Shown: piece after piece, positions 1-64,000 of the stretch
Layout of the letters: each line of letters opens with the position of its first letter
Position numbering within the stretch: the first letter of the stretch is position 1
Virus record (IMG/VR): IMGVR_UViG_3300020203_000404
Location: 1-64,000 of that record
Length of the DNA: 64,000 nucleotides
Reading direction: 5' to 3' (one strand)
Source of the DNA: a virus
Made by a program: the position numbers and the translations under genes
Notes under the pieces: generated by a model
The model's database searches: none
Told to the model about the DNA's origin: nothing
Seen by the model: only the letters and a program-made list of their open reading frames with translations

Positions 1-21
1 TCAACCGTCGGCTCAAAGTGA
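1..21 (+). CDS. 3' end of another hexapeptide-repeat gene (..STVGSK*), truncated by the window start
   Basis: tca acc gtc ggc tca aag tga is the same C-terminal cap as the downstream paralogs and is followed by the same promoter spacer. Confidence 0.8.
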   Translation, partial: STVGSK

Positions 22-28
22 TTTTTGC

Positions 29-56
29 TTGACAGACCGCGAGAATGATGTATCAT
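29..56 (+). promoter_or_regulatory. sigma70-like promoter TTGACA-N16-TATCAT, 6 nt upstream of ATG (leaderless). Copies at 406, 963, 1394, 2167, 5214, 5861, 6346, 12884
   Basis: Near-identical 41-bp spacer between tandem paralogs; the copies at 5214 and 6346 have a perfect TATAAT; no SD sequence between -10 and ATG. Confidence 0.8.
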
Positions 57-62
57 TAAAAC

Positions 63-398
63 ATGAAAACCATCACGCACACGAACCCGAACGGCAAGAC
101 CGTTCAAGTCAACGTCGGCGAGAACGTGACCATCGGCAAGAACGTGACCATCGCCAAGAACGTGACCATCGCCAAGAATTCGACTATCGGCGTCGGATCG
201 TACTGCGGCGTCGGATCGACCATCGGCGAGAACGTGACCATCGGCGAGAACGTGACCATCGCCAAGAACCCGTACATCAGCCGGGGTTCGACCGTCGGCG
301 ACGGCTCGTACATCGGCGAGGGTTCGCACATCGGCGAGAACGTGACCATCGACCGGGACGCGACCATCGCCCCCGGCTCAGCCGTCGGCTCAAAGTGA
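63..398 (+). CDS. left-handed beta-helix (hexapeptide repeat) protein, 111 aa
   Basis: Constant leader MKTITHTNPNGKTVQVNV, then uninterrupted [IV]-G-x-x-[VAS]-x repeats. Confidence 0.9.
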   Translation: MKTITHTNPNGKTVQVNVGENVTIGKNVTIAKNVTIAKNSTIGVGSYCGVGSTIGENVTIGENVTIAKNPYISRGSTVGDGSYIGEGSHIGENVTIDRDATIAPGSAVGSK

Positions 399-439
399 TT
401 TTTGCTTGACAGACCGCGAGAATGATGTATCATTAAAAC

Positions 440-955
440 ATGAAAACCATCACGCACACGAACCCGAACGGCAAGACCGTTCAAGTCAACGTCGGCGAGC
501 ACGTGACCATCGGCCCGCACGCGACAATCGGCGATGACTCGACCATCGGCCCGCACTCGACAATCGGCGAGCACGCGAACATCGGCGAGGACTCGTACAT
601 CGGCGAGAACGTGACCATCGACGAGAACGCGATCGTCGGCGACGGCTCGTACATCGGCCCGCACTCGACCATCGGCGAGAACGCGACCATCGGCAAGAAC
701 GCGATCGTCAGCAAGAACTCGTACATCGGTGACGGCTCGTACATCGGCAAGGGCTCGAACATCTGCAAGAACGTGACCATCGTCTCGCACTCGACCATCG
801 GCAAGAACGTGACCATCGGCTCGTACTCGACTATCGGCTCGTACTCGACCATCGGCCAGAACGCGATCATCGGCGAGAACTCGTACATCGGCTGGAACGT
901 GACCATCGACGAGAACGCGACCATCGCCCCCGGCTCAATCGTCGGCTCAAAGTGA
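440..955 (+). CDS. left-handed beta-helix protein, 171 aa
   Basis: Same leader, hexapeptide repeats and GSK cap; own promoter. Confidence 0.9.
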   Translation: MKTITHTNPNGKTVQVNVGEHVTIGPHATIGDDSTIGPHSTIGEHANIGEDSYIGENVTIDENAIVGDGSYIGPHSTIGENATIGKNAIVSKNSYIGDGSYIGKGSNICKNVTIVSHSTIGKNVTIGSYSTIGSYSTIGQNAIIGENSYIGWNVTIDENATIAPGSIVGSK

Positions 956-996
956 TTTTTGTTTGACAGACCGCGAGAATGATGTATCATTAAAAC

Positions 997-1386
997 ATGA
1001 AAACCATCACGCACACGAACCCGAACGGCAAGACCGTTCAAGTCAACGTCGGCGAGAACGTGACCATCGACAAGAACGTGACCATCGGCGAGAACGTGAC
1101 CATCGGCAAGCACGCGAACATCGGCAAGCACGCGAACATCGGCGAGGATTCGTACATCGACGAGCACGTGACAATCGGCGAGCACGCGACCATCGGCGAG
1201 CACGCGACCATCGGCGAGCACGCGACCATCGGCGAATACGTGCTCATCTACGAGAACGTGACCATCGGCTGGAACGTGACCATCGACGAGAACGCGAACA
1301 TCGGCTGGAACGTGACCATCGACGAGAACGCGATCATCGACGAGAACGCGATCATCGCCCCCTGCTCAACCGTCGGCTCAAAGTGA
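997..1386 (+). CDS. left-handed beta-helix protein, 129 aa
   Basis: Same leader, hexapeptide repeats and GSK cap; own promoter. Confidence 0.9.
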   Translation: MKTITHTNPNGKTVQVNVGENVTIDKNVTIGENVTIGKHANIGKHANIGEDSYIDEHVTIGEHATIGEHATIGEHATIGEYVLIYENVTIGWNVTIDENANIGWNVTIDENAIIDENAIIAPCSTVGSK

Positions 1387-1427
1387 TTTTTGCTTGACGG
1401 GCCGCGAGAATGATGTATCATTGAAGC

Positions 1428-2159
1428 ATGAAAACCATCACGCACACGAACCCGAACGGCAAGACCGTTCAAGTCAACGTCGGCGAGCACGTGACCATCG
1501 GCGAGCACGTGACCATCGGCGAGCACGCGACCATCGGCGAGGACTCGTACATCGGCTCGTACGCGACCATCGGCTCGTACGCGACCATCGGCGAGAACGT
1601 GACCATCGGCTCGTACTCGACCATCGGCGAGAACGTGACCATCGGCTCGTACTCGACCATCGGCGAGCACGCGACCATCGGCAAGAACGCGATCGTCAGC
1701 AAGAACTCGTACATCGGCCGGAGTTCGAACATCGGCGAGGACTCGTACATCGGCGAGTGCTCGTACATCGGCAGGAACGCGACCATCGGCAGGAACGCGA
1801 CCATCGGCCCGCACTCGACCATCGGCAGGAACGCGACCATCGGCGAATACGCGAACATCGTCGATGGTTCGCACGTCGGCTCGTACTCGACCATCGGCGA
1901 GAACGTGACCATCGGCGAGGACTCGTACATCGGCGAGAACGCGACCATCGGCAGGAACGCGATCATCGGCAAGAACGCGATCATCGGCAAGAACGCGATC
2001 ATCGGCAAGAACGCGATCATCGGCTCGTACTCGACCATCGGCGAGCACGTGACAATCGGCGAGAACGTGACCATCGGCTGGAACGTGACCATCGACGAGA
2101 ACGCGATCATCGACGAGAACGCGATCATCGCCCCCGGCTCAATCGTCGGCTCAAAGTGA
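1428..2159 (+). CDS. left-handed beta-helix protein, 243 aa
   Basis: Same leader, hexapeptide repeats and GSK cap; own promoter. Confidence 0.9.
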   Translation: MKTITHTNPNGKTVQVNVGEHVTIGEHVTIGEHATIGEDSYIGSYATIGSYATIGENVTIGSYSTIGENVTIGSYSTIGEHATIGKNAIVSKNSYIGRSSNIGEDSYIGECSYIGRNATIGRNATIGPHSTIGRNATIGEYANIVDGSHVGSYSTIGENVTIGEDSYIGENATIGRNAIIGKNAIIGKNAIIGKNAIIGSYSTIGEHVTIGENVTIGWNVTIDENAIIDENAIIAPGSIVGSK

Positions 2160-2200
2160 TTTTTGCTTGACAGACCGCGAGAATGATGTATCATTGAAAT

Positions 2201-2629
2201 ATGAGTACCATCACACATGTGAACCCGAACGGCGAAACCGTTCAAGTCAGCGTCGGCGAGAACGTGACCATCGGCGAGAACGTGACCATCGGCAAGAACG
2301 CGATCATCGGCAAGAACGCGATCATCGGCAAGAACGTGACCATCGGCTGGAACGTGACCATCGGCTGGAACGTGACCATCGGCGAGAACGCGATCGTCAG
2401 CAAGAACGCGATCGTCAGCAAGAACGCGAACATCGGCGAGAACGCGAACATCGGCTCGTACTCGATCATCTGCCCGAACGCGATCATCGGCCAGAACGCG
2501 ATCATCGGCGAGAACTCGTACATCGGCTGGAACGTGACCATCGGCTCGTACTCGACCATCGGCGAGAACGCGATCATCGGCTATGGCGTAACCATCGACG
2601 AGGGCTCGACCATCGGCCCAGACGCCTGA
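2201..2629 (+). CDS. left-handed beta-helix protein, 142 aa (array-terminal type, ends IGPDA)
   Basis: MSTITHVNP leader; followed by arm A of the hairpin element. Confidence 0.9.
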   Translation: MSTITHVNPNGETVQVSVGENVTIGENVTIGKNAIIGKNAIIGKNVTIGWNVTIGWNVTIGENAIVSKNAIVSKNANIGENANIGSYSIICPNAIIGQNAIIGENSYIGWNVTIGSYSTIGENAIIGYGVTIDEGSTIGPDA

Positions 2630-2836
2630 GGGGCGACGGGGCGGCCCACGGGCTCGCCCCTTGCACGCTAAAAAAACGTGCATAGCTTAGGGCTCTGGTC
2701 TTCGCCTAGATCCAAGGGACGCGATCCTGTGCCCCCTCTATTCTTTTTCAAGATTCTACTAGCCTTTCCTTGAAAATGAGGTAATCTAATGGTGTCCACA
2801 GTGGACATCCGAAACAGCAACAGAAAGCACAACATC

Positions 2837-3028
2837 ATGTCGAACAGTACCGAAGTCAAGCGTGGCCGTGGTCGTCCCAAGTCTTTCCCGAATGCCGAGA
2901 CGCGAATGGCGGGTTTCAACCTGCCGGTCGCTACGCTAGAGAAGATCGTCGCGGCGGCTGCCAAGCGTGGCACCAACCAGAACACCCTTCTGGATCGTGC
3001 GGTGAATGCTTACCTCCGCAAGAGCTGA
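2837..3028 (+). CDS. AT-hook plus ribbon-helix-helix DNA-binding protein
   Basis: KRGRGRPK AT-hook, then GFNLPVATLEKIVAAAAKRGTNQNTLLDRAVNAYL matching the CopG/Arc pattern. Confidence 0.7.
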   Translation: MSNSTEVKRGRGRPKSFPNAETRMAGFNLPVATLEKIVAAAAKRGTNQNTLLDRAVNAYLRKS

Positions 3029-3057
3029 GTCGCGGACGGGTCCGTGAGTACTGGAAA

Positions 3058-3092
3058 AGGCTAGGGAGAAATCCCTGGCCTCTTCCTTTTTC
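3058..3092 (+). terminator. probable intrinsic terminator
   Basis: aggctaggga-gaaa-tccctggcct hairpin followed by a pyrimidine/T tract. Confidence 0.55.
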
Positions 3093-3109
3093 TGGGGTAC
3101 TATTCTCAC

Positions 3110-3463
3110 ATGCAAGTCAAAGTCTACTTCAATCTACACAAGCGAACGTGGTCTATTCTGCACAAGACTCCGAAGGGGTGGCGGCTGTGGGGTCACTCGC
3201 CGCGTGTGACGCTGGCAGGCGTGACGTGGAAGGTGAGCGAAGCGGGCCGTCAGCGTGTTCTTCGGGAGCGTCGCAAGAACGTCCACGCCTTCGGCATCGG
3301 TATCCTGCTCGACAATGAGAACGCTCCCGAAGGGGAGTTTCTGCCGGTGAAGTACAATCCCTACGAATCGGGTTTCTTTTGCGTGAACGGTACGCCTGTA
3401 CACGCAAGCCGGTTTGCAGTGTTCACGCCCGAAAGACGTGTTTTTGCTTGCCTAAATCCCTGA
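3110..3463 (+). CDS. conserved phage hypothetical protein
   Basis: VYFNLHK...VSEAGRQRVLRERRKNVHAF motif, recalled as common in phages; TACTAT -10 lies 6 nt upstream. Confidence 0.75.
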   Translation: MQVKVYFNLHKRTWSILHKTPKGWRLWGHSPRVTLAGVTWKVSEAGRQRVLRERRKNVHAFGIGILLDNENAPEGEFLPVKYNPYESGFFCVNGTPVHASRFAVFTPERRVFACLNP

Positions 3464-3481
3464 GGAAGATATACTGAGATA

Positions 3482-3778
3482 ATGAAGTACAGAATCGTCA
3501 AGCACGACAAGCTCAACTGGGCCATTCAAGAGTACCAAGAAGGTGGGGGGGAAATCTCTCGCGGTCCCTACGCCGGTCAGGCGATGCAAGAGAAGTGGAA
3601 GCCCGCCAAGGCGTTCTACCCTTCGCTGCAACGTGCAGCCCTGAACTTGCTCGACATGGCAGCGGGTGATACACTGGAAGCGGGCGAGGCTCAGGGCATC
3701 TTGGATGCCCTCAGGATCGCGGAAACGAGAGTCTTGGAAACGTTACGGGCTATGACACCCGAAGAGGTCGCACGATGA
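3482..3778 (+). CDS. hypothetical protein
   Basis: ORF preceded by TTGCCT-N16-TATACT (3448-3475), leaderless. Confidence 0.75.
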   Translation: MKYRIVKHDKLNWAIQEYQEGGGEISRGPYAGQAMQEKWKPAKAFYPSLQRAALNLLDMAAGDTLEAGEAQGILDALRIAETRVLETLRAMTPEEVAR

Positions 3779-4026
3779 GGTATCGCATCAATTGGACGGA
3801 ATCGGTAGGCTATTCTATCTACGTTCAGGCTGACTCGAAAGAAGAGGCGTTGACGAAGTTCCACGAGGGTGGTTACGAGGCCGACATGTCGCGTGCGTTC
3901 GAGAGTTTCTGCGAAATGCAGGAAGACGCGGAGGCCGAGGAATGCGACGGCTGCAACGGCACCGGCACCACGGGCGGCGGCCCTCCCGGTTCGGCCAGTC
4001 CGTGTGACTGCTGCAACGGTGCGTAA
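3775..4026 (+). CDS. small protein with DnaJ-like CxxCxGxG zinc-finger motifs
   Basis: CDGCNGTG...CDCCNG; ATGA overlap with the upstream gene; paralog at 13468. Confidence 0.7.
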   Translation: MRYRINWTESVGYSIYVQADSKEEALTKFHEGGYEADMSRAFESFCEMQEDAEAEECDGCNGTGTTGGGPPGSASPCDCCNGA

Positions 4027-4156
4027 CATTCTCTTGACTGCGTGCCATTGTCGCTATATGATAATAGCACTATGGCACGCAAGAAGCACGATCTGCCCAA
4101 GGCTGTTCAGGACATAGCCGCAAAACCCGTTTCAAGGACCGCAAGAGGCAACAACA

Positions 4157-4357
4157 ATGAATGAGCGTGTTATCAATTTGCAATTCGACTCTGTCTGCGT
4201 CATCACAACTGAGCAATACGACGCTATCAAGCGTGATCTTGAAATACGTATAATGGTGGACAGTGCTCAGCCGGGGGACCATATCTTGGCACGGCTGTTA
4301 ATCAACGCGGAATATCGCTACCATGAAATCAAGATGCTAGAGAATGTCGTTGACTGA
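4157..4357 (+). CDS. hypothetical protein
   Basis: 66-aa ORF whose stop overlaps the next promoter. Confidence 0.55.
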   Translation: MNERVINLQFDSVCVITTEQYDAIKRDLEIRIMVDSAQPGDHILARLLINAEYRYHEIKMLENVVD

Positions 4358-4378
4358 TAGCATTTTATGCGATAGAAT
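4350..4378 (+). promoter_or_regulatory. promoter TTGACT-N17-TAGAAT; second copy at 4617-4645
   Basis: Near-identical direct repeat ttgactgatagcat(t/g)ttatgcgatagaataaa in front of ATGs at 4384 and 4654. Confidence 0.75.
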
Positions 4379-4383
4379 AAAGC

Positions 4384-4620
4384 ATGAAGAACACAATCGA
4401 AAACCAGTGGCGATGGATGGACAGGCTCAAAGCGGGCACGAAGATCGTCACCAAGGGAGATACTTGGATTCTTCCCAAGTGGAAGAATAATCACCTTGGC
4501 ATCAAGTACGCCGAAAGCGTCTTCATCAACGTCAGCACGGGAGACCTGAAACACTATTCTAGGCTCACAGACTTGGAAAAGCCGCCCCGCATTGAGGGCC
4601 ACAGTTCGGTTTTCATTTGA
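4384..4620 (+). CDS. hypothetical protein
   Basis: Leaderless ORF bracketed by the duplicated promoter. Confidence 0.7.
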   Translation: MKNTIENQWRWMDRLKAGTKIVTKGDTWILPKWKNNHLGIKYAESVFINVSTGDLKHYSRLTDLEKPPRIEGHSSVFI

Positions 4621-4726
4621 CTGATAGCATGTTATGCGATAGAATAAAACATCATGAACACACAAACGACCGAAGTCTACAAGGATTGCTTGGGTTGCAA
4701 GTACTGTAATGATGTATCATCGAAAT

Positions 4727-5206
4727 ATGAGTACCATCACGCACACGAACCCGAACGGCAAGACCGTTCAAGTCAACGTCGGCGAGAACGTGACCATCGG
4801 CGAATACGTGCTCATCTGCGAGAACGCGACCATCGGCTCGCACTCGACCATCGGCTCGCACTCGACCATCGGCAGGAACGCGACCATCGGCTGGAACGCA
4901 ACCATCGGCGAGGACTCGTACATCGGCTCATACTCGATCATCGGCGAGAACGCAACCATCGGCTCGTACTCGTACATCGGCAAGTACGCGATCATCGGCA
5001 AGAACGCGACCATCGGCGAGAACGCGACCATCGGCGAGAACGCGACCATCGGCAAGAACGTGACCATCGGCTCGTACTCGACCGTCGGCAAGAACGCGAT
5101 CATCGGCGAGAACGCGAACATCGGCGAGAACTCGTACATCGTCCGGGACGCGATCGTCGGCCAGGACGCGACCATCGCCCACGGCTCAATCGTCGGCCTA
5201 AAGTGA
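4727..5206 (+). CDS. left-handed beta-helix protein, 159 aa
   Basis: Start placed at MSTITH by homology to the paralogs. Confidence 0.85.
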   Translation: MSTITHTNPNGKTVQVNVGENVTIGEYVLICENATIGSHSTIGSHSTIGRNATIGWNATIGEDSYIGSYSIIGENATIGSYSYIGKYAIIGKNATIGENATIGENATIGKNVTIGSYSTVGKNAIIGENANIGENSYIVRDAIVGQDATIAHGSIVGLK

Positions 5207-5247
5207 TTTTTGCTTGACGAGCCGCGAGAATAATGTATAATTGAAGC

Positions 5248-5853
5248 ATGAAAACCATCACGCACACGAACCCGAACGGCAAGACCGTTCAAGTCAGCGT
5301 CGGCGAGAACGTGACCATCGGCAAGAACGCGAACATCAGCTGGAACGTGACCATCGGCTCGTACTCGACCATCGGCAAGAACGCGAACATCAGCTGGAAC
5401 GTGACCATCGGCTCGCACTCGACCATCGGCGAGCACGCGACCATCGGCAAGAACGCGATCGTCAGCAAGAACTCGTACATCGGCCGGAGTTCGAACATCG
5501 GTGACGGCTCGTACATCGGCAAGGGCTCGAACATCGGCAAGAACGTGACCATCTGCAAGAACGTGACCATCGTCTCGCACTCGACCATCGGCAAGAACGT
5601 GACCATCGGCTCGTACTCGACTATCGGCGAGCACGCGAACATCAGCGAGAACGCGATCATCGACTATGGCGTAACCATCGGCTCGTACGTGACCATCGAC
5701 TTGTACTCGTACATCGGCTCGCACTCGACCATCAGCTGGAACGTGACCATCAGCTGGAACGTGACCATCGGCGAGAACGTGACCATCGGCGAGAACGTGA
5801 CCATCGACCGGGACGCGACCATCGCCCCCGGCTCAATCGTCGGCTCAAAGTGA
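5248..5853 (+). CDS. left-handed beta-helix protein, 201 aa
   Basis: Hexapeptide repeats, own promoter. Confidence 0.9.
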   Translation: MKTITHTNPNGKTVQVSVGENVTIGKNANISWNVTIGSYSTIGKNANISWNVTIGSHSTIGEHATIGKNAIVSKNSYIGRSSNIGDGSYIGKGSNIGKNVTICKNVTIVSHSTIGKNVTIGSYSTIGEHANISENAIIDYGVTIGSYVTIDLYSYIGSHSTISWNVTISWNVTIGENVTIGENVTIDRDATIAPGSIVGSK

Positions 5854-5894
5854 TTTTTGCTTGACAGACCGCGAGAATGATGTATCATTAAAAC

Positions 5895-6338
5895 ATGAAA
5901 ACCATCACGCACACGAACCCGAACGGCAAGACCGTTCAAGTCAGCGTCGGCGAGAACGTGACCATCGGCGAGAACGCGATCATCGGCGAGAACGTGACCA
6001 TCGGCGAGGACTCGTACATCGGCGAGAACGCGATCATCGGCCCGCACTCGACCATCGGCTCGCACTTGACTATCGGCAGGAACGCGACCATCGGCGAATA
6101 CGCGAACATCGTCGATGGTTCGCACGTCGGCTCGTACTCGACCATCGGCGAGAACGTGACCATCTACGAGAACGCGATCATCCGCGAGCACGCGACCATC
6201 GGCAAGAACGCGATCATCCGCGAGCACGCGAGCATCGGCAAGAACGCGACCATCGGCAAGAACTCGTACATCGTCCGGGACGCGATCGTCGGCCAGGACG
6301 CGACCATCGCCCCCGGCTCAATCGTCTGCTCAAAGTGA
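5895..6338 (+). CDS. left-handed beta-helix protein, 147 aa
   Basis: Hexapeptide repeats, own promoter. Confidence 0.9.
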   Translation: MKTITHTNPNGKTVQVSVGENVTIGENAIIGENVTIGEDSYIGENAIIGPHSTIGSHLTIGRNATIGEYANIVDGSHVGSYSTIGENVTIYENAIIREHATIGKNAIIREHASIGKNATIGKNSYIVRDAIVGQDATIAPGSIVCSK

Positions 6339-6379
6339 TTTTTGCTTGACAGACCGCGAGAATAATGTATAATTGAAGC

Positions 6380-6715
6380 ATGAAAACAATCAAATACACG
6401 AACCCGAACGGCAAGACCGTTCTGGTCAGCGTCGGCAAGAACGCGATCATCGGCAAGAACGCGATCATCGGCGAGAACGTGACCATCGGCGAATACGTGC
6501 TCATCTGCGAGAACGTGACCATCGGCTCGAACGCAACCATCGGCTATGGCGTAACCATCTGCGAGAACGCGACCATCGCCGACGGCTCAACCGTCGGCGA
6601 GCACGCGACCATCGGCGAGCACGCGACCATCGGTAAGGACTCGTACATCGGCGAGCACGTGACCATCGGCGTCGGTTCGAACATCGGCGAGGGCTCGACC
6701 ATCGGCTTCGAGTGA
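6380..6715 (+). CDS. left-handed beta-helix protein, 111 aa (ends IGFE)
   Basis: Hexapeptide repeats, own promoter. Confidence 0.9.
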   Translation: MKTIKYTNPNGKTVLVSVGKNAIIGKNAIIGENVTIGEYVLICENVTIGSNATIGYGVTICENATIADGSTVGEHATIGEHATIGKDSYIGEHVTIGVGSNIGEGSTIGFE

Positions 6716-6922
6716 CGCACGAGCTTGCCCTGTAGAGCCACACGCGGGTCTCGCGGTCTGTCAAGCCTTATTCGCAAGCATGGGGTCGATGGGGGGTCGT
6801 TTTAGACGGCCCTCTTTTTCTATTTCAAGCGTACTAGAAACGCATTTAAAATAATTCAGCGGTTCTGTCAAAACACTTACAGTACAAAGCTCGGCGATCT
6901 CTGGGATTTTCTTACACTTACT

Positions 6923-7010
6923 TACTGTCGAGCTAAAAATAACCGTGGCCGCCAGAACGGCAGCCGGAAAGATTTTCCTGCCAGAACGGCAGCCGGAAAG
7001 ATTTTCCTGC
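6923..7010. repeat. ~88-bp non-coding block with an internal 29-bp tandem duplication; second direct copy at 14555-14642
   Basis: gccagaacggcagccggaaagattttcct x2, containing the GGAAAnnTTTTCC palindrome. Confidence 0.9.
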
Positions 7011-7177
7011 TTGCCCCGTGGAGCCCTAGGGCGTTGCGTGCTGCTAGCACGCTCGCCCTAGATAGCTAAGCTAGGCACGTTTTTTTAGCGTGCAAGGGGC
7101 GAGCCCGTAGGCCGCCCCGCAGCCTTGTGCGTTACATGCCGGACGCCGCGACAATCACGACTAGGCCGGTTGCCACA
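7010..7177 (-). repeat. inverted remnant of the intergenic element plus the internally deleted 3' end of gene 9560-9802
   Basis: Reverse complement matches 9722-9870 with a ~36-nt internal deletion. Confidence 0.85.
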
Positions 7178-7290
7178 GCTTTTTCAAGTTACTATTCGCC
7201 CTAGTAAGATAGCACACTATCGTTAGAATGCAAGCTGAAAAAAAAAGATTATTCACCTCGTCTTCCTGTCATTCCGTGGTATCATAGGGC

Positions 7291-7923
7291 ATGAATAACG
7301 CGACAACGTCCAGCCTAATGAGTATCGTAGGGGGGCTTTCCAAGCCCTCCAAGATGCCGGGATTCGGCTACGGGCTTTCGGCTCTCGATTGCAAGGTTGG
7401 CCGCCTACTCCGCAAGGTAGAAGGTTCAACGTGCGGATCGTGCTACGCTTTGAAAGGTAGGTATTCCTTTCCGAATGTGAAAAAAGCACACGCCCGTCGT
7501 CTGGAAAGCCTTTCCAATCCGCATTGGGAGGCTGCCATGACGGAACTTATTTCCCGCAAGGCGAAAAAGGTTCCGTTCTTCCGCTGGCACGATTCTGGCG
7601 ATCTCCAGAGCGTGGAACACCTTTCCATGCTCGTTAGGATCGCGAAAAACCTTCCGCAAGTGTCATTCTGGATTCCAACACGCGAAAACGTGATGGTGAA
7701 ACAATTTCTGAATCAGGGTAACACGTTCCCGGACAATTTTACCGTTCGCGTGTCGGCTCCTATGATCGGTCGCACCCCGGAAAAGATTGCCGGAACGGTT
7801 GGCTCCAGCGTGGAAGATTCTTCCGCTTTTCAATGTCCCTCTCCCAAGCAAGGCAATTCTTGCCAGGAATGTCGTTCCTGCTGGAATGGAAAGGTCGAAA
7901 ACGTTTCCTACTCGAAACACTGA
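7291..7923 (+). CDS. GP88-like Cys-rich phage protein
   Basis: SKPSKMPG, C..CxxCYA.KG.Y, FRWHDSGDL and CxxCRxCW motifs recalled as typical of the gene product 88 family. Confidence 0.7.
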   Translation: MNNATTSSLMSIVGGLSKPSKMPGFGYGLSALDCKVGRLLRKVEGSTCGSCYALKGRYSFPNVKKAHARRLESLSNPHWEAAMTELISRKAKKVPFFRWHDSGDLQSVEHLSMLVRIAKNLPQVSFWIPTRENVMVKQFLNQGNTFPDNFTVRVSAPMIGRTPEKIAGTVGSSVEDSSAFQCPSPKQGNSCQECRSCWNGKVENVSYSKH

Positions 7924-8024
7924 TGAGGAATGTTCTTCCTACCTAATCGGAATCGTGCTATTTTTTCTCGGTGTCGCTCTACTGGGGCTCATCCTGAAAA
8001 ACTTTCGATCGTGAGCTAGCGGGC

Positions 8025-8203
8025 CGATACGCTAGCCTTCTCTGTACGGGCTGGAAACGGCCCGTCCCTGCATGTTAGACGCGAGCCTAAACCCTAAGCT
8101 ACGCGGGCGGGCGGAGAATCCGCCCTAGGCCCGCGTGGGGCCTCACGGGGCAGGCTCGACTTTTTGTTTTTTCCTCTTGCTTTTTCGAGCCTATAGGGTA
8201 TCA
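8025..8203 (+). repeat. modular intergenic element (arm B + bulged GC hairpin core + T-tract + promoter)
   Basis: Core ACGCGGGCGGGCGGAGAATCCGCCCTAGGCCCGCGT at 8101, 8760, 9451, 9872, 11670, 12071, 12612, 13321, 13874. Confidence 0.95.
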
Positions 8204-8264
8204 TATCAATGTCCAAAGCAATTCGCCCAGGACACCTTTCGACACCTCAACAGGACAAGGTATC

Positions 8265-8648
8265 ATGAATATCCCGACCGGTATTGAAGTCTCCCGCACG
8301 GAAGCCGCAACGCTCATTCGCAAGGCTCGTGGCATGGTTTCCGTGGTAGTTCGCAAGCGTTCGGACGGTTCGCTCCGTCGGATGAACGGTTTCGCCGCGT
8401 GCAATCTCAGCGACGCCGAACGGGCAGCAAACACGAACGGCACGGGAGCCGCGTTCGATCCGCTCGCCCATGATCTCATCCCATTCTACGAAATGGTTTC
8501 CCAGACGGTCAACGGTTTCCGCGTCGTGAACGGTAAGACGGTCGCCAGCAAGATCCGCCGCACGATCGGAAAGCAATTCCGGAACGTTGCGATCGAGGGT
8601 ATCCTGTCAATCCGCACGGCTGGAAAAACCTACACGGTCGCGGGCTGA
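8265..8648 (+). CDS. WYL-like / Sm-SH3 beta-barrel phage protein (DUF2693-like)
   Basis: VSVVVRKRSDGSLRRM...IPFYE...FRNV...I pattern. Confidence 0.5.
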   Translation: MNIPTGIEVSRTEAATLIRKARGMVSVVVRKRSDGSLRRMNGFAACNLSDAERAANTNGTGAAFDPLAHDLIPFYEMVSQTVNGFRVVNGKTVASKIRRTIGKQFRNVAIEGILSIRTAGKTYTVAG

Positions 8649-8684
8649 AAAGACTTCCGAGCGGCGACTAGGATTCGCCGCTCG

Positions 8685-8868
8685 GATACGCTAGCCTTCT
8701 CTGTACGGGCCTGAAACGGCCCGTCCCTGCATGCTAGACGCGAGCCTAAACCCTAAGCTACGCGGGCGGGCGGAGAATCCGCCCTAAGCCCGCGTGTGGC
8801 TTCACAAGGCAGGCTCGACTTTTTGTTTTTTCCTCTTGCTTTTTCGCACCGCTAGGGTATCCTAAGAC
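8685..8868 (+). repeat. intergenic element, arm B type, with promoter TTGCTT-N16-TATCCT
   Basis: Near-identical to 8025-8203. Confidence 0.95.
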
Positions 8869-9387
8869 ATGAATACCATCACGCACACGAACCCGAACGG
8901 CAAGACCGTTCTGGTCAGCGTCGGCGAGAACGTGACCGTCTGCAAGAACGTGACCATCGGCTCGTACTCGACCATCGGCTCGTACTCGACCATCGGCGAG
9001 AACGTGACCATCGGCCAGAACGCGATCATCGGCGAGAACGCGACCATCGGCTGGAACGTGACCATCGCCAAGAACCCGTACATCGGCAAGAACGCGAACA
9101 TCGGTGACGGCTCGACCATCGGCAAGAACGTGACCATCTCCAAGAACGTGACCATCGGCTCGTACTCGTACATCGGCAAGAACGCGACCATCGGCGAGAA
9201 CGCGAGCATCGGCAAGAACGCGAGCATCGGCAAGAACGCGACCATCGACCGGGACGCGACCATCGACCGGAACACGACCATCGGCAAGAACGCGAACATC
9301 GGCGAGAACGCGACCATCGACCGGGACACGACCATCGGCGAGAACGCGACCATCGACCGGGACACGACCATCGGCCCAGACGCCTGA
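8869..9387 (+). CDS. left-handed beta-helix protein, 172 aa (single-gene cassette)
   Basis: MNTITH leader and IGPDA end. Confidence 0.9.
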   Translation: MNTITHTNPNGKTVLVSVGENVTVCKNVTIGSYSTIGSYSTIGENVTIGQNAIIGENATIGWNVTIAKNPYIGKNANIGDGSTIGKNVTISKNVTIGSYSYIGKNATIGENASIGKNASIGKNATIDRDATIDRNTTIGKNANIGENATIDRDTTIGENATIDRDTTIGPDA

Positions 9388-9559
9388 GGGGCGACGGGGC
9401 GGCCCACGGGCTCGCCTCTTGCACGCTAAAAAAACGTGCCTAGCTTAGCTACGCGGGCGGGCGGAGAATCCGCCCTAGGTCCGCGTGGGGCTCTACAGGG
9501 CAGGCTCGACTTTTTGCTTTTTCTTCTTGCTTTTTCGAGCCTATAGGGTATCCTAAGAT
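9388..9559 (+). repeat. intergenic element, arm A type. Also at 9812-9981, 11606-11778, 12548-12720, 13257-13370; partial at 2630-2690 and 10531-10562
   Basis: ggggcgg(g)cc(t/c)acgggctcgcc(c/t)cttgcacgctaaaaaaacgtgc(c/a)tagcttagct + core + promoter. Confidence 0.95.
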
Positions 9560-9802
9560 ATGAAAACGAACGATCTCAAAAAGGGTACTCGCGTCCAGCT
9601 TCGCAACGGTTGGCATGCGACGATTGCCGACAACGCACGCGGAAACACGCGGATGGCCACGGTTGAGGGTCACTACACCGAAACGGGCTCAGTCTACTCT
9701 CACGATATCGTGCGGGCTCAGGTGGCAACCGGCCTAGTCACGATTGAGCACACCCCCGCTCAGGTGAAGCTCCGCAAGAATGTCGCGGCGTCCGGCGTGT
9801 AA
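9560..9802 (+). CDS. hypothetical phage protein
   Basis: Leaderless ORF exactly filling the space between two elements. Confidence 0.8.
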   Translation: MKTNDLKKGTRVQLRNGWHATIADNARGNTRMATVEGHYTETGSVYSHDIVRAQVATGLVTIEHTPAQVKLRKNVAASGV

Positions 9803-9981
9803 CGTACAAGACTACGGGGCGGGCCTACGGGCTCGCCTCTTGCACGCTAAAAAAACGTGCATAGCTTAGCTACGCGGGCGGGCGGAGAATCCGCCCTAGG
9901 TCCGCGTGGGGCTCCACGGGGCGAGCCTAGTTTTTTGTTTTTTCCTCTTGCTTTTTCGAGCCTATAGAGTATCATTCTGGC

Positions 9982-10518
9982 ATGAAAGCAATTCGCCAAA
10001 CGGCCCTTGTGGCCAAACTGAACGATATCAAGGGGGCGACGTTCGCGACCCTCATCACGGAAACGAATGCCCGTCTCAAGAAGACCGGCAATACTTTCGG
10101 GGACGTTCGCAAGGTATCGCGTGTCAACGTTACGCTAGGCTTCCAATACGAAGCAGCCGTCAACCGTCAACGCACGCGGGAAGGCTCGGAAGCTAACTTT
10201 GAAGCGGCTCCGCGTCAATGGGGCGAACGTATCGCCGGAACATTCCTCGTGCAGCACAAGGACCGGACATACCTTGAGTGCAAGGTGGAGCGTAGTATTT
10301 CGCACGTCTATCTCGATTCGACCGGGAAGGAATTGACCGACGAACAAGTCGCCCCTTTCCTTCCGGCAAAGAGTTCCAGCCGTCAGGATACCGAGAAGGA
10401 AATTCTCGTTCGCGACTACGCTCTCGATTCCATCCGTGGAATCTCTTTCAAGGGCGACAGTTTCCTCATCATGCAGGATAATCCTTCGCCGATCGCGGCT
10501 GAATTGCTGGCGGTCTAA
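9982..10518 (+). CDS. hypothetical phage protein
   Basis: Leaderless ORF after TTGCTT-N16-TATCAT (9948-9975). Confidence 0.8.
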   Translation: MKAIRQTALVAKLNDIKGATFATLITETNARLKKTGNTFGDVRKVSRVNVTLGFQYEAAVNRQRTREGSEANFEAAPRQWGERIAGTFLVQHKDRTYLECKVERSISHVYLDSTGKELTDEQVAPFLPAKSSSRQDTEKEILVRDYALDSIRGISFKGDSFLIMQDNPSPIAAELLAV

Positions 10519-10722
10519 TCGCTCACGAGGCTACGGGGCGGGCTCACGGGCTCGCCCCTTGCGTTCTCGTTCGCACGATAATGCGTTCATAGTACGCTTG
10601 AAATAGAAAAAGGCTTGACGAGCCGAGAGCGTATTAGAGCCTAAGGATATTCTCGCGAAATTCCCATTGCCTTTATCCGTCAACGTGGTACTATTCCAGC
10701 GTCCAAACGAAAGGGGCATACC

Positions 10723-11349
10723 ATGCGATTCAAATTCACCGCGAAAAAAGATTATGAAACGGGCGAAATCGGTTGGCAGGATTCGCGTATCCGCTCCCAC
10801 GTATACGGCCCGCTATCCGGTTCGATCGGTCTCGCCCACGATTGTCTTGAACACGCTGCGTTTGATAGCGTCGCGGATGAGATTGAAGCCCATGGGGCCA
10901 TGTACTGGATACGTTACGAAGGCGGATACAATATCGACATGGAAAGCTTTTCCAATGAGTGGACCAGCCTCGTGCAAGGTCTCGCAGAGGAGCCTTTTTT
11001 TCCTACTCCGCCGAAAACTCGCCCCCTGGAAGATTCGATCGAGGAAGATATTTCCACGATCATCGCAAACGGACGTGCCTTGTGCCTACGGGAGTTCCAT
11101 GAGGATTATGAGCGGACCGAGATTGAAAAGGTGGCAAACGTATTCCGGGCCTATTTCCGTCGCGGATACCGTAAGGCTACACGACGCTACAAGGGTCTAG
11201 CGGCGTGCAAGGTTGCGGGCTTATTCTCGGCCTTGGTGAGAGCCTTCGAAGGTCAACGAATCGAGTACAGGGGGCAGGAAATCACGGTCACGGTAAACTT
11301 GAAAACGCAACGGGTTACGGTAGAGGAAAACATTCCGGCAGAATGGTAG
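10723..11349 (+). CDS. hypothetical protein (HDxxEH..DExxAxG; possible metal site)
   Basis: 208-aa ORF with SD-like AGGGG upstream. Confidence 0.7.
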   Translation: MRFKFTAKKDYETGEIGWQDSRIRSHVYGPLSGSIGLAHDCLEHAAFDSVADEIEAHGAMYWIRYEGGYNIDMESFSNEWTSLVQGLAEEPFFPTPPKTRPLEDSIEEDISTIIANGRALCLREFHEDYERTEIEKVANVFRAYFRRGYRKATRRYKGLAACKVAGLFSALVRAFEGQRIEYRGQEITVTVNLKTQRVTVEENIPAEW

Positions 11350-11392
11350 AATATTCTCCTTGCTTTTTCGAGCCTATAGGGTATCCTAAGGC

Positions 11393-11605
11393 ATGGAAAC
11401 GCAATTCAGTGACGACATGAACACGATCCGTGCGGACGACATGGACACGATCCGTGCGGACGAGATGGAAGAATATTCGTTCATCGCAAGCGAGGAACGT
11501 CGATACAAGGAAGAAAAGGCCGAATTCCACGGCGAGCTCGAAAGCCCGGAAGATATTGCCGAGTACGAGTCATGGCTGGATGGCAATGCTCTGGAATCGG
11601 TCTAG
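11393..11605 (+). CDS. very acidic small protein with an internal 8-aa tandem repeat
   Basis: About 23 D/E against 6 K/R in 70 aa; DDMNTIRA-DDMDTIRA; own promoter at 11360. Confidence 0.75.
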   Translation: METQFSDDMNTIRADDMDTIRADEMEEYSFIASEERRYKEEKAEFHGELESPEDIAEYESWLDGNALESV

Positions 11606-11778
11606 GGGGTGACGGGGCGGGCCTACGGGCTCGCCCCTTGCACGCTAAAAAAACGTGCCTAGCTTAGCTACGCGGGCGGGCGAAGAATCCGCCCTAGGCA
11701 CGCGTGGGGCTCCACGGGGCAAGCTCGACTTTTTTGCTTTTCCTCTTGCTTTTTCGAGCCTATAGGGTATCCTAAGAC

Positions 11779-12006
11779 ATGGAAACGATGAATCTTCAAA
11801 GGAACGACTACAATCTCGCCGGTCTGATCGCCTCGGACTACCATTTGTTCGGCGAGCGGAACCGCTATATTCTCGCTGCGGTTCACACGCGGTTCGAAGA
11901 GGTTACTTGGATGGTATTCGACGCTGAACAAGCGGATGAGATTCTGGGGACGCCCAAGATCATCCGCCAAGATCGCACGCCGGAACTGGCAGTGAAGGGC
12001 CTCTAG
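11779..12006 (+). CDS. hypothetical protein
   Basis: Leaderless cassette ORF. Confidence 0.75.
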   Translation: METMNLQRNDYNLAGLIASDYHLFGERNRYILAAVHTRFEEVTWMVFDAEQADEILGTPKIIRQDRTPELAVKGL

Positions 12007-12007
12007 T

Positions 12008-12175
12008 AGGCTGCCCAAGGGCCGGAAACGGCCCTTCTGGGCCTTCCTTTTTTTTGTGCCTAGCTTAGCTACGCGGGCGGGCGGAGAATCCGCCCTAGGC
12101 CCGCGTGGGGCTCTACAAGGCAAGCCTAGTTTTTGCTTTTTTCTCTTGCTTTGTTTGTAGCAAGGGGTATCCTAA
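12008..12175 (+). repeat. intergenic element, arm C type (terminator-like); second copy at 13811-13982
   Basis: ggctgcccaagggccggaaacggcccttctgggccttcc-T8, then the core. Confidence 0.9.
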
Positions 12176-12190
12176 ACAACAAGGAGACTT

Positions 12191-12547
12191 ATGTATTTCA
12201 AGGAAATCGTAGGACATGTATTGTTAGAAATCTCGTTGAATGACAGAGAAATTATCCTCAAGACCGACAAGGCAACGGCTCGTCTTGAGGCGGTTGGTGA
12301 CTGCTGTTCGCAAGGCTGGATTGACGACCTTGCCGTTTCGGGCACGCTGCCATCCAAGATTGTCGGTATTGAGGACATGTGCCAGTCTTTCAACCTTGCC
12401 GATGACGATAAGAGGTTTGACGAAGGTGACATTGTTGTGGCATACGGTGCCAAGATCGTGACCGAAAATGGTCCGATCACCTTCAATGTCTGGAACAATA
12501 GCAATGGCTATTATGGTTCTGTGTTGTGTTTCTCGGCATCGTACTGA
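12191..12547 (+). CDS. conserved phage hypothetical protein (DCCS...SNGYY motif)
   Basis: AAGGAG SD; motif recalled from phage proteins. Confidence 0.75.
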   Translation: MYFKEIVGHVLLEISLNDREIILKTDKATARLEAVGDCCSQGWIDDLAVSGTLPSKIVGIEDMCQSFNLADDDKRFDEGDIVVAYGAKIVTENGPITFNVWNNSNGYYGSVLCFSASY

Positions 12548-12720
12548 GGGGCGACGGGGCGGGCCTGCGGGCTCGCCTCTAGCACGCTAAAAAAACGTGC
12601 CTAGCTTAGCTACGCGGGCGGGCGGAGAATCCGCCCTAGGCACGCGTGGGGCTCTACAGGGCAGGCTCGACTTTTTGTTTTTTCCTCTTGCTTTTTCGCA
12701 CCGCTAGGGTATCCTAAGAC

Positions 12721-12876
12721 ATGAATACCATCACGCACACGAACCCGAACGGCAAGACCGTTCTGGTCAGCGTCGGCGAGAACGTGACCATCGGCTCGTA
12801 CTCGACCATCGGCGAGAACGTGACCATCGGCAAGAACGTGACCATCACCCCCGGCTCAATCGTCGGCTCAAAGTGA
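12721..12876 (+). CDS. minimal left-handed beta-helix protein, 51 aa (not in the ORF track)
   Basis: Hand translation: MNTITHTNPNGKTVLVSVGENVTIGSYSTIGENVTIGKNVTITPGSIVGSK*. Confidence 0.85.
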   Translation: MNTITHTNPNGKTVLVSVGENVTIGSYSTIGENVTIGKNVTITPGSIVGSK

Positions 12877-12917
12877 TTTTTGCTTGACAGACCGCGAGAA
12901 TGATGTATCATTGAAAT

Positions 12918-13256
12918 ATGAGTACCATCACACATGTGAACCCGGACGGAAAGACCGTTCTGGTCAACGTCGGCTCGAACGTAACCATCGGCTATGGCGT
13001 AACCATCTGCGAGAACGCGATCATCGGCTGGAACGTGACCATCGGCGAATACGCGAACATCGGCGAGAACTCGTACATCGGCTGGAACGCGACCATCGGC
13101 GAGAACGTGACCATCGGCTCGTGCTCGACTATCGGCTCGTACTCGACCATCGGCCAGAACGCGATCATCGGCGAGAACTCGTACATCGGCTGGAACGCGA
13201 CCATCGGCGAGAACGTGACCATCGACCGGGACACGACCATCGGCCCAGACGCTTGA
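12918..13256 (+). CDS. left-handed beta-helix protein, 112 aa (ends IGPDA)
   Basis: Hexapeptide repeats, own promoter. Confidence 0.9.
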   Translation: MSTITHVNPDGKTVLVNVGSNVTIGYGVTICENAIIGWNVTIGEYANIGENSYIGWNATIGENVTIGSCSTIGSYSTIGQNAIIGENSYIGWNATIGENVTIDRDTTIGPDA

Positions 13257-13428
13257 GGGGCGACGGGGCGGGCCTGCGGGCTCGCCTCTAGCACGCTAAA
13301 AAAACGTGCCTAGCTTAGCTACGCGGGCGGGCGGAGAATCCGCCCTAGGCCCGCGTGGGGCCTCACAGGCGATTGTAACGCTAGTGTAAAACGGTTTGAC
13401 TCTAGGCTTTTTCGTGGTATACTCAATC

Positions 13429-13809
13429 ATGGAAAAGACGATCGAAGACACCCGAAGAGGTAGCACGATGAGGTATCGCATCAATTGGACGGAATCGGTA
13501 GGCTATTGTGCCTACGTTCAGGCTGACTCGAAAGAAGAGGCGTTGACGAAGTTCCACGAGGGTGGTTACGATGCCTCGCTCGATGGTTTCTGCGAAATGC
13601 ATGACGACGCGGAGGCCGAGGAAGATCCTGATAAGGAATGCGACGGCTGCAACGGCACCGGCACCACTGGCGGCGGCCCTCCCGGTTCGGCCCTCCTGGT
13701 GGAAAACGACAAGCCTGCCGAATGAGCGGACATGCGTCACGAATGCGAAACGTGGCTTGGAAGAATATTCGACATCGAGCTTTGCGACCTATTCGAGCGT
13801 AGCCCATAG
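13429..13809 (+). pseudogene. chimeric gene: paralog of 3775-4026 fused to the 3' half of a 15254-15508 paralog, with TGA at 13723-13725
   Basis: NDKPAE*ADMRHECETWLG aligns to HDKPAEWVDMRHECETWLG; promoter TTGACT-N16-TATACT at 13396. Confidence 0.7.
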
Positions 13810-13982
13810 CGGGCTGCCCAAGGGCCGGAAACGGCCCTTCTGGGCCTTCCTTTTTTTTGTGCCTAGCTTAGCTACGCGGGCGGGCGGAGAATCCGCCCTA
13901 GGCCCGCGTGGGGCTCCACGGGGCAAGCTCGACTTTTTTGCTTTTCCTCTTGCTTTTTCTTTTTCAAGCTATATAGTAAAGC

Positions 13983-14408
13983 ATGAAATCACTACTCGAA
14001 AAAGCCATCCGCGTAGCATGCGAATCGCATGCGGGCCAAGTGGATAAGGGTGGGTTACCCTATATCCTACATCCACTTGCGGTTATGTTGAGTCTTCCAT
14101 CGTCGGACGTGAAAGGTCGCATCGTCGCCGTACTCCATGATGTTGTGGAGGACACAAGTACTACACTTGAAAAGCTCGCTGAGTGGCTGCCCTTCGATCT
14201 TCTTGAAGGCGTCGATGCCATGTCAAAGCGTCAAGGCGAGACTAACCGTGCCTATTGGATTCGCTGTAAGGCCAACGAAATCGCGGCACGGGTCAAGGTC
14301 GCTGACATGCTACATAATTCGAGCCCCGAGAGGCTAGCCTGTCTGAGCTACGCGGAGCAAGAATATCTTTCCAAGAAATATGGAGAGGCTCTTGTCTTTT
14401 TCAAGTAG
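13983..14408 (+). CDS. HD-domain protein, RelA/SpoT (p)ppGpp hydrolase-like small alarmone hydrolase
   Basis: HAGQVDKGGLPYILHP, AVLHDVVEDT and VKVADMLHN motifs. Confidence 0.85.
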   Translation: MKSLLEKAIRVACESHAGQVDKGGLPYILHPLAVMLSLPSSDVKGRIVAVLHDVVEDTSTTLEKLAEWLPFDLLEGVDAMSKRQGETNRAYWIRCKANEIAARVKVADMLHNSSPERLACLSYAEQEYLSKKYGEALVFFK

Positions 14409-14554
14409 TAAAACTGAACATGGGGGGCGGGCTACGCTCGCCCGAAAACGTTGCCCCTGCTATCTAACAACCTAAATGCGTGAGCCTAAAAGACCTACGC
14501 AAAAGCATGAAATAGCGTTCGCGTGAAATTGCTGGGAGTCTAGCCTAAAACACA

Positions 14555-14642
14555 TACTGTGAGCTAAAATAACCGTGGCCGCCAAAACGGCAGCCGGAAA
14601 AATTTTCCCTGCCAAAACGGCAGCCGGAAAGATTTTCCCGCC
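14555..14642. repeat. second copy of the 6923-7010 block
   Basis: Direct sequence match with a 30-bp tandem duplication. Confidence 0.9.
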
Positions 14643-14977
14643 GTGTAAGATCTATGTAAAATCCGAGTTTTTACACAATCGTTACGAAACGATTTCCGTT
14701 TCGAACCCGTAACGGTATATCTTTCCGTGTTGGAAAAGTATACTCGTTTGGCTATCCTTTCCAGTATACCCTACCCTTGGCCGATATCAATGTGAAAGCC
14801 TTTCCTATTGTATGGCAATTGTAAGGCTCGCGGATTGTGCCAACCGATCGACCAATAGTAGGGTACTATCGTATATCATGGAATCGAGGGCACTAGAGAC
14901 TGAAATAGCCTTGGTGGAATACCTTGGAACGGAAACGTATCTGGCGACGATTATCTTCCTATCCTCAGACGTTGCTG

Positions 14978-15045
14978 GAAAAGTCTCAAGTAGTTACCTT
15001 TTCAAGCCGACACTACCCTATCGCAATAGTGCGACACTTCGGAGA
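14978..15045 (+). promoter_or_regulatory. ~65-bp repeated leader with sigma28-like boxes; second copy at 15518-15585
   Basis: TCAA(G/C)-N15-GCCGA(C/T)AC; each copy is followed by an SD-like sequence and ATG. Confidence 0.5.
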
Positions 15046-15055
15046 ACGTCACAAC

Positions 15056-15250
15056 ATGAAAAGTATCAAAGGCTCAGTCTCGCTTGCCTTGGAGCGTCTT
15101 CGGGTGATACTCGCAAATGATCCCGATAGGAAGGCTCGGCTGGAAGTCATGGCCGACAATATCCGTCGGAAGGCTATCGAGAATCCGCGTCGCATCGTGT
15201 CGGGTGATTCGCTGGAAAGCCTCCTCAATCTTGGCAAGGAAAAGGCGTAG
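15056..15250 (+). CDS. hypothetical protein
   Basis: ATG 15056 with GGAG upstream, directly after the repeated leader. Confidence 0.65.
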   Translation: MKSIKGSVSLALERLRVILANDPDRKARLEVMADNIRRKAIENPRRIVSGDSLESLLNLGKEKA

Positions 15251-15253
15251 AAC

Positions 15254-15508
15254 ATGCAAACGATGATAGTCTGGAACGGCCTGCAAGTTAGAGCCGAAGT
15301 CGAAGTGGAAAAAGTTTCCTACTGGTTCGAGGCGGTGACGTGCCTGACCGACACGGCGTACGAAGTTGACGATGCGGAAGAATTTTCCGCCTTTCTCGTG
15401 CAGCATGACAAGCCTGCTGAATGGGTCGATATGCGTCACGAATGCGAAACGTGGCTAGGAACGTTCGAGGGCCAGCTATTCGAGCTACTCAAGCGTAGCC
15501 TATGGTAA
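15254..15508 (+). CDS. hypothetical acidic protein
   Basis: ORF with a homologous fragment at 13690-13809. Confidence 0.7.
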   Translation: MQTMIVWNGLQVRAEVEVEKVSYWFEAVTCLTDTAYEVDDAEEFSAFLVQHDKPAEWVDMRHECETWLGTFEGQLFELLKRSLW

Positions 15509-15594
15509 GAAAAGTCTGAAAAGTCTCAACTAGTTACCTTTTCAAGCCGATACTACCCTATCGCAATCATGCGACACTTCAGAGGGACCGAATC

Positions 15595-15684
15595 ATGACA
15601 CGCCAGTTTCGCACACTTTCCGTCATTCTTCTACTCGCAATCCCGGCCTACATGGTTGCGATTCTTATCGCTCGCTTCGCGTAA
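15595..15684 (+). CDS. 29-aa single-pass membrane peptide (not in the ORF track)
   Basis: MTRQFRTLSVILLLAIPAYMVAILIARFA*, after GAGGG and the repeated leader. Confidence 0.55.
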   Translation: MTRQFRTLSVILLLAIPAYMVAILIARFA

Positions 15685-15691
15685 CTCTACC

Positions 15692-15913
15692 ATGAAAGTT
15701 TTTCCCAACATGTTTCTAACCGACGATGGCACGATGGACACCGTATTCGAATGCGGTGCGTGTCATGCGACGCTACGCTATCACGGTGAAGCCTTCGAAC
15801 GTGCCGACGATGGCACGCTCGTGAATCGGGACGACGTTATCGCGAGCGTCGCGAATGAGCACGATTGTGCAGATTGCATCGACACCGAATATTATTCCAA
15901 GTGGGAAGAATAA
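15692..15913 (+). CDS. small acidic Zn-ribbon-like protein
   Basis: CGAC...HDCADC. Confidence 0.6.
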   Translation: MKVFPNMFLTDDGTMDTVFECGACHATLRYHGEAFERADDGTLVNRDDVIASVANEHDCADCIDTEYYSKWEE

Positions 15914-16071
15914 TCTTCTCACACTGAAGAGTTTTCCACTCCCAGCCCATATGGCAGTCGATGCCATAATGGCGGGGAGGGGGTTTTTTCACGGTGGAAA
16001 ACTTTTCCGTTACCCGGTGAGGCGGCGGGGGGCTTTTCCACAGGGCGACGCACTTTTCAGAAGCTATCTCC

Positions 16072-17850
16072 TCAGGTCTTAGGCTGTGCGAGAGCCAGGA
16101 CCGCTTCCAAACAAGCTCCCCAACTCTTGTCGCTCATCGCACGCAAGTCCGCTAGCTTTGCTTCCCTACTTGAAGCGACGAACCAATGGCGTAAGGAAAC
16201 GTCCAACCATCCTACCCTGCGAGTACTCATGTATGTGAGTGCGAGCAGGTGATTCGTGTGTGCCGCATCGCCCCCCCCATTGCTGTTAGCCACGCTCACA
16301 GGTACGGGTACCGAGTTGACATGAGTCCAAATCCAATGCGGAGGCCCTTTTACGGTACCTTGCCAATACTCGTCATTAATTGATGGCATGTCAAGAATCG
16401 TTGTACAAACAGCCGTCAACTTTGCGGCAGGCGACTTTTTCAATTGTGTTTGTGCAGCATGGTATGCCATCCATACAAGCATTTCATGGAACGTCTGAAT
16501 TCCCGTCGTATTAGCTGGGAAGTAATCAGAATGGTAAGTTCCAACAATACCGTTAGGCATTACGGCCTCATCCATAAGGCTGACCATCTTTGAAAGCCAC
16601 GAAGTGCGATCAAATCCCATTCGATGCACCTGTGCCCCCAGATACAAGCTCCAAGCGAACCCTCTGTCAATCTCGGCCCCGTCATGCGGATTCAAGTTGA
16701 TCTGATATGCCATTGCATTAATCGACGGGGCCGTGTAACTCGGATCGTGAGGCACTGCGTCCTCACGATCCGAAAATTCTGTGAATCGCGTATTCTCAAA
16801 CAGCATCACAAGATCGTCGGCAATCATAGGGTCACGGGTATACTCCCAAACGGCTATGCCGTTTGAAGCGGCACGAATCATGTGAGCGGTGTCGATCGAG
16901 CGTACGTTCCACTCATCCGCATTCGTTGATGAGCCAGGATTGAATTGCGGATACTGTGCGTCTCCCCACTCCCCTCCAAGGAACGTAGAAAGATCGTTCT
17001 GCCCTTGCCAAAAACCCGGACCATTGATTTGCTGCACTGATGTATTGATGTCAAGGACGGTCAATTGACGGCCACGACCATCGAAGATGGCCACATTCAT
17101 GCGATCCATCCATCTATTGTGTTTAAAGCGGCGTAACAGTGTGTTACCGCGACATTGCTCATAACCGTGGTTTACGTCGATACCATTACCGCCGTGCGTA
17201 TACGCTGCCGACTCACCAGCACCCATGCGTGGACCAATACGTGGAGCTACGCTTTCCCAGCCGCCTTTTGGTTCACCTGTACGCCAAGCATTGACCCAAG
17301 CTTCATACTCGGCTAGCGAGCTAGCCTCGTAGTTTTGATTATCGACATTGGGCAAAAGAATCTTGCTCGGGCCATAGCTACCCTTAAGTGGCTGCCATTG
17401 ATGATCTTCTAAATCTTCCATTCTAAGCTTGATTGCCGCCAAGGCAATCAGCTCTGGACGGCAGACAGCGAAGCGTTGAGAAATAGTGGCACGCGGCAAG
17501 AAGCTGAGGATGTCGCCAGTGTGCAATGTCAGTGTAGGTGTAATCTCACCATCCTCAGTGACAATCACATTGCCGTGGGGAGCGGTAATGCGAAGCGAGT
17601 CATAACGAACGATGCCATGCCACATCCACTTTCCAGCGGCGTCACGTTCAAGCGTACCATTATTGATTCGCAAAGAGCAAAGAGCAACGCCTTCGGTGTT
17701 TTCGGTATAGACGTGAGCACCCATAAGTGCGGGCTGGCCGGAACACACAAAGCGATTGTATTTCTTGCCATTACCAAGAGGCAAAACGCAAGAGAAGTCG
17801 CCACTATCGACGACTCCCATCACAATAGTCAAGCTAGGTTGCTTACGCAT
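16072..17850 (-). CDS. hypothetical protein, 592 aa (helical C-terminal half; possibly carbohydrate-active)
   Basis: Long ORF; no motif I can name. Confidence 0.8.
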   Translation of the reverse strand: MRKQPSLTIVMGVVDSGDFSCVLPLGNGKKYNRFVCSGQPALMGAHVYTENTEGVALCSLRINNGTLERDAAGKWMWHGIVRYDSLRITAPHGNVIVTEDGEITPTLTLHTGDILSFLPRATISQRFAVCRPELIALAAIKLRMEDLEDHQWQPLKGSYGPSKILLPNVDNQNYEASSLAEYEAWVNAWRTGEPKGGWESVAPRIGPRMGAGESAAYTHGGNGIDVNHGYEQCRGNTLLRRFKHNRWMDRMNVAIFDGRGRQLTVLDINTSVQQINGPGFWQGQNDLSTFLGGEWGDAQYPQFNPGSSTNADEWNVRSIDTAHMIRAASNGIAVWEYTRDPMIADDLVMLFENTRFTEFSDREDAVPHDPSYTAPSINAMAYQINLNPHDGAEIDRGFAWSLYLGAQVHRMGFDRTSWLSKMVSLMDEAVMPNGIVGTYHSDYFPANTTGIQTFHEMLVWMAYHAAQTQLKKSPAAKLTAVCTTILDMPSINDEYWQGTVKGPPHWIWTHVNSVPVPVSVANSNGGGDAAHTNHLLALTYMSTRRVGWLDVSLRHWFVASSREAKLADLRAMSDKSWGACLEAVLALAQPKT

Positions 17851-18100
17851 ATTTTTTCTTCTTTTTCAAGAAAACTCCGATATATGATCCGAAAAACAAA
17901 CCAACTAAGTACGGTACAGCGTGCTGCCAGTCATGCACAATCTCAATTGTAGCAAATAGACCGACTGCGGCAGTAGCCATACCCCAGAAGCCAGCACGAA
18001 TCGGCCATTCCTTTTCGACGGCACTCATCCAGAGTACCCAGATAACATCTAGGCCGACGCCGACAAAAAAGAGCCACCAATGTACTTCCGTCCAATTCAT
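17843..18100 (-). CDS. small membrane protein (about 3 TM segments, basic C-terminal tail)
   Basis: Three hydrophobic stretches, ends KKKKKYA. Confidence 0.7.
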   Translation of the reverse strand: MNWTEVHWWLFFVGVGLDVIWVLWMSAVEKEWPIRAGFWGMATAAVGLFATIEIVHDWQHAVPYLVGLFFGSYIGVFLKKKKKYA

Positions 18101-18609
18101 GTGCTTAGCTTCCTCTGAATGTTTTGCAACTGTCGAATCAATGCTTGTACTTTATGCTTACTTTGTCCAGTCACAATAAGAAACCAACGAGTTGAGGATT
18201 CGCGTTCCTCGATTTTCCAAACGCCAAGGAAAAAAGGGATCCCATATTTGACGATTGTGCCAGTAAAGGGGTCACTCAAAATAACGTCCATGTCGTCATA
18301 GCCGGTCACTATCATATAATGGCCGATGCCGTCTTTCATGACGACATGGACGATTGGCAGTTGGTGTTTCGCCAACGCTTTTTTAAGCTTATTGAAATTC
18401 CCATGATCACTTTGTTTAAAATTAAACCCAAGGATCTTCAAGCCATGCTCAAAGTCACTCGTGCCGTTCTCGGTAGTACCAAGAACAACAGCCAATTCAC
18501 GATCGGTAAAATCCAAGCCAAACTGATAGTATAGAGCCGTCCTAAGGCTCGCTGGGCCGCAACTCCAGCGGGTATGTTGCTTGAATGGTTTTACGTCATG
18601 AATGGTCAT
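18097..18609 (-). CDS. C39-family cysteine peptidase
   Basis: QHTRWSCGPASL...GHYMIVTGYD...LSDP (Q-C-H-D catalytic pattern). Confidence 0.85.
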   Translation of the reverse strand: MTIHDVKPFKQHTRWSCGPASLRTALYYQFGLDFTDRELAVVLGTTENGTSDFEHGLKILGFNFKQSDHGNFNKLKKALAKHQLPIVHVVMKDGIGHYMIVTGYDDMDVILSDPFTGTIVKYGIPFFLGVWKIEERESSTRWFLIVTGQSKHKVQALIRQLQNIQRKLST

Positions 18610-19317
18610 TTCAGCAATTCAAACCTACCCCTACCAATTACATCTTCAACCCTATTAGTCTTAATACCTGTTCTGTGATCCACGGCTCGCTGGTCGATAA
18701 AGTTGTAAGTTCTAATCTTTTCTGTGCGACCACCGTTGCCAACCTGTTGTCGCTTAGCTGCTGCGGCCTTAGCGTTTACCCCCGCCACTTTTTCTTTTTC
18801 AAGTCTTGCTGTGAGAATCTTGAGTGCGAGCCGCTTATTGGAGTGCTGCTCCCTCCCATCAATAGTTACGCTAATACCAGTCGGATCGTGTCGGGCAACA
18901 ACACAAGATTCTGTTTTATTGCGATGTTGACCACCAGGACCGCTTCCCCTCTTAGTCATTATAGTCACTTCGCTCATATTGAGCTTAGTGACTAAAGCTT
19001 CCGAAGCCAGTTGCGTCACAGCGACCGTTACGATTGAGGTCTGTCGCCTCCCCCGTTTTTCCGTAGGTGGGACTCGCTGTACGCAATGTTTGCCAGCTTC
19101 GGCAGCAAAGAGACTGGCTGCGTTCGTTCCGCTAAAAACCAGCGATATCTTCCCCAAGCTCCAATCTTCGTTTTCAAGCTTGCAACCATTGCTGTTTGCA
19201 TATTTAACATAGGCCAATCCAAGATTCTCGCAGAACAACTTAGAGTCTGTTCCGCCCTCACCGGCTTGGATCTCAAAGACAGACGGCGTGCGATCCGTCA
19301 ACGTATGAAGTTTTCAT
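18606..19317 (-). CDS. class I peptide chain release factor-like protein (RF1-type PxT, GGQ), lacking the N-terminal domain. Start is TTG 19301, or ATG 19317 with a +1 frameshift
   Basis: EIQAGEGG, EAGKHCVQRVPPTE, GSGPGGQHRNKTES and KIRTYNF motifs. Confidence 0.9.
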
Positions 19318-19355
19318 AATGTTATCTCACTAGTATGTAGCCATCGCGGCAATGT

Positions 19356-19384
19356 ATAGTAACACATAAAGCGGCCACGGTCAA
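19356..19384 (-). promoter_or_regulatory. sigma70-like promoter TTGACC-N17-TACTAT for the release factor gene
   Basis: Read on the minus strand in the short intergenic gap. Confidence 0.6.
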
Positions 19385-19392
19385 TAGATTTT

Positions 19393-19956
19393 TCAGAATG
19401 AGTAGCCAAGCGTGAACATAAATAGGTTGCTATCCGTGGGCGGTTCGTTAACCCAGATGTCTTCGTCTTCGCCCCAGAACGTACGTCGATACATGATACC
19501 ACACGTATAGTGTTCGTCAAACAGAAAATTCAGTCCCGTTTGTGCATAAGGCGAGTACGCCACGCTACGATCGGAAAACTCTCCCGCATACGTAACGTCT
19601 ACTTTTGTTTTAAGGGCGGTAGCAGAGAGCCCACCACTTACGTACACTTGAAAAGAATCGCCAAGCATGAAGTTCTTTCGCATACCGATAGAAAGTTCTT
19701 CAATGTGTGACTTGGTGTAATTCACGGGACGATTCACGTACTGATCGTCCCGTGAAGTGTCGTCGCTAATAATCAGTGAGAATTCTGGTCCGAATCCTTC
19801 TTGTCCAGCTAGGTGAGCCTGGATACCGACCGCAACTTGTTGGTCCGTTTGTTCCCAACTTTCACGACTATCAAAGTCACGTACACCGGCCATCAAATCA
19901 ACGTGAGGTTGATTAATGCTACAAGAAGTGAAAAGAAGAGCAAGTAAAAATTTCAT
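19393..19956 (-). CDS. outer-membrane beta-barrel protein (OmpA/Ail/Lom-like size)
   Basis: Signal/lipobox-like MKFLLALLFTSC; amphipathic strands; C-terminal beta-signal FTLGYSF. Confidence 0.75.
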   Translation of the reverse strand: MKFLLALLFTSCSINQPHVDLMAGVRDFDSRESWEQTDQQVAVGIQAHLAGQEGFGPEFSLIISDDTSRDDQYVNRPVNYTKSHIEELSIGMRKNFMLGDSFQVYVSGGLSATALKTKVDVTYAGEFSDRSVAYSPYAQTGLNFLFDEHYTCGIMYRRTFWGEDEDIWVNEPPTDSNLFMFTLGYSF

Positions 19957-20396
19957 ATGATTGTCTCAGGATTAAAGATGTTAATAAGCTTGTCTACCAC
20001 AATCCCCGCTTTGCGTAATAAGGCGAGCCCTTCGGCGAGCCTATATTCTTCGTCGTACACTACTCGCTTGATACCGGCCTGAATAATCATCTTGCTACAT
20101 TCGTAGCATGGGGAGCAGGTGACATACAGAGTAGCATCCTGCGAGCTATTTGTTGATTTAGCAATTTTCGCGATAGCATTCGACTCGGCGTGCAAGACCT
20201 CGGGCTTTGTAACTAAACCATCATCGGTTTCACATTGATTATCTGCACCGCCATAAGTGCCGTTGCATCCCTCGGCAATAATGTGACTATTGGCCACCAT
20301 AATGGCCCCAACCTTCTTACGTTCCGCATAACTTAGAGCCGCTATGGCTCTAGCACAATGCATATACGCTTCATCCAGTTTTCTTTGTGTCGCCAT
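19953..20396 (-). CDS. dCMP deaminase
   Basis: HAESNAI and SPCYEC zinc motifs. Confidence 0.92.
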   Translation of the reverse strand: MATQRKLDEAYMHCARAIAALSYAERKKVGAIMVANSHIIAEGCNGTYGGADNQCETDDGLVTKPEVLHAESNAIAKIAKSTNSSQDATLYVTCSPCYECSKMIIQAGIKRVVYDEEYRLAEGLALLRKAGIVVDKLINIFNPETII

Positions 20397-20868
20397 GATA
20401 TTTAATCTTTATATTAACGGCTGCGTCGCTAATTCGCTTAAAAATAACTGCTGGAGGCGTTTCTGTGGGTTCATGATGTACTACAAACAATTCGTTTGCC
20501 GCTTCATTCATTAACTTATTCGCTTCATGCATCTTAGTCAAAGCAACTTGAATTTTGATACATGCACGCAGATATTCTAGTTTAGCCTTGACTTGATTAA
20601 AAGACTCTTGTAGTCCATTCTTAGTCAATTCAATGTCTCGTCTCGTAACGGTAGCTTGCGGCTCATCTATCATCAGATACTCGCCGTGTGTACTAGTTGG
20701 ATGACAATACGATATCAAAGCATCATTAATGTCTTCGGCATCAATAGCGACACCACTAAACTTATGAATGGCGAGATCAAATTCATGTGCGGCAAACTGC
20801 TCAAGACATTCCTCATCAATGAATTCTAATTCGTCTTTTGTTGACGTGTAAACATAAAACCTCATCAT
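20371..20868 (-). CDS. hypothetical protein
   Basis: ORF in a tightly overlapping operon. Confidence 0.7.
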   Translation of the reverse strand: MMRFYVYTSTKDELEFIDEECLEQFAAHEFDLAIHKFSGVAIDAEDINDALISYCHPTSTHGEYLMIDEPQATVTRRDIELTKNGLQESFNQVKAKLEYLRACIKIQVALTKMHEANKLMNEAANELFVVHHEPTETPPAVIFKRISDAAVNIKIKYHGDTKKTG

Positions 20869-21155
20869 ACCCTCCCTAACTTAATGAGAATAGTGAGTAA
20901 CTCGTGTAACCGAATTTCAATCTCGTTCTGTTCTGTCGGACGTAGTTTTTGTGTGGCGAGACGCTTGATATGTTCTGCTGCTCGCACATCAATTGTTTTA
21001 ATAGCCGTGTTCGTTTGAGCCTGTTCATTCCATCCATTAAGTAATGTCGTAGCAACACTTAATGCAAGTCCAAGTTCGGGACGACTGGCCATAAGCAATT
21101 CAAGGCCAGTCTTGATCGCGGGATTATTTAGTACGTCATTAAGTGTATCAGTCAT
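20865..21155 (-). CDS. hypothetical protein
   Basis: ORF in the operon. Confidence 0.7.
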   Translation of the reverse strand: MTDTLNDVLNNPAIKTGLELLMASRPELGLALSVATTLLNGWNEQAQTNTAIKTIDVRAAEHIKRLATQKLRPTEQNEIEIRLHELLTILIKLGRV

Positions 21156-21156
21156 A

Positions 21157-21402
21157 CTAGGAACATACCCTAAAAGTCAGCTCTAGTCCACGAGAAGTTT
21201 CTACATATCCTACACGGACGTTGATTAAACAGTCTTGATTATTCGTCAAGCGAGAACGCACAACCGCCGCGAGCAAAGGCTTCGCAGTGTTAATAGCGGC
21301 TTGCTGAGCCAAGTTAGCATTCTCGCCATTGATGACTCGGCTGCTACGGATCTTACCATTCTTGATTGTAAACTCAGTTACATACTTAATATTTACTCGC
21401 AT
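21157..21402 (-). CDS. hypothetical protein
   Basis: ORF in the operon. Confidence 0.65.
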   Translation of the reverse strand: MRVNIKYVTEFTIKNGKIRSSRVINGENANLAQQAAINTAKPLLAAVVRSRLTNNQDCLINVRVGYVETSRGLELTFRVCS

Positions 21403-21415
21403 ACTTGATGATACC

Positions 21416-22102
21416 TCATTTACAATGACTTGTCAACTGGAAACAGTCATTGCGGCCAACTTCTTGCAAACCCCGAAAATTTTTCCATGCTAGCGTTGCC
21501 TCTAATTTCGTCAATTTCGAAGACTTGTTTCTGTTGCCTACAACCGGAAACATGATTAGCTCACGAGCGTCAAACTCCGCAGGAATCATGTAAGAGCCAG
21601 TAGACCCTATCTGAGCACCTATATTCAAAAAATGCGGCAAACCAAAAACGTGTCCTAGTTCATGTAGAGCGACGACGTGAGCCATTTCAGCATCTAGCTC
21701 CAAGGTCATACGATCTAGTGCTAATAAGTTTTGACCCCAATCCCAAAAGCCAAGTATTTCAAATGGTTGATTGTATGGTGGGGCATGGATGTCCACAATG
21801 CGAACCCGAATGACGCCACGTTGATTGGCCATCGAATCCAGATTGAATGGAAAGGTTGCCGGTGGCTCCAAGAAAACCGCACACTCAATTGGTAGTACGT
21901 CAGCCCATTCACCAAGAGCGTTCTGAAATGCTTGACTTGTTACTGGGGCTTGAGCGATTTCCTGTGTAAAGAGAACAAAATTGACACGCACAAGATATTC
22001 AGGTAACGCCGTAGATAGAATTTTTGGCTCGGCTTTTTGGGATGTGGTACATGCCATCATCAAAATGACAAACAGTCCAACCATTAACTTACTCATGCCC
22101 AT
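21416..22102 (-). CDS. metzincin (matrixin-like) metallopeptidase, probable lipoprotein
   Basis: HELGHVFGLPH zinc motif, Met-turn LIMFP, signal ending MMAC; GGGAGG SD. Confidence 0.85.
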   Translation of the reverse strand: MGMSKLMVGLFVILMMACTTSQKAEPKILSTALPEYLVRVNFVLFTQEIAQAPVTSQAFQNALGEWADVLPIECAVFLEPPATFPFNLDSMANQRGVIRVRIVDIHAPPYNQPFEILGFWDWGQNLLALDRMTLELDAEMAHVVALHELGHVFGLPHFLNIGAQIGSTGSYMIPAEFDARELIMFPVVGNRNKSSKLTKLEATLAWKNFRGLQEVGRNDCFQLTSHCK

Positions 22103-22460
22103 GCCTCCCGTTGAAAGTGTCCCATTGCAAGAACCACGTTAGATTAAACTAACGTTAGCACGGGAGGCGGCTTGAAAAGAGGAAAATAACAGTTAGCCTA
22201 TATTAGCTACTGATGCCGTGACAACATGTTAGCTCATATAGCTGGTCACACTCGGCTTCGCCTAGCGTTATCACAGCCTTGCTGTTTTATGCTTACATGG
22301 TTTTGGCGGTTTGGTAAGTAAAATCGTGGATTTATTTACCACTTGTGTAGATGCCCACGCCTCCCGTTGAGAGCAGGAACTATGTTAGGTTAGCACGGGG
22401 CGGCTTAAAAAGAGGGAATATCAGTTAGCCCATGTATTAACTAGTGATGCCGCGACAAGA
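22095..22460. repeat. non-coding element in the divergent gap: 22120-22340 is inverted at 55219-55435, with a degenerate tandem partial copy at 22351-22460
   Basis: Direct reverse-complement match over about 215 bp. Confidence 0.92.
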
Positions 22461-22478
22461 CATTGGTTTTACAAGAAA

Positions 22479-22754
22479 ATGGAAATTAGATTAGTAACTA
22501 CTGAAGAGTTGGCAACTCTTGAAGGGTCGTTACCGGATAACGCTCTGGTAATGGCTTTCAAGATGGTGGCATTTGGCCCCAACACATTGGCCGAGGCAGA
22601 ACGATGCGGACCAAAAATTTGTGAAATTGCCGCCCAACAGCCCATGTTTTTCATTATTGGTGAGTCACCAGAAGGGTTGAGGCAGACCATGCATAACCTC
22701 GTTGACCGCTTTTGTAACACAAGTGAAGGTAAGAACAATGAATCAACGCATTAG
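22479..22754 (+). CDS. hypothetical protein
   Basis: First ORF of the plus-strand operon. Confidence 0.65.
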   Translation: MEIRLVTTEELATLEGSLPDNALVMAFKMVAFGPNTLAEAERCGPKICEIAAQQPMFFIIGESPEGLRQTMHNLVDRFCNTSEGKNNESTH

Positions 22755-23034
22755 TCGTAATAAAGATAACAACAATAACCTCGATTTTGTATCCATCAAC
22801 ACTGGCGGACACACCGCTCGTCACGCTCCAAACGAAGATCCACAAGTGCAGGTACCTCAAAAAATCACTGGCGAACTGAAGCCGGAAGTGCCACTGGGCG
22901 TCGCCAAAGCTTCACCTAATTTCAAGCCCATTACTCCTCCTGCTAAAGCAACGGACAAGACGGACGAAAAGAAGATTATTTCCGAAAACTCAACGACGGT
23001 TACGGATAGCGAAAAGACCAACGAGAAGGAATGA
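22738..23034 (+). CDS. hypothetical low-complexity protein
   Basis: ORF overlapping its neighbours. Confidence 0.55.
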   Translation: MNQRISRNKDNNNNLDFVSINTGGHTARHAPNEDPQVQVPQKITGELKPEVPLGVAKASPNFKPITPPAKATDKTDEKKIISENSTTVTDSEKTNEKE

Positions 23035-23621
23035 CTTTTGTAGTCGCTAGTAGCGGTACCCTAGCTTACAGTGACATCAGCGACATCGTTGAGGCATTGA
23101 TTAACACCGAGGGCAGACGATATCCTATTCCTGGCTATGATCATAAAGATATAGCTCAGGAAGTTAGGATTGAGTGTCTTCGTATTTTGCCGTTTTTTGA
23201 TTCTAATCGTATTGGCCCTTCGCCATACAAGTATTTGCAGACATGCGTGCGTAACTTCTTGTATAATATGCGTAGAGGTATTTGGGTACCAAATAACCCA
23301 CCATGTGTTCGTTGTCCATTGTGGGATCACATAAGACGAACATGTACCATAGATGAAATAGGATGTGATAAGATCGTGCAGTACAGAGAAAATATGGCGA
23401 CGAAGGCCGACTTACGTAGACCCTCGTCCTTTGAAGGCGACATACTAGATAATCGCCAGGATGAACTAATTGATGCCATGCTACTAGATCAGAGCATTCG
23501 CGGCGTACTGCCACCTCGTCTTCTTCCTTTTTATGATAAGATGCTGGTCGGAGAAAAGATATCCGCCAGAACCAAACGAGAGATTCGTTTGATTGTGACG
23601 GAGATTATTAACAATGCCTAA
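23031..23621 (+). CDS. phage sigma70-family (region 2) factor with a Cys4 insertion; candidate late sigma
   Basis: DIAQEVRIECLRILPFFD...YKYLQTCVRNFLYN resembles sigma region 2; CVRC..C..C insert. Confidence 0.65.
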   Translation: MTFVVASSGTLAYSDISDIVEALINTEGRRYPIPGYDHKDIAQEVRIECLRILPFFDSNRIGPSPYKYLQTCVRNFLYNMRRGIWVPNNPPCVRCPLWDHIRRTCTIDEIGCDKIVQYRENMATKADLRRPSSFEGDILDNRQDELIDAMLLDQSIRGVLPPRLLPFYDKMLVGEKISARTKREIRLIVTEIINNA

Positions 23622-24378
23622 GGTGTTCCCTCAAGAAGAGAAAGACCTTGTTATTCAACTTTCCAAGCAAGGCAATACTTACGTTGACATCGCCAAGATG
23701 ATGGGAGAAAAATTTCCATACTCTTGGAATAGTAAGACCGCTGCTCGTTCTGTGGCTCGCATCCTTAAAGGCAAGAATGACGATAGCGATGACGAAAAGA
23801 CTCTAGACGAGATGACACGCGATGAGCGTGCCACTTTTATTGAAAATAAGCTACAGAACACGCCACGCTTTAAGTTGGCGTTCCGCAACTTCAATGATGA
23901 AGAACGAGAAGTGTTCGTTGAGGAGTATATTAGCGTTATTAAGTCAACTGAGAGTTTGACAGAAGTAGAAGAACAGGCTTTGTTTGCTTCTGTGCTAGAA
24001 CTTGTTCTTGCTTTTCAAGCTCTTGCACGAAAAGAACGAGAAGAAAGATTATTTGAGCGTTCTCAAGGCGGCGAAATTCAAGAAAACGATCCTCAGTATC
24101 GTCGTTTTGTTGATGAGAGATATCATAAAGAATACAACGCTCATATGAAGCTGTACCAACAGGGTATGGAGCAATTGAAGATGAGTCGTTCACAGCGTCT
24201 CCAGGCTGTGCGTTCGCAGAAGCAAACGCTTGTCGATCTGGCACAGGAACTTTCGTCACGTAACGCTCAAGCAGAAGTAGCAGAAGAAGTTGAGCGTCTT
24301 TCTAAGGCCAAGGATTCGGAATTAAAGAAAATGATTGAGAGTGGTCACATTTACGGTATCTTCGAGGACTACACATGA
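23614..24378 (+). CDS. HTH plus coiled-coil protein; possible terminase small subunit
   Basis: N-terminal HTH (QGNTYVDIAKMM), helical body, located upstream of terL. Confidence 0.4.
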   Translation: MPKVFPQEEKDLVIQLSKQGNTYVDIAKMMGEKFPYSWNSKTAARSVARILKGKNDDSDDEKTLDEMTRDERATFIENKLQNTPRFKLAFRNFNDEEREVFVEEYISVIKSTESLTEVEEQALFASVLELVLAFQALARKEREERLFERSQGGEIQENDPQYRRFVDERYHKEYNAHMKLYQQGMEQLKMSRSQRLQAVRSQKQTLVDLAQELSSRNAQAEVAEEVERLSKAKDSELKKMIESGHIYGIFEDYT

Positions 24379-25319
24379 AGATTGCTATGCTGTATGCATC
24401 ATGGGAGAATTTTGGAGAAATTTGGTCTACTCCAATGGGCGTCAAGCAAGAATTCATTTCTCGTGGGCACGAAGTAAAGGCTTTTAACCTTTATCATGCG
24501 GATGGTGACTTCTTGCCTAAGCGTAAGGAACGTTCATATTCAAATGACTCTATCAATCGTTTGATGTCTGAAGTTCGTAACGGTATCTATAAGCCTGATG
24601 TCATTTTGCTCATGGACTATGGTCCATGGGATGCGATGCAATTTGATAAACAATACTTTCCAGGCGTCGTTTTGATTAATGAAGCTGGTGACGAACCTCA
24701 GTCACACCGTATGATGTGGCCAAAGGGACCAAGGGTACATGCGGTACTTTCTCCTGATTGGCAATGTGTGGAGCACTACAGGCAGTTTGGTATCATGGCT
24801 GAACACTGGACGCATCACGCAGATGAGCGACTCTTTTATCCCCGTCCCGAAACCAAGGAAGAGTTTGATTGTGTTACAACTTGTGGTCCAAGAGGCAATG
24901 GCTTGACAGAGGTTGTTAAAGCTGCTCTTGGACCACAATTTAGTAACGAACGTTATTTCTATGGTGAAGATCACGCCAAGCGTTTGTGTATGGGCAAGAT
25001 TGTCTTCCAGTGTTCACAGTACAAAGAGATCACTCGTCGCATTTTTGAAGGCATGGCCTGCGGCAAATTGGTGATCACTGATCGTCTTCCATTAGAGACT
25101 AAATTGCATGAGCTTTTTGTTGATGGAACCGACATAGTGTATTATGATTCAGCGGAGGATGCTATCGAGAAGATTATACATTACGCCTCTAATGATGTAG
25201 AACGTATTCGTATTGCTACGAATGGCTACAATAAAGTAATGGCACGTCATACCGTTAAGCGACGAGTGGACGTGTTTGAAGAAGTGGTTAAAATAATTCA
25301 GAAAGACATGATTATATGA
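24375..25319 (+). CDS. GT-B fold glycosyltransferase (CgeB / Glyco_trans_1_2-like)
   Basis: RIFEGMACGKLVITD...RIATNGYNKVMARHT motif. Confidence 0.85.
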   Translation: MKIAMLYASWENFGEIWSTPMGVKQEFISRGHEVKAFNLYHADGDFLPKRKERSYSNDSINRLMSEVRNGIYKPDVILLMDYGPWDAMQFDKQYFPGVVLINEAGDEPQSHRMMWPKGPRVHAVLSPDWQCVEHYRQFGIMAEHWTHHADERLFYPRPETKEEFDCVTTCGPRGNGLTEVVKAALGPQFSNERYFYGEDHAKRLCMGKIVFQCSQYKEITRRIFEGMACGKLVITDRLPLETKLHELFVDGTDIVYYDSAEDAIEKIIHYASNDVERIRIATNGYNKVMARHTVKRRVDVFEEVVKIIQKDMII

Positions 25320-25897
25320 AAAGATTTCTTGTAAGCTTGATTGTTGCTCTTCCCCTAGCGTTTGGTGTTATTGCGTTCACGGCACCGTCCACGACGCAGA
25401 CTGGTCCGCCAGTGCCCGGACCCACTAATCTATACTGTGATAAGAAGCCATCTAACTTTTCTGTACCGGAAGTGGTCTGTCCATCAGATGGATACTACAC
25501 CGTTGACATTGTTTGCGTCTCTGCTTGCGATGATACATATCGTGCAAAAATGGTTGAGATTTACAACAGTGCATGTCGTCAGTATGATGACGCGGACATG
25601 GACTACAGGCTTTGTACGCGATTGGCTATCCACGCATACGACGCTTGTTTTGCGGCGTCAACGACACTAGTAGAACTTGAAGCGTGTCGTGACACGCTCA
25701 CGAGTGGTATGGAAACTTGTGCCGCAACTCGTGCTTCTGTGCGTGCTGGTATTGCCGCCAACGTTGGTGCTGGCAGTAGTGCCGCAGCCTCAGCATTCCA
25801 GGAATGTGCCGCTAAGTGCTGCAAGAAGGTTGGTGAATTGGGCGGCGATAGCAATGGTGGAAAGATTGGTGGTCAAGGCGTTCGACATGAAGATTGA
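25316..25897 (+). CDS. secreted Cys-rich protein
   Basis: Signal peptide; 12 Cys. Confidence 0.65.
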   Translation: MKRFLVSLIVALPLAFGVIAFTAPSTTQTGPPVPGPTNLYCDKKPSNFSVPEVVCPSDGYYTVDIVCVSACDDTYRAKMVEIYNSACRQYDDADMDYRLCTRLAIHAYDACFAASTTLVELEACRDTLTSGMETCAATRASVRAGIAANVGAGSSAAASAFQECAAKCCKKVGELGGDSNGGKIGGQGVRHED

Positions 25898-26174
25898 ACC
25901 TCGCAATGACTATGTGCTTGTGCAGACAGACGCCAAGCAGGAAAAGACACGAGGCGGCATCCTTCTGCCTGAGCGTGCTCAGGAAGATCGTATAGAGGCT
26001 GTTGTGTTAGCCGTGGGTTCGGGCGGCGTAACGTCAAATGGCGTTCGCGTTCCAATCGACCTCACTGTCAATGACCGTGTTCTGATTCACCAGTTTTCTG
26101 GTAATGAAGTCGGAAACAAAGACGATCGCTTGTTCCTCGTAAGACAGGACTGCGTGCTCGGCAAGTTATCATGA
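25887..26174 (+). CDS. groES: co-chaperonin GroES
   Basis: MKIEPRNDYVLV...KTRGGILLPE...VLAVGSG. Confidence 0.92.
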   Translation: MKIEPRNDYVLVQTDAKQEKTRGGILLPERAQEDRIEAVVLAVGSGGVTSNGVRVPIDLTVNDRVLIHQFSGNEVGNKDDRLFLVRQDCVLGKLS

Positions 26175-26980
26175 CCTCTAGCGACAGACATTTGATGAAT
26201 GGCGAACCCCGATGGGACTATGGCGTGCAACGCTACAAGTCCCATCGGGACGTTTTCTTTGAGCCGGGATTGATCTCAATTCTGTTCTTGGCCTGCGGTC
26301 GTCATGATGTAACAAAAAGATGTCTACTCGCGACAGTAGATTCTGTCGCTCGCAGTCCATTGGAAGTAGAATGGATCTTCATTGAAAACGGTCAATGTGA
26401 ACAGAATTATAAGCTATTTCAAGAGATTAATCTTGAAAGAAAAGTAATAGTGCGTCAACGTAACTACGGTATTAACCAAGGTCTGAATCAAGCATGGGGA
26501 TTGTCGCGTGGTGAGTTTTGTCTTATTCACGAAAATGATTGGGAGGTTCGCCAGAACGTGGACTTCTTGTCGATTGCTCACGACATCATGCAAGAACAAC
26601 CTGATGTTGGTGTATTGCAATTGAGAGCAGTTTACGACCCATGTGAAAACTGGGGCCTTGGCGAACCAAAATATTTGCCATGGTCATGCAGTAATGAAAT
26701 GCTTGAGAAGGCGAATGTACGTCTATGGCCTGAGAGTACGCAAACCGGCCATCATTATCAGATCGCCAATTTCCCTAATGGGTTTAATAATAACCCAGTT
26801 ATCATTAGAAAAAGTCTGTATCGAGAGTGTGGACCATATCCCGAAGCGGACTTAGGATGCGACCCCCGCCACGGTGAGACTGAATATCAGGAACGTGTGG
26901 CGAAAACCGGGTGTGCGACTGCACACATTGGTATTGAACTTTTCTATCATTGTGGTCATATGACCACGAAAGCGAACTAA
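26171..26980 (+). CDS. GT2-like (GT-A fold) glycosyltransferase
   Basis: ISIL...WIFIENG...NYGINQGLNQAW..SRGEF..IHENDW. Confidence 0.8.
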   Translation: MTSSDRHLMNGEPRWDYGVQRYKSHRDVFFEPGLISILFLACGRHDVTKRCLLATVDSVARSPLEVEWIFIENGQCEQNYKLFQEINLERKVIVRQRNYGINQGLNQAWGLSRGEFCLIHENDWEVRQNVDFLSIAHDIMQEQPDVGVLQLRAVYDPCENWGLGEPKYLPWSCSNEMLEKANVRLWPESTQTGHHYQIANFPNGFNNNPVIIRKSLYRECGPYPEADLGCDPRHGETEYQERVAKTGCATAHIGIELFYHCGHMTTKAN

Positions 26981-26981
26981 T

Positions 26982-27197
26982 ATGAATGTAAAACAAGGCG
27001 ATCTTGTCAATGTTAATGGCGTTGAGTCCATCTTGGAAACGTCATGGGGACAAGGCAAGCACAAGATTTTCAAGCTAGTTGATGGCCGTCAAATTGCCGA
27101 TCTTGACAAGCTTATTGCTTCTGGTCAGGCGACTATTGTAGCGGCACCAATTCAGTTGGTAGCCGAAGATAAGCCTAAGAAGACATGGAATTCGTGA
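26982..27197 (+). CDS. hypothetical protein
   Basis: ORF in the operon. Confidence 0.65.
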   Translation: MNVKQGDLVNVNGVESILETSWGQGKHKIFKLVDGRQIADLDKLIASGQATIVAAPIQLVAEDKPKKTWNS

Positions 27198-27688
27198 AGT
27201 CTGATCTACCTAAGCTTCCGACTCTTGTAGTTGATACGCGAGAGCGAATTCCTTTCGACTATGAGGGCGAAGAGGAATTTGAAGCTATTGTTCACGAGAA
27301 GTTAGATGCCGGTGACTATTCCTTAAAAGGAATGGAGCACATTATCGTCATTGAGCGAAAAGCAACCGCTGATGAGCTATTCAATAACTTCACGCAGAAC
27401 AAAGATCGTATTTATGCGGAGTTTGAGCGTTTGCGTAATCACAAGATCAAGATTATCATGATTGAACAGTCCTGTGAAGATATTTGTAATCCACGCAATT
27501 ATTATGTGAATAAGAAGGGCATCAATAAGGCAAGTGTGAATATGCCCGTTGCTGTTGTAGCTGCCAATCTTAACACATTAATGTTAGAGTATGAAGCTCA
27601 AGTCATCTTTGCGGGCTCTAAAGCCCGCAGCATGACGAAGAACATTTTGCTTGCTGCATATAAATTGTACAGACAAGGTAGATTGTAA
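27185..27688 (+). CDS. ERCC4-domain structure-specific nuclease
   Basis: VVDTRE, LDAGDYS and VIERK motifs. Confidence 0.85.
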   Translation: MEFVKSDLPKLPTLVVDTRERIPFDYEGEEEFEAIVHEKLDAGDYSLKGMEHIIVIERKATADELFNNFTQNKDRIYAEFERLRNHKIKIIMIEQSCEDICNPRNYYVNKKGINKASVNMPVAVVAANLNTLMLEYEAQVIFAGSKARSMTKNILLAAYKLYRQGRL

Positions 27689-29730
27689 TGGGACTGTCTG
27701 CTGGTCAGATTAGACGCTTGAGCGGCTCCGTGTGGAGCACGACATTCAAACGCGAAGATATCATGCGTATCTTCGATGAGTGCGGCCCGGCACAATCCGT
27801 GTACCACATGGCCAACTTTAACTTGGCGTGGTTTGTACAGAAGGTCTTTTGTAACCAACAAGGTAAACCCTTGAAGCTACTTGCGTTTCAGCAAGTGATG
27901 CTTCAAATGTTGTGGTCCAAGAAGTTTCCTATGATTCTTGCCACTCGTGGTGCAGGTAAAACATTTATTCTAGCCCTTTACGCTTTGCTCAGAGCTATCT
28001 TGATACCTGGATCAAAGATTGTTATTTGTGGTGCTGGCTTCCGTCAAGCCAAGTTGGTATTCAAGTATATTGAACAGTTATACGAAGCTTCGCCGTTAAT
28101 CAAAGAAGCTCTAGAGCAGTGGGGTGGTCCGAAGTATGGATCGGACATGGCTACGCTTCGTGTTGGCCTATCTGTGATTCAAGCTATTCCTATCGGTGAT
28201 GGCGAAAAGATTAGAGGTATTCGTGCAACATGTTTGATCGCCGATGAGTTTGCGTCGATCCCAGAAGAAATCTTTGATATCGTTATTGCTCCGTTTACTG
28301 CCGTACATGCAAACCCCGAAGAGCGTGCCGCTAATGCCGCGTTCGTGAATCGTTTGATTAGCCTTGGAGCACCAGAAGAACTGGTCAGTGCGATTCGTAG
28401 TACACAGGGATTCGGTAACCAGATCGTTGTGTCTGGCACACCATCGTACAAACATAATCACTTTTTCAAGCGTTATGGCGTGTACAAGATGTTTATTCAA
28501 TCGAAGGGTGATGTTAAAAATCTCAAGAGGGCTTTGGAAGAAAAACATCTTGCGGCTACTGGACGTACACAAGATATCACGGAAGATGACTTGAAGAACG
28601 CTGAGAAGACGTGGCGTCATTACGCCATCTATCAGCTTCCTTACACCGCCTTGCCAGAAAACTTCCTAGACGAAGACAACATTCGCTCTGACCGTGCTGC
28701 ATTTCCAAGACATCGTTTTGCGATGGAGTACTTGGCTCAGTTTCCAGACGATACGGACGGCTTCATTAGGCGATCGTGGGTTGAAAACTCTACACCCAAA
28801 GCTCCAAATGAAGAGCCGATTTATTGCGAATTGTATGGCGACCCTCGTGCTGTTTATGTAATGGGTATTGACCCTGCTCGTTTTAATGATAACCTTGGTG
28901 TTGTCATCTTGAAGTTGACAGCTCGTGGAAAAGAGATGGTTTATTGTAATGCATGGGACAAAACCGAATTTGGTGTGTCTGCTCAAAAGATTCGCGAAAT
29001 TGTGAAACGCTTCAACGTCTCTTATATTGCTATAGATACTGGTGGCGGTGGCGAACCTATTCGTGAATGGCTATGCAAGAAGACAGATGATGTACAACCG
29101 GAAGACTTCATTTGGGTAATTCCTGATCAAATGGAGAAGTTTACAGGTGATAAGTCTGGTATGGGTGCTCCGGGCAAGAAGATCCTTGAAATGGTGGATT
29201 TTACGACTACCTGGATTTCTCAATCTGCTCACGGCGTTGCCTCGGACGTGGAACAGTGCAATATCTTGTTCCCTCACCGTGCTGATGAAGCTAGGGTCTA
29301 CGATCAGTACGCTCGTCACTTTGGTGTATCTGATGTCTCGGATAGTGAAAAAGAACGTCTCCAGCAAGATATTTGGGGCGTGGACGACTGGGATGCTGAA
29401 CGTGCCACGAAATCTTATGGCGAAAAGTTTGTACCTCGTATGGGTGCGATGCAACATATTAATGAATGCATCAATGAGATGTGTGCTATCATGCGTTCAG
29501 TTAGTCCCAAGGGAACAGAAAGTTTTGAACTACCTAAACTTTCCGAGCAGCCAGAAGGTCTTGACATGAGACGCCGTGACCGTTGGTCCGCTCTTATGTT
29601 AGCTAATTATGCCGCTAAGGTTTTCATGGGTACAGGACATAAACCCAGACAGGGCACGCCCAAGACACGTACTCAAGCTGGTCGTGGATATACAAGTCGT
29701 AGTCGCCGTCGTGGGTCCGTAGGTTACTGA
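27688..29730 (+). CDS. terL: terminase large subunit
   Basis: Walker A ATRGAGKT, Walker B CLIADE, nuclease MGIDPA and RDRWSA. Confidence 0.92.
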   Translation: MGLSAGQIRRLSGSVWSTTFKREDIMRIFDECGPAQSVYHMANFNLAWFVQKVFCNQQGKPLKLLAFQQVMLQMLWSKKFPMILATRGAGKTFILALYALLRAILIPGSKIVICGAGFRQAKLVFKYIEQLYEASPLIKEALEQWGGPKYGSDMATLRVGLSVIQAIPIGDGEKIRGIRATCLIADEFASIPEEIFDIVIAPFTAVHANPEERAANAAFVNRLISLGAPEELVSAIRSTQGFGNQIVVSGTPSYKHNHFFKRYGVYKMFIQSKGDVKNLKRALEEKHLAATGRTQDITEDDLKNAEKTWRHYAIYQLPYTALPENFLDEDNIRSDRAAFPRHRFAMEYLAQFPDDTDGFIRRSWVENSTPKAPNEEPIYCELYGDPRAVYVMGIDPARFNDNLGVVILKLTARGKEMVYCNAWDKTEFGVSAQKIREIVKRFNVSYIAIDTGGGGEPIREWLCKKTDDVQPEDFIWVIPDQMEKFTGDKSGMGAPGKKILEMVDFTTTWISQSAHGVASDVEQCNILFPHRADEARVYDQYARHFGVSDVSDSEKERLQQDIWGVDDWDAERATKSYGEKFVPRMGAMQHINECINEMCAIMRSVSPKGTESFELPKLSEQPEGLDMRRRDRWSALMLANYAAKVFMGTGHKPRQGTPKTRTQAGRGYTSRSRRRGSVGY

Positions 29731-29733
29731 GTC

Positions 29734-29743
29734 TTAGTGTAAT
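29734..29743 (+). promoter_or_regulatory. candidate late promoter motif TTAGTGTAnT. Also at 32242, 33765, 37248, 38065, 41881, 45166, 54868, 55525
   Basis: Recurs in most intergenic gaps of the structural module. Confidence 0.65.
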
Positions 29744-29782
29744 CAATTGTGCCGCGATACAATCGGCCCCTAGGTACTTCAA

Positions 29783-32239
29783 ATGGCAAAACGTACAACA
29801 TCAGCTCGCAATGTAACGCCCAGTAGAGCTTCGCCTCAAGCTATGTTAGCCGCTACCGAACGTTCAAACGCTCGTGCTGCTCGTCAAAAAACAGAGGGAT
29901 ACTTCTATGGTAACATGGGAGATAGTATTGAGCGTCGCCACAGTGGTTTAGACGGCTCGCCTTTTGGTGGTTTTGGCAACGGCAGCGATGTTGGTCAGGG
30001 CACAATGGGTGCTGGCTCATCTTGGAATGCCCAAGGCTTTGGTAACTACTTTGGTACCGGCCTTCTTAATGGCTTTGGTCGCATGTCTGGAGGAGCCGCT
30101 GGCGGTGCGTCAGGTGGCTTTACATATTTAAAGCGTTTCTCTTCGAACGCTGCTTTCAATCATAACATCATCGCTCAATGTCACATGGCCTATCTTGGCT
30201 ATGGTATTGTTCGCAATATTGTAGATCTATATGCCGACTTCGCCACCGAAGGTGTAGAAATTGAGCATGCCGACGCTTCTGTGCGAAATTTCTACCGTAC
30301 GTGGGCTCGTAAGATTGGCCTTGAAGAGCGTTGTCATAACATGTTTCTCAATCTGTTCGTTTCAGGACAGACGTTTGTGCATCGTCGTTGGGCCACTCTT
30401 GATGAAGGCTCTAAGAGAGCAATGAAACGTTCAGAGGCTTCCGAGAATATTGGCGACACTCTGATCGTGCGTGGTAAGACACGAGATACTTCAATTGAAG
30501 CTCGCGAAAATGATTTCATTGATTGGTTCCTTTCGAAGAAGGGTAACGAATATATCAGTGATCTTACAAAGGCAGACAAGAAGGTCGTTGGCGATGCACC
30601 GCCCTCTGCAAGCGAAGAGGGGTTACCACAGAATACTTCCAAGCAGATTCCGTGGGGCTATACGTTTCTGAATCCGCTTCAAATGGAGATGCGAGGTCGC
30701 AAGATTCGTGGTGACTCATACTGGGTCATGGCCCTAGATAAGCGTGACGCCCTTGATGTAGCTCGCGGCCTTGGCATGCGAAGTTCTCAGGATTTGGGGA
30801 CGACCGAAGTGAATATCCCTCGTGAGTTTCTCACTCGCATGAATTCATATCAAGGCCCCGGTTCTGGTTATTCTGCCGAGATCAAGCTTACAAAAGAAGA
30901 GTTGAGTGTCGTTCAGGCACCCGGTAAGTTTGATTGGTTTGACTGGGCCGTACCGTTTGTCTACCCGGCTCTACAAGCCTTGTACTTCAAGGACTGTCTA
31001 CGCTCGATGGAAATTCGTGCATGTCAGTCTATCATTAATGCTGTTTTCTTGTATAAGCTTGGTAATCTCAAAGAAGGTTTTCCAGCAGAAGATGAACACT
31101 TTGAGCGTCTAGCAGACATGTTGCAGATGCCTGGATCGGTCATGAATATTCTATGGAATGATCAGATTTCAGCCGAAGTGATTCAACCAAAAGTTGAAGG
31201 TATTTTTGACATTGACAAGCACAAGTCGGCTGATCACGATATCATGACCGCACTAGGCGTTCCTGAAGTCTTGATTGGTGGTGGCGGTGGAGGTTTTTCG
31301 AATTCGTTCATTGCGGTATCGACCGTATTAGAACGTCTTGAATCCTATCGTAATCAAGTTAAAGACTGGCTCATGGGAGAAATGAAGATCGTCGCTGATG
31401 CGATGGGATTCCAAAAACTACCCACTATTAGATTTGGCAGAACAAGTCTTCAAGATGAGAAGGCTTATCAAGCTTTCGTCACTGGTCTTTATGACCGTAA
31501 CATTTTGTCTGCCGATACACTTCTTCGTCAAGCTGACACAACTGTTGATACAGAGGTGGCTAAGCTAAAGGAAGAAAACAATCTTCGTGAACAGGGCGTT
31601 CTTGAAATGCGTGGACCGTTTGTCAAGCCAGATAACAAGGACGGCGTTCCTCAGCCACCGCCAAAGCCGGTCGCACCAACAGGTATTGACGGCAAGAAGA
31701 CTCCAAGAACACCCAATGGTCGTCCCGCTGGAACGCCAACTGGCCCGACTGGAAAACAAGACAATCCTCGCAAGCCCAAGGGACTGGGAATTGCCAAGCT
31801 TTCGAAGCTATTAGAGTTGCACGATGAACTTTCTGAGCATGGTCGTTCTATCTTGGCTCGCCTAGAAGAATTCGTCGGCGACAGATATCTTCAAACAAAA
31901 GCAAAAGATAATCCTAATCTTAAGCATTTAAAGCAACTCAAGCTCGAAGAGCGTGAACGCTTGGAACAGATGATTTACAATGTGTTTAGTCACATGCCCG
32001 CTCCTGATAGCGATTCTCCGCTGAGCGACGATTTTATTGTAAACATGTTGCGTTCTGACGCCGCTGAGACAGTTAAGGTAGATGTACTTAATATCTATAC
32101 TGACAAGGTTGCTCAGTATAGCAAGTCGTTTGGTAAAACTCCTACTCGCGAGATGCGACGCCAGTTTATGGTGTCTGCTTGGACTCAAAAAGCAATCAAA
32201 CAACACGTAGCACAAAAACCTGATGCACTGAGAGTATAG
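29783..32239 (+). CDS. portal protein
   Basis: Directly after terL; IVRNIVDLYADF and IMTALGVPEVLIG portal-like motifs; Pro/Gly-rich tail. Confidence 0.8.
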   Translation: MAKRTTSARNVTPSRASPQAMLAATERSNARAARQKTEGYFYGNMGDSIERRHSGLDGSPFGGFGNGSDVGQGTMGAGSSWNAQGFGNYFGTGLLNGFGRMSGGAAGGASGGFTYLKRFSSNAAFNHNIIAQCHMAYLGYGIVRNIVDLYADFATEGVEIEHADASVRNFYRTWARKIGLEERCHNMFLNLFVSGQTFVHRRWATLDEGSKRAMKRSEASENIGDTLIVRGKTRDTSIEARENDFIDWFLSKKGNEYISDLTKADKKVVGDAPPSASEEGLPQNTSKQIPWGYTFLNPLQMEMRGRKIRGDSYWVMALDKRDALDVARGLGMRSSQDLGTTEVNIPREFLTRMNSYQGPGSGYSAEIKLTKEELSVVQAPGKFDWFDWAVPFVYPALQALYFKDCLRSMEIRACQSIINAVFLYKLGNLKEGFPAEDEHFERLADMLQMPGSVMNILWNDQISAEVIQPKVEGIFDIDKHKSADHDIMTALGVPEVLIGGGGGGFSNSFIAVSTVLERLESYRNQVKDWLMGEMKIVADAMGFQKLPTIRFGRTSLQDEKAYQAFVTGLYDRNILSADTLLRQADTTVDTEVAKLKEENNLREQGVLEMRGPFVKPDNKDGVPQPPPKPVAPTGIDGKKTPRTPNGRPAGTPTGPTGKQDNPRKPKGLGIAKLSKLLELHDELSEHGRSILARLEEFVGDRYLQTKAKDNPNLKHLKQLKLEERERLEQMIYNVFSHMPAPDSDSPLSDDFIVNMLRSDAAETVKVDVLNIYTDKVAQYSKSFGKTPTREMRRQFMVSAWTQKAIKQHVAQKPDALRV

Positions 32240-32329
32240 TTTTAGCGTATTGTACATTACGGACAAAGTTACTGTCGGTGTTGTCCCAGCACACAGCACG
32301 AAGAACATTAGCTATTCTAAGGATAAACA

Positions 32330-33100
32330 ATGAATTACGAGCAAGCATTCCGCAATATGGCCAAATCTCTGAATGTCGAAGATGTGAAACCAGATCAAAT
32401 CGGTCAGACGCCCGAGTCTCGCCCGCGTCAGGTTTACGTACCTTCTGATTCGATCACAGAAGGTTTTATTAGTGGTAGTATTGCTGGTCAGGTGTCGCCT
32501 AGACTGTTAGACAAGAAGGATCATTTTCCAGTCTTTACAGAAACTCAAGCACGTTCCAGTATGTCACGAGCAATGCAGTTGACAGAAGTTCCTGTCTGGT
32601 ATAGCGGCAACATGGATGATCTTCGAAGAGAGGTCTATATGGGGATTGCCAAGGTCCATCCTGATCTTGTAGACATTGAAGTTAATGTTCCCGCGTCACG
32701 TATTGTTGCCCTGTCAGACGGCATGACACCAGCCGAACAGAGCAAGAAGTCTATTGACAATCCAGCCGACGTTCAGAAGACTTTGGTTCCTGGCGTCAAG
32801 CGTCCAACCATCACGACCGCCGACGTTTTGAAAGTGTGTGAGAATGACGACATGCGTGTTGCAATTGCTGGCAAACTTCTAGAATGCATCGAAAGTCAAG
32901 AAGCTGATATTGCTGGTGCCAAGAAGATGGCTCAAGTGCTTTTAAAGAAGGGCTTGAGTTCCGAGGAGTTCGATTTGCTTAGCACTTACTTGCAAAGTGA
33001 TATTTTGCGTGAAATGATGTACAATTCAAAGTCTAACGCATCGACGGAAGTACGTCGTCGTGTCCTTCTAGACCGTTTGAAGCCAGAAAACAAAAACTAA
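32330..33100 (+). CDS. hypothetical head-module protein
   Basis: ORF with SD; position in the head module. Confidence 0.7.
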   Translation: MNYEQAFRNMAKSLNVEDVKPDQIGQTPESRPRQVYVPSDSITEGFISGSIAGQVSPRLLDKKDHFPVFTETQARSSMSRAMQLTEVPVWYSGNMDDLRREVYMGIAKVHPDLVDIEVNVPASRIVALSDGMTPAEQSKKSIDNPADVQKTLVPGVKRPTITTADVLKVCENDDMRVAIAGKLLECIESQEADIAGAKKMAQVLLKKGLSSEEFDLLSTYLQSDILREMMYNSKSNASTEVRRRVLLDRLKPENKN

Positions 33101-33101
33101 A

Positions 33102-33341
33102 ATGTCAGCTCCTCTAAATTCTGGATTCAGAAACAATATTAACGTGATGCAGCTTCGTTCTAGTGGAACGAGTTTGCAACGTGTGACCGATCGTACTATC
33201 GGCAACATCACTTCGCTTGCGACAGATCCGCCCTCTCCTCCGGGACTGGAACGCACTGTTATTAGCACGAATGTAGATACTGATGGCGGCGTTGCTCACG
33301 ACAATCAAACAACTGTAGAATTCACAGAAGGTGGCAACTAA
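33102..33341 (+). CDS. hypothetical protein
   Basis: ORF in the operon. Confidence 0.6.
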   Translation: MSAPLNSGFRNNINVMQLRSSGTSLQRVTDRTIGNITSLATDPPSPPGLERTVISTNVDTDGGVAHDNQTTVEFTEGGN

Positions 33342-33751
33342 TGTGGAAGCGTGAATATTTGTCCCGCAATCGCGGACTGCAAGCTGATATATTCAGCGAC
33401 GCAATGAAGGCCGCTGGTGCAAGTCCCGTCATTGCCGACACCCATTATTCCATTTTTAAGCCAAAGAATGTGCCCGCTTGGAATCATCGTCCAGCGATGC
33501 CAGCAGAAGAAGCTCTTTATATGGGTACGCACATTCATGCGGAATCTAATCCTCTTGGATTACATACTCACGTTAAGGGTGGTAAATTAACTGGTGGACA
33601 TAGCCACGGACCTCAAAATCGTTTTGGCGGACATCATCACAAAAAAGGTGCAATTGAAATGTCTGTTTCGATTGACGGTTCGCACGTTCACGAGGATGGT
33701 CGTAATTACCCGAACGGTGATCACGAGCACCGCCCTGAGAATTTTGGGTGA
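33341..33751 (+). CDS. His-rich (HxH repeat) protein
   Basis: HIH, HTH, HSH, HHH, HVH, HEH. Confidence 0.7.
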   Translation: MWKREYLSRNRGLQADIFSDAMKAAGASPVIADTHYSIFKPKNVPAWNHRPAMPAEEALYMGTHIHAESNPLGLHTHVKGGKLTGGHSHGPQNRFGGHHHKKGAIEMSVSIDGSHVHEDGRNYPNGDHEHRPENFG

Positions 33752-33783
33752 GTCTAACCGACTTTTAGTTTATTGGTTATGGG

Positions 33784-35658
33784 ATGAAATACAAAACCCA
33801 GTTATATTCGAAAGCGACGCTTCTCAAGCCTCAGACTGATAAGTTTAAGTCTGTTGCTTCGTCGCTAAAGGATAAGTACGGCTTTGATCTAAAGCCGCAA
33901 ATGGATCTTTTGTATCTTGAATCGTGTCTTGTTTCCGCTGGCATTCGAGCTGGTGTTAACGATAACGATGACATCTTCACTCGTGAAGAGTGTTGGGCTG
34001 CTCGTCATACGCCTGTATTGAAGCCCTTTAATTGGCAGCATCAGGACAAGGATATTGTTGGGGTCATTTATACGGTTCAAGCCCGTGATCTCAATGGAAA
34101 CGTTCTTGATATTCATGACGAGAATGTACCAGAAAACGACTTCGATCTTTGGACGGAGGCCGTTATCTTCCGCTTGATTCATCCAGAACGTGCCCGCGAG
34201 GTTGAAGCTCGTGCGAAGGCAAATGATCTGTTTGTTTCTATGGAAGCTTGGTTTGACGATTACAGCTATGGACTGTACGGCAGTAATGGACTGTCTAAAA
34301 TCGTCGCCCGTAATGAGAAAACCTCTTTTCTTGATAAGCACTTGCGTGCTGCCGGGGGAGTAGGAAAATATTATGATCCTGAGTTGGGTCAAGATATGCG
34401 AATTGGTCGCGTTTTACGTTCTATTACGTTTGGCGGATGTGGTTTGGTTGACCACCCAGCAAATAAGCGTTCTGTTATCACATCTGTTGATGTGATGTCA
34501 AGCGTAGCTGAGCAAGATCAGATTGAACTATTTCTGCAACAACTAATGGAATCAGAAGCAAATCCCTCACAGGAGTTAGCCGTAATGAATACACAAGCAA
34601 ATGTAAATCAGCCTAATGTTGAGACGGCTATCGAATCCGTACTCGACAAGCGTGATCAGGTAGCTGCAAAGGCAGCCGCAGAGAAGGCATTGCAGGCCCG
34701 TGTAACTACAGCAGAAGTAACGAGCAAAGAACTCGAAGCTAAGAATGCTGAGTTGAACAAGGCCCTCGAAGTCAAGAGCCAAGAAGTCCAGTCTTTGAAC
34801 GATCAAACTGCCGCGTACGACGCTGCTGTTAAGAAGTTGGTCGAAGAGCATGTGACTGCTGGTGCGACGAATGACGTACCGCCTGAGATCTCTAAGATCG
34901 ACTTGGCGAAGACTGGTGCGGACGCTTTCGCTGCAAAGATAGCTTGGATTTCGCAATCGCGTGCATCTCTCGCCGCCCGTGCCGCTCGTGCTGATGAGCT
35001 TGAAGCCAAGCTTGCCGAAGCGGAACTAGTCGTGCGTGAACAGGACGTTCGTTCACTCCTGAGTGATGTAATGTCAGAAGAAGCAGTTGAAGCTTTTGTT
35101 GCTCATGCTACCAAGCTCGATAATGACGGTTACTTGCAGTGGCGTGACATGCAGGAACTAATGGTCATTGAGGTTGCGAAAGCAGCGACGACATACACAG
35201 AAGATGAAGATGCTCCTGTCGCCAAGAAGGGCAAGATGCCGTTCCCGCCCAAGAAGGGTAAGGAAGCTAAGGCTGCCAATCCTTTTAAGGTTCTTCTAGA
35301 AAAGTATCATTCAGAGAGTACTGCCAATCCCGACACAAGTGTCGTGACTAATGGCGATCCTCTGATCAACTTCCCAGCCGGTACTGGCATCAACAGTGGT
35401 GTCAACTCTGGGCAGTTAAAGAATCCTCGTTTCAAGATCGCTGGTGGTGCTGCCGGGAACGATCCTTCGAAGGTGCTGGAAACAGCTAAGCCTAAGAATG
35501 GCGTTTCTCTTGCCGGTGCTTCTCAAGCTGGTGACGATGGAGAAGCCGTTAACCCATTCCGCGTTCTCGCGAGCTTGGTAACGGATTCTAAGCAAGAGAG
35601 TGAAGATAATGAAATCCAGCCTAAGGCTCAAAAGCCCGGCTTTAACCCAATTCAGTAA
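33784..35658 (+). CDS. prohead protease / scaffold fusion
   Basis: NDNDDIF...FNWQH...VSME...FGGCGLVDHPA protease-like N-terminus, then a long coiled coil. Confidence 0.7.
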   Translation: MKYKTQLYSKATLLKPQTDKFKSVASSLKDKYGFDLKPQMDLLYLESCLVSAGIRAGVNDNDDIFTREECWAARHTPVLKPFNWQHQDKDIVGVIYTVQARDLNGNVLDIHDENVPENDFDLWTEAVIFRLIHPERAREVEARAKANDLFVSMEAWFDDYSYGLYGSNGLSKIVARNEKTSFLDKHLRAAGGVGKYYDPELGQDMRIGRVLRSITFGGCGLVDHPANKRSVITSVDVMSSVAEQDQIELFLQQLMESEANPSQELAVMNTQANVNQPNVETAIESVLDKRDQVAAKAAAEKALQARVTTAEVTSKELEAKNAELNKALEVKSQEVQSLNDQTAAYDAAVKKLVEEHVTAGATNDVPPEISKIDLAKTGADAFAAKIAWISQSRASLAARAARADELEAKLAEAELVVREQDVRSLLSDVMSEEAVEAFVAHATKLDNDGYLQWRDMQELMVIEVAKAATTYTEDEDAPVAKKGKMPFPPKKGKEAKAANPFKVLLEKYHSESTANPDTSVVTNGDPLINFPAGTGINSGVNSGQLKNPRFKIAGGAAGNDPSKVLETAKPKNGVSLAGASQAGDDGEAVNPFRVLASLVTDSKQESEDNEIQPKAQKPGFNPIQ

Positions 35659-35671
35659 GAGGAGAGTAAAC

Positions 35672-36157
35672 ATGGCACTACAACCTAGTCGTCAAGTTTT
35701 CCAGACATACGTAGGAGGTACGTCATCTGGCGTCGCTGAACGTGGTGGAATCATGTCGTTCGTTCCCGGTGTTGCTGGGCTTGTAGCCTATGCTAACGCG
35801 GCTGCCGTTTCCGGTCAGCTTGTCCAACCGCTCGGTATTCTTTTGGATGACGTTGAAAACCTCAACTACTATAATCATCCTGAATACCGTCAGCGTAACG
35901 TTGTGCCTCAGGGCAGCGTTGTGGGCATCTGCACGGAAGGTGAGTTTTGGACTGACTTTGTGGAAGCGACTGGTCCGGGAGCAATCTCGGTCGGCACGTA
36001 CGCCCCAGGTGATGTCCTTTACCTCGCCGACAACGGACAGGTATCGCGTAACAACGGAACGTTCAACAATGGTACTACTGCTAAGCGTTTTGTAGTTGGT
36101 AAGGCCCTGTCTGCCCGTGGCAGCGACGGATTCCTACAAGTCCGTATTGATCTCTGA
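35672..36157 (+). CDS. head decoration / cement protein
   Basis: Between scaffold and capsid genes; GAGGAG SD; GDVLYLADNG motif. Confidence 0.65.
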   Translation: MALQPSRQVFQTYVGGTSSGVAERGGIMSFVPGVAGLVAYANAAAVSGQLVQPLGILLDDVENLNYYNHPEYRQRNVVPQGSVVGICTEGEFWTDFVEATGPGAISVGTYAPGDVLYLADNGQVSRNNGTFNNGTTAKRFVVGKALSARGSDGFLQVRIDL

Positions 36158-36171
36158 TAAGGAGCACAGAC

Positions 36172-37209
36172 ATGAATTTCCAACGTTATCCGCAAGAAGC
36201 AATTGATGCACTACGTGCCACGGCTCACGCCGATAGTGAAGTACGTGCAAGAGCCCAGAAGGCGTTCGCCGCTGAATTGCAGTGGCCGCTCCGTCAGGGC
36301 GTGTTTGATCGTGACAACCTAGGTGGTATTTACGAGAAGCAAGTTCTCGCACCGGGTGCCCAGGCCAACTATCCTCTCGACTTCGTGAAGCCGGGCGATG
36401 AAGATCAATTCATTGCCTTCGCGATGCCGAAGCAGGGTCGTGTTCCTGAGCGTCACATTGAAGGCGACGAGCTGTGGGTTCCGACCTTCCAGATCGCCAA
36501 TTCGATTGACTGGTCATTGAAGTACGCAAAGGAAGCACGTTTCGACGTGATCATGCGTGCGATCCGTGTGTACGAAGCTGGCTTCGTCCGCAAGATCAAC
36601 AGTGACGGTTGGCGTACGATCCTTGGTGCGGCTGATGGCCGTGGCATGGTCGTGACGGCAAACGGATCTGCTCCGTTCACGGGCTCGACGCTCATTCCGA
36701 CTGCGGCTGCTGGACAGTTCACGAAGGAACTGATCAGCCGTATGAAGACGGCGATGACTCGTGGTGCAGGCGGCAACGGTAACAGCGGTCGTCTGACCGA
36801 CGTTTACCTGTCGATGGAAGCAATGGAAGACATTCGTGGGTGGGACGTGGATGAAATCGACGAGTTCACTCGTCGTGAGATCTTCGTTTCGAAAGAGTAC
36901 GGCCTAGCTCAGATCTATGGCGTTGTTCTGCACGAAATGACCGAGTTCGGCGAAGGTCAGGAATACGAGAACTTCGTTAAGACGACTCTTGGTCGTGCCC
37001 ACCAGACGGTCAACTCTGTCACTCTGAAAGAGTTCGCCATTGGTTTGGACCTGAGCACGATGGACTCATTCGTGATGCCGATTCGTGAAGAGTTGCAGAC
37101 CTATGAAGACCCGGCCCTCTATCGCGAGCAGCGTGCGGGCATCTTCGGATGGATGGAGCACGGCTTCGCCGTTCTCGATCCACGGAGGGTATTAATTGGA
37201 GAGTTTTGA
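36172..37209 (+). CDS. major capsid protein
   Basis: 345 aa, strong codon bias, AAGGAG SD, position in the head module, HK97-like C-terminal pattern. Confidence 0.85.
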   Translation: MNFQRYPQEAIDALRATAHADSEVRARAQKAFAAELQWPLRQGVFDRDNLGGIYEKQVLAPGAQANYPLDFVKPGDEDQFIAFAMPKQGRVPERHIEGDELWVPTFQIANSIDWSLKYAKEARFDVIMRAIRVYEAGFVRKINSDGWRTILGAADGRGMVVTANGSAPFTGSTLIPTAAAGQFTKELISRMKTAMTRGAGGNGNSGRLTDVYLSMEAMEDIRGWDVDEIDEFTRREIFVSKEYGLAQIYGVVLHEMTEFGEGQEYENFVKTTLGRAHQTVNSVTLKEFAIGLDLSTMDSFVMPIREELQTYEDPALYREQRAGIFGWMEHGFAVLDPRRVLIGEF

Positions 37210-37254
37210 TCGGTTAATTCTGATCTTCTCCGAGTAATACTCATGAGTTAGTGT

Positions 37255-37294
37255 ACTCCCTGATGGGCAATCCTCATCAGGGAGTTTTCTTTTT
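37255..37294 (+). terminator. intrinsic terminator after the capsid gene
   Basis: actccctgatg...catcagggagt stem followed by a T tract. Confidence 0.75.
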
Positions 37295-37295
37295 A

Positions 37296-38090
37296 ATGGA
37301 TGATCAAGTAATAGAACTTTACAAGCAGTGTGGTAATGGTGGATTAGTAGCTAAGCAATTAGGCTTAACTAACTACAAGGTGTATGCTATTCTTAGAAAG
37401 AATGGTATAGAGCCTAAAAAGGTTGGTGGTAAAGAAAAAGCAACCATTGAACAGATGACACAAGCTTATAATAATGGCCTGTCTTGTACTCAAGTTGCTA
37501 GACAATTTGGACTTACCTCTCCTTCTGTTGTAGAGCGTTTGCAAAATGCTGGTATACAGCTACGCTCTAAACAAGAAGCTTTAGAGTTATGTGGACACAC
37601 TAAGATTAAACGTTCTGACGAACAGAAGGTTATTGATTTGTATGAGGAAGGCTTATCATATAGAGATATAGCATGTTTGTATGATAGTACCACCAGATGT
37701 GTAGAGAGGGTTCTTAAAAAACACAGTATTGAACCACGCGATAATTTTGGTTCTAACAACCCAGCCTGGAAAGGCGGTAAAGTTCCTCTCAATAAGCTGA
37801 TTCGTAATTCGCAAAAGTACACAGATTTTGTTAAGCATATTATGGCGTCTCGTGATTATACTTGTGAGTTGACTGGTCAACGCGGTAATCGACTAAACGT
37901 ACACCACATCAAACCATTCTCACAACTTGTTGATGAATTTATGATTAGATATGGTCATATTTCTGATCGCGAACAACTGATGACCACAATTGAAACTTAT
38001 ACACCTTTTTGGGAAGAATCGAACGTGTTATTGGTCACAGAAGAAGAGCACAAAAAGATACACTCTAGTGTATTATCTAAGGGGGTTTAA
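37296..38090 (+). CDS. free-standing HNH homing endonuclease with three HTH repeats
   Basis: NNPAWKGG, RDYTCELTG..LNVHHIKP..H; AT-richer than its neighbours. Confidence 0.85.
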   Translation: MDDQVIELYKQCGNGGLVAKQLGLTNYKVYAILRKNGIEPKKVGGKEKATIEQMTQAYNNGLSCTQVARQFGLTSPSVVERLQNAGIQLRSKQEALELCGHTKIKRSDEQKVIDLYEEGLSYRDIACLYDSTTRCVERVLKKHSIEPRDNFGSNNPAWKGGKVPLNKLIRNSQKYTDFVKHIMASRDYTCELTGQRGNRLNVHHIKPFSQLVDEFMIRYGHISDREQLMTTIETYTPFWEESNVLLVTEEEHKKIHSSVLSKGV

Positions 38091-38962
38091 TGGCCAACGA
38101 AACAAAAATTCTCACTGTCGGTCAAGCTGCATCAGCCCTAGACATCTTTCTATCCGCTAACGGTGCTCCTGTTAGTGGACAATATGTAGGGTTTAGGCTA
38201 TTTGACGCTGCTAATGCTTCCGCCGTTAGCGGCGTTGCACTTAATCCTGAACTAGGACATTATACTGGTTCTGGCTTAATTCCCCCTGGTTATCAACTAG
38301 GCAGTTGGCATATTGATTGGACGATCGTTACGCAGACAAATTCAGTAGTCTTTGCAAGCGAACCATTTCAAGTCCAAGATGTATTAGTTTCTATTGGCTT
38401 TGCACCGCCAACAGATAAGACATCGACAATCTATGATGCTGTACGTATTGACATTGGCGATCCCGAAGGTCATATATTTGATGATAACTTTTTGCAGCAT
38501 GTGCTTGTAAAAGCTGTTCGTAGACTGAATCAAGCTTTGGGGCTTTCGCGAACATCTAGACCTCAAGGAATCCCCGGTGGATTTGGTGGTCCTAAGATCC
38601 AGGTCGCTGAACTTACAGTCGATGTTGAGGCTGGTACTATTGAGCCTAACAATGATGAATTGTGCGACTTGATCATTCTTCAAATGGAATACATCATTGT
38701 CACTGCTGAGACATCTGCACTCAAGAGACTTGGAGCGACTTTTGCTTCTGGTCCATTTGCAACTGTTGTAGGTGGCGTTGGCAATGAAGGCATTTCAGTA
38801 ACAAATGCCGACGGCGTGACAGTCAACATTAGTACTGGTCGTTTACAGTTCCGTACGACACTTCAACGTTTGGACGTTGAGACACGTAAGGAAGAACTTG
38901 AAACAGCAATTAAGCGTTTCCTGGGAAGAATGACGGGTTCAATGGGTAAGATGATTTATTAA
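38090..38962 (+). CDS. head-tail adaptor with an N-terminal Ig-like domain
   Basis: AVRIDIGD...DDNFLQ adaptor-like motif; position. Confidence 0.55.
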   Translation: MANETKILTVGQAASALDIFLSANGAPVSGQYVGFRLFDAANASAVSGVALNPELGHYTGSGLIPPGYQLGSWHIDWTIVTQTNSVVFASEPFQVQDVLVSIGFAPPTDKTSTIYDAVRIDIGDPEGHIFDDNFLQHVLVKAVRRLNQALGLSRTSRPQGIPGGFGGPKIQVAELTVDVEAGTIEPNNDELCDLIILQMEYIIVTAETSALKRLGATFASGPFATVVGGVGNEGISVTNADGVTVNISTGRLQFRTTLQRLDVETRKEELETAIKRFLGRMTGSMGKMIY

Positions 38963-39399
38963 TGTCTAACAAGAATTGCAAGTATTGTGATGTGATTTTT
39001 ACTGCTAAAAATCAGCGGTCCTTATACTGTTCTGTGAAGTGCAAAAATAAATTGAAATCTGAAACAATCATGGCTAAACGTCGTGATAACCCGGAAAGAA
39101 AAACAGAAAATCAACGTAAATATTACCAAGACCATTGGTTTGAATTTCAAGCACGAAATTTTGCCCGTAGAGATCGTACCTTATCTGCTGATCTTGTACG
39201 TGAAGTCATGGAGAACGACAACTACACATGTCAATACTGTCATAAGCGTGGTGGTAAATTGACGATTGATCATCAACTACCAGTTTCGCGTGGTGGCACT
39301 GATGATCGTAAAAATCTTTGCACTGCTTGTCATCGCTGCAACTGTCGCAAAGGAGCTAAAACCGTCTCTGAATTTCAGGAGTATTTGACACGATGCTAG
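38962..39399 (+). CDS. HNH endonuclease
   Basis: CQYC...IDHQLPVSRGG...NLCTACHRCNCRKG. Confidence 0.92.
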   Translation: MSNKNCKYCDVIFTAKNQRSLYCSVKCKNKLKSETIMAKRRDNPERKTENQRKYYQDHWFEFQARNFARRDRTLSADLVREVMENDNYTCQYCHKRGGKLTIDHQLPVSRGGTDDRKNLCTACHRCNCRKGAKTVSEFQEYLTRC

Positions 39400-39731
39400 T
39401 TCATTGCAAAACCCCCCGTGGTGTACTGTACATCAATAACGAACCTGTCTACGGCAGAGAAGATATGCACGATCCAGTTGATGTACCTTTTCAAGTCTAT
39501 GAAAAGTACAAAGATGCACTTGAAGACGCTACATATCGCGAGGGCTATCTTCGTGATAAGTTCGGATGGAATCAAGGTGAGATTGCGTTCACATATAGCG
39601 AATTGAAATGGCTGCCTGAAAATACACTTCGTAAAATCGCCAAAGGAATTGGAACGAGCGTCAAGAGAACCACTAAGAAGCAATTAGTACAAGATATTAC
39701 ACGAGCCCTTAGAAATGTCATTAAGACCTGA
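39393..39731 (+). CDS. hypothetical protein (C-terminal Rho-N / HeH-like helices)
   Basis: LRKIAKGIG...KKQLVQDI. Confidence 0.55.
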   Translation: MLVHCKTPRGVLYINNEPVYGREDMHDPVDVPFQVYEKYKDALEDATYREGYLRDKFGWNQGEIAFTYSELKWLPENTLRKIAKGIGTSVKRTTKKQLVQDITRALRNVIKT

Positions 39732-40287
39732 TCGTCAGACTCAGCAAGTCAACATTAATTTTCCTTGTCCATACACTCAGGAACGTGGTGGTGTTTTGGG
39801 TTGGGCTCGGGCTTCTGGCATGTACTACGTTGAGTATGCTTTTAATCCTAGTGGTGTACATATTGCTGGTTTACAACTCAATGATATTGAGAATGTCAAC
39901 ATGACTCGTCAACCGTTTCAGCAGTACATTCGTAATATCGACATTCCATTCGCCATAGTTGGAGTTGCCACTAAAGGTGATTTTTTGACTGACTGGATAT
40001 ATCCAGTTGGAGCTATCAATCAAGGAGATATCGCATACGCTGGTCCAAGCGGCATGATCACGAACTCGTCAACTTTCGGAGGCGAAGTGATTGGCAAGTT
40101 CATTGGCGTTTTGATTCCCGAGCCGCACTGGGTAACTTTGCGTGGTATGGGATTCTCTCGTCAATACATCGACACCTCTAAGCATTCCAAGCCACTGATC
40201 TGGGAGAATAATCCAGCGGACGCTATTCGTTTAGCTACGCCGGGCTTTATCAAGGTTCGCGTTGATATGGGAGCTAGCCTAAAATAA
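39715..40287 (+). CDS. paralog of the head decoration protein
   Basis: MSLRPDRQ/ERGG/NDIEN/GDFLTD/GFIKVRVD aligns with 35672-36157. Confidence 0.7.
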   Translation: MSLRPDRQTQQVNINFPCPYTQERGGVLGWARASGMYYVEYAFNPSGVHIAGLQLNDIENVNMTRQPFQQYIRNIDIPFAIVGVATKGDFLTDWIYPVGAINQGDIAYAGPSGMITNSSTFGGEVIGKFIGVLIPEPHWVTLRGMGFSRQYIDTSKHSKPLIWENNPADAIRLATPGFIKVRVDMGASLK

Positions 40288-40826
40288 TGATCAATCTTAC
40301 TCCTAATCAAGACTTCTCGACGGCAAGCGGCATCATCAATACTGGCTTCATGGAGTCCGTCTATCACTCGTTTATGAGTGAGGCGTTCGTTGATTTGGGT
40401 CGTCCAGTGACCTTTCATTTGCCGCCGATCAAAGAACAAGACGTGCAGACTCAATCGCAGCCCGCACCTCAACAATTTAATCCTTTCTTTTCAAGGGTGC
40501 CTGTGCCCAATACTAACACTCGTGGTACAGGCGTCAAAGTCACGCCACGCGACGTAACGTACAAAGCTCAGATCGTAGTTGGTCCGCTCAAGAACGATTT
40601 GCGTTTAACTGGCATGGGTTGGCTCGATAATAATGAAGCTATGATTACTGTTGTAGTTGAAGCACTAGAACATGTTTTAGCTGCACTTGCTGTTTCTATT
40701 GAAGGACGAAGATATACAGTTGTCGAAACTCGTCCTATAGGATTTTCTGTTCGTAGATATCTAATGGTCAAGCTACGTGAAGTACAAGAATCGCAGCCGC
40801 CGTCAACAAACTTAACGGTGGGATAA
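40287..40826 (+). CDS. putative head closure / neck protein
   Basis: Position; IEGRRYTV..RPIG beta pattern. Confidence 0.5.
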   Translation: MINLTPNQDFSTASGIINTGFMESVYHSFMSEAFVDLGRPVTFHLPPIKEQDVQTQSQPAPQQFNPFFSRVPVPNTNTRGTGVKVTPRDVTYKAQIVVGPLKNDLRLTGMGWLDNNEAMITVVVEALEHVLAALAVSIEGRRYTVVETRPIGFSVRRYLMVKLREVQESQPPSTNLTVG

Positions 40827-40853
40827 AGAAGTGCAGTATACGAAAGGCAACTA

Positions 40854-41879
40854 ATGGGACTTGAGTATAAATTACGAAGTCTTTTGAAGCTCAATCTCAA
40901 ATTGTTCTTGGATATGCATTTTCTGAGAGAATCTTCTTTCATTAATGTAGCATCTGGTCAATTATTTTATGATAATTCCGATATGAGCGTTCTGCTGCCT
41001 GACACTACAGCAAATGACACGTTATTTGGTCTGTCAGATGGACAAGTATGGCAATCGCCATTCAGACAATTTGTCTACGAATCTGGCGTTCCTCTTGACG
41101 GTACGAATGTTGGCACTTCTCCCGTAGTTGTTTCCGGCGTCTATATTGAGGGTGCTTTTAGACGAACGAACGATCCTCAATTTGGCCATACAATCGACTT
41201 TATCAATGGTCGCGTGATCTTCAATTCGCCGCAGTCTCTTAATTTACAAGTCAATGCAGAATATTCCGCACGTCAAGTACGCGTCGGTTTTGAGCATGAC
41301 TTCAATCAACAGTTCAGCAAAGGATATCTTGAAAGCAAGTACGGTACGAATCCATTAACGTCAATGCAACTAGTGTATCCTTCTGGAATATTCCAACCAT
41401 TTCCAGCCGTCTTCATTGAAGTAGACAATCGTACAATGACGCCGTACGAGCTTGGTAACCGCAGTGCTATTATCAAGGACAAGGTTATTCTGCATATCTG
41501 GGCATTGGATGATTTGCAACGAGATAATATCGTAGATATCTTGACTTCGCAGTGGCGTAAGGCCATTCCGATAATCAACTTCAACCGTGCTCCATTACCG
41601 CTCTCAGGGATTTACAACACTCTATCTCCTGAGTATGTGCCATATCAGGAAATGCTCAGAAATAACAAGTTAATTACTACTGTTGGTTCTGGCGTGCCAG
41701 TTATTTATACTGCCTATATCACCGATATTGAAGCCAACAACATTAATGTGGCTCAAGAGTACGAACGTGCTATTGTAACGTACGAAATTGACGTGTACTT
41801 GAATGCCCCAACCACGCCCCTAGGTAGTTACTTTGGGCCTATTTCGACGATCCCGACCATTGAAGGGCCGATCTTCTAG
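40854..41879 (+). CDS. putative tail completion / terminator protein
   Basis: FPAVFIE...LHIWA..DLQRDNIVDIL; directly before the tail tube gene. Confidence 0.55.
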   Translation: MGLEYKLRSLLKLNLKLFLDMHFLRESSFINVASGQLFYDNSDMSVLLPDTTANDTLFGLSDGQVWQSPFRQFVYESGVPLDGTNVGTSPVVVSGVYIEGAFRRTNDPQFGHTIDFINGRVIFNSPQSLNLQVNAEYSARQVRVGFEHDFNQQFSKGYLESKYGTNPLTSMQLVYPSGIFQPFPAVFIEVDNRTMTPYELGNRSAIIKDKVILHIWALDDLQRDNIVDILTSQWRKAIPIINFNRAPLPLSGIYNTLSPEYVPYQEMLRNNKLITTVGSGVPVIYTAYITDIEANNINVAQEYERAIVTYEIDVYLNAPTTPLGSYFGPISTIPTIEGPIF

Positions 41880-41972
41880 TTTAGTGTAATCTACTGATGA
41901 GAAAGCGACTAAGGTACCACTGTCGCTAATCGTAACTTTGCAAAGTACCCTATACGTAGGGAGGAATGAAAC

Positions 41973-43379
41973 ATGACGAACAACAGAGTCTTCTGGGCAA
42001 TTGAGCAGCTTGCTTTAAAGGCAAACTCTTCACCCGCTACAAGCGGCGTGGCTGCTTTTAATGCCCGTAACTATGCTACAGGTGCTCTTGCATCGGGCAT
42101 AAACGAAGTGGGAGCACTATGGGAAGTGCCCCGTGGCGTACAAAGTGCCGGTATGAGCACGAAGTTTAATCTACAACAGGTTTTCCAAATTGGTCAGATT
42201 GAGCTTTACGAATATTCAGAACGTCAACCTGACATCGAAATGACAATTTCGAAGTGTGTTGATGGAACTAAGCCGTTGTTCTTGATGGTGACTGATCCGG
42301 CTGGCACGGACATCACTTCTAAGACGGCGAACTTCCGTGTTGACGTTGCCTTCCAAATTTTCCCAGATACGAAGTTCCGTGCAACTGGTAAGCCTGTGTC
42401 GATTTGCACTGGCTCTGGTATGTATCTGTCGAGCATCTCGTACACCTATCCGATTGATGGCTTCGTAACAGAAGACATCACGTTGGTTGGCAACGATAAG
42501 ATTTGGGGATCTTTCATCAACGTATCTGGCGTCACTGCCGGTAACGGCGGAACAGAATCACTTCTTTTGTTCCCGACTCCTGGCTTCAACGGCAACGTAG
42601 ATCCGAATGCCCCCGCTGGCGGACCCTCTGGTGTCTTTGGTCACGACGGTAACACGTCCCCACTTCTTGAGGGTGGAGCGTTTGAAACTGCCGGTGGTGC
42701 TGACAGATTCGGTGTTATTGTGGTTGGTTCTGGTGTAGCTCGTCGTGAAGAAGTGGACATCAGTCACTCGATCTTGCCGCGAGACATTCCGGGTATCATC
42801 ACGCCTAATATTTCGGGTATCAATGCTGCATATGTCAATGGTGGCTTTGGTTCTCAGGGGCCTGGAACTGCTTCTAACTTCACTCAGTTGATTACTAACG
42901 CGAATACGGATTACATTGCGGAACACATTCAGACGATCACCGTGTCCTTCTCGATTGCCCGCAAGGACATTTTCGAGCTTGGTAGCAAGCGTCCGTTCGT
43001 GAAAGTGCCGGAATATCCTCTCGAAGCAACGGCCAGCATCGCCGTTATCACCGCTCAGGGTGACCTAGTGGATGCAACGTCGCAGATCGACTGCGGGCCT
43101 GATAACACAAGAGAAAGCAACACAATCATCATCCGTACTTGCGACGGTCTCCAGGTTGACCTGGGTGACTCGAACCGCTTGACGGGCGTTGAGGTTGCTG
43201 GTGGCGAAGCTGGTGGTGACAACATGACTGTCACGTACAACTACTCAAGCTTCAACAACTTCTACGTGTCGCATGACTTCTTCCAGCCGAACCACCGCGT
43301 GGTGATCTTCGGAACGGGCAGAAGTCGCTTCAACGTAGGCAAGCCGCCGTTCTTGAGAAGCGACATCGGTCTCTTCTGA
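41973..43379 (+). CDS. major tail tube protein
   Basis: Strong SD and codon bias; two internal VFQIG/IFELG tube-like repeats. Confidence 0.7.
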   Translation: MTNNRVFWAIEQLALKANSSPATSGVAAFNARNYATGALASGINEVGALWEVPRGVQSAGMSTKFNLQQVFQIGQIELYEYSERQPDIEMTISKCVDGTKPLFLMVTDPAGTDITSKTANFRVDVAFQIFPDTKFRATGKPVSICTGSGMYLSSISYTYPIDGFVTEDITLVGNDKIWGSFINVSGVTAGNGGTESLLLFPTPGFNGNVDPNAPAGGPSGVFGHDGNTSPLLEGGAFETAGGADRFGVIVVGSGVARREEVDISHSILPRDIPGIITPNISGINAAYVNGGFGSQGPGTASNFTQLITNANTDYIAEHIQTITVSFSIARKDIFELGSKRPFVKVPEYPLEATASIAVITAQGDLVDATSQIDCGPDNTRESNTIIIRTCDGLQVDLGDSNRLTGVEVAGGEAGGDNMTVTYNYSSFNNFYVSHDFFQPNHRVVIFGTGRSRFNVGKPPFLRSDIGLF

Positions 43380-43496
43380 TATCCGTTGGTGGGCCGTGAT
43401 AGGAGCAGGGGGTAAGGTCTGTCACGGTCCACTGACTTACAATTTGATCAAGGTGCAAGGCTCCCGCTAGGCGGGTGGTTTAGGAATGGAGAACAT

Positions 43497-43524
43497 GGGA
43501 TGCACCAAAAGTGCGTCCCTTTTT
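43497..43524 (+). terminator. intrinsic terminator
   Basis: gggatgcac-caaaa-gtgcgtccc followed by T5. Confidence 0.75.
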
Positions 43525-43527
43525 CGT

Positions 43528-44721
43528 ATGTCGGTACAGGAAAAAATTCAGCAGATTCTTTGGGATAAACGCTATTTGTGTATTCCCGAAGAATATACTC
43601 AGTCGGGCATTGAATATGTTCTAATCAAGGACATGACGATAGAGGATCGCAACATCTATGCTTTCGTGCAGCGTCGCGAATTAGCATTAGCTCGTAAGCA
43701 GGGTGTCCAGACGGAAGTCGAACTATTATCTGCTGCAAAGGTCGTTGGACTATGGACTGCGGAAGATGATCTCGTGATCGCCAAAGCGGATGAGCACATC
43801 GAGTTTCTTGAGGCCGAAAAAAAGGCACAACGATTCTTAGCACGTAAAAAATCCCTCCAAGTCCAGATTGACGCTACGCTCGAAAAGAAACGAGTCACGC
43901 AATCTAAGCGTAACGAGTACTTCATTAATAGTGCGGAGTACTATGCGAGCGAGATAGCCGCCAACACTCTTGTGCGTCGTGTCGCCCATAACTTAGATGG
44001 CACGGTACTGTGGCCCACAGACGCATCTTTCCTCTTTTCAAAGCAACATCATCCTAGCTTTGTTATTTATATCACGAATGCAGTACTGTCCGAAGGCATT
44101 CTGCCTATCGACGAAATTCGTGAAGTTGCTCGTTATCCAGAGTGGCGTTTAACGTGGGTCTTGCAGCGTGAAAACTTACATGCTGTTTTTAATCGCTCTG
44201 TTGGTGACTTGACTATCAATCAAAAACTCCTTATTTATTGGAGTCGCATTTATGATTCTGCATTCGAATCTGCTGAGCCCCCCTCATCAGACATTGTAAA
44301 TGATGATGACAAATTTGATGCATGGCTAGCTAATCGTGAACTTGCCAGTAAAGAGTCGCATGACACAAAGCGTCTTGGAGCGAAAGATCATAATGAGAGA
44401 ATGCAGGTACTTGATGGCGAATACAGTCAAACCTGTAATTGTGGTGCGAAAGCCAAGAACGTTGGCAAGGGACTTGGTGAGCGTACACAACATAGTGTGG
44501 CTTGTCCATGGGGTACATTCCGTCGATACACAGTACAAGAACGTGAACAGATTGCACGACAAATCTATTCCCGTAATTCAGATCGCGTGAGAACTATTAT
44601 TGAGAATGAACAACAGACCGTGATTGCTAAGGGTGAAGTTGAAGAACATCATCTACGTGGTACAAAGACACGCCACATGTTAGGCATGAAAACGGACATA
44701 GTGTCTATGCATAAAAAATGA
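43528..44721 (+). CDS. putative tail assembly chaperone
   Basis: Between tail tube and tape measure genes; helical. Confidence 0.45.
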   Translation: MSVQEKIQQILWDKRYLCIPEEYTQSGIEYVLIKDMTIEDRNIYAFVQRRELALARKQGVQTEVELLSAAKVVGLWTAEDDLVIAKADEHIEFLEAEKKAQRFLARKKSLQVQIDATLEKKRVTQSKRNEYFINSAEYYASEIAANTLVRRVAHNLDGTVLWPTDASFLFSKQHHPSFVIYITNAVLSEGILPIDEIREVARYPEWRLTWVLQRENLHAVFNRSVGDLTINQKLLIYWSRIYDSAFESAEPPSSDIVNDDDKFDAWLANRELASKESHDTKRLGAKDHNERMQVLDGEYSQTCNCGAKAKNVGKGLGERTQHSVACPWGTFRRYTVQEREQIARQIYSRNSDRVRTIIENEQQTVIAKGEVEEHHLRGTKTRHMLGMKTDIVSMHKK

Positions 44722-45272
44722 AAAAGCAAAATCAATCACTAGATCAGTTAAGTAAAAGTCTAGATCGTAGATCTCGTCACTTGATGGTGCAGACCTTACA
44801 GAGATTTGAAGACTCTTTTCCAGACGTAGACAACACACGTCAAGGACAGGTTTTTAAAGCCGATCTTCGCAATATGTTTAATGATGTCATGCGTGCCCAA
44901 AGGGACGAATTAAACGATTATGAAGTTGAGTATCGTCCTCTACGAATGACAGATAATGGAACTTTAGCTATGACTCAATCTTTCATGCAGACGGTGCAGA
45001 AGGTTGAATTTGGCTCTAGAGGTTCTATACCATTCATGAAAATCTATTCTAGTACCGAGTACTCTCGTGTCTTAGACGCAATTCGTATCGAGTTTGATGC
45101 TGGCGTTCTACATTACAACACACCCCAAGAAGTGATATTAGAAGTCGTTGGTGCTCATGATTGCGTTAGTGTACTAAATGTCATGGACCGATACCGTCTT
45201 CATGAGAAGACGGGATTGATCTATCGTGAATGGCGGAGCAAGGTTGTTAAAGTATATCAGGAGCAAGGATGA
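44718..45272 (+). CDS. hypothetical protein
   Basis: ORF in the operon. Confidence 0.7.
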   Translation: MKKQNQSLDQLSKSLDRRSRHLMVQTLQRFEDSFPDVDNTRQGQVFKADLRNMFNDVMRAQRDELNDYEVEYRPLRMTDNGTLAMTQSFMQTVQKVEFGSRGSIPFMKIYSSTEYSRVLDAIRIEFDAGVLHYNTPQEVILEVVGAHDCVSVLNVMDRYRLHEKTGLIYREWRSKVVKVYQEQG

Positions 45273-46015
45273 TCACGGAGAGAGCATTTCGAGCGGTAGA
45301 CCGCTTTGGGGCACAAATGGACTTTACGGTCTCTACCCCCACACTAGCGATTGAAAATGAAGGCGATCGTCAGTATCGTATTGCCTATAGTCAATCTTTA
45401 ACACAAGGCGTCTTTCCACGCAACAAGATGCGTGAAGTGATGCGTTCACATGGTATGTGGACTGATGAAGATGACCGTGTTATGCGTGAAGAGGTAGCTA
45501 ACTTAGCTATTTTGCAAATGGAGCTTGAACAAGCTCAACTCAAAGGTAAGCACGAGCAATGTCTTGAAGCTGCAAAAAAGATGCGTAAGCATCGTTATCG
45601 CATGTGGGAACTTTTCATGATTCAGCAGAGCGTGTATATGAATTCTGCCGAAGGTATTGCCGAGCTTGTTAAAGCCGAAGCTATCATGGCGGCATGCACT
45701 ATGATTAAAGCTACTGGTCAACGTTATTGGGCAACGTACACTGACTTTGTTCGTGAACGTGACGAGAGCACACAATCAACTGTTTACATTAAAGCGGTAG
45801 AAGTACAGAATGGTCTATTGCTTGAAATGCGTGACACGATCGAAGAAGGTCATCCAGAGAACAGATATCTCAAGGACGCAAAACAAGCAATGTTTGATCG
45901 TGACATTGAGGAACGTGTAGAAGCAGAGCTTGCATCACGCAAGCAGAAGGCATTAGAGCAAGCCGATGACAATGGGACTGGATTGGACAATCGAGCTGAT
46001 CAACCCTCTGAATAA
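45269..46015 (+). CDS. putative tail assembly chaperone, distantly similar to 43528-44721
   Basis: Shared G(L/M)WTxEDD and NSAE motifs. Confidence 0.5.
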   Translation: MITERAFRAVDRFGAQMDFTVSTPTLAIENEGDRQYRIAYSQSLTQGVFPRNKMREVMRSHGMWTDEDDRVMREEVANLAILQMELEQAQLKGKHEQCLEAAKKMRKHRYRMWELFMIQQSVYMNSAEGIAELVKAEAIMAACTMIKATGQRYWATYTDFVRERDESTQSTVYIKAVEVQNGLLLEMRDTIEEGHPENRYLKDAKQAMFDRDIEERVEAELASRKQKALEQADDNGTGLDNRADQPSE

Positions 46016-46622
46016 GCTAACGATTCACGCCGATAGAGCGTGGGCACGCAGCATGCAAGAGATTGATCAGTGGATGCGAAGAGAACTTATTCCTGCCATG
46101 GTTTATGGTGGAATGGGTATCGTCGGCATTGCACAAACAGATTTCTATCGGTATGTTACTAGTGCTCGTGGCCTTAGTGAACTTGGTATCGAAGCGTCGG
46201 AACCGCCCAAGCTTTTGAGGGCTTATGCTACTACGGCTTTCAAAATAGTAGTAGGCAAAAATCAAATGATTTTACAGTTTGGTAATTATGCTAAACTGAA
46301 AGCCGCAACGCCACATCCAGCAAATGGTACTGGCAATCTTCATATCGACTCATGGTTAGAATGGGTTAAAGGCAAGGAAGTCAACAGAGGTTTTGTTCCG
46401 CGTTCCAAGCTTGATAAGAACGCATCGAAATCAATTCGTTTGGGAGAGCCGCTTGGTGGCCTAATGCTTCCTCGTGGAGCATATGGTAGCGTAGGGTTGT
46501 GGCGATTTCCAGCACAACTAAAAAGCTATGAACAACAATGGGTGACACAGAATATCGCCGTGATTCAAGAGTTGATCACTAAAAAGATGTTATCCGTCTT
46601 TATTACGAAGTTGGTGACGTAA
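45972..46622 (+). CDS. hypothetical tail-associated protein
   Basis: ORF coupled to the tape measure gene. Confidence 0.65.
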   Translation: MGLDWTIELINPLNKLTIHADRAWARSMQEIDQWMRRELIPAMVYGGMGIVGIAQTDFYRYVTSARGLSELGIEASEPPKLLRAYATTAFKIVVGKNQMILQFGNYAKLKAATPHPANGTGNLHIDSWLEWVKGKEVNRGFVPRSKLDKNASKSIRLGEPLGGLMLPRGAYGSVGLWRFPAQLKSYEQQWVTQNIAVIQELITKKMLSVFITKLVT

Positions 46623-49600
46623 TGAGCAACAGACTAGAACTCGAAGCAATCTTAAAATTTGTTGGCGTTAAGATTAATGCCAATGTATTCAGTAACATTA
46701 GTCGTGCGGCTGCCGGTATGCCTGGGCCTGTACAGCAATTCAATCGTAACTTACATCAGAGCGTTGATGCCGCCAATAATGTTAATCGTTCTATTCGTGG
46801 CGTTAATTCTCAGTTGAGTGGTAGTGAAAAAGCGGCTCGTTTGTTCCTTCAGCGTATGGCTCAGTTTGCTATTCTGTTGCCGACGTTCGCCACTTTAAAT
46901 AAGAGTATTCAGGGTGGTGTGCAGTTCTTATTTGAATTTGATGCAATCATCAAGGATATCATTCGTACCGATATTGGTTCGATGACTGGTAAGTTTGATG
47001 AGATTGCTAAAAGTGCTTTTGCATTGTCTAAAGAATTTGGAAGTAGTGCGATTGTCGCGGCAGAAACAATCAAGACATATGTGCAGGCTGGTAATAGTCT
47101 AAAAGAAGCTAATGAGTTAGCTCGTTTGTCAATTCTTGCTACAAAAGCATCTACCCTAGACGCTGCTCAAGCTGTTGAGTTTTTACTTTCTGCTAGTAAG
47201 CAGTTCGGACTTGAGGGTGAAGCTCTCGCTAATTCTCTTGACGCTCTTGTAAAAGCGGAAGACTTGACCGCTCTTGAAGCTCGTGATATTGCCGACGCTT
47301 TTAAAACTGGCGGTAACTCTCTTGCTGTATTTGGCAAGGATATTAATGACTCAATCGGTTTGATTTCTGCTTTGCGTGAACAAACACGTAAGTCAGGTAA
47401 TGAAATTGGTACGTTCTTTAAGACGTTACAGACACGTATCTTTGCTGCTGGCGAATCACGTTCGGCAGTTGAAGGTCTTCGCGTCTCTGTTCAAAATTTT
47501 GATGGTACTCTACGTCCCACGCTTGCTGTTTTGAATGATTTGAAGAAGGCATTTTTTGGCGTAGAGGGCGGTGCCAAGGGATTATCTGAGGCAGAACAAG
47601 CTAATGCGGCTAAGGCTATTGCTGGCGTACGTCAGTTTGAAGAATTGATTGGTACTCTAAAGTCTCTTGATCGTGCTAATGAGATTGCTGCCGAATCGGC
47701 TAATGCGGCAGGTGCAGCACGTCAAAAGGAAGCGGTTGATGCAACCAAGCTTCAACGTCGCTTGGACGAATTGATTGCTGCTGGACAAGAATTGGCACAG
47801 TCTCTTGGTAATGCGGGTTCTACTGATTTTTTCAAGAATTCTTTAAAGGGCGTGACCAGCCTTGTGGAAGGTATAACCGAGATTGTTAATCTTCTTGATA
47901 AATTCAAAGTTCCCATCTTGCCGATTTTAGCTCCTCTTGCTATCAAAGGTCTTGATACCGTTTTTGGTCTTGGGTTGATGGGTGGTGGCAAGGGTGGCAA
48001 GGGTGGAAGTCCTGGTGGACGCGGAGGCGGAGGCGGAGGAGGTCCGCCTGGATTAAACACTGCTGATCTTGCTGCCAATACTGCTGCATTAAGGCAGTTA
48101 ACTGGCGTGATTTCAGAGCTTGTGCAACATATTAAAATGGCATCTGGTGCCTACAGCAATCAAGCAGCCGCATCGCAGTTGGCTATTGCGGCAACCAATG
48201 TACAAACAAAGACCATGGAGGTGCAAGCCGGAGTCACACGAGAAGCGACATCTGCTACGCAATCGTTTACGCAACGCATGAAGGCGGCTTTCACCACTCG
48301 GATTGGCGGCGGTACAGGCAGGAGCATTAGAGGTACTGATAGCGTCAAAAATTTTGCCATTTTTGCTGGGTTGACGATTGCCGGTTCGGCAGTTACGTCC
48401 GGTCTTAATCATCTTGCTGATAACCTTGGATCACGAAGTCCTGTTGCTTCGTCATTAACTAAAACAACAAGTGCTGCTGCACAAATGGGAATTCAATTTG
48501 CTGCCTTCGGACCACTAGCCGCTGGAGTTGCGGCTGCGTTTGGAGCACTTATTGACGTTGGATTGCGTTTTGCTGATAATATTGGAGATATGAACGACGC
48601 CTCTAAAGAGAACCTTCAGCTAAGGGTAGATAGTGTTAAAGAGACTGCTGGTCTCAAGACGGTTGGTAGATCTTCGGAAGCTACTGCCGCATTCGGCAAT
48701 GCATTGGAAGGTCGAGCTAAGCAAAACATTAACTACTCTCAAGCTTTCAAGTTAATATTTGATAGTATGGATACTGGTACAAAGAAGCTGATTGGTAGTT
48801 CGGCTGCACTTAAAGAAGTGTATTTGACGAATAGTCGTGTTATCAATACAACAGTAACAGATTCATTTACTGGTGCTTCAAAGGTCGTTTCAAGTTACGT
48901 TAAGGGTGCTGGTGCCGATCTAATTAAGCAGTGGGCTTTTCAAGAAAGCGGAGCTATTCAGAATCAAGAAGCTCTTGATCTATTGCGTGCATCGTATGAT
49001 TCAACTGGTAATAGTACATTAGTTTATCGTGATCAGCAAGACCTGATTGAACAAGCTTATGGTAGACTGGCCGTCGGTGCTGCTGAGGCCGCTAAGCAAG
49101 TTGAATTTTTAAGATTAACGTTTGAAGATATGAAGGATCTGCAAAGTCTTATCGCGTCTGCTCAAGACGTGAATTCTATTAATCGTGACATTTTGAATCA
49201 ATCAAAGAAGCCAGAAGACTTGGCACAGGGTATTGACGAACTATCTCAGACATCTAAAAACGCCACGTCAGATCTGGCCAATGCTCAAAAGGCTTTTGAA
49301 GATCTACTATCTACATTACAAGTTGCTGGTGCCGACATATCACAATTAGGTGCTTTTTCAAGCATGGAAGAGACCAAAAAGTTTATCGGTGACATTGGTG
49401 CATTACTTTCAAAGCCCAATAATGGTGCTGCAATCGCAAGTTTTCTTGGCGATAAAGACATGACGGACTCGCAGAAGAATTTTGCAAAAGAGTATATCAA
49501 TATTGAAAAAGATCGCATTAAGGCTACTTTGACAGCCAAAGAAGCTGAGGCTGCCTTTAGCAGCGAAGCATATAAGCGTAATCTAGAAGAGACAAGGGCT

Positions 49601-51997
49601 CAAAAAGAAGCCACCGTCCAGGCTGCCGATTCACTTGGCAAGTTCCGTTCGGCACTGGCTAGGGTAGGAGCCCAGGCCGCCGCCAGTGGTGATATTGATC
49701 TCACTGGAGCAATCTCAGGTCTCAAGAGTGAAGATGTGCGAAAGGCTTTGGCTGGCGGTACAGATCTTCCTAAGGTCTTGCAAGAAGTGATTGCGTCTAC
49801 TTTCGTGAATGGAGTAAAGAGAGCCGAAACAGATCTTTCACAGGTTGCCGATGAATTGGCGGCTTCACTTGCCCCCATTACAAATAGAATGCAAGAGCTT
49901 CGCGACGAAATAGCCGCTCTTGGAGACGTTACTGCGAACACAGAGAAGGCGTCTAAGAAGGCTGAACTACAGCAAGAGCTTGCCGCTAAGGCACTTGAAA
50001 AGCAAAATGTAAAGCAGGATGCCTTCGTAAAGAGTCTTGAAGGTTTGCAGAAGCTGACGACTGAAGATAAGAAGTCACAAGAAGAAGCTGCAAAAGCAGA
50101 GGCTGAACGTATCAAGAAGACTCAAGCTCTCACTGATACCACAAGAGGATTCGCCAACTCTATTGATGATGTTAACAGAAGCTTTGAAGAATTCTCGAAG
50201 CAACGCATCGACAATCTTGCAGGGAAGCAGGCCGGTGCCTATGATGAAGTGAAGTCCGCTCAACAGGGCGTCATCAGTGCTACGGCAGACTTGTCGAATG
50301 TATATGTCGAGTATATTTCAGCTATCATCCAAGTTAACGGCGTTATTGCCGAAGCTAAAATTAAGTCCAATCTACTTGGTCGCGACATTGGTATGCTGAA
50401 CGGCAGCATTGTTTCTTTTCAAGATAAGCTTGGTTCTCTCGATAACGCATTCACAAGCGTTCTCGACGATGCCAACATGAAACTAGAACAACGAATTGGT
50501 CTAGAGAGACAACTTGCAGAACAGACTCTATCGTTCTTGCAGCAAGCTCAAGATCAAATCACGAGTGCTGGTATCAACATCTTTGGACAATCAGCTCAAG
50601 AGAATCAGGGGCTCCAAAAGGGCATTGCGGGCTTGACCTATGTAGCTGAGAAGCTCGGCGGATCATTCCAGAACTTCCTGGGAATGGACTCACAGGAGAT
50701 TGCCGGTCTATCGCAAGAGCTACTCAACTTACCAGTTGATTTCCGCAAACAACTCCTTGACGCCCTATCATTCCTTCCAGGCTCTACCTCGATTGGTGGC
50801 TTTAGTGCCGATCAATTGAAGCAAGCTATTGGACAAGTTGGTGCGGGCGTAGCTCCAGAAGAAGGTTTACCAGCCATCTCTGAACTCACCGCTCAGCAAG
50901 TGGAGCAACTTAAGATCCTAGGACAGCTTACTATGGAAGAGGCTAAGCTGCAACTTAGTCAGGTCTTAACTGCACAGAAGCAGCTTGAAAAAGCTCAAGA
51001 GCAATTGGATATTTCCAAGCTTCAAGAAGAGCGTGCTCGTGAAGGATTTGAAATTGTACGTCTAGCGGTACTTGATGAAATGGCGGTTATAGACCAAGCC
51101 AATATAGAGCGTCGTGAACTATTGCAGAAGGTGATTGAAGCTGATAATGCTAATTCATTACACGGGATTGATACACAAGCTCAGTTGTTTGCTGATCAAA
51201 ACAGAGTTTTTGGTGAAGTTGGAGACGCTGTTGTTGCTGGTGTAGCACAAGCTGTTAATGCTAAAATTGCTATGATTGAAGCTAGAACATCGTTTGATAA
51301 CTTGAATCAAGCAGAGAACCTTAGTAATCAGGCTAATGGATTTATCCCGAATTTCGCTAATGGAAACTTGTCTCCTGGCGAAGCTGCCGGTATTTTGCGT
51401 GCAGCGGCTCGTGAAAAGAAGATGATGCCGAATGGTGCCAACTTGGCTATTGCCAATGACCACGAAGCTATTATTCCGATGTACAAAAACTTTGCTGGTG
51501 GTAACGATCAAGGTAGTTCAATTGCTGCTAGCGTCAATAGTATTCGTACAATTGATCAAACTATGGTTGCTGCGATTGCTCGTTCTGTTCAAGGTACACT
51601 TTCGCAAATTACAACAAACAGTGGTAGTGAGCAATCTCTTGACAAGATTGCCGGATTGTTAGTAGATCTCAATACAAGCATTGGACAAGTGCGTGATTCA
51701 AGTATTGCTATTAAGACGAACACGGCTGGTCTTGCTGCTACTACTGGTAGCAGAACGACTGGTGCTCCGTCTACTGCTGGTGGACAAGAAATCAACATCA
51801 ATCTACAGACAAATCAACAAAGCACTGTGCAAATTACTGGACTTGAGAACTTGCGTGATCAATTGAGAGCGGCATTGTCTGAGACAACAGATAGACAAGT
51901 TGCCAAGCAGATTGAAGCATTGATGGTACAACTTGACCCTGTGTTCCAAGCATTGAATGAACGTGGTATTGTCAACTCGTTCGGGCAGTCGAGATAA
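46622..51997 (+). CDS. tail tape measure protein
   Basis: 1791 aa, Ala-rich and helical, TP901-type N-terminal core, hydrophobic segments, GFIPNFA motif. Confidence 0.92.
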   Translation: MSNRLELEAILKFVGVKINANVFSNISRAAAGMPGPVQQFNRNLHQSVDAANNVNRSIRGVNSQLSGSEKAARLFLQRMAQFAILLPTFATLNKSIQGGVQFLFEFDAIIKDIIRTDIGSMTGKFDEIAKSAFALSKEFGSSAIVAAETIKTYVQAGNSLKEANELARLSILATKASTLDAAQAVEFLLSASKQFGLEGEALANSLDALVKAEDLTALEARDIADAFKTGGNSLAVFGKDINDSIGLISALREQTRKSGNEIGTFFKTLQTRIFAAGESRSAVEGLRVSVQNFDGTLRPTLAVLNDLKKAFFGVEGGAKGLSEAEQANAAKAIAGVRQFEELIGTLKSLDRANEIAAESANAAGAARQKEAVDATKLQRRLDELIAAGQELAQSLGNAGSTDFFKNSLKGVTSLVEGITEIVNLLDKFKVPILPILAPLAIKGLDTVFGLGLMGGGKGGKGGSPGGRGGGGGGGPPGLNTADLAANTAALRQLTGVISELVQHIKMASGAYSNQAAASQLAIAATNVQTKTMEVQAGVTREATSATQSFTQRMKAAFTTRIGGGTGRSIRGTDSVKNFAIFAGLTIAGSAVTSGLNHLADNLGSRSPVASSLTKTTSAAAQMGIQFAAFGPLAAGVAAAFGALIDVGLRFADNIGDMNDASKENLQLRVDSVKETAGLKTVGRSSEATAAFGNALEGRAKQNINYSQAFKLIFDSMDTGTKKLIGSSAALKEVYLTNSRVINTTVTDSFTGASKVVSSYVKGAGADLIKQWAFQESGAIQNQEALDLLRASYDSTGNSTLVYRDQQDLIEQAYGRLAVGAAEAAKQVEFLRLTFEDMKDLQSLIASAQDVNSINRDILNQSKKPEDLAQGIDELSQTSKNATSDLANAQKAFEDLLSTLQVAGADISQLGAFSSMEETKKFIGDIGALLSKPNNGAAIASFLGDKDMTDSQKNFAKEYINIEKDRIKATLTAKEAEAAFSSEAYKRNLEETRAQKEATVQAADSLGKFRSALARVGAQAAASGDIDLTGAISGLKSEDVRKALAGGTDLPKVLQEVIASTFVNGVKRAETDLSQVADELAASLAPITNRMQELRDEIAALGDVTANTEKASKKAELQQELAAKALEKQNVKQDAFVKSLEGLQKLTTEDKKSQEEAAKAEAERIKKTQALTDTTRGFANSIDDVNRSFEEFSKQRIDNLAGKQAGAYDEVKSAQQGVISATADLSNVYVEYISAIIQVNGVIAEAKIKSNLLGRDIGMLNGSIVSFQDKLGSLDNAFTSVLDDANMKLEQRIGLERQLAEQTLSFLQQAQDQITSAGINIFGQSAQENQGLQKGIAGLTYVAEKLGGSFQNFLGMDSQEIAGLSQELLNLPVDFRKQLLDALSFLPGSTSIGGFSADQLKQAIGQVGAGVAPEEGLPAISELTAQQVEQLKILGQLTMEEAKLQLSQVLTAQKQLEKAQEQLDISKLQEERAREGFEIVRLAVLDEMAVIDQANIERRELLQKVIEADNANSLHGIDTQAQLFADQNRVFGEVGDAVVAGVAQAVNAKIAMIEARTSFDNLNQAENLSNQANGFIPNFANGNLSPGEAAGILRAAAREKKMMPNGANLAIANDHEAIIPMYKNFAGGNDQGSSIAASVNSIRTIDQTMVAAIARSVQGTLSQITTNSGSEQSLDKIAGLLVDLNTSIGQVRDSSIAIKTNTAGLAATTGSRTTGAPSTAGGQEININLQTNQQSTVQITGLENLRDQLRAALSETTDRQVAKQIEALMVQLDPVFQALNERGIVNSFGQSR

Positions 51998-51999
51998 TC

Positions 52000-53517
52000 A
52001 TGGCCGACCTAATCTCTATCGTTACTCAACCACCGCAGTCAGCGGTTGAAGTCTTCTACAATGGACAGAAGATTGTACCCGCTCCGTTTATTGATTGGAC
52101 GGTCGAATCACAGTTCCGAAATGATGGAACTCGTGTATCCAATGTTAATAGATTGACGTTGACGGGCACCACGCTTATTGTACCTTCGGGTAGTTATGAG
52201 CAGATGTATCTTAAGCAGCAAGCATTACGCGATGTTTTCTCTGAGGATTATCAAGACTTCGTAATTCTTGCTGGCCCCGGCAATAAGACCTTGCCACTTG
52301 GAGCAATCATTGCTTCTGGTTTACGTCCTCGTATTAACAGTATCAATATCGCACCTGATACTCAAGTACAAAGATTTGACTGGACGATCGAGATGCAGGA
52401 TCTCGTTGCCGCTTCCGGTGTAAGTGGCATCACTTCTAGTCTTAGCAATCAGTGGTCTTTTCGTGAAGATCAAGATACATGCACTCTTCGTGTAACTCAC
52501 CAAGTAAATGCTGAGGGGCCTGAAAACGAACCAGATAAGTTTGCACAAGCTATGGCTGCCGTTAAGCCATTACTTGGTATTGACAAACTTCCTCTAGATA
52601 TTCCATACTTTGCTCAACCAAACTTCTCTGGTTTGTTTGGTATGACACATCCATCACTTCTTGGTGGTGGACCCGTTTTCGAGGTTTCTGTTCAGCGTGA
52701 AGAAGTGGCGGACATTGCCAATGGTAGCTATTCTGTTACCGAACAGTTCACAATTGTAAGTGGTGTACCATTTTACTTCACTTCTAAGACAGAATCTTTT
52801 CAAGAAGATGCTAATGGAATTGCCGAAGTAACGATCGCTGGTTCCGTACAGGGACTTGGACGCACTCTCACTCCTTTGGACGCAGAGGGTGGCGTAGGTT
52901 ACTTTAGAGCAGCATCTGGATTTGCTAATTATGTTCGTCCTCAACTTCCATGGACTGCCTCTGGCGTTTACATACGTTTCAAGAGCGGTAGTGGTGGTGC
53001 TGGCGGTAGCGGGCTTGCTCTCAATAACCCGACGGCGTTTTCGATCTCGCAGAATAAGTGTCGTGGGTCGATTGACTTCTCGATTACATACACTGATAAT
53101 CCAAACGCTAATTTGCCAAGTGGTATTGCTAGTAAGACATCAAATGTAAATATTGTTGAAGGTACAAGAGTGCAAGTTAGTCACTCTATTCCGTTTCGTC
53201 GTCTTGGTAGCATTATCCAAGACATCAAGACGACTACAGATGGCAGCATTAACATTCAGTGTCAGGCTGTTGCTAAAAATACTGGTAACAACACAATAGA
53301 CACTAATTTGGCAATTGCATTTGTGCAAAATGAAATCAATAGACTCAAAGACATTTATGCCAACACTGCGAATTTTGTTACGTTGCGAATTACGGGCCTA
53401 AATCAACAGACGAGCGACATTGAGCGTAGCTGCAATGTTACTCTTGAATACGCTTTTACGATTGATCTTGCGACAGTACAAGCGGTTGGATCTACAATCA
53501 CGCTAAGGACTTTGTGA
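52000..53517 (+). CDS. tail tip / distal tail protein
   Basis: Beta-rich; immediately after the tape measure gene. Confidence 0.55.
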   Translation: MADLISIVTQPPQSAVEVFYNGQKIVPAPFIDWTVESQFRNDGTRVSNVNRLTLTGTTLIVPSGSYEQMYLKQQALRDVFSEDYQDFVILAGPGNKTLPLGAIIASGLRPRINSINIAPDTQVQRFDWTIEMQDLVAASGVSGITSSLSNQWSFREDQDTCTLRVTHQVNAEGPENEPDKFAQAMAAVKPLLGIDKLPLDIPYFAQPNFSGLFGMTHPSLLGGGPVFEVSVQREEVADIANGSYSVTEQFTIVSGVPFYFTSKTESFQEDANGIAEVTIAGSVQGLGRTLTPLDAEGGVGYFRAASGFANYVRPQLPWTASGVYIRFKSGSGGAGGSGLALNNPTAFSISQNKCRGSIDFSITYTDNPNANLPSGIASKTSNVNIVEGTRVQVSHSIPFRRLGSIIQDIKTTTDGSINIQCQAVAKNTGNNTIDTNLAIAFVQNEINRLKDIYANTANFVTLRITGLNQQTSDIERSCNVTLEYAFTIDLATVQAVGSTITLRTL

Positions 53518-53518
53518 C

Positions 53519-54079
53519 ATGGTTAATTTCCCCGCCCTGGAATGGATTCAGCAAAGTCTCGTGATTGATCCTTCTGGCTTCCGTCAATTGAAGCAGCCAG
53601 TCAAGGGTTTTATTCGTAACGTAGATACCGGGGCTGGTGGCGTACTAGATTTCGGCAGCATTAATACAACGGGTTCTGGTGCGATTAGCAATACGCTACT
53701 CGTTTATCCTCGTATCTCATATATGGGTGATGCGAGTGGCGTTTACAACATGCGTTTCTTCTTGACTAACGCATCTGCATTCACTGCTGGTGCATACAGA
53801 TTCTTGGAACAGAAGAGTATGCATTTCGTGCCAAATCTTGCCCTGGATTCAAGTGCGAATAACACACCCAGTAATGTACCAACAAATACTAACTTATCGG
53901 GAACTATTCAGACGCCGAATTGGCAATCTGGTCAGCCATGGATGAGTGGTGTTTTGGACGCGGATGTAGGTCAGTATGTTTACTTGGCTGTAGAAGCCGG
54001 TGTCAGTGTACCGATTGGAACCAAGGGCGGTGCCGGTGCGGGCACATTTAGATACAGACTACTCTATGATTTCTCCTGA
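53519..54079 (+). CDS. virion structural protein
   Basis: Paralog of 54230-54871. Confidence 0.65.
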   Translation: MVNFPALEWIQQSLVIDPSGFRQLKQPVKGFIRNVDTGAGGVLDFGSINTTGSGAISNTLLVYPRISYMGDASGVYNMRFFLTNASAFTAGAYRFLEQKSMHFVPNLALDSSANNTPSNVPTNTNLSGTIQTPNWQSGQPWMSGVLDADVGQYVYLAVEAGVSVPIGTKGGAGAGTFRYRLLYDFS

Positions 54080-54251
54080 TCAAGATATCACACTCAAGAA
54101 GGTTGGCGAATCGGAAGACCAAGCTCTACCGATCGGTATCTATCTTGTTACATTTGGTGACAAGGCGGTGTTTGTGCGTCGCTTTGCTGGACGTTTTATG
54201 CCTGTGTCTACAAAGGAACAAGATGAGCTATGTCAACAATTTCGCCTCTAA
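54066..54251 (+). CDS. small hypothetical protein
   Basis: Fills the gap between the two paralogs. Confidence 0.5.
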   Translation: MISPDQDITLKKVGESEDQALPIGIYLVTFGDKAVFVRRFAGRFMPVSTKEQDELCQQFRL

Positions 54252-54871
54252 TCCGCGTCTTCGCTTGGGACGTTGCTGAGATAGCCAGTCCGGTCGGTAG
54301 TCGTACCGTGCCGGGCGGCTCATTTGCTTTCAAGCACATGGTCTCGTCTGGCTGCATGACGGCAGATCCATTGAATCCTGCAACGACATCTGGAGTGCTA
54401 CTTTTCGAGGGTACAAAGTTTGACCTTACGAATTTGCCGCCTCCACCGCATTTGGCTTCTAAGCCAGCTTGCTTAACTTTTAATCTTGCGAATAGTGGCG
54501 TTGCTGTATCCGACCTGAGTTTGTTCTTGATTAACGACTCCGCCCTAAGGGCGGGCGTTTGGAGCGGTGCTGGATCGGGTATTGTTCAAATAATGCAAGG
54601 TGGATCAAGCTGGCTATACAATCTGTCTATGCCGTCAGGCTCAAGTCCAGTCTTGACCACAAGCATTCCAAGCATTCCAAATGTACGTCGTCAAGACGGT
54701 ACAGCGGCACTCGCTGCACAGGACGATCTCAATTCGTCTGAGTTTGTATACCTAAACCTCATATTACCGATTGGCTTTCCACTTGGTAGCTTTGGAGTAT
54801 GTGGATCTGGCTTATTGAGATTCGGGTTAGTGTTTAATTATTGGCCTAATGACTACCTTCTATCTTTTTAG
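54230..54871 (+). CDS. virion structural protein
   Basis: FLxNxSA and (Y/F)VYL..PxG motifs shared with 53519-54079. Confidence 0.65.
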   Translation: MSTISPLIRVFAWDVAEIASPVGSRTVPGGSFAFKHMVSSGCMTADPLNPATTSGVLLFEGTKFDLTNLPPPPHLASKPACLTFNLANSGVAVSDLSLFLINDSALRAGVWSGAGSGIVQIMQGGSSWLYNLSMPSGSSPVLTTSIPSIPNVRRQDGTAALAAQDDLNSSEFVYLNLILPIGFPLGSFGVCGSGLLRFGLVFNYWPNDYLLSF

Positions 54872-54936
54872 TGTATTCCATAGTGGGTCAAGAGCCCACT
54901 AGTCAAACGTTTGATTTCTTAGAAGGGGGCCATAAC

Positions 54937-55122
54937 ATGGCAACTGTCAATTTTACAAGTAGCAAGAACAACGCTAACTTTGTGTCGTGGACACTCGGAA
55001 CGAAGTTAGAAAGGCTTTCTGATCGTGATGGCGTTACGGTAACCCGTGGCGGTCTGATCAGTGTTATCAGCAACCTCGGCGTCGGCGTCACTGCGGCCAA
55101 TCCTTTCACTATCCTTGGATGA
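54937..55122 (+). CDS. small protein with its own late motif and terminator
   Basis: AGGGGG SD; motif at 54868. Confidence 0.65.
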   Translation: MATVNFTSSKNNANFVSWTLGTKLERLSDRDGVTVTRGGLISVISNLGVGVTAANPFTILG

Positions 55123-55143
55123 GTGAAAATCGCTGACTGCCAA

Positions 55144-55178
55144 GGCAAAGCCCGCTTATGCGGGCTTTGTCGTTTTTT
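55144..55178 (+). terminator. intrinsic terminator
   Basis: ggcaaagcccgc-ttat-gcgggctttgtc followed by T6. Confidence 0.85.
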
Positions 55179-55218
55179 GCCAACTCTTCAGTAGTTACTA
55201 ATATAATTTCTATTTTCT

Positions 55219-55435
55219 GGTAAATCCATGATTTTACTTGCCAAAACGCCAAAACCATGTAAGCATAAAACAGCAAGGCTGTGATAACGCTAGGCGAAGC
55301 CGAGTGTGACCAGCTATATGAGCTAACATGTTGTCACGGCATCAGTAGCTAATATAGGCCAACTGATATTTTCCTCTTTTCAAGCCGCCTCCCGTGCTAA
55401 CGTTAGTTTGATCTAACATGGCTCTTGCGAGTGGA
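55219..55435. repeat. inverted copy of 22120-22340
   Basis: Reverse-complement match. Confidence 0.92.
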
Positions 55436-55722
55436 TCCTTGTTGATATCGCTTGAAAATGAAGAAAGATAGGGTGTTGCGAAGGCGGGCCAATGGCCACC
55501 GCCACCAGTTCTTCTTTTTCAAGTTTAGTGTATTCATGACATGGGGCATAGCGTTTCGCTTAGCCTTTGGTGTAAGGGGATATACAGTGACTAAGACATG
55601 TTGTAAGCTTAAAAAGGCTAAGATTGAGTTCTATGGCAATAGAACCAAGAGTGACGGCTTGTCAATGTCATGTAGCAAAATGCTACGTCAAGCATATACT
55701 GCTGATAAATTGGAGCAGCTAC

Positions 55723-56187
55723 ATGCCTACGGCGTCATTTGAATACGAAGGTGATGTTGGCACCTTAACAGTAGTCACGCACTTTGACGCTACGCACGTC
55801 ATTAGCTGCACCAAGCATGACGGCGAGCTTTTCCGTCTAGGCGGAACTGCCGTGAATGAAGTCGCGGTCCATGAAGGCGTCATCCTCAACATTACCCTTT
55901 CTACTTTTCGAGCGTTTGCATCTAACGGCCAGACCTTTGAAGGCCGTGGTGTACTATCTCCAGAAAACTGGAGCGATGCTGATCTGCACTGCTACGTGCA
56001 TGAACATTATCCGCTTGATATGGAAGGCAAAGAGCCTGAGTGGTTCGTTGCCAGCCGTCCACTTCAAAACGCCCATCACATTTTCGTGAACCTGGACGTG
56101 CTTGATGGTGGCGGAAATTTGATTAAGAGATATAGAATGTCTCCATTTACTGGAAAACATGTAGTATTGGAGTACGTCAATGGTTAA
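55723..56187 (+). CDS. hypothetical protein
   Basis: GGAG SD before ATG 55723. Confidence 0.65.
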   Translation: MPTASFEYEGDVGTLTVVTHFDATHVISCTKHDGELFRLGGTAVNEVAVHEGVILNITLSTFRAFASNGQTFEGRGVLSPENWSDADLHCYVHEHYPLDMEGKEPEWFVASRPLQNAHHIFVNLDVLDGGGNLIKRYRMSPFTGKHVVLEYVNG

Positions 56188-59100
56188 TTTCCTAAATGAT
56201 GGATCATTGATTGGATTTTGGCCGCTTAATGAACCTAGTGGCTCTCCTATTTTCCTGAACTACTCTCCAGCACGTTCGAGAGCACCTAGCGGCATTTCGT
56301 TTGACTTCCACGTTGCTGTAGCTGATACAGTTGACGACGAAGAAGTCAAGTCGGTTTGGCCCGGTACGACTACAGTCTTTAATCCTGAGTCTGGCGTCAA
56401 TTACAATGGTTACATGGTTCAGGGCTATTGGAGGCTTGGTGCGGACTCTTCTCCGTATAGCAGATATCTTGTTCTTGGAAATGGTTGTTCGCAAGTTTGT
56501 GAACAGACACTATCGAGTAACGTAGCACAGAGTGGTATTACTGTTGGTATTTGGGTATATCCAAATAGCGATGGTTATTTGAATTATTATGCTGATGCGT
56601 TACCAGGATCATTCAACGGAGAAACGGAAGGTGCTCGTTGCCACACGTTGTTTACACAAAAACAACATGCCACTCTTGGTGGTTGGCAGATTGGTGTATC
56701 TGGTGCCACTAACAATGGTGCCCAATTCAATTCTTTTTCAAGCAATAGACAATTGACAGCGTATGCAAGCATTGAAAGAAATACTGCCGCCCCAACTGTT
56801 CTAAGTACTCCTATTGAATCTGGTTGCTATACTCACCTGACATTTACGTTTCGTTACATTAATGGTACGGCAGATCAGATTGTCCTTTACAAGAACGGAC
56901 GTGTTGCGGCCAGCGGGACCAGTAACACTGGTGCTGGTGGTGCCAGTGCTACTACTCTTGCTAATACAAATCTTATTGGACGTGCTCTTGCTATTGGCGG
57001 TGGAGACGACGCCAATGTCGGTTCAAGTGACTATGGCGGAACGTGTGGATGGAACCATCTAGTGTCTGGAGCGTATGTTTTCAGACGTGTGTTGAATGAG
57101 GGTGAAATTCTAGACCTTCATGTTGGGGCTACACTTCAGCCACTAGAGGGTAATATAAAGCAACCCATTAGGGTTGAGTTGACAGACGATAAACTTTTAG
57201 CTTATTATCCATTCCGTTCCGTGGGTTGGCCCGACGTTTCAAAGAATCATAGAGCACTGATTGGCACCCAAGACGAAGGATCGCTATCTTACTACATTTC
57301 TGTTCCTGGCCCATTTAAGGGTGGCGGAATGTTGATGAATGGAACGTCACAAGCCGAGTCGGTGGTAGCAACAAGTGGATTGATCTATGATATGATCAAT
57401 TCAAGAAGCTGGACTTTGAGCGTTGTTGCTGGACCAGTAAATGGTTTGGGCCGTGACGACAACATGATCTTTTCTATGGGATCAGTATCTGCCTCTACCG
57501 CTGGTGCTCCGGCGGCAATTACTACTTCGACATTTGGTATGGCATTAACAGAAATGTCGTCACCAAATAGAATTCGTCTATCTGTATATCCGCTTGGTGA
57601 TATTACTGCTTCCGTTTTTAATATTGATTCAGCAACCAGTGGTTATTACAATAGCGTCCCATGTAATTACGCCGTTGCATATGACGATAGCACAAAAGGT
57701 ATTGCACTATACGTTGATGGCCATGTACAAGGCAGTGGAACACTGGAACACTCATTGTCCGATCAGCTACTCAGACTAGCGGGTAGTGGCTACCCATTAA
57801 TGTTTGCAAATGGTATTGCAAACACGATAGCTGACGCAAATGATCCTGGCATACTCACCGCTGGTGGTCGAGATTTATATTTTGGACCTATTCTTGTAAT
57901 GGGCAGAGCTATGCTGCCAGAAGAATTGATGTACGTTGCTCAAAGCGGTATTAATACGACATCCACTTGGCGTACGCCGTATGATTCTAGATTGATGGGT
58001 TACTGGCCTTGTTCTGATTTCAAGCTCGATGATGTTATTGTTGAGGATCGTGCTAGAGTATGGAATGAGTTTCCCGGTAATCTGTTACGTGGTGATACTA
58101 CTACTAAGTGGGCGGCATACTATGCTTTGAATCAACGGACTAATCAGTTTGGTACGCGTATTACACCACCTCAGCTTGCCAGCTATGGCACACTTGGCAT
58201 TACATCTGGTATTTTTGGAGTACATGGCTTAAGTGCGGGTACGGCAAATGTTACCGATGCTGGTGCAGCAAGATCTTCTATTGCTAATTTTAGTCAACGT
58301 TACAAACCCGTCAACGTAGCATCTAATATTCAGTGCCAGAACGTTCTTGGTGATTTTTTGATTGGTTACGAAGTCACTCCAAGCGGAAATATTCCACTAA
58401 CTCCATTTGGTTTGACTGGTGATAACGTGAAGTTTGAATTCAATTCAACACTAAGCGTGTATGGTAACCAAGCCGGTAGTTCAGCCAATGGCGAGCTTCG
58501 CTCATTCTTAACGACTGTAGATGCGGCACAAGGTTCTGGCGTGTCGATTGTGTTTGCGTCACGTACTGGTACATTCAATGCTGCCAATTATGTTGGACTG
58601 GTATCTGGCGTGGTACCATATGGTGTACCAACGAAGATCCTCTTCCATTCAAAGATGGATGCTCCATACAATGTGAATGGTGATACTGCTGGTTCAACGC
58701 CTCTAACTATTACGTTGTGGATTAATGGCGTGCCGGTACAGCGTCGTCGTATGACTGCTGCTACCGCTCGTATCTGGACGCCGAACGCCCCTAACGCAAC
58801 CACCGATGATTTCTTGTTACAGTTTGGTGGCGAAGCCGGTAACGACGTACTTACGACGCAGATCTCTAGAGATGGTGGTCTGGGCGAATTGTACATGCGT
58901 GAGATTTTTCTCATGCGTGGAATATTTGATCAAAATGAAGTTGAGGCGTTAGCTGTCAGTGGTATTCAGAATCCAACAATCACCGGATACACCCCAACGC
59001 TTTCAAAGACACAAGTGACCGTTTTCGATTCTAATTTGCAAGGGTATTGGAGATTCAATGGACTAGCGGGTGGAGGATCAGGTACAACCGATTTGAGCTT

Positions 59101-60979
59101 CAAGTCGAATCACTTAGATCCATTGAGTGAACAAAAGAATAGAGCAGGAGGATCTACACAATCTTCGCGTTCGTTTAAGTTTTTGCCCGGACCATTGAAG
59201 GATTCTGATCTACTTATACAATGTAGTGGATTGACATATGGTACTGCTGGTGCTGGTGCCGCTTCAATTACGCCGCCGTTTGCTGTTTCTGGCGTAGAGT
59301 TTGATAGTCCTCAAAATGGTTTCTCGGTTGGCTTCTTGATGTCTCGTAGAGTAGGCACGACAGCAAGTACGGCTAATCCAATGCTTGTTTATGGTTTACT
59401 TGGCTCTAATGTAATTTCCAGCACAACAACAAATTTTAATCGTGGCTGGGCAATTCTTTCTGACGATAACAATAACATCAAAATGGTTATGTCAGTTGGA
59501 GGTGGCGGATACTATGACAACTCTAGTAGTGCCGCACAGTCTGGACAGATAGTCTGTGGTACGTTTAATACTGATTCAATTTACGAGGACAATAGACGCT
59601 TCAATAATTACTTATTTGGTAATATAAAGCCAGCTAGTCTTGACTACTGGAGTCACTATTGCTGGACATACACGCCAACATCCAAAGAATTGGTGTGCTA
59701 TATAAATGGACAAGAGGTAGATCGCAAGGCAACAAAGGTCGCTGTTGATCCGCTAAATGGCGGTCCTCCGTCTGGATTGAATCCTATCGTGCCAGTAAAT
59801 CCTGCCGCACGCATGATTACTTTCTTGACGCATCAGAATGCTAATCCATGGGACTTTAGTGCATCTAATCTTTTAGATGGAGACGGTATCATTACCGACG
59901 TATTCTACTTCTCTCGTGCCATTACAGAACCAGAAGTCAGATACATTTCTCAGAATGGTATTGATGGTGCTGATGGCACTCTTGTTAGCGGCGTCATCGG
60001 CGGTTACATTCTAGGATCTGAATTGGTATCGGGAATCATCGGTGGTTATAATATAGGTCAGGACACTGGTTCGGGAATCATCGGTGGTTATGGCTTTAGT
60101 GCTCTGGATGTGTCCGGTGTCATCGGTGGTTATGGCTTTAGTGCTCTGGATGTGTCCGGTGTCATTGGTGGTTATGTCCGTGGCCTATATACCGTTTCAG
60201 GCATTCTTGGCGGATACATTTATAGTACCGACCAAGCTAGCGGTATCATTGGCGGTTTTGTGATTGGTGGCTTGGTCGCTAACATGCAGTTTGATGGCGG
60301 CTTTACTGTTCAAGCCTTTGCAGCCAAAGACTTCGACTCACAGATCGTTCTTCGCAAAAATACCAATGCAGACTTTGATGCTAAGCTTGTTGTCTTTCAA
60401 GCTGAAACTGGTCCGGTAGTTGATATTGTTATTCCCCAAAAAACTGTTAGTGGCGTTACTGCACCATTTAACCAATACTTTATTGGTGCCGCATCTGGTA
60501 CTCAAGGCAAGTCGATCGTGCAAACACGCTGGACATTCGGTGACTTGACGCCTTCTGTATCAGTTTCCGTAAGTGGTGCCGGTTACTACCCTGTCCAGCA
60601 TTACTATGCTGGTAGCGGTTTCTTCATCGCCAAGTTTGAAGCGATTGACTCAAACGGTATCCATGGTTCGGCTACACGTATCATCAATGCGGCTTCTGGC
60701 ATCAGCCCAGTTATCATCAGCGTGTCTGGTGTGCCTCGTTCTGGTAACGCAGCCTTGACTGTGGACTTCACAACGACTGTAGATGGCTTGCCGCCTGGAG
60801 TTGCAATCAACGCCAGCTTGTTGAGCTTTGACGACGGACAATCGACGATCACCTTCAACCCAACTCACGTCTATACTGAGCCGGGCCAGTATCGCCCAGT
60901 ATGGTGTATTAGAGACAGCAGGGGTGTATATTGGTGTGATAGCTTGGAAGCCGGTAACGATTTCTTGAAAGAGATCTAG
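56180..60979 (+). CDS. tail fibre / adhesin with about four LamG (ConA-like) domains, 14-aa SGxIGGY repeats and C-terminal PKD domains
   Basis: LIGFWPLNE, LLAYYPF, LMGYWP and LQGYWRFN domain starts; LYxNG/DG; WTFGD and THVYTEPG. Confidence 0.8.
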   Translation: MVNFLNDGSLIGFWPLNEPSGSPIFLNYSPARSRAPSGISFDFHVAVADTVDDEEVKSVWPGTTTVFNPESGVNYNGYMVQGYWRLGADSSPYSRYLVLGNGCSQVCEQTLSSNVAQSGITVGIWVYPNSDGYLNYYADALPGSFNGETEGARCHTLFTQKQHATLGGWQIGVSGATNNGAQFNSFSSNRQLTAYASIERNTAAPTVLSTPIESGCYTHLTFTFRYINGTADQIVLYKNGRVAASGTSNTGAGGASATTLANTNLIGRALAIGGGDDANVGSSDYGGTCGWNHLVSGAYVFRRVLNEGEILDLHVGATLQPLEGNIKQPIRVELTDDKLLAYYPFRSVGWPDVSKNHRALIGTQDEGSLSYYISVPGPFKGGGMLMNGTSQAESVVATSGLIYDMINSRSWTLSVVAGPVNGLGRDDNMIFSMGSVSASTAGAPAAITTSTFGMALTEMSSPNRIRLSVYPLGDITASVFNIDSATSGYYNSVPCNYAVAYDDSTKGIALYVDGHVQGSGTLEHSLSDQLLRLAGSGYPLMFANGIANTIADANDPGILTAGGRDLYFGPILVMGRAMLPEELMYVAQSGINTTSTWRTPYDSRLMGYWPCSDFKLDDVIVEDRARVWNEFPGNLLRGDTTTKWAAYYALNQRTNQFGTRITPPQLASYGTLGITSGIFGVHGLSAGTANVTDAGAARSSIANFSQRYKPVNVASNIQCQNVLGDFLIGYEVTPSGNIPLTPFGLTGDNVKFEFNSTLSVYGNQAGSSANGELRSFLTTVDAAQGSGVSIVFASRTGTFNAANYVGLVSGVVPYGVPTKILFHSKMDAPYNVNGDTAGSTPLTITLWINGVPVQRRRMTAATARIWTPNAPNATTDDFLLQFGGEAGNDVLTTQISRDGGLGELYMREIFLMRGIFDQNEVEALAVSGIQNPTITGYTPTLSKTQVTVFDSNLQGYWRFNGLAGGGSGTTDLSFKSNHLDPLSEQKNRAGGSTQSSRSFKFLPGPLKDSDLLIQCSGLTYGTAGAGAASITPPFAVSGVEFDSPQNGFSVGFLMSRRVGTTASTANPMLVYGLLGSNVISSTTTNFNRGWAILSDDNNNIKMVMSVGGGGYYDNSSSAAQSGQIVCGTFNTDSIYEDNRRFNNYLFGNIKPASLDYWSHYCWTYTPTSKELVCYINGQEVDRKATKVAVDPLNGGPPSGLNPIVPVNPAARMITFLTHQNANPWDFSASNLLDGDGIITDVFYFSRAITEPEVRYISQNGIDGADGTLVSGVIGGYILGSELVSGIIGGYNIGQDTGSGIIGGYGFSALDVSGVIGGYGFSALDVSGVIGGYVRGLYTVSGILGGYIYSTDQASGIIGGFVIGGLVANMQFDGGFTVQAFAAKDFDSQIVLRKNTNADFDAKLVVFQAETGPVVDIVIPQKTVSGVTAPFNQYFIGAASGTQGKSIVQTRWTFGDLTPSVSVSVSGAGYYPVQHYYAGSGFFIAKFEAIDSNGIHGSATRIINAASGISPVIISVSGVPRSGNAALTVDFTTTVDGLPPGVAINASLLSFDDGQSTITFNPTHVYTEPGQYRPVWCIRDSRGVYWCDSLEAGNDFLKEI

Positions 60980-60981
60980 AG

Positions 60982-63900
60982 ATGAATATTCTAGTGTCAG
61001 ATGGTATTGTAGTCAGCGGCGTGGGAGTGCCGCTGAATGGCGTTGCGTTCCCTTCTGGTCAGTTTGGATTTGGTGTACCGGGTTCTAAACTCGCTGCCTT
61101 CTTATCGTCAGCAAATGCTGCGTTTGGTTTCAATGTCACGCCTCATAATTTACAAACAGAATGGGTACCAGTTGGGCCTTCTGAAACTTTTCATGGAGCT
61201 AGTGGACAGTTACCTGAAATTGGCAAACCAATGGAAGTGTTCATTGGTGACTTCTATTTCCGTGGAAGTGTAGTTCATTCGGATTATACGACTGGTATGG
61301 GAGGAACTGTCGTCAGCGTCACTCTTGAAGACGATCGTCGTAATTTGCGTCGTGTCAAAATTCATACGGAAGATCTTGGACAAAGTGTTCCAAGCGGAGT
61401 GGTTTCCGTCGCAAGAGCATTTCGTATTTTGAATGGTCTTGAAGACATTAATGGTAATCCATCGGAACCGCTTGTAAAAGAATATGATCGTATTTTGCAA
61501 TTTGGTGGCACGTACGACCAAATCTTGGCTGCAATCGACCTCACCTATAACGAAGGCAATTTATCTGTTCCGGTCTCTATTCTTCCAACTGTAGAACATA
61601 TCGAGAAGAACATTGGCGGTACAATCACAGCTATACGTTTTCAGTTCAACCTTGATCCCTTAGATGATGTATTATCACGTATTCTTTTAGATACTGGTTA
61701 CGACTGGTACTGGAATATGGACGCTCAGCGTGTAGCCCTCGTCAACAAGAAGGTTCAGTTTGATATCAGTGAAGCTGAAATTCTGAACTTGGTGTCGCAA
61801 TTTGGTAGCCAGTCTGGCTTAAACGAAACTAAGCAACTTGGCTTTGGTCATGACGTTGTGCCGGATCCTACACGTTTTCGTGTTCTTGGCGGTCACCAAG
61901 AAGGCTTCATTAATTCTGAATTACTTAGTCCGATTGACGGAATGGAAACGTCCGCACTTGATGGGAATGTTGTGTTCTCAAAAGCTTGGGACAAGTTGAG
62001 CGTTGGCTTTTATGATGCCGATGGATACTTTCGTACGTACATGCCCACTGAGAAAGAGTTACAGCTTGCACTTGCTGGTATTGAGCAATGGACGTACTAC
62101 AAAATCTATCAAACGCCTAGCGGCACGGCTAATCCACCGGGGTATGGCTTTCCGCCTGACAATGGTTCTATTGCCGCTCAAAATTCATCGTTCCAAAGTC
62201 GCTTAGATCCGAACATGCCGCTCGCCGGTATTGCTACTGGTGCAGCCGAATCTGGTCTACGAGTGATCAGTAATCGTAGAGATCAAGAGCAAAACTGGGT
62301 TATTGCATTCTACAATAGAATTCGTGACCATGCTTCGCGTCACTATGGTCGTTCGTACGTGGTTGAAGGACTACTATATAATCAAGCTTCTGGCTTGTTT
62401 CAGCTTGTTGACGCTGCCTGGGCGAACGTTGAAAATCAAGTACAAGGCTATTCGCTGTCCGCCTCTGGCACCGTGACTACGAGTGGCGTATTCGTTGAAG
62501 ACTACGAGATTAATCGCGGTCTCGGACCTGTGAGCCCATTCGTGACCGAAGACTTTAGGGTGCGTGCGTATTGCGTGCTGCCACAAAGCACTGTGTATGG
62601 TCCACTTGGAGATGACAATCCAGCGAGCTTTGCCAATTGGACAGAAGACGCACCGCCATTTAATCCAAGTGGTGATGGCAGACACTATATTCCCGTGACA
62701 TTGCAAGACGTTGGAGATCGTGTAATAGATCCGCACAGCGAAGCAGATCTTTACGGTTTCGAGTCATATCCCAAGGGAACATTACTGTGTCAATTGCCGA
62801 TTAATGCTGGTCCATCTGGCGGCATTGTCAATGACGGCATTATCTTTAACTTGGCGACGATGTTGACTACTATCAACAAGTTGACTGGTTCTGGACTACT
62901 AGACATTATTAATCCATCTCAGGTATTGAATGTGTACGACGCACTTTCTGGCGTCGCAATTCCCGTACAGTCTCGTCTTCGTTATGGACAAACATATCCA
63001 AGTCAGTGGGTTTTGGGCGATCTTCATTATGAACGTCACGAAGATATACAGCTAGACGATCAGTTTGTTCCGTGGGCATTCTCTCCCGAGGGCAATCAAA
63101 CGTCACTGGCTATTATGACAGATCGTGCTATTCGTCGCGTAGAAGGCAAGATTGTTCCCAAGTCTTCTTCTCGTTATGCTGACTTCCAGCAAGTTGGACT
63201 CCCGCTCTTGTCGTTTGATGCATTTGCGGAACAAAACATTGGTCCTTCTGGACTGTACGGTGAAATTTCGCACGGCGTCAGTGAACTCAATATCAGTTTT
63301 GGCATCGACGGCTTCGTTACACGTTACAAGATTCAGTCGTATTATCCTAAGTTTGGTCGCGATGCCCCGCTTGGCGAGCGAGTTCGTGCCCAACTCAATG
63401 GCATTCTGAATCCGATCGACTTTGCCGACTTGGCACTACTTGATCCCAATCCAGGTAGAGCCAGCAATACCACGTTGCCGGGCGATACATTTGTACCGCC
63501 GATCTTCTTTGACTCTGAGCAGAACGCCGTTCGTGTAACGATTACCGAAGTCAACAACATTTTCTCTCTTTCAAGCATACCTGGAACGGAAGTCGATGAA
63601 CGCTATCGTGGTATCGACCAGCAGGCTTACGTGAAGCCACCATTGGCTCTTAGCTCTTCGAATATCGACTTCCGTGAAGGGGCAATTTGTATTGATGGAT
63701 TCTTAAACATTGATGATAAAGCCGTATATCACACCGATAACTTCCAATTGCCAGATGGCAATACCATTCTACGTTACTTTACGCAAGGTCGCCCCTTTGC
63801 TAATGGTACTATTGTTCAGATCGAGCGTGTGAATCCAAGCAACACAGCCAACTATGACGTGACATTTGTAGGGGGCACTGGATCTAGAGCGATCTTCAAT

Positions 63901-64000
63901 CTGCCAGTCTTGAATGGCACCGTCCAAGTTGGAGCTAAGACTACGCTGGCTGCACAGGGGAATGCCAAAGTCACTCCTGGTGATACTATTGGTACTATCT
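60982..64000 (+). CDS. large tail tip / baseplate-hub-like protein, runs off the window (not in the ORF track)
   Basis: ATG 60982 MNILVSDGIVVSGV...; hand-translated first ~280 codons are open and include DVLSRILLDTGYDWYW; presumed open to the end. Confidence 0.7.
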   Translation, partial: MNILVSDGIVVSGVGVPLNGVAFPSGQFGFGVPGSKLAAFLSSANAAFGFNVTPHNLQTEWVPVGPSETFHGASGQLPEIGKPMEVFIGDFYFRGSVVHSDYTTGMGGTVVSVTLEDDRRNLRRVKIHTEDLGQSVPSGVVSVARAFRILNGLEDINGNPSEPLVKEYDRILQFGGTYDQILAAIDLTYNEGNLSVPVSILPTVEHIEKNIGGTITAIRFQFNLDPLDDVLSRILLDTGYDWYWNMDAQRVALVNKKVQFDISEAEILNLVSQFGSQSGLNETKQLGFGHDVVPDPTRFRVLGGHQEGFINSELLSPIDGMETSALDGNVVFSKAWDKLSVGFYDADGYFRTYMPTEKELQLALAGIEQWTYYKIYQTPSGTANPPGYGFPPDNGSIAAQNSSFQSRLDPNMPLAGIATGAAESGLRVISNRRDQEQNWVIAFYNRIRDHASRHYGRSYVVEGLLYNQASGLFQLVDAAWANVENQVQGYSLSASGTVTTSGVFVEDYEINRGLGPVSPFVTEDFRVRAYCVLPQSTVYGPLGDDNPASFANWTEDAPPFNPSGDGRHYIPVTLQDVGDRVIDPHSEADLYGFESYPKGTLLCQLPINAGPSGGIVNDGIIFNLATMLTTINKLTGSGLLDIINPSQVLNVYDALSGVAIPVQSRLRYGQTYPSQWVLGDLHYERHEDIQLDDQFVPWAFSPEGNQTSLAIMTDRAIRRVEGKIVPKSSSRYADFQQVGLPLLSFDAFAEQNIGPSGLYGEISHGVSELNISFGIDGFVTRYKIQSYYPKFGRDAPLGERVRAQLNGILNPIDFADLALLDPNPGRASNTTLPGDTFVPPIFFDSEQNAVRVTITEVNNIFSLSSIPGTEVDERYRGIDQQAYVKPPLALSSSNIDFREGAICIDGFLNIDDKAVYHTDNFQLPDGNTILRYFTQGRPFANGTIVQIERVNPSNTANYDVTFVGGTGSRAIFNLPVLNGTVQVGAKTTLAAQGNAKVTPGDTIGTI

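Follow-up and report, generated by a model that had tools for sequence, protein, structure and literature searches.

Arrays of minimal, predicted left-handed β-helix genes with variable copy and coil number in an uncultured microbial-mat phage

Why does a phage carry some two dozen versions of one small hexapeptide-repeat gene, most of them behind their own promoter? We analysed a stretch, referred to as the window, that spans the opening 64 kb of an IMG/VR record of 151,810 bp from an uncultured microbial-mat phage. The record contains 24 complete paralogs and one split by its ends (at least 25), and the family takes up 6.7% of the genome. Exact paralog order and copy number depend on a metagenome assembly from short reads, which is broken within one copy. 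The window accounts for 12 of the complete genes; a further 11 are encoded on the minus strand between 133.7 and 140.4 kb, and the last lies at 151.4 kb. A first-pass annotation of the window had described 12 complete and one partial paralogs of 51–243 aa in clusters of at least six, four, one and two genes. All 12 starts are confirmed and the clustering is correct (the six being five complete genes plus the partial), with bases 1–21 forming the 3′ end of the 13th copy; that inventory stands for the window, but the family extends well past it.

All window copies are on the plus strand. Array 1 begins with the cap-encoding end of the partial paralog (1–21), which is cut by the record start and whose promoter and leader occupy the record's last 72 bases. 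Next come genes for proteins of 111 aa (15 units; 63–398), 171 aa (25 units; 440–955), 129 aa (18 units; 997–1386) and 243 aa (37 units, the longest; 1428–2159), and the array ends with a 142-aa paralog with a GPDA cap (2201–2629). Array 2 comprises paralogs of 159 aa (4727–5206), 201 aa (5248–5853), 147 aa (5895–6338) and 111 aa (6380–6715), the last ending in GFE. A solitary 172-aa paralog with a GPDA cap is located at 8869–9387, and the final pair consists of the shortest member (51 aa, five units; 12721–12876) and a 112-aa GPDA-capped protein (12918–13256).

Each gene is composed of a leader, 5–37 hexapeptide units and a short cap. The leader is constant, as first described, but spans 19 rather than 18 residues, and the supposedly constant cap in fact falls into three classes that track position in the array. 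The GPDA cap always belongs to an array's final gene and is fused to a GC-rich hairpin module, a candidate terminator, at 2630–2700, 9388–9460 and 13257–13330 (plus strand). Within a cap class, lengths step by 6 aa as claimed (6n+3 for GSK-type ends, 6n+4 for GPDA). Six paralogs match the Pfam Hexapep family PF00132 (E 4.7e-10 to 2.2e-75; 39–246 bits against a cut-off of 27), and a six-residue period runs through 479 units, with Ile or Val at 99% of the buried aliphatic sites and Ala, Val or Ser at 98% of a small buried site four positions later. An alignment-based AlphaFold model of the 171-aa paralog is a left-handed, three-sided β-helix (pLDDT 94.9) in which the leader forms a β-hairpin; in Foldseek this model superimposes on LpxD (2iu8_A) with a TM score of 0.88 and an rmsd of 2.4 Å. 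A single-sequence model fitted right-handed helices and was set aside for the alignment-based one. The leader, the uninterrupted units and a tail of 2–5 residues account for every residue. The model and this complete accounting agree with the proposal that these are left-handed β-helices lacking enzyme loops or extra domains.

Promoter elements of two types lie upstream of the copies, bearing out the proposal that each gene is self-promoted. The first (TTGACA-N16-TATCAT, followed by 6 nt and the ATG) is found on the plus strand at 29–56 and recurs at 406–433, 963–990, 1394–1421, 2167–2194, 5214–5241, 5861–5888, 6346–6373 and 12884–12911. The second (TTGCTT-N16-TATCCT, 5 nt, ATG) precedes the solitary 8869 paralog at 8834–8861 (plus strand), and it also stands ahead of the 12721 paralog and of unrelated small genes at 9560, 11393 and 11779; the genes at 9982 and 13983 have variants of its −10. 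Across the genome a near-consensus sigma-70 promoter fronts 21 paralogs, the broken one included; the window exceptions are the 8869 and 12721 genes, which use the second type, and the 4727 gene opening array 2, with a degenerate −35 element. A consensus scan of positions 1–16 kb returned 26 promoter-like sites, compared with 8.5 ± 3.0 in shuffled sequence.

The −10 element ends only 6 nt before the ATG, implying a leaderless mRNA. In Deinococcus-Thermus, a −10 motif 6–7 bp ahead of the open reading frame yields leaderless mRNA (PMC12340547). By this spacing (5–6 nt), host sigma-70 RNA polymerase would initiate at the A of the ATG or one base off, and each paralog would be translated as the 5′-terminal cistron of its own message, which would explain why every copy needs its own promoter. 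Phage sigma-factor genes are present at 77.9 and 116.5 kb, and their products may take over later in infection. From the promoter sequences we infer early, strong expression of the paralogs, which would lie in an early, cassette-built region of the genome. In keeping with such a setting, a collinear relative (G002) has the same kind of cassette, with a −10 next to the ATG, ahead of unrelated small genes.

The first-pass annotation had also proposed that the repertoire expands and contracts, and held that invariant arrays in related genomes would count against it. A relative (G016) about 95–98% identical to this phage over 48–151 kb has one and zero copies at loci where this phage has four and seven. 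One contig (L058) has three copies at array 1 (compared with at least seven) and none at array 2 (compared with four); on another (L067), 151.7 kb is followed immediately by a copy resembling the 5895 paralog. Genes resembling the 6380 paralog encode 111, 99 or 87 aa with differing caps, and other assemblies add 30 distinct complete paralogs. Copy number, order and coil number thus vary among natural variants that are otherwise 93–99% identical; the arrays are not invariant, and the earlier proposal holds on this point. The family occurs in microbial-mat, freshwater and hypersaline-lake metagenomes sampled in several studies. It is absent from all 15 more distant relatives (15/15), so this type of phage can do without it.

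The layout of the arrays suggests how this variation arises. Adjacent genes share a junction block of about 130 bp (cap, 41-bp promoter spacer and leader) with almost the same sequence in each copy, and each coil is encoded by an 18-bp unit; unequal or in-register homologous recombination could therefore add, delete, shuffle and resize genes. Because two of the arrays have opposite orientations, recombination could also invert the intervening segment, and two contigs from one assembly (L051 and L063) carry the reciprocal junctions expected of an inversion between arrays. Unequal recombination is the likely driver of the variation. No reverse transcriptase (RVT_1) match was found anywhere in the genome, while control genomes were positive, so the locus is not a diversity-generating retroelement (DGR).

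The units vary in the pattern expected of a β-helix, in agreement with the claim that inward positions are conserved and outward ones variable. The Ile/Val site has an entropy of 0.53 bits and exposed sites 1.9–2.7 bits, and the small buried site admits only Ala, Val or Ser. At the nucleotide level, unit positions 13–15 (the Ile codon) are nearly invariant and positions 1, 2, 4, 7, 8 and 11 are variable. When the 183 distinct units are joined in a minimum spanning tree, its branches contain 204 nonsynonymous and 33 synonymous changes (ratio per site, about 1.95). This modest nonsynonymous excess suggests protein-level selection that keeps buried residues and lets exposed ones vary. Relaxed constraint at exposed sites combined with strong codon bias, third positions being almost all G or C, could also generate a nonsynonymous excess. 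Intact frames are weak evidence by themselves, since the repeats can be read through in all six frames.

We favor, with a probability of roughly two in five, the reading that these proteins are non-enzymatic β-helix rods, encoded by a gene family with fast turnover and produced from leaderless early cassettes, whose surfaces bind or titrate host factors. The rods would be abundant in the cytoplasm early in infection, and their diversified surfaces would most likely be directed at anti-phage defence components or at host takeover. The locus would then act as a genomic accordion in the arms race between phage and host. An early cytoplasmic binder or decoy function is our best guess and the least certain part of this reading; none of the paralogs shows homology to any known anti-defence protein. 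A more specific proposal, that in natural populations minimal β-helix cassettes are shuffled, resized and amplified by recombination as a phage-borne repertoire that generates new binding surfaces against host defences, appears rather unlikely.

The alternative that survives best is neutral or selfish expansion of a promoter-repeat cassette prone to recombination and slippage, each copy having a generic dosage role or none and the surface variation reflecting relaxed constraint. The near-identical junctions and 18-bp units would ease unequal exchange, and the commonest duplicate units are indeed adjacent identical ones (lags 1–2). Close relatives survive with zero or one copy, the nonsynonymous to synonymous ratio is only about 2, and defective copies occur, one truncated to 42 aa and one with its stop codon lost. 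Neutral expansion fits poorly with the strict retention of buried positions over the 479 units or with an intact near-consensus promoter at nearly all copies, and the share of the packaged genome that the family occupies is a real cost, borne by a family that persists across samples of several studies. On balance we regard this explanation as possible but unlikely.

The composition of the exposed surface raises the question of whether the rods bind ice. Thr occupies an exposed site in 59% of units and Asn the site two residues earlier in 53%, and flat faces rich in these residues might shield infected cells in freezing mats. The β-helical antifreeze proteins of the spruce budworm and Tenebrio come from tandemly arranged gene families; their isoforms vary by entire coils and have Thr-rich surfaces, so there is a precedent for such a family with changing coil number. 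The mat, freshwater and hypersaline-lake sources of the present family might include cold sites, one contig with a name beginning LV_Brine presumably deriving from Antarctic brine. The surfaces, however, show no face-specific regularity, since identity at position 4 is 0.388 at the one-turn lag of 3, which does not stand out from 0.376 at lag 2 and 0.351 at lag 4. Charged residues are common at the corners (pI 4.05–9.37; net charge −12 to +4), the genes sit in an early context, and the paralogs have no signal peptide. They also lack the one-face Thr ladder, Cys ladder and secretion signal of the insect proteins and have a different repeat length. A cryoprotective role is improbable.

A scaffold role is about as improbable. 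The constant N-terminal hairpin and C-terminal cap could stack paralogs head to tail into mixed filaments with a cytoskeletal or compartment function, an arrangement consistent with constant ends around variable middles, with a leader modelled as a β-hairpin cap and, as a lead only, with feature-search neighbours automatically named polymer-forming cytoskeletal protein (scores 0.87–0.89). A homogenized, recombining junction block explains the constant ends equally well, however, and the three cap classes follow array position rather than function.

The predicted fold and hexapeptide period are shared with LpxA, LpxD, GlmU and the γ-class carbonic anhydrases, but the flanking domains, loops and catalytic or metal-binding residues of those proteins are missing here. 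All NCBIfam enzyme models examined (LpxA, LpxD, GlmU, DapD and others) scored below their cut-offs, the best being an LpxD subfamily at 189.6 bits against 207 and the rest lying much lower, and the paralogs have no flanking domain or loop with catalytic residues as in the β-helix acyltransferases. The γ-class carbonic anhydrase model scored 62 bits, where its cut-off is 250, and its three fixed metal-binding His residues are not found; His in the 479 units falls almost exclusively at variable position 2 (48 cases), with 10 cases at position 4 and one at position 1, and occurs once in the leader. Nor do the paralogs resemble the pentapeptide-repeat DNA mimics Qnr and MfpA, as their period is six and their surface is not uniformly acidic.

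The earlier suggestion that the paralogs poison host trimeric β-helix acyltransferases as dominant-negative subunits, here widened to mimics that co-assemble with or cap LpxA, LpxD, GlmU or carboxysome CcmM/CcmN, is very improbable. The best sequence and fold matches of the paralogs are the β-helix domains of LpxD, LpxA and GlmU, accompanied by a weak, sub-threshold match to the non-enzymatic β-helix protein CcmN, but these amount to generic repeat similarity beneath every family cut-off. Conserved targets would not require 25 variants, and variation in length and on all three faces speaks against binding at a single conserved host surface. Least probable of all is that alleles of just one or two genes, from different strains, were falsely chained via their shared ends: the record does break within a paralog, and public unitigs fragment in the arrays with alternative joints, but assemblies made independently from different samples with different pipelines (L053, L063, L057, G016) keep relative paralog order with insertions and deletions, unit order is distinct in each copy, and depth inside paralogs is near flank depth (a rough estimate from a few places).

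To say that no such phage system had been described is an overstatement, since PHROG 5353 already catalogues phage hexapeptide proteins of unknown function; its HMM matches four of our paralogs (E 7.3e-06 to 5.2e-62), and the present family is an extreme form of these. Like our paralogs, members of PHROG 5353 (and of 2154 and 5070; e.g. ORF0197 of Aeromonas phage phiAS5) are predicted Hexapep β-helices without known enzyme features, encoded among small hypothetical genes. They differ in being longer and without the 19-aa leader, in occurring singly or in at most two or three places per GenBank phage record, and in having neither a promoter per gene nor population-level variation in copy number and length. 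Two phages (G017, 58 kb, and G018) encode PHROG 5353-matching proteins with nearly the same leader (MKTIKHTN.DG...) followed by hexapeptide coils, but in single copy, with core Leu in place of Ile and with a C-terminal globular domain of 60–70 aa that has no Pfam match. YdcK-like β-solenoid phage proteins (PF18836) are likewise rod-like left-handed β-helices, although six paralogs gave no match to this family at E ≤ 0.1. A feature search with the paralogs also returns neighbouring YdcK-like clusters.

In their variation the arrays resemble viral genomic accordions, as tandem copy number differs among near-identical genomes. Amplification of phage counter-defence genes is documented for T4 tifA (PMC9391042) and in the SegB-driven case of T6 (PMC13096335). 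Poxvirus K3L and these phage examples share tandem amplification, close variants that differ in copy number and subsequent divergence; they differ in having been observed under laboratory selection, and they involve small copy numbers and an identified host antagonist. The arrays described here are natural, internally repetitive and far larger, their 25 copies greatly exceeding known phage accordions, which counts against the accordion reading.

If the rods are indeed counter-defence or takeover factors, this phage would be evolving, at an unusual scale, through gene accordions that arise in nature, and the family would provide a compact, tunable β-helix scaffold whose natural variants map surface tolerance. 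The logic of one promoter for one leaderless cistron is testable, including as the reason why duplicates carry their own promoters. The recombination-diversified repertoire, if real, would be a DNA-recombination counterpart both of DGRs and of the repertoires of variable repeat proteins known from eukaryotic parasites. We found no papers on the function of non-enzymatic β-helix rods in phages, yet such rods recur in PHROG 5353 and among YdcK-like proteins, and an answer for one family would open up a class that has been neglected.

The hexapeptide-repeat genes of G000, the 151,810-bp IMG/VR virus record whose bases 1–64000 are the window (96% complete by CheckV), form a real and unusually large family, of a kind that is already catalogued in phages but whose function is unsolved there. 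All 12 complete paralogs reported by the first-pass annotation are present in the window, starting at 63, 440, 997, 1428, 2201, 4727, 5248, 5895, 6380, 8869, 12721 and 12918, with the lengths of 51–243 aa that it had stated, and bases 1–21 are the tail of a thirteenth copy. The family is nevertheless bigger than could be seen from the window alone, with 11 paralogs on the minus strand at 133.7–140.4 kb and another at 151.4 kb. At its end the record has a promoter followed by the 12 initial codons of a paralog, and it begins with a cap, so the assembly break falls inside a paralog. Together the 23 full-length copies make up 6.7% of the genome (10.2 kb), excluding a truncated 42-aa copy (137694–137822) that runs from the cap into the region upstream of the next gene. 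This stump recurs in two other contigs, marking an array boundary. In the paralog at 139597–140067 the stop codon has changed from TGA to TGT, so that the frame continues for 9 codons into the next promoter; the stop is intact in a metagenome variant.

Each paralog is composed of a leader of 19 aa (MKTITHTNPNGKTVQVNVG or a close variant), 5–37 uninterrupted hexapeptide units and 2–5 residues beyond the last unit. Genes with an ...IAPGSIVGSK-type cap have lengths of 6n+3 aa, and those with a ...TIGPDA cap 6n+4. Matches to Pfam Hexapep (PF00132) are weakest for the 51-aa copy (E 4.7e-10) and reach 2.2e-75. A model based on an alignment of the paralogs and distant homologues (pLDDT 94.9) places the leader as a β-hairpin cap and resembles Chlamydia LpxD (TM 0.88, rmsd 2.4 Å). 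The single-sequence AlphaFold model of the gene at 440–952 is also a confident β-solenoid (pLDDT 87.5), but right-handed helices superpose on it at 2–3 Å and left-handed β-helix enzymes at ~12 Å rmsd; given these fits its hand is probably wrong, and it was set aside. For repeat proteins this is a caution, in that a single-sequence prediction can be confident yet wrong-handed; here the alignment restored the left-handed fold.

The absence of enzyme loops and extra domains, anticipated by the first-pass annotation, is borne out: the proteins contain leader, coils, cap and nothing more. Every NCBIfam enzyme model scores under its cut-off against the paralogs, and histidines lie almost only at variable unit positions, plus once in the leader. 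Together these features indicate β-helix rods rather than acyltransferases or carbonic anhydrases. Paralog pI values range from 4.05 to 9.37, and this charge range rules out a DNA-mimic reading.

The 479 units of the full-length copies fall into 159 peptide and 183 DNA types. Inward-facing residues are kept and outward-facing ones vary, as had been noted: position 5 (buried aliphatic) is Ile or Val in 99% of units with an entropy of 0.53 bits, position 3 (small, buried) is Ala, Val or Ser in 98% (1.73 bits), and the varied, exposed positions 1, 2 and 4 have entropies of 1.9–2.7 bits. In the unit DNA the Ile codon is almost invariant and nearly every third codon position is G or C; the variable sites are first and second positions. 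A minimum spanning tree of the distinct units contains 204 nonsynonymous and 33 synonymous changes (per-site ratio ~1.95), and three pairs of equal-length alleles in other assemblies differ by 27 nonsynonymous and 5 synonymous changes. Judged from these codon comparisons, the substitution pattern shows that the rods are a family under fold-preserving selection. Diversifying selection on surface residues would also be compatible with it, although the nonsynonymous excess is modest and may owe something to codon bias or block exchange. The genome lacks a reverse transcriptase, the mark of a diversity-generating retroelement. N-x-S/T sequons are threefold denser in the paralogs (173 in total, 5.1 per 100 aa) than in generic hexapeptide proteins (1.6), and no GT41 N-glycosyltransferase was found.

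Within the arrays, the intergenic spacer is 41 bp and near-identical in every copy, reading TGA, a T-run, TTGACA, 16 nt, TATCAT or TATAAT, 6 nt and ATG. The promoter element of this spacer, P1, has 21 copies in the genome: 20 before paralogs, with the one cut by the end of the record counted among them, and one before a 144-aa secreted-looking gene after one array. The second type, P2 (TTGCTT, 16–17 nt, TATCCT, 5 nt, ATG), precedes three paralogs and several unrelated small genes at 9.5–14 kb. A consensus scan of 1–16 kb finds 26 promoter-like sites, compared with 8.5 ± 3.0 in shuffles, and no other IMG/VR record carries the P1 pattern. The proposal that every gene has its own promoter describes most paralogs but not the one at 135559–136056 in the minus-strand array region, which has none. 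A tRNA-Val(TAC) gene ends 5 nt ahead of its start codon (junction region 136056–136135), and from this layout upstream tRNA processing could yield a nearly leaderless mRNA. Just upstream of this tRNA are tRNA-Thr(TGT) and an unusual tRNA whose anticodon has 4 bases. The tRNA-Val/paralog arrangement is found again in three metagenome contigs (e.g. L007 2429–2502).

No Shine-Dalgarno sequence precedes the paralogs and the -10 hexamer lies 5–6 nt from the ATG, which places the probable start of transcription at or beside the A of the start codon. Leaderless genes with a -10 motif 6–7 bp ahead of the ORF are experimentally documented in Deinococcus-Thermus (PMC12340547). Strong late genes of G000 have Shine-Dalgarno sequences, and sigma-factor-like proteins are encoded at 77.9 and 116.5 kb. 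The promoter layout and these genes would fit early cassettes read by the host polymerase, with later transcription directed by the phage. Arrays have no hairpin between their genes, and efficient translation would therefore be limited to the cistron at the 5' end of each nested transcript; this may be why each duplicate carries a promoter.

The setting of the paralogs is a generic early-cassette context. The 8025–14000 region consists entirely of cassettes, each with a GC-rich hairpin module (eight copies), a P2 promoter and a predicted leaderless small gene, and in two public runs 11775 is joined to 12658, with the loss of one cassette. The hairpin module at array ends lacks a U-tract and its folding z-score is not significant, so it is not called a terminator. 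G+C content is 0.54–0.59 over 1–16000 and about 0.45 in the rest of the genome. A second small early gene, unrelated to the paralogs and beginning MRYRINWTESVGY, is present at 3775–4026 and 13429–13725, with diverged C-terminal halves. A 43-nt direct repeat with a hairpin (GGCCGCCAGAACGGCAGCC) occurs at 6936–7007 and 14566–14638, 7.6 kb apart, and contigs in three runs join the two sites.

The terminase of the phage is about 25% identical to the closest cultured-phage homologue, and no GenBank phage has near-identical DNA. The family is absent from 185,579 species genomes, and a search of 5.8 billion protein sequences returned only generic hexapeptide enzymes (top identity 34%), apart from one 98-aa ENA protein with a similar leader. 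PHROG 5353, a family of phage hexapeptide proteins catalogued without a function, matches the paralogs (E to 5.2e-62), but the YdcK-like family PF18836 does not. In cultured phages PHROG 5353 is represented by single genes or by at most 2–3 places per record, whereas G000 has large arrays; our literature search found no paper on such families. Two more distant phages (G017 and G018) have nearly the same leader on single genes with Leu-core coils and an additional C-terminal domain. Single-copy leader-sharing genes of two other phages (L041 5001–5456 and L050 5672–6220) have Leu-core hexapeptides (e.g. DGVKLG, NDVWLG) and a terminal Cys/Trp-containing domain of 60–70 aa with no Pfam match.

Near-identical phages differ heavily in paralog copy number, order and length, so the arrays are not invariant among related genomes. 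None of 15 IMG/VR records with a 63–98% identical major capsid protein has the family; one of these, G002, is complete and collinear, with about 75% DNA identity over 19–130 kb, the same G+C trend, and cassettes in which the -10 likewise adjoins the ATG but the small genes are unrelated. A leader-based scan identified G016, a 107-kb record about 95–98% identical to G000 over 48–151 kb, which carries a single paralog and a 206-aa unrelated gene at the locus of four G000 paralogs, and three or four unrelated genes at the locus of seven; its contig stops inside its next copy. Scanning metagenomes from several projects gave 33 loci with 43 complete paralogs of 39–189 aa, 30 of them distinct from any in G000. 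In L058 (flanks 91–100% identical) array 1 (in G000 the array whose last gene starts at 2201) has three copies and 4620 is joined directly to 6773, without array 2 (whose first gene starts at 4727); in L067, 151.7 kb is followed directly by a 5895-like copy; and L053 preserves the order 138600, 138223 ... 137864 and the truncated copy, with two additional genes between. The 6380-like genes encode 111, 99 and 87 aa with differing caps. Two contigs of one ENA assembly (L051 and L063, ORBV01) have reciprocal junctions relative to 4.4–7.6 kb and 133–140.4 kb of G000, consistent with an inversion, by paralog recombination, of the segment between oppositely oriented arrays. The public runs that contain the phage are microbial-mat metagenomes from several studies, where it is present only as short unitigs; none of those listed is an RNA dataset. 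A joint skipping array 2 is a minority form in two runs, borderline with 30-base sides.

We propose that the block of cap, spacer and leader (~130 bp) and the 18-bp units promote unequal, in-register homologous recombination, and that the rods are expressed early, strongly and from leaderless mRNAs. The rods would be abundant cytoplasmic binders or decoys in phage–host conflict, the reading that we favour for their role and the least certain part of the scheme. To the whole explanation, taken jointly with the accordion behaviour described below, we assign a probability of about 0.4. A mostly neutral expansion driven by recombination is unlikely. Ice-binding rods would account for faces rich in Thr and Asn, an antifreeze-like multigene pattern and sample sites that are possibly cold, but the absence of lag-3 (one-turn) periodicity indicates that no face is specialised, and without a regular face this function is improbable. 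We give similarly low weight to a self-assembling scaffold, and still less to dominant-negative poisoning of host β-helix trimers. An assembly artefact of chained alleles is the least probable, since the paralogs keep their relative order in independent assemblies.

Tandem gene amplification of the accordion type is known in viruses, as with K3L of poxviruses. The locus encoding the proposed binders may behave in the same way, as a genomic accordion like those of the T4 and T6 counter-defence genes (PMC9391042, PMC13096335).

Follow-up and report, generated by a model that had tools for sequence, protein, structure and literature searches.

The locus raises the question of how about a dozen small accessory genes of a phage are each kept as a separate unit bounded by one and the same intergenic module, and what this module does. 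It lies in a stretch of 64,000 nt, here called the window, which belongs to a 151,810-bp record of an uncultured phage (96% complete). The sequence-only reading had described a modular hairpin element between single genes, and this element turned out to be real. The 17-mer of its core occurs nine times on the plus strand between 8109 and 13898, and counting both strands gave 17 matches, versus 0.08 in shuffles. A covariance-model search of the record found the same nine copies (77-99 bits), a minus-strand variant at 7008-7077 (32 bits), and no other match. The element is thus represented by nine plus-strand copies at 8025-13982 and one inverted variant at 7004-7124, and there are no further copies elsewhere in the 152-kb record. 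A record-wide search for the core outside its composite context yielded zero occurrences, and the element had no match in Rfam.

Each copy fills the gap from a stop codon to the next start codon, which is 172-187 nt long in the compact copies. The order of parts is a 3′ RNA hairpin arm of one of three types, a palindrome, a two-tier hairpin of 36 nt, a T-tract, and a sigma-70-like promoter. The anatomy proposed earlier, with arms A, B, or C, one of two sequences before the core, the core hairpin, the T-tract, and the promoter, was correct. The arms have UNCG or GNRA tetraloops, and the loops of arm A are cTACGg (n=2), cCACGg (n=1), or cTGCGg (n=2), with a TCAC variant at 10535. TAGCTTAGCT stands before the core in seven copies and is replaced by CTAAGCT in both B-type copies. 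The core, termed core-1, is ACGCGGGC-GGGCGGA-GAA-TCCGCCC-TAG-GCCCGCGT. The two-tier hairpin has 10 + 7 bp, a triloop, and three unpaired nucleotides, reaches up to about 21 bp if flanking pairs are included, and was predicted by single-sequence folding and independently by RNAalifold on the alignment. The T-tract of 15-20 nt abuts the upstream side of the -35 box in all window copies but one (E8). The centre of about 56 nt, comprising the palindrome and the two-tier hairpin, is almost identical in all copies, in contrast to the diverse flanks and to the neighbouring proteins, which are only 59-96% identical.

The nine copies, E1 to E9, differ in detail. E1 (8025-8209) has arm B, the right half of the palindrome (CTAAGCT), core-1 at 8101-8136, a T-tract, and a promoter at 8177-8204; the leaderless ATG at 8210 opens an ORF of only 25 aa, and the gene of 127 aa begins at 8265. 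Arm B is also found in E2 (8649-8868), which has core-1 at 8760-8795 with a TAA bulge, a promoter at 8836-8863, and the ATG at 8869. E3 (9388-9559) consists of arm A with a CACG loop, the palindrome at 9440-9450, core-1 with a G.U variant at 9451-9486, and a promoter at 9527-9554 ahead of the ATG at 9560. E4 (9803-9981) combines arm A with a TACG loop and core-1 at 9872-9907, and the ATG follows at 9982. Arm A recurs in E5 (11606-11778; core-1 at 11670-11705 with two uncompensated changes, ATG at 11779), in E7 (12548-12720; TGCG loop, core-1 at 12612-12647, ATG at 12721 of a truncated hexapeptide gene), and in E8 (13257-13467; core-1 at 13321-13356). The promoter part of E8, TTGACT-N16-TATACT at 13396-13423, differs from that of the other copies and is found in other contigs ahead of genes of three different families. 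Arm C is present in E6 (12007-12190), in which core-1 (12071-12106) and the promoter are followed by a Shine-Dalgarno leader and the ATG at 12191, and in E9 (13797-13982), with core-1 at 13874-13909 and the ATG of an HD-domain gene at 13983.

Four additional sites had not been listed before. A plus-strand junction at 10519-10722 retains only the arm A hairpin (10535-10556), followed by an unrelated promoter and leader, and another at 11350-11392 contains only the promoter (TTGCTT-N16-TATCCT, ATG at 11393). The inverted variant at 7004-7124 on the minus strand contains arm A, the palindrome, and a different hairpin, core-2 (7026-7063), and is linked to a truncated duplicate of the 3′-terminal part of an 80-aa gene. 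In a core-less plus-strand copy at 2637-2700, arm A and the left half of the palindrome are fused directly to GGCTC.

The block of cassette genes extends from 8265 to 14408 on the plus strand, and most of its members have no known function. It comprises genes at 8265-8648, 8869-9387 (hexapeptide), 9560-9802, 9982-10518, 10723-11349, 11393-11605, 11779-12006, 12191-12547 (DUF7448), 12721-12876 and 12918-13256 (hexapeptide), 13468-13725, and 13983-14408 (HD_4). Upstream of the array lies a Gp88-family gene (7291-7923, plus strand) that is conserved in all lineages. Homologues of the L5 early-region gene families gp82 and Gp88 are included in the array.

The promoter of the window copies, TTGCTT-N16-TATCCT, follows the T-tract. 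By sequence match, a sigma-70-like promoter was recognisable in 70 of 82 copies, in the forms TTGCTT-N16-TATCCT, TATACT, or TATCAT. Among these 70, TTGCTT served as the -35 box in 47, the spacer was 16 nt long in 55, and the ATG was located 5 nt past the -10 box in 50. With a promoter ending 5 nt before the ATG, the mRNAs are probably leaderless. The repeated promoter matches the E. coli consensus at only 7 of 12 positions, and a simple promoter scan missed it. The promoters and the ATG spacing agree with the former suggestion that the elements give each gene its own expression unit.

The termination signals were not uniform. A G+C-rich hairpin with a T-run within a few nucleotides, as in intrinsic terminators, was found in arm C (12019-12056 and 13822-13859) and in the small hairpins of E1 and E4 (9909-9928 in E4). 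By sequence, arm C of E6, with its GAAA-loop hairpin and T8, is a canonical intrinsic terminator. Neither arm A nor the core hairpin has this form. The first hairpin of the arm A copies is followed by an A-run instead of a T-run, and the core hairpin is not a textbook terminator stem because the strong hairpin sits about 25 nt ahead of the T-tract. In three relatives (G005, L036, and L037) an A-rich tract follows the hairpins where the window copies have the T-tract, and termination cannot work there as in the window.

We propose that the modules act as composite transcription punctuation between consecutive small genes. To judge from the sequence, the left part would give the upstream message a series of 3′-terminal RNA hairpins, in the order arm, two-tier hairpin, and small hairpin with T-run, which would stop or weaken transcription and protect the message at its 3′ end. 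The T-tract would have a second role as an upstream promoter element, and the sigma-70-type promoter would start the next, leaderless message at or beside the ATG. As the module would terminate the previous message and start the next one, each accessory gene would be a self-sufficient unit read by the host RNA polymerase.

The relatives show that these units have been reshuffled. About 25 metagenome contigs contain the same element with different genes in different orders, so that the alternative of an identical gene order between the elements does not apply. The 55 gene-family junctions are of 30 types, and eight gene families have at least two different partners on each side. The record G002, with a TerL 90% identical to that of the window's phage, has only Gp88, one gene, and one element in common with it across the region. 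A contig that is 98.7% identical over 4.6 kb (L072) differs by the replacement of one unit, whose left breakpoint falls at most a few nucleotides from the ATG after E7. The window itself contains a truncated duplicate, the inverted remnant, and the core-less copy. The earlier view of interchangeable parts was confirmed by the free combination of arm, core, linker, and promoter types. An arm mostly stays with the gene upstream of it and a promoter part mostly with the gene that follows, the pairing of arms and promoters is free, and in some families (F5, F12, and F14) the arm or the promoter has changed. In the element part downstream of the core hairpin, many adjacent site pairs violated the four-gamete condition.

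The genome comparison supports the view that the near-identical centre of about 56 nt would serve as portable homology for general homologous recombination, which could duplicate, delete, invert, and swap units within and between co-infecting genomes. The exchange would be performed by a RecA-like protein of the phage and/or by that of the host. A RecA-family gene is present in the record (E = 2e-43), which fits homologous exchange. Of the earlier suggestion that the elements provide homology or sites for the shuffling of genes, the first part is in agreement with the different genes in the relatives and with recombination along the element, whereas sites for a dedicated recombinase are not supported. 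On the basis of these sequence features, we regard it as likely that the elements are terminator-promoter cassettes similar to the PeSLs of T4-type phages (see below) that double as portable homology, and that no dedicated site-specific recombinase is involved.

Two properties of the centre are left unaccounted for by plain punctuation and homology: its near-invariance beside the much more variable proteins, and the occurrence of the palindrome throughout the clade at a modal distance from the -10 box. The palindrome, GTRGCTWAGCYAC, is 13 bp long (11-13 bp across copies). Six phage lineages have retained it, with a TerL that shares only 60-90% identity with that of the window's phage. It is restricted to one block of 6-14 kb, with 14 copies in G005, three in G004, and one in G002; two further records have 11-12 copies each. 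The purine and pyrimidine at its variable positions are independent (A..C 22, A..T 10, G..C 9, G..T 7; Fisher p = 0.52), and since the commonest combination is unable to pair on the plus strand, the palindrome is not an RNA stem. Although the sequence between the two cannot be aligned, 18 copies in five lineages keep the palindrome centre at 102-103 bp from the -10 box; further distance classes are 91-94 and 112-115 bp. These properties would be expected if the palindrome and the adjoining lineage-specific segment were a dock for a dimeric DNA-binding regulator of the phage or the host. Such a regulator would switch the accessory promoters jointly or block read-through in the manner of stoperators, and the constancy of the centre would reflect recognition. 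An A-run or T-run in either orientation 5-7 nt upstream of the palindrome is also more in keeping with a duplex feature than with a U-tract. However, distances of 97, 99, 101, 104, and 105 bp are present as well in the close set. In addition, the site is about 115 bp upstream of the start, a long way for RNA polymerase to be contacted directly, the left half-site is absent from the B-type copies, and several promoters of G002 and the window occur without the palindrome module. No small DNA-binding regulator was recognisable with Pfam in the record, which encodes only two ECF-like sigma factors. An operator array is a rather unlikely explanation, and it would be compatible with punctuation and homology as an added layer.

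The hairpin next to the palindrome might, alternatively, be a specific RNA signal in the transcript. It could be processed by RNase III, as happens between the early genes of T7, with a hairpin left to protect the 3′ end, or it could be bound by an RNA-binding or antitermination factor of the phage. Core-1 and core-2 have unrelated sequences, yet they share geometry and total length, occupy the same slot, and combine with all arm and promoter types. In core-2, 98% of the cells are paired, a G-C pair is exchanged for A-U via a G.U intermediate, and four pairs vary by wobble only. In core-1, 97% of the cells are paired; a single pair shows compensation, and in six others only one side varies. 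All six remain standard pairs, five of them through G.U wobble. The G.U wobbles in arms and cores are viable on the plus strand only, and the tetraloops of the arms matter in RNA, not in DNA. The stems, which would have spoken against selection on structure had they shown no covariation, thus contain both compensatory and wobble changes. Nevertheless, the covariation is modest, as 22 of 500 and 37 of 500 shuffles reached the observed score for the two core types, and core-1 often has uncompensated mismatches (A.C, G.A). The geometry is compatible with an RNase III site of the T7 early type, where cleavage would be expected within the internal loop of a hairpin of about 20 bp, but the phage record contains no RNase III gene. 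Furthermore, only weak folds were found in this slot in distant lineages, and efficient termination at arm C would leave the hairpin seldom transcribed. We therefore consider a specific RNA signal unlikely.

It is conceivable, if rather improbable, that the centre is more than homology and that one unrecognised factor reads both the palindrome and the two-tier hairpin in their fixed slot about 103 bp from the -10 box, controls the accessory promoters or read-through, and also makes the site a recombination hot spot. If this were true, a phage clade would have a gene-capture platform that carries promoters and needs no integrase.

A dedicated recombinase that cuts and rejoins the bulged hairpin as single-stranded DNA would make the array an integron-like capture platform. 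Such a mechanism would fit the hairpin with unpaired bases on one side and the cassette unit of promoter, gene, and arm, which is mostly bounded in the core, and one paper reports attC-like sites in phage genomes (PMC9892861). Like integron cassettes, the units contain single genes, have an imperfect, partly unpaired hairpin between them, and occur in different orders in relatives. However, the absence of a recombinase, noted before for the window, extends to the whole record: Phage_integrase (PF00589) had no match in the 152 kb, while the controls were positive, and Resolvase, Y1_Tnp (PF01797), and ParB_N had none in the 96%-complete record, which thus lacks a match to tyrosine, serine, or HUH enzymes. 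The cassettes bring their own promoters, whereas those of integrons are promoterless under a common Pc. The exchange at variant sites is spread downstream of the core instead of occurring at one crossover point, F5, F12, and F14 show a swapped arm or promoter, and the core was seen only in its composite context. The attC core sites R''/L''...L'/R' (RYYYAAC ... GTTRRRY) were found in none of the aligned elements, and the remaining parts of the element are plain transcription signals. The former analogy to attC or REP sites recognised by recombinases was therefore abandoned, for REP also because the Y1 HUH transposase of REP/RAYT systems was not found, and site-specific recombination is very unlikely. 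Even less credible is a selfish MITE- or REP-like miniature element, formed by palindrome and hairpin, that spread recently into terminator-promoter gaps so that copy identity would reflect youth and not function: the near-identical centre between diverse flanks and its absence from some junctions would fit, but it always has the same slot, orientation, and promoter distance, occupies the slot also in lineages with a TerL identity of 60-70%, and has no terminal repeats, target duplications, transposase, or copies elsewhere in the 152 kb.

Several known systems resemble the element in part. The early genes of T7 have RNase III hairpins between cistrons, where upstream promoters are shared and processing is required. 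The T7 hairpins likewise span about two helical turns, have stems broken by unpaired bases, and are located downstream of each early gene, where their cleavage leaves a stabilising 3′ hairpin. In the array, cleavage is only putative, each gene appears to have its own promoter, and a phage RNase III is missing from the record. The stoperators of Cluster A mycobacteriophages (PMC9283540) are asymmetric, transcription-oriented, genome-wide sites bound by the monomeric immunity repressor of a temperate phage. Both systems have a 13-bp site in many short gaps of the early region that is conserved as sequence and not as structure. In contrast to stoperators, the site described here is palindromic and confined to one block, and neither a repressor nor an integrase was found.

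The closest resemblance is to the promoter-early stem-loops (PeSLs) of T4-type phages (Arbiol et al. 2010, PMC2839356; Comeau et al. 2014, PMC4122927), and the previously drawn analogy holds. PeSLs are repeated intergenic stem-loops with an A/T-rich tract and a sigma-70-like promoter, extending from stop codon to start codon. They cluster in a hyperplastic block whose small genes have no known function, indels of relatives map to the repeats, and homologous recombination is thought to move the genes, each with its own promoter and terminator. Their stable stem-loop sits inside the promoter region or overlaps it and serves as a terminator or attenuator, and mini-circles arise when neighbouring repeats exchange. 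The array shares a sigma-70-like promoter in the repeat (by sequence match), an A/T-rich tract upstream of the -35 box, and a hyperplastic region with orphan genes and indels at the repeats. On the other hand, the stable hairpins, whose role as terminators is putative, are 45-110 nt upstream of the -35 box, outside all five PeSL positions, with the stem-loop itself at about 45-80 nt and thus not beside the promoter, the element is about twice as long, and most units are apparently leaderless, whereas PeSL units carry a Shine-Dalgarno motif. The near-invariant centre of 56 nt, with its 13-bp palindrome and its 36-nt two-tier hairpin in two structural alleles, goes beyond PeSLs, as do the two hairpins of equal geometry in one slot and the clade-wide occurrence of the palindrome. 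The clade is also not T4-type: no T4-like core genes were seen, ECF-like sigma factors are present, the terminase, portal, and head proteins had weak PHROG matches only, and blastn gave no match to GenBank phages. Judged by its sequence, the element would function as PeSLs do, without belonging to that group by descent.

The 17-mer at the core of the element occurred nine times on the + strand of the window (8109-13898), compared with 0.08 matches in shuffled windows. The full 36-nt hairpin was present in nine copies in the whole record, all of them inside the array block (8025-13982). A covariance model of the element, built from 33 distinct copies, recovered the same nine copies (77-99 bits) as well as a variant on the minus strand (7008-7077; 32 bits, E = 4e-6), and it found no further copy in the 152 kb of the record. 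Rfam searches with the element, using both gathering and E-value thresholds, yielded nothing except a chance match to arm C, and the exact core 19-mer had no match in IMG/VR in a search from which the window's own record and near records were possibly left out.

The anatomy described in the sequence-only reading, i.e., three arm types, TAGCTTAGCT versus CTAAGCT, a two-tier hairpin with a TAG bulge, a T-tract, a promoter, and tetraloop variants of arm A, was seen in full in the window copies. Compact copies span the entire gap of 172-187 nt from stop codon to start codon. Arm A starts on the stop codon itself (TGA/TAG-GGGCGAC). Its first hairpin has 10 bp, including one or two G.U pairs, and the loop UACG, UGCG, or CACG; the second has 5 bp and an A7 loop. 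In arm B, a hairpin with a GAAA loop is joined by a flank able to pair with the sequence just 5' of the T-tract, and arm C, a hairpin with a GAAA loop followed by T8, is a predicted intrinsic terminator of textbook form. The palindrome TAGCT-T-AGCTA sits between the arm and the two-tier hairpin, which has a lower stem of 10 bp, a bulge of 3 nt, an upper stem of 7 bp, and a triloop, and which was predicted unguided by RNAalifold (-22 kcal/mol). In most copies, the core is followed by a small hairpin of 4-6 bp with a YACRG-type loop sequence and then by the T-tract; this hairpin is not a universal part, as it is missing from the TTATAG and TTGTAG variants.

The last part of the element is the promoter TTGCTT-N16-TATCCT, which was recognisable in 70 of the 82 copies from the window and the related contigs. 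The spacer was 16 nt long in 55 of these promoters, and in 50 the first ATG followed 5 nt past the -10 motif, so that the transcript would begin with the A of the ATG or right beside it. The promoter, the terminator, and the leaderless starts are predictions from sequence, and they support the proposal that each gene is provided with its own expression unit. After the elements E1 and E8, the leaderless ATGs open ORFs of only 25 aa (8210-8287) and 22 aa (13430-13498), respectively. The former starts with MSKAIRPG and in this resembles the gene at 9982, whose product starts with MKAIRQ. It seems that first codons travel with the promoters and that the real genes begin further down, behind Shine-Dalgarno-like sequences.

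The elements had also been proposed to enable the shuffling of genes. Metagenome contigs were scanned with 19 nt of the palindrome and core; about 25 of the 30 contigs obtained were real arrays, with up to 12 element copies. The + strand ORFs between the elements were clustered into gene families, and the same families were found in differing orders and neighbourhoods. What comes after the 80-aa gene differs: an element and the 178-aa gene in the window and in contigs L072 and L075, an element and a third family in L049 and L056, and, directly adjoining, two other genes in L075 and L078. The 75-aa gene and the DUF7448 gene are each preceded by two different families. The 55 scored junctions represented 30 distinct types, and eight families had at least two different partners on each side. 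The complete relative G002, with a terminase identity of 90%, has only the Gp88-family gene upstream of the array (7291-7923, + strand), a 127-aa gene, and one element in common with the array region. Over 4.6 kb, contig L072 shares 98.7% identity with the window, yet the 277 nt after element E7 are swapped for 471 nt of unrelated sequence; on the left side, the break falls a few nucleotides past the ATG. Relatives thus carry different genes between the same elements, rather than an identical order and content, and both the reshuffled families and the unit replacement in L072 support the proposed shuffling.

The likening of the elements to recombinase sites was not supported. The record contained no match to Phage_integrase, Resolvase, Y1_Tnp, or ParB_N, while the positive controls worked, and the pattern of exchange is unlike that of one fixed cleavage site. 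The arm type mostly stays with the upstream family (15/15 for the hexapeptide genes; 6/6, 3/3, and 3/3 for others), the promoter parts tend to go with the downstream one, and arms and promoters are freely combined. Across the core, the columns of the element become less linked to the upstream family (z falls from about 9 to about 3-5). The association scan with the neighbouring families showed this drop clearly but did not reveal a sharp switch. Therefore, the usual moving unit is the promoter part plus gene plus arm, with most crossovers in the centre. Exceptions are the 80-aa gene, which occurs with arm A or arm C, and the 75-aa gene, which occurs with two promoter parts, one of which precedes three different families. 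Downstream of the core, all four haplotypes were found at many adjacent pairs of variable sites, and in the window the core variants GTCC/GCAC and the small-hairpin variants CTACAG/CCACGG occur in all four combinations. Homologous recombination together with short-tract conversion between dispersed repeats would yield such a pattern, while a single fixed cleavage site would not. The same exchange mechanism has been proposed for the PeSLs, the promoter-early stem-loop cassettes of T4-type phages (PMC2839356).

Several remnants and other repeats lie near or within the array. At 2637-2700, arm A and the left half-palindrome are joined straight to GGCTC; this copy looks like an element that lost its core hairpin by a precise deletion between short TAG repeats. 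An inverted cassette remnant on the minus strand (7004-7240) points away from the Gp88 gene. Its promoter (TTGCAT-N16-TATCTT) is accompanied by a truncated copy of the 80-aa gene's 3' end, which matches 9722-9822, and by arm A, the palindrome, and the second core hairpin, core-2. The array is flanked by paired intergenic repeat units of about 30 nt with CCGGAAAGATTTTCC (6936-7007 and 14566-14638), and a second flanking family is a 67-nt intergenic repeat with 93% identity (14978-15044 and 15518-15584). In addition, the 3' end of gene 13468-13725 and the following sequence (13686-13807) are repeated with 73-82% identity at the 3' end of gene 15254-15508 (15385-15503), a homologue of which lies directly after the single element of G002.

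Core-2 occupies the same slot as core-1 in the inverted copy of the window and in many contigs, and it is found with each of the three arm types and with several promoter parts. It is unrelated to core-1 in sequence but matches it in geometry (8 + 7 bp, a triloop, and three unpaired nucleotides), and both hairpins leave the same length between the palindrome and the segment that follows. Among the core-2 variants, 98% of the cells pair; one pair changes from G-C via G.U to A-U, and four pairs vary by wobble only. In the core-1 variants, a set that includes G002 and two more distant contigs, 97% of the cells pair; there is a single compensated pair (G-C to U-A), and in six others only one side varies, via wobble in five of them. 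Every wobble pair is viable on the + strand only. This strand bias and the UNCG and GNRA loops in the arms suggest that the selected form is RNA or single-stranded DNA of the + strand. The suggested selection on RNA structure is thus backed by compensatory and wobble changes in both cores, with modest covariation statistics (the observed scores were reached by 22/500 and 37/500 shuffles) and with many variants in core-1 that are uncompensated (A.C and G.A). Folding of the slot is only weak in distant lineages, and therefore the strong two-tier hairpin is a feature of the window's lineage. The phage record contains no RNase III gene.

The centre of the element was found to be unusually constant. 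In 67 close copies, 3 of 40 columns were polymorphic in the centre versus 32 of 34 in the next stretch, part of this constancy being ascertainment because a 19-nt stretch of the 5' half had served to pick the contigs. Neither the bulge nor the 3' strand of the lower stem was used in any selection, and both were equally constant. Between the same contigs, proteins encoded beside identical centres were 59-61% (178-aa family), 84-88%, and 89-96% identical, and Gp88 proteins with identities of 73% and 55% still adjoin a core-1 with two or three changes. Neither a need for any stable hairpin nor a need for some homology requires such constancy.

A palindrome with a set distance to the promoter is found throughout the clade. 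Relatives were identified via the terminase (99, 90, 84, 71, 71, 70, and 60% identity), and several have arrays of the same layout. In these, a hairpin precedes an A- or T-run and the palindrome GTRGCTWAGCYAC; G+C-rich inverted repeats and an A/T-rich tract come next, and then a promoter with the ATG a few nucleotides past its -10 motif. The palindrome is present in 14 copies in G005, all within 14 kb, in three in G004, and in one in G002, and a pattern scan revealed two more IMG/VR phages with 11-12 copies each; G003 lacks it. At one junction of G002 (L025, 5905-6014), a different perfect 12-bp palindrome (CGCTCTAGAGCG) lies in the slot that holds the clade palindrome at other junctions. The R and Y positions of the palindrome vary independently (A..C 22, A..T 10, G..C 9, G..T 7; Fisher p = 0.52), and the commonest pair, A..C, cannot form on the + strand. 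The palindrome therefore is not an RNA hairpin and is kept as a duplex sequence.

The distance from the palindrome centre to the -10 motif was 102-103 bp in 18 copies from five lineages, between which the intervening sequence is unalignable; other classes were 91-94 and 112-115 bp. In the close set, 49 of 70 copies were at 102-103 bp, and distances of 97-105 bp also occurred. The classes near 92, 103, and 114 bp are suggestive of helical phasing of palindrome and promoter, but the distances of 97-105 bp beside them do not uphold a strict phasing. The constancy of the centre, the clade palindrome, and the set promoter distance together suggest that something reads the centre, for which the record holds no Pfam-recognisable candidate besides sigma factors. 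Several specific readings of the palindrome were rejected: a ParB/KorB-like site, as the record lacks a ParB_N match; an NtcA site, as the palindrome is GTA-N7-TAC and not GTA-N8-TAC; and an ECF-sigma promoter, as no AAC...CGT pattern is kept across lineages. The search for a Cro-like protein yielded nothing beyond a weak HTH_3 match, which lay within a sigma factor, and a Phage_antitermQ match was the region-4 helix-turn-helix of the second sigma factor.

The source record has a length of 151,810 bp and an estimated completeness of 96%. No GenBank phage matched it by blastn, and its large terminase, portal, and major head protein had weak PHROG matches. It encodes a RecA-family protein (E = 2e-43; 68149-68916 of the record), two ECF-like sigma factors (at about 77.9-78.6 kb and 116.27-116.79 kb), an HNH endonuclease, PhoH, MazG, ThyX, peptide deformylase, and ClpP, an auxiliary gene set that would be typical of cyanophages. 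The G+C content is 54-59% in bases 1-14,000, in the accessory-gene block (1-16000), versus 44-48% beyond 18 kb in the structural part. The cassette gene at 13983-14408 encodes a small HD-domain phosphohydrolase (HD_4; PHROG 990, E = 3e-41), which may be an alarmone hydrolase, and a 56%-identical copy is held by the array of G005. The possibility that the array marks the first-injected genome end was dropped. In G002, the direct terminal repeat measures just 127 bp and is probably the overlap of a circular assembly; the map is effectively circular, and its positions therefore do not reveal which end of the DNA is injected first.

Phages keep their functions for host takeover and counter-defence in hyperplastic blocks of small genes, and the gain and loss of such genes is only partly understood. 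In a phage clade that is not related to T4, independent metagenome contigs have the same non-coding module around genes that have been reshuffled, and therefore PeSL-type shuffling is not peculiar to T4. In addition, an intergenic sequence of 40-56 nt in two structural versions is more constant than the adjoining proteins, beside a clade-conserved palindrome at a set distance to the promoter. A possible coupling of regulation to gene exchange could be judged once the reader of the centre or the palindrome is identified. By analogy, the element would work like the PeSLs, the closest known system, but it is not a member of them by descent, and it differs from the cassettes of T4-type phages in size, in layout, and in its constant structured centre.
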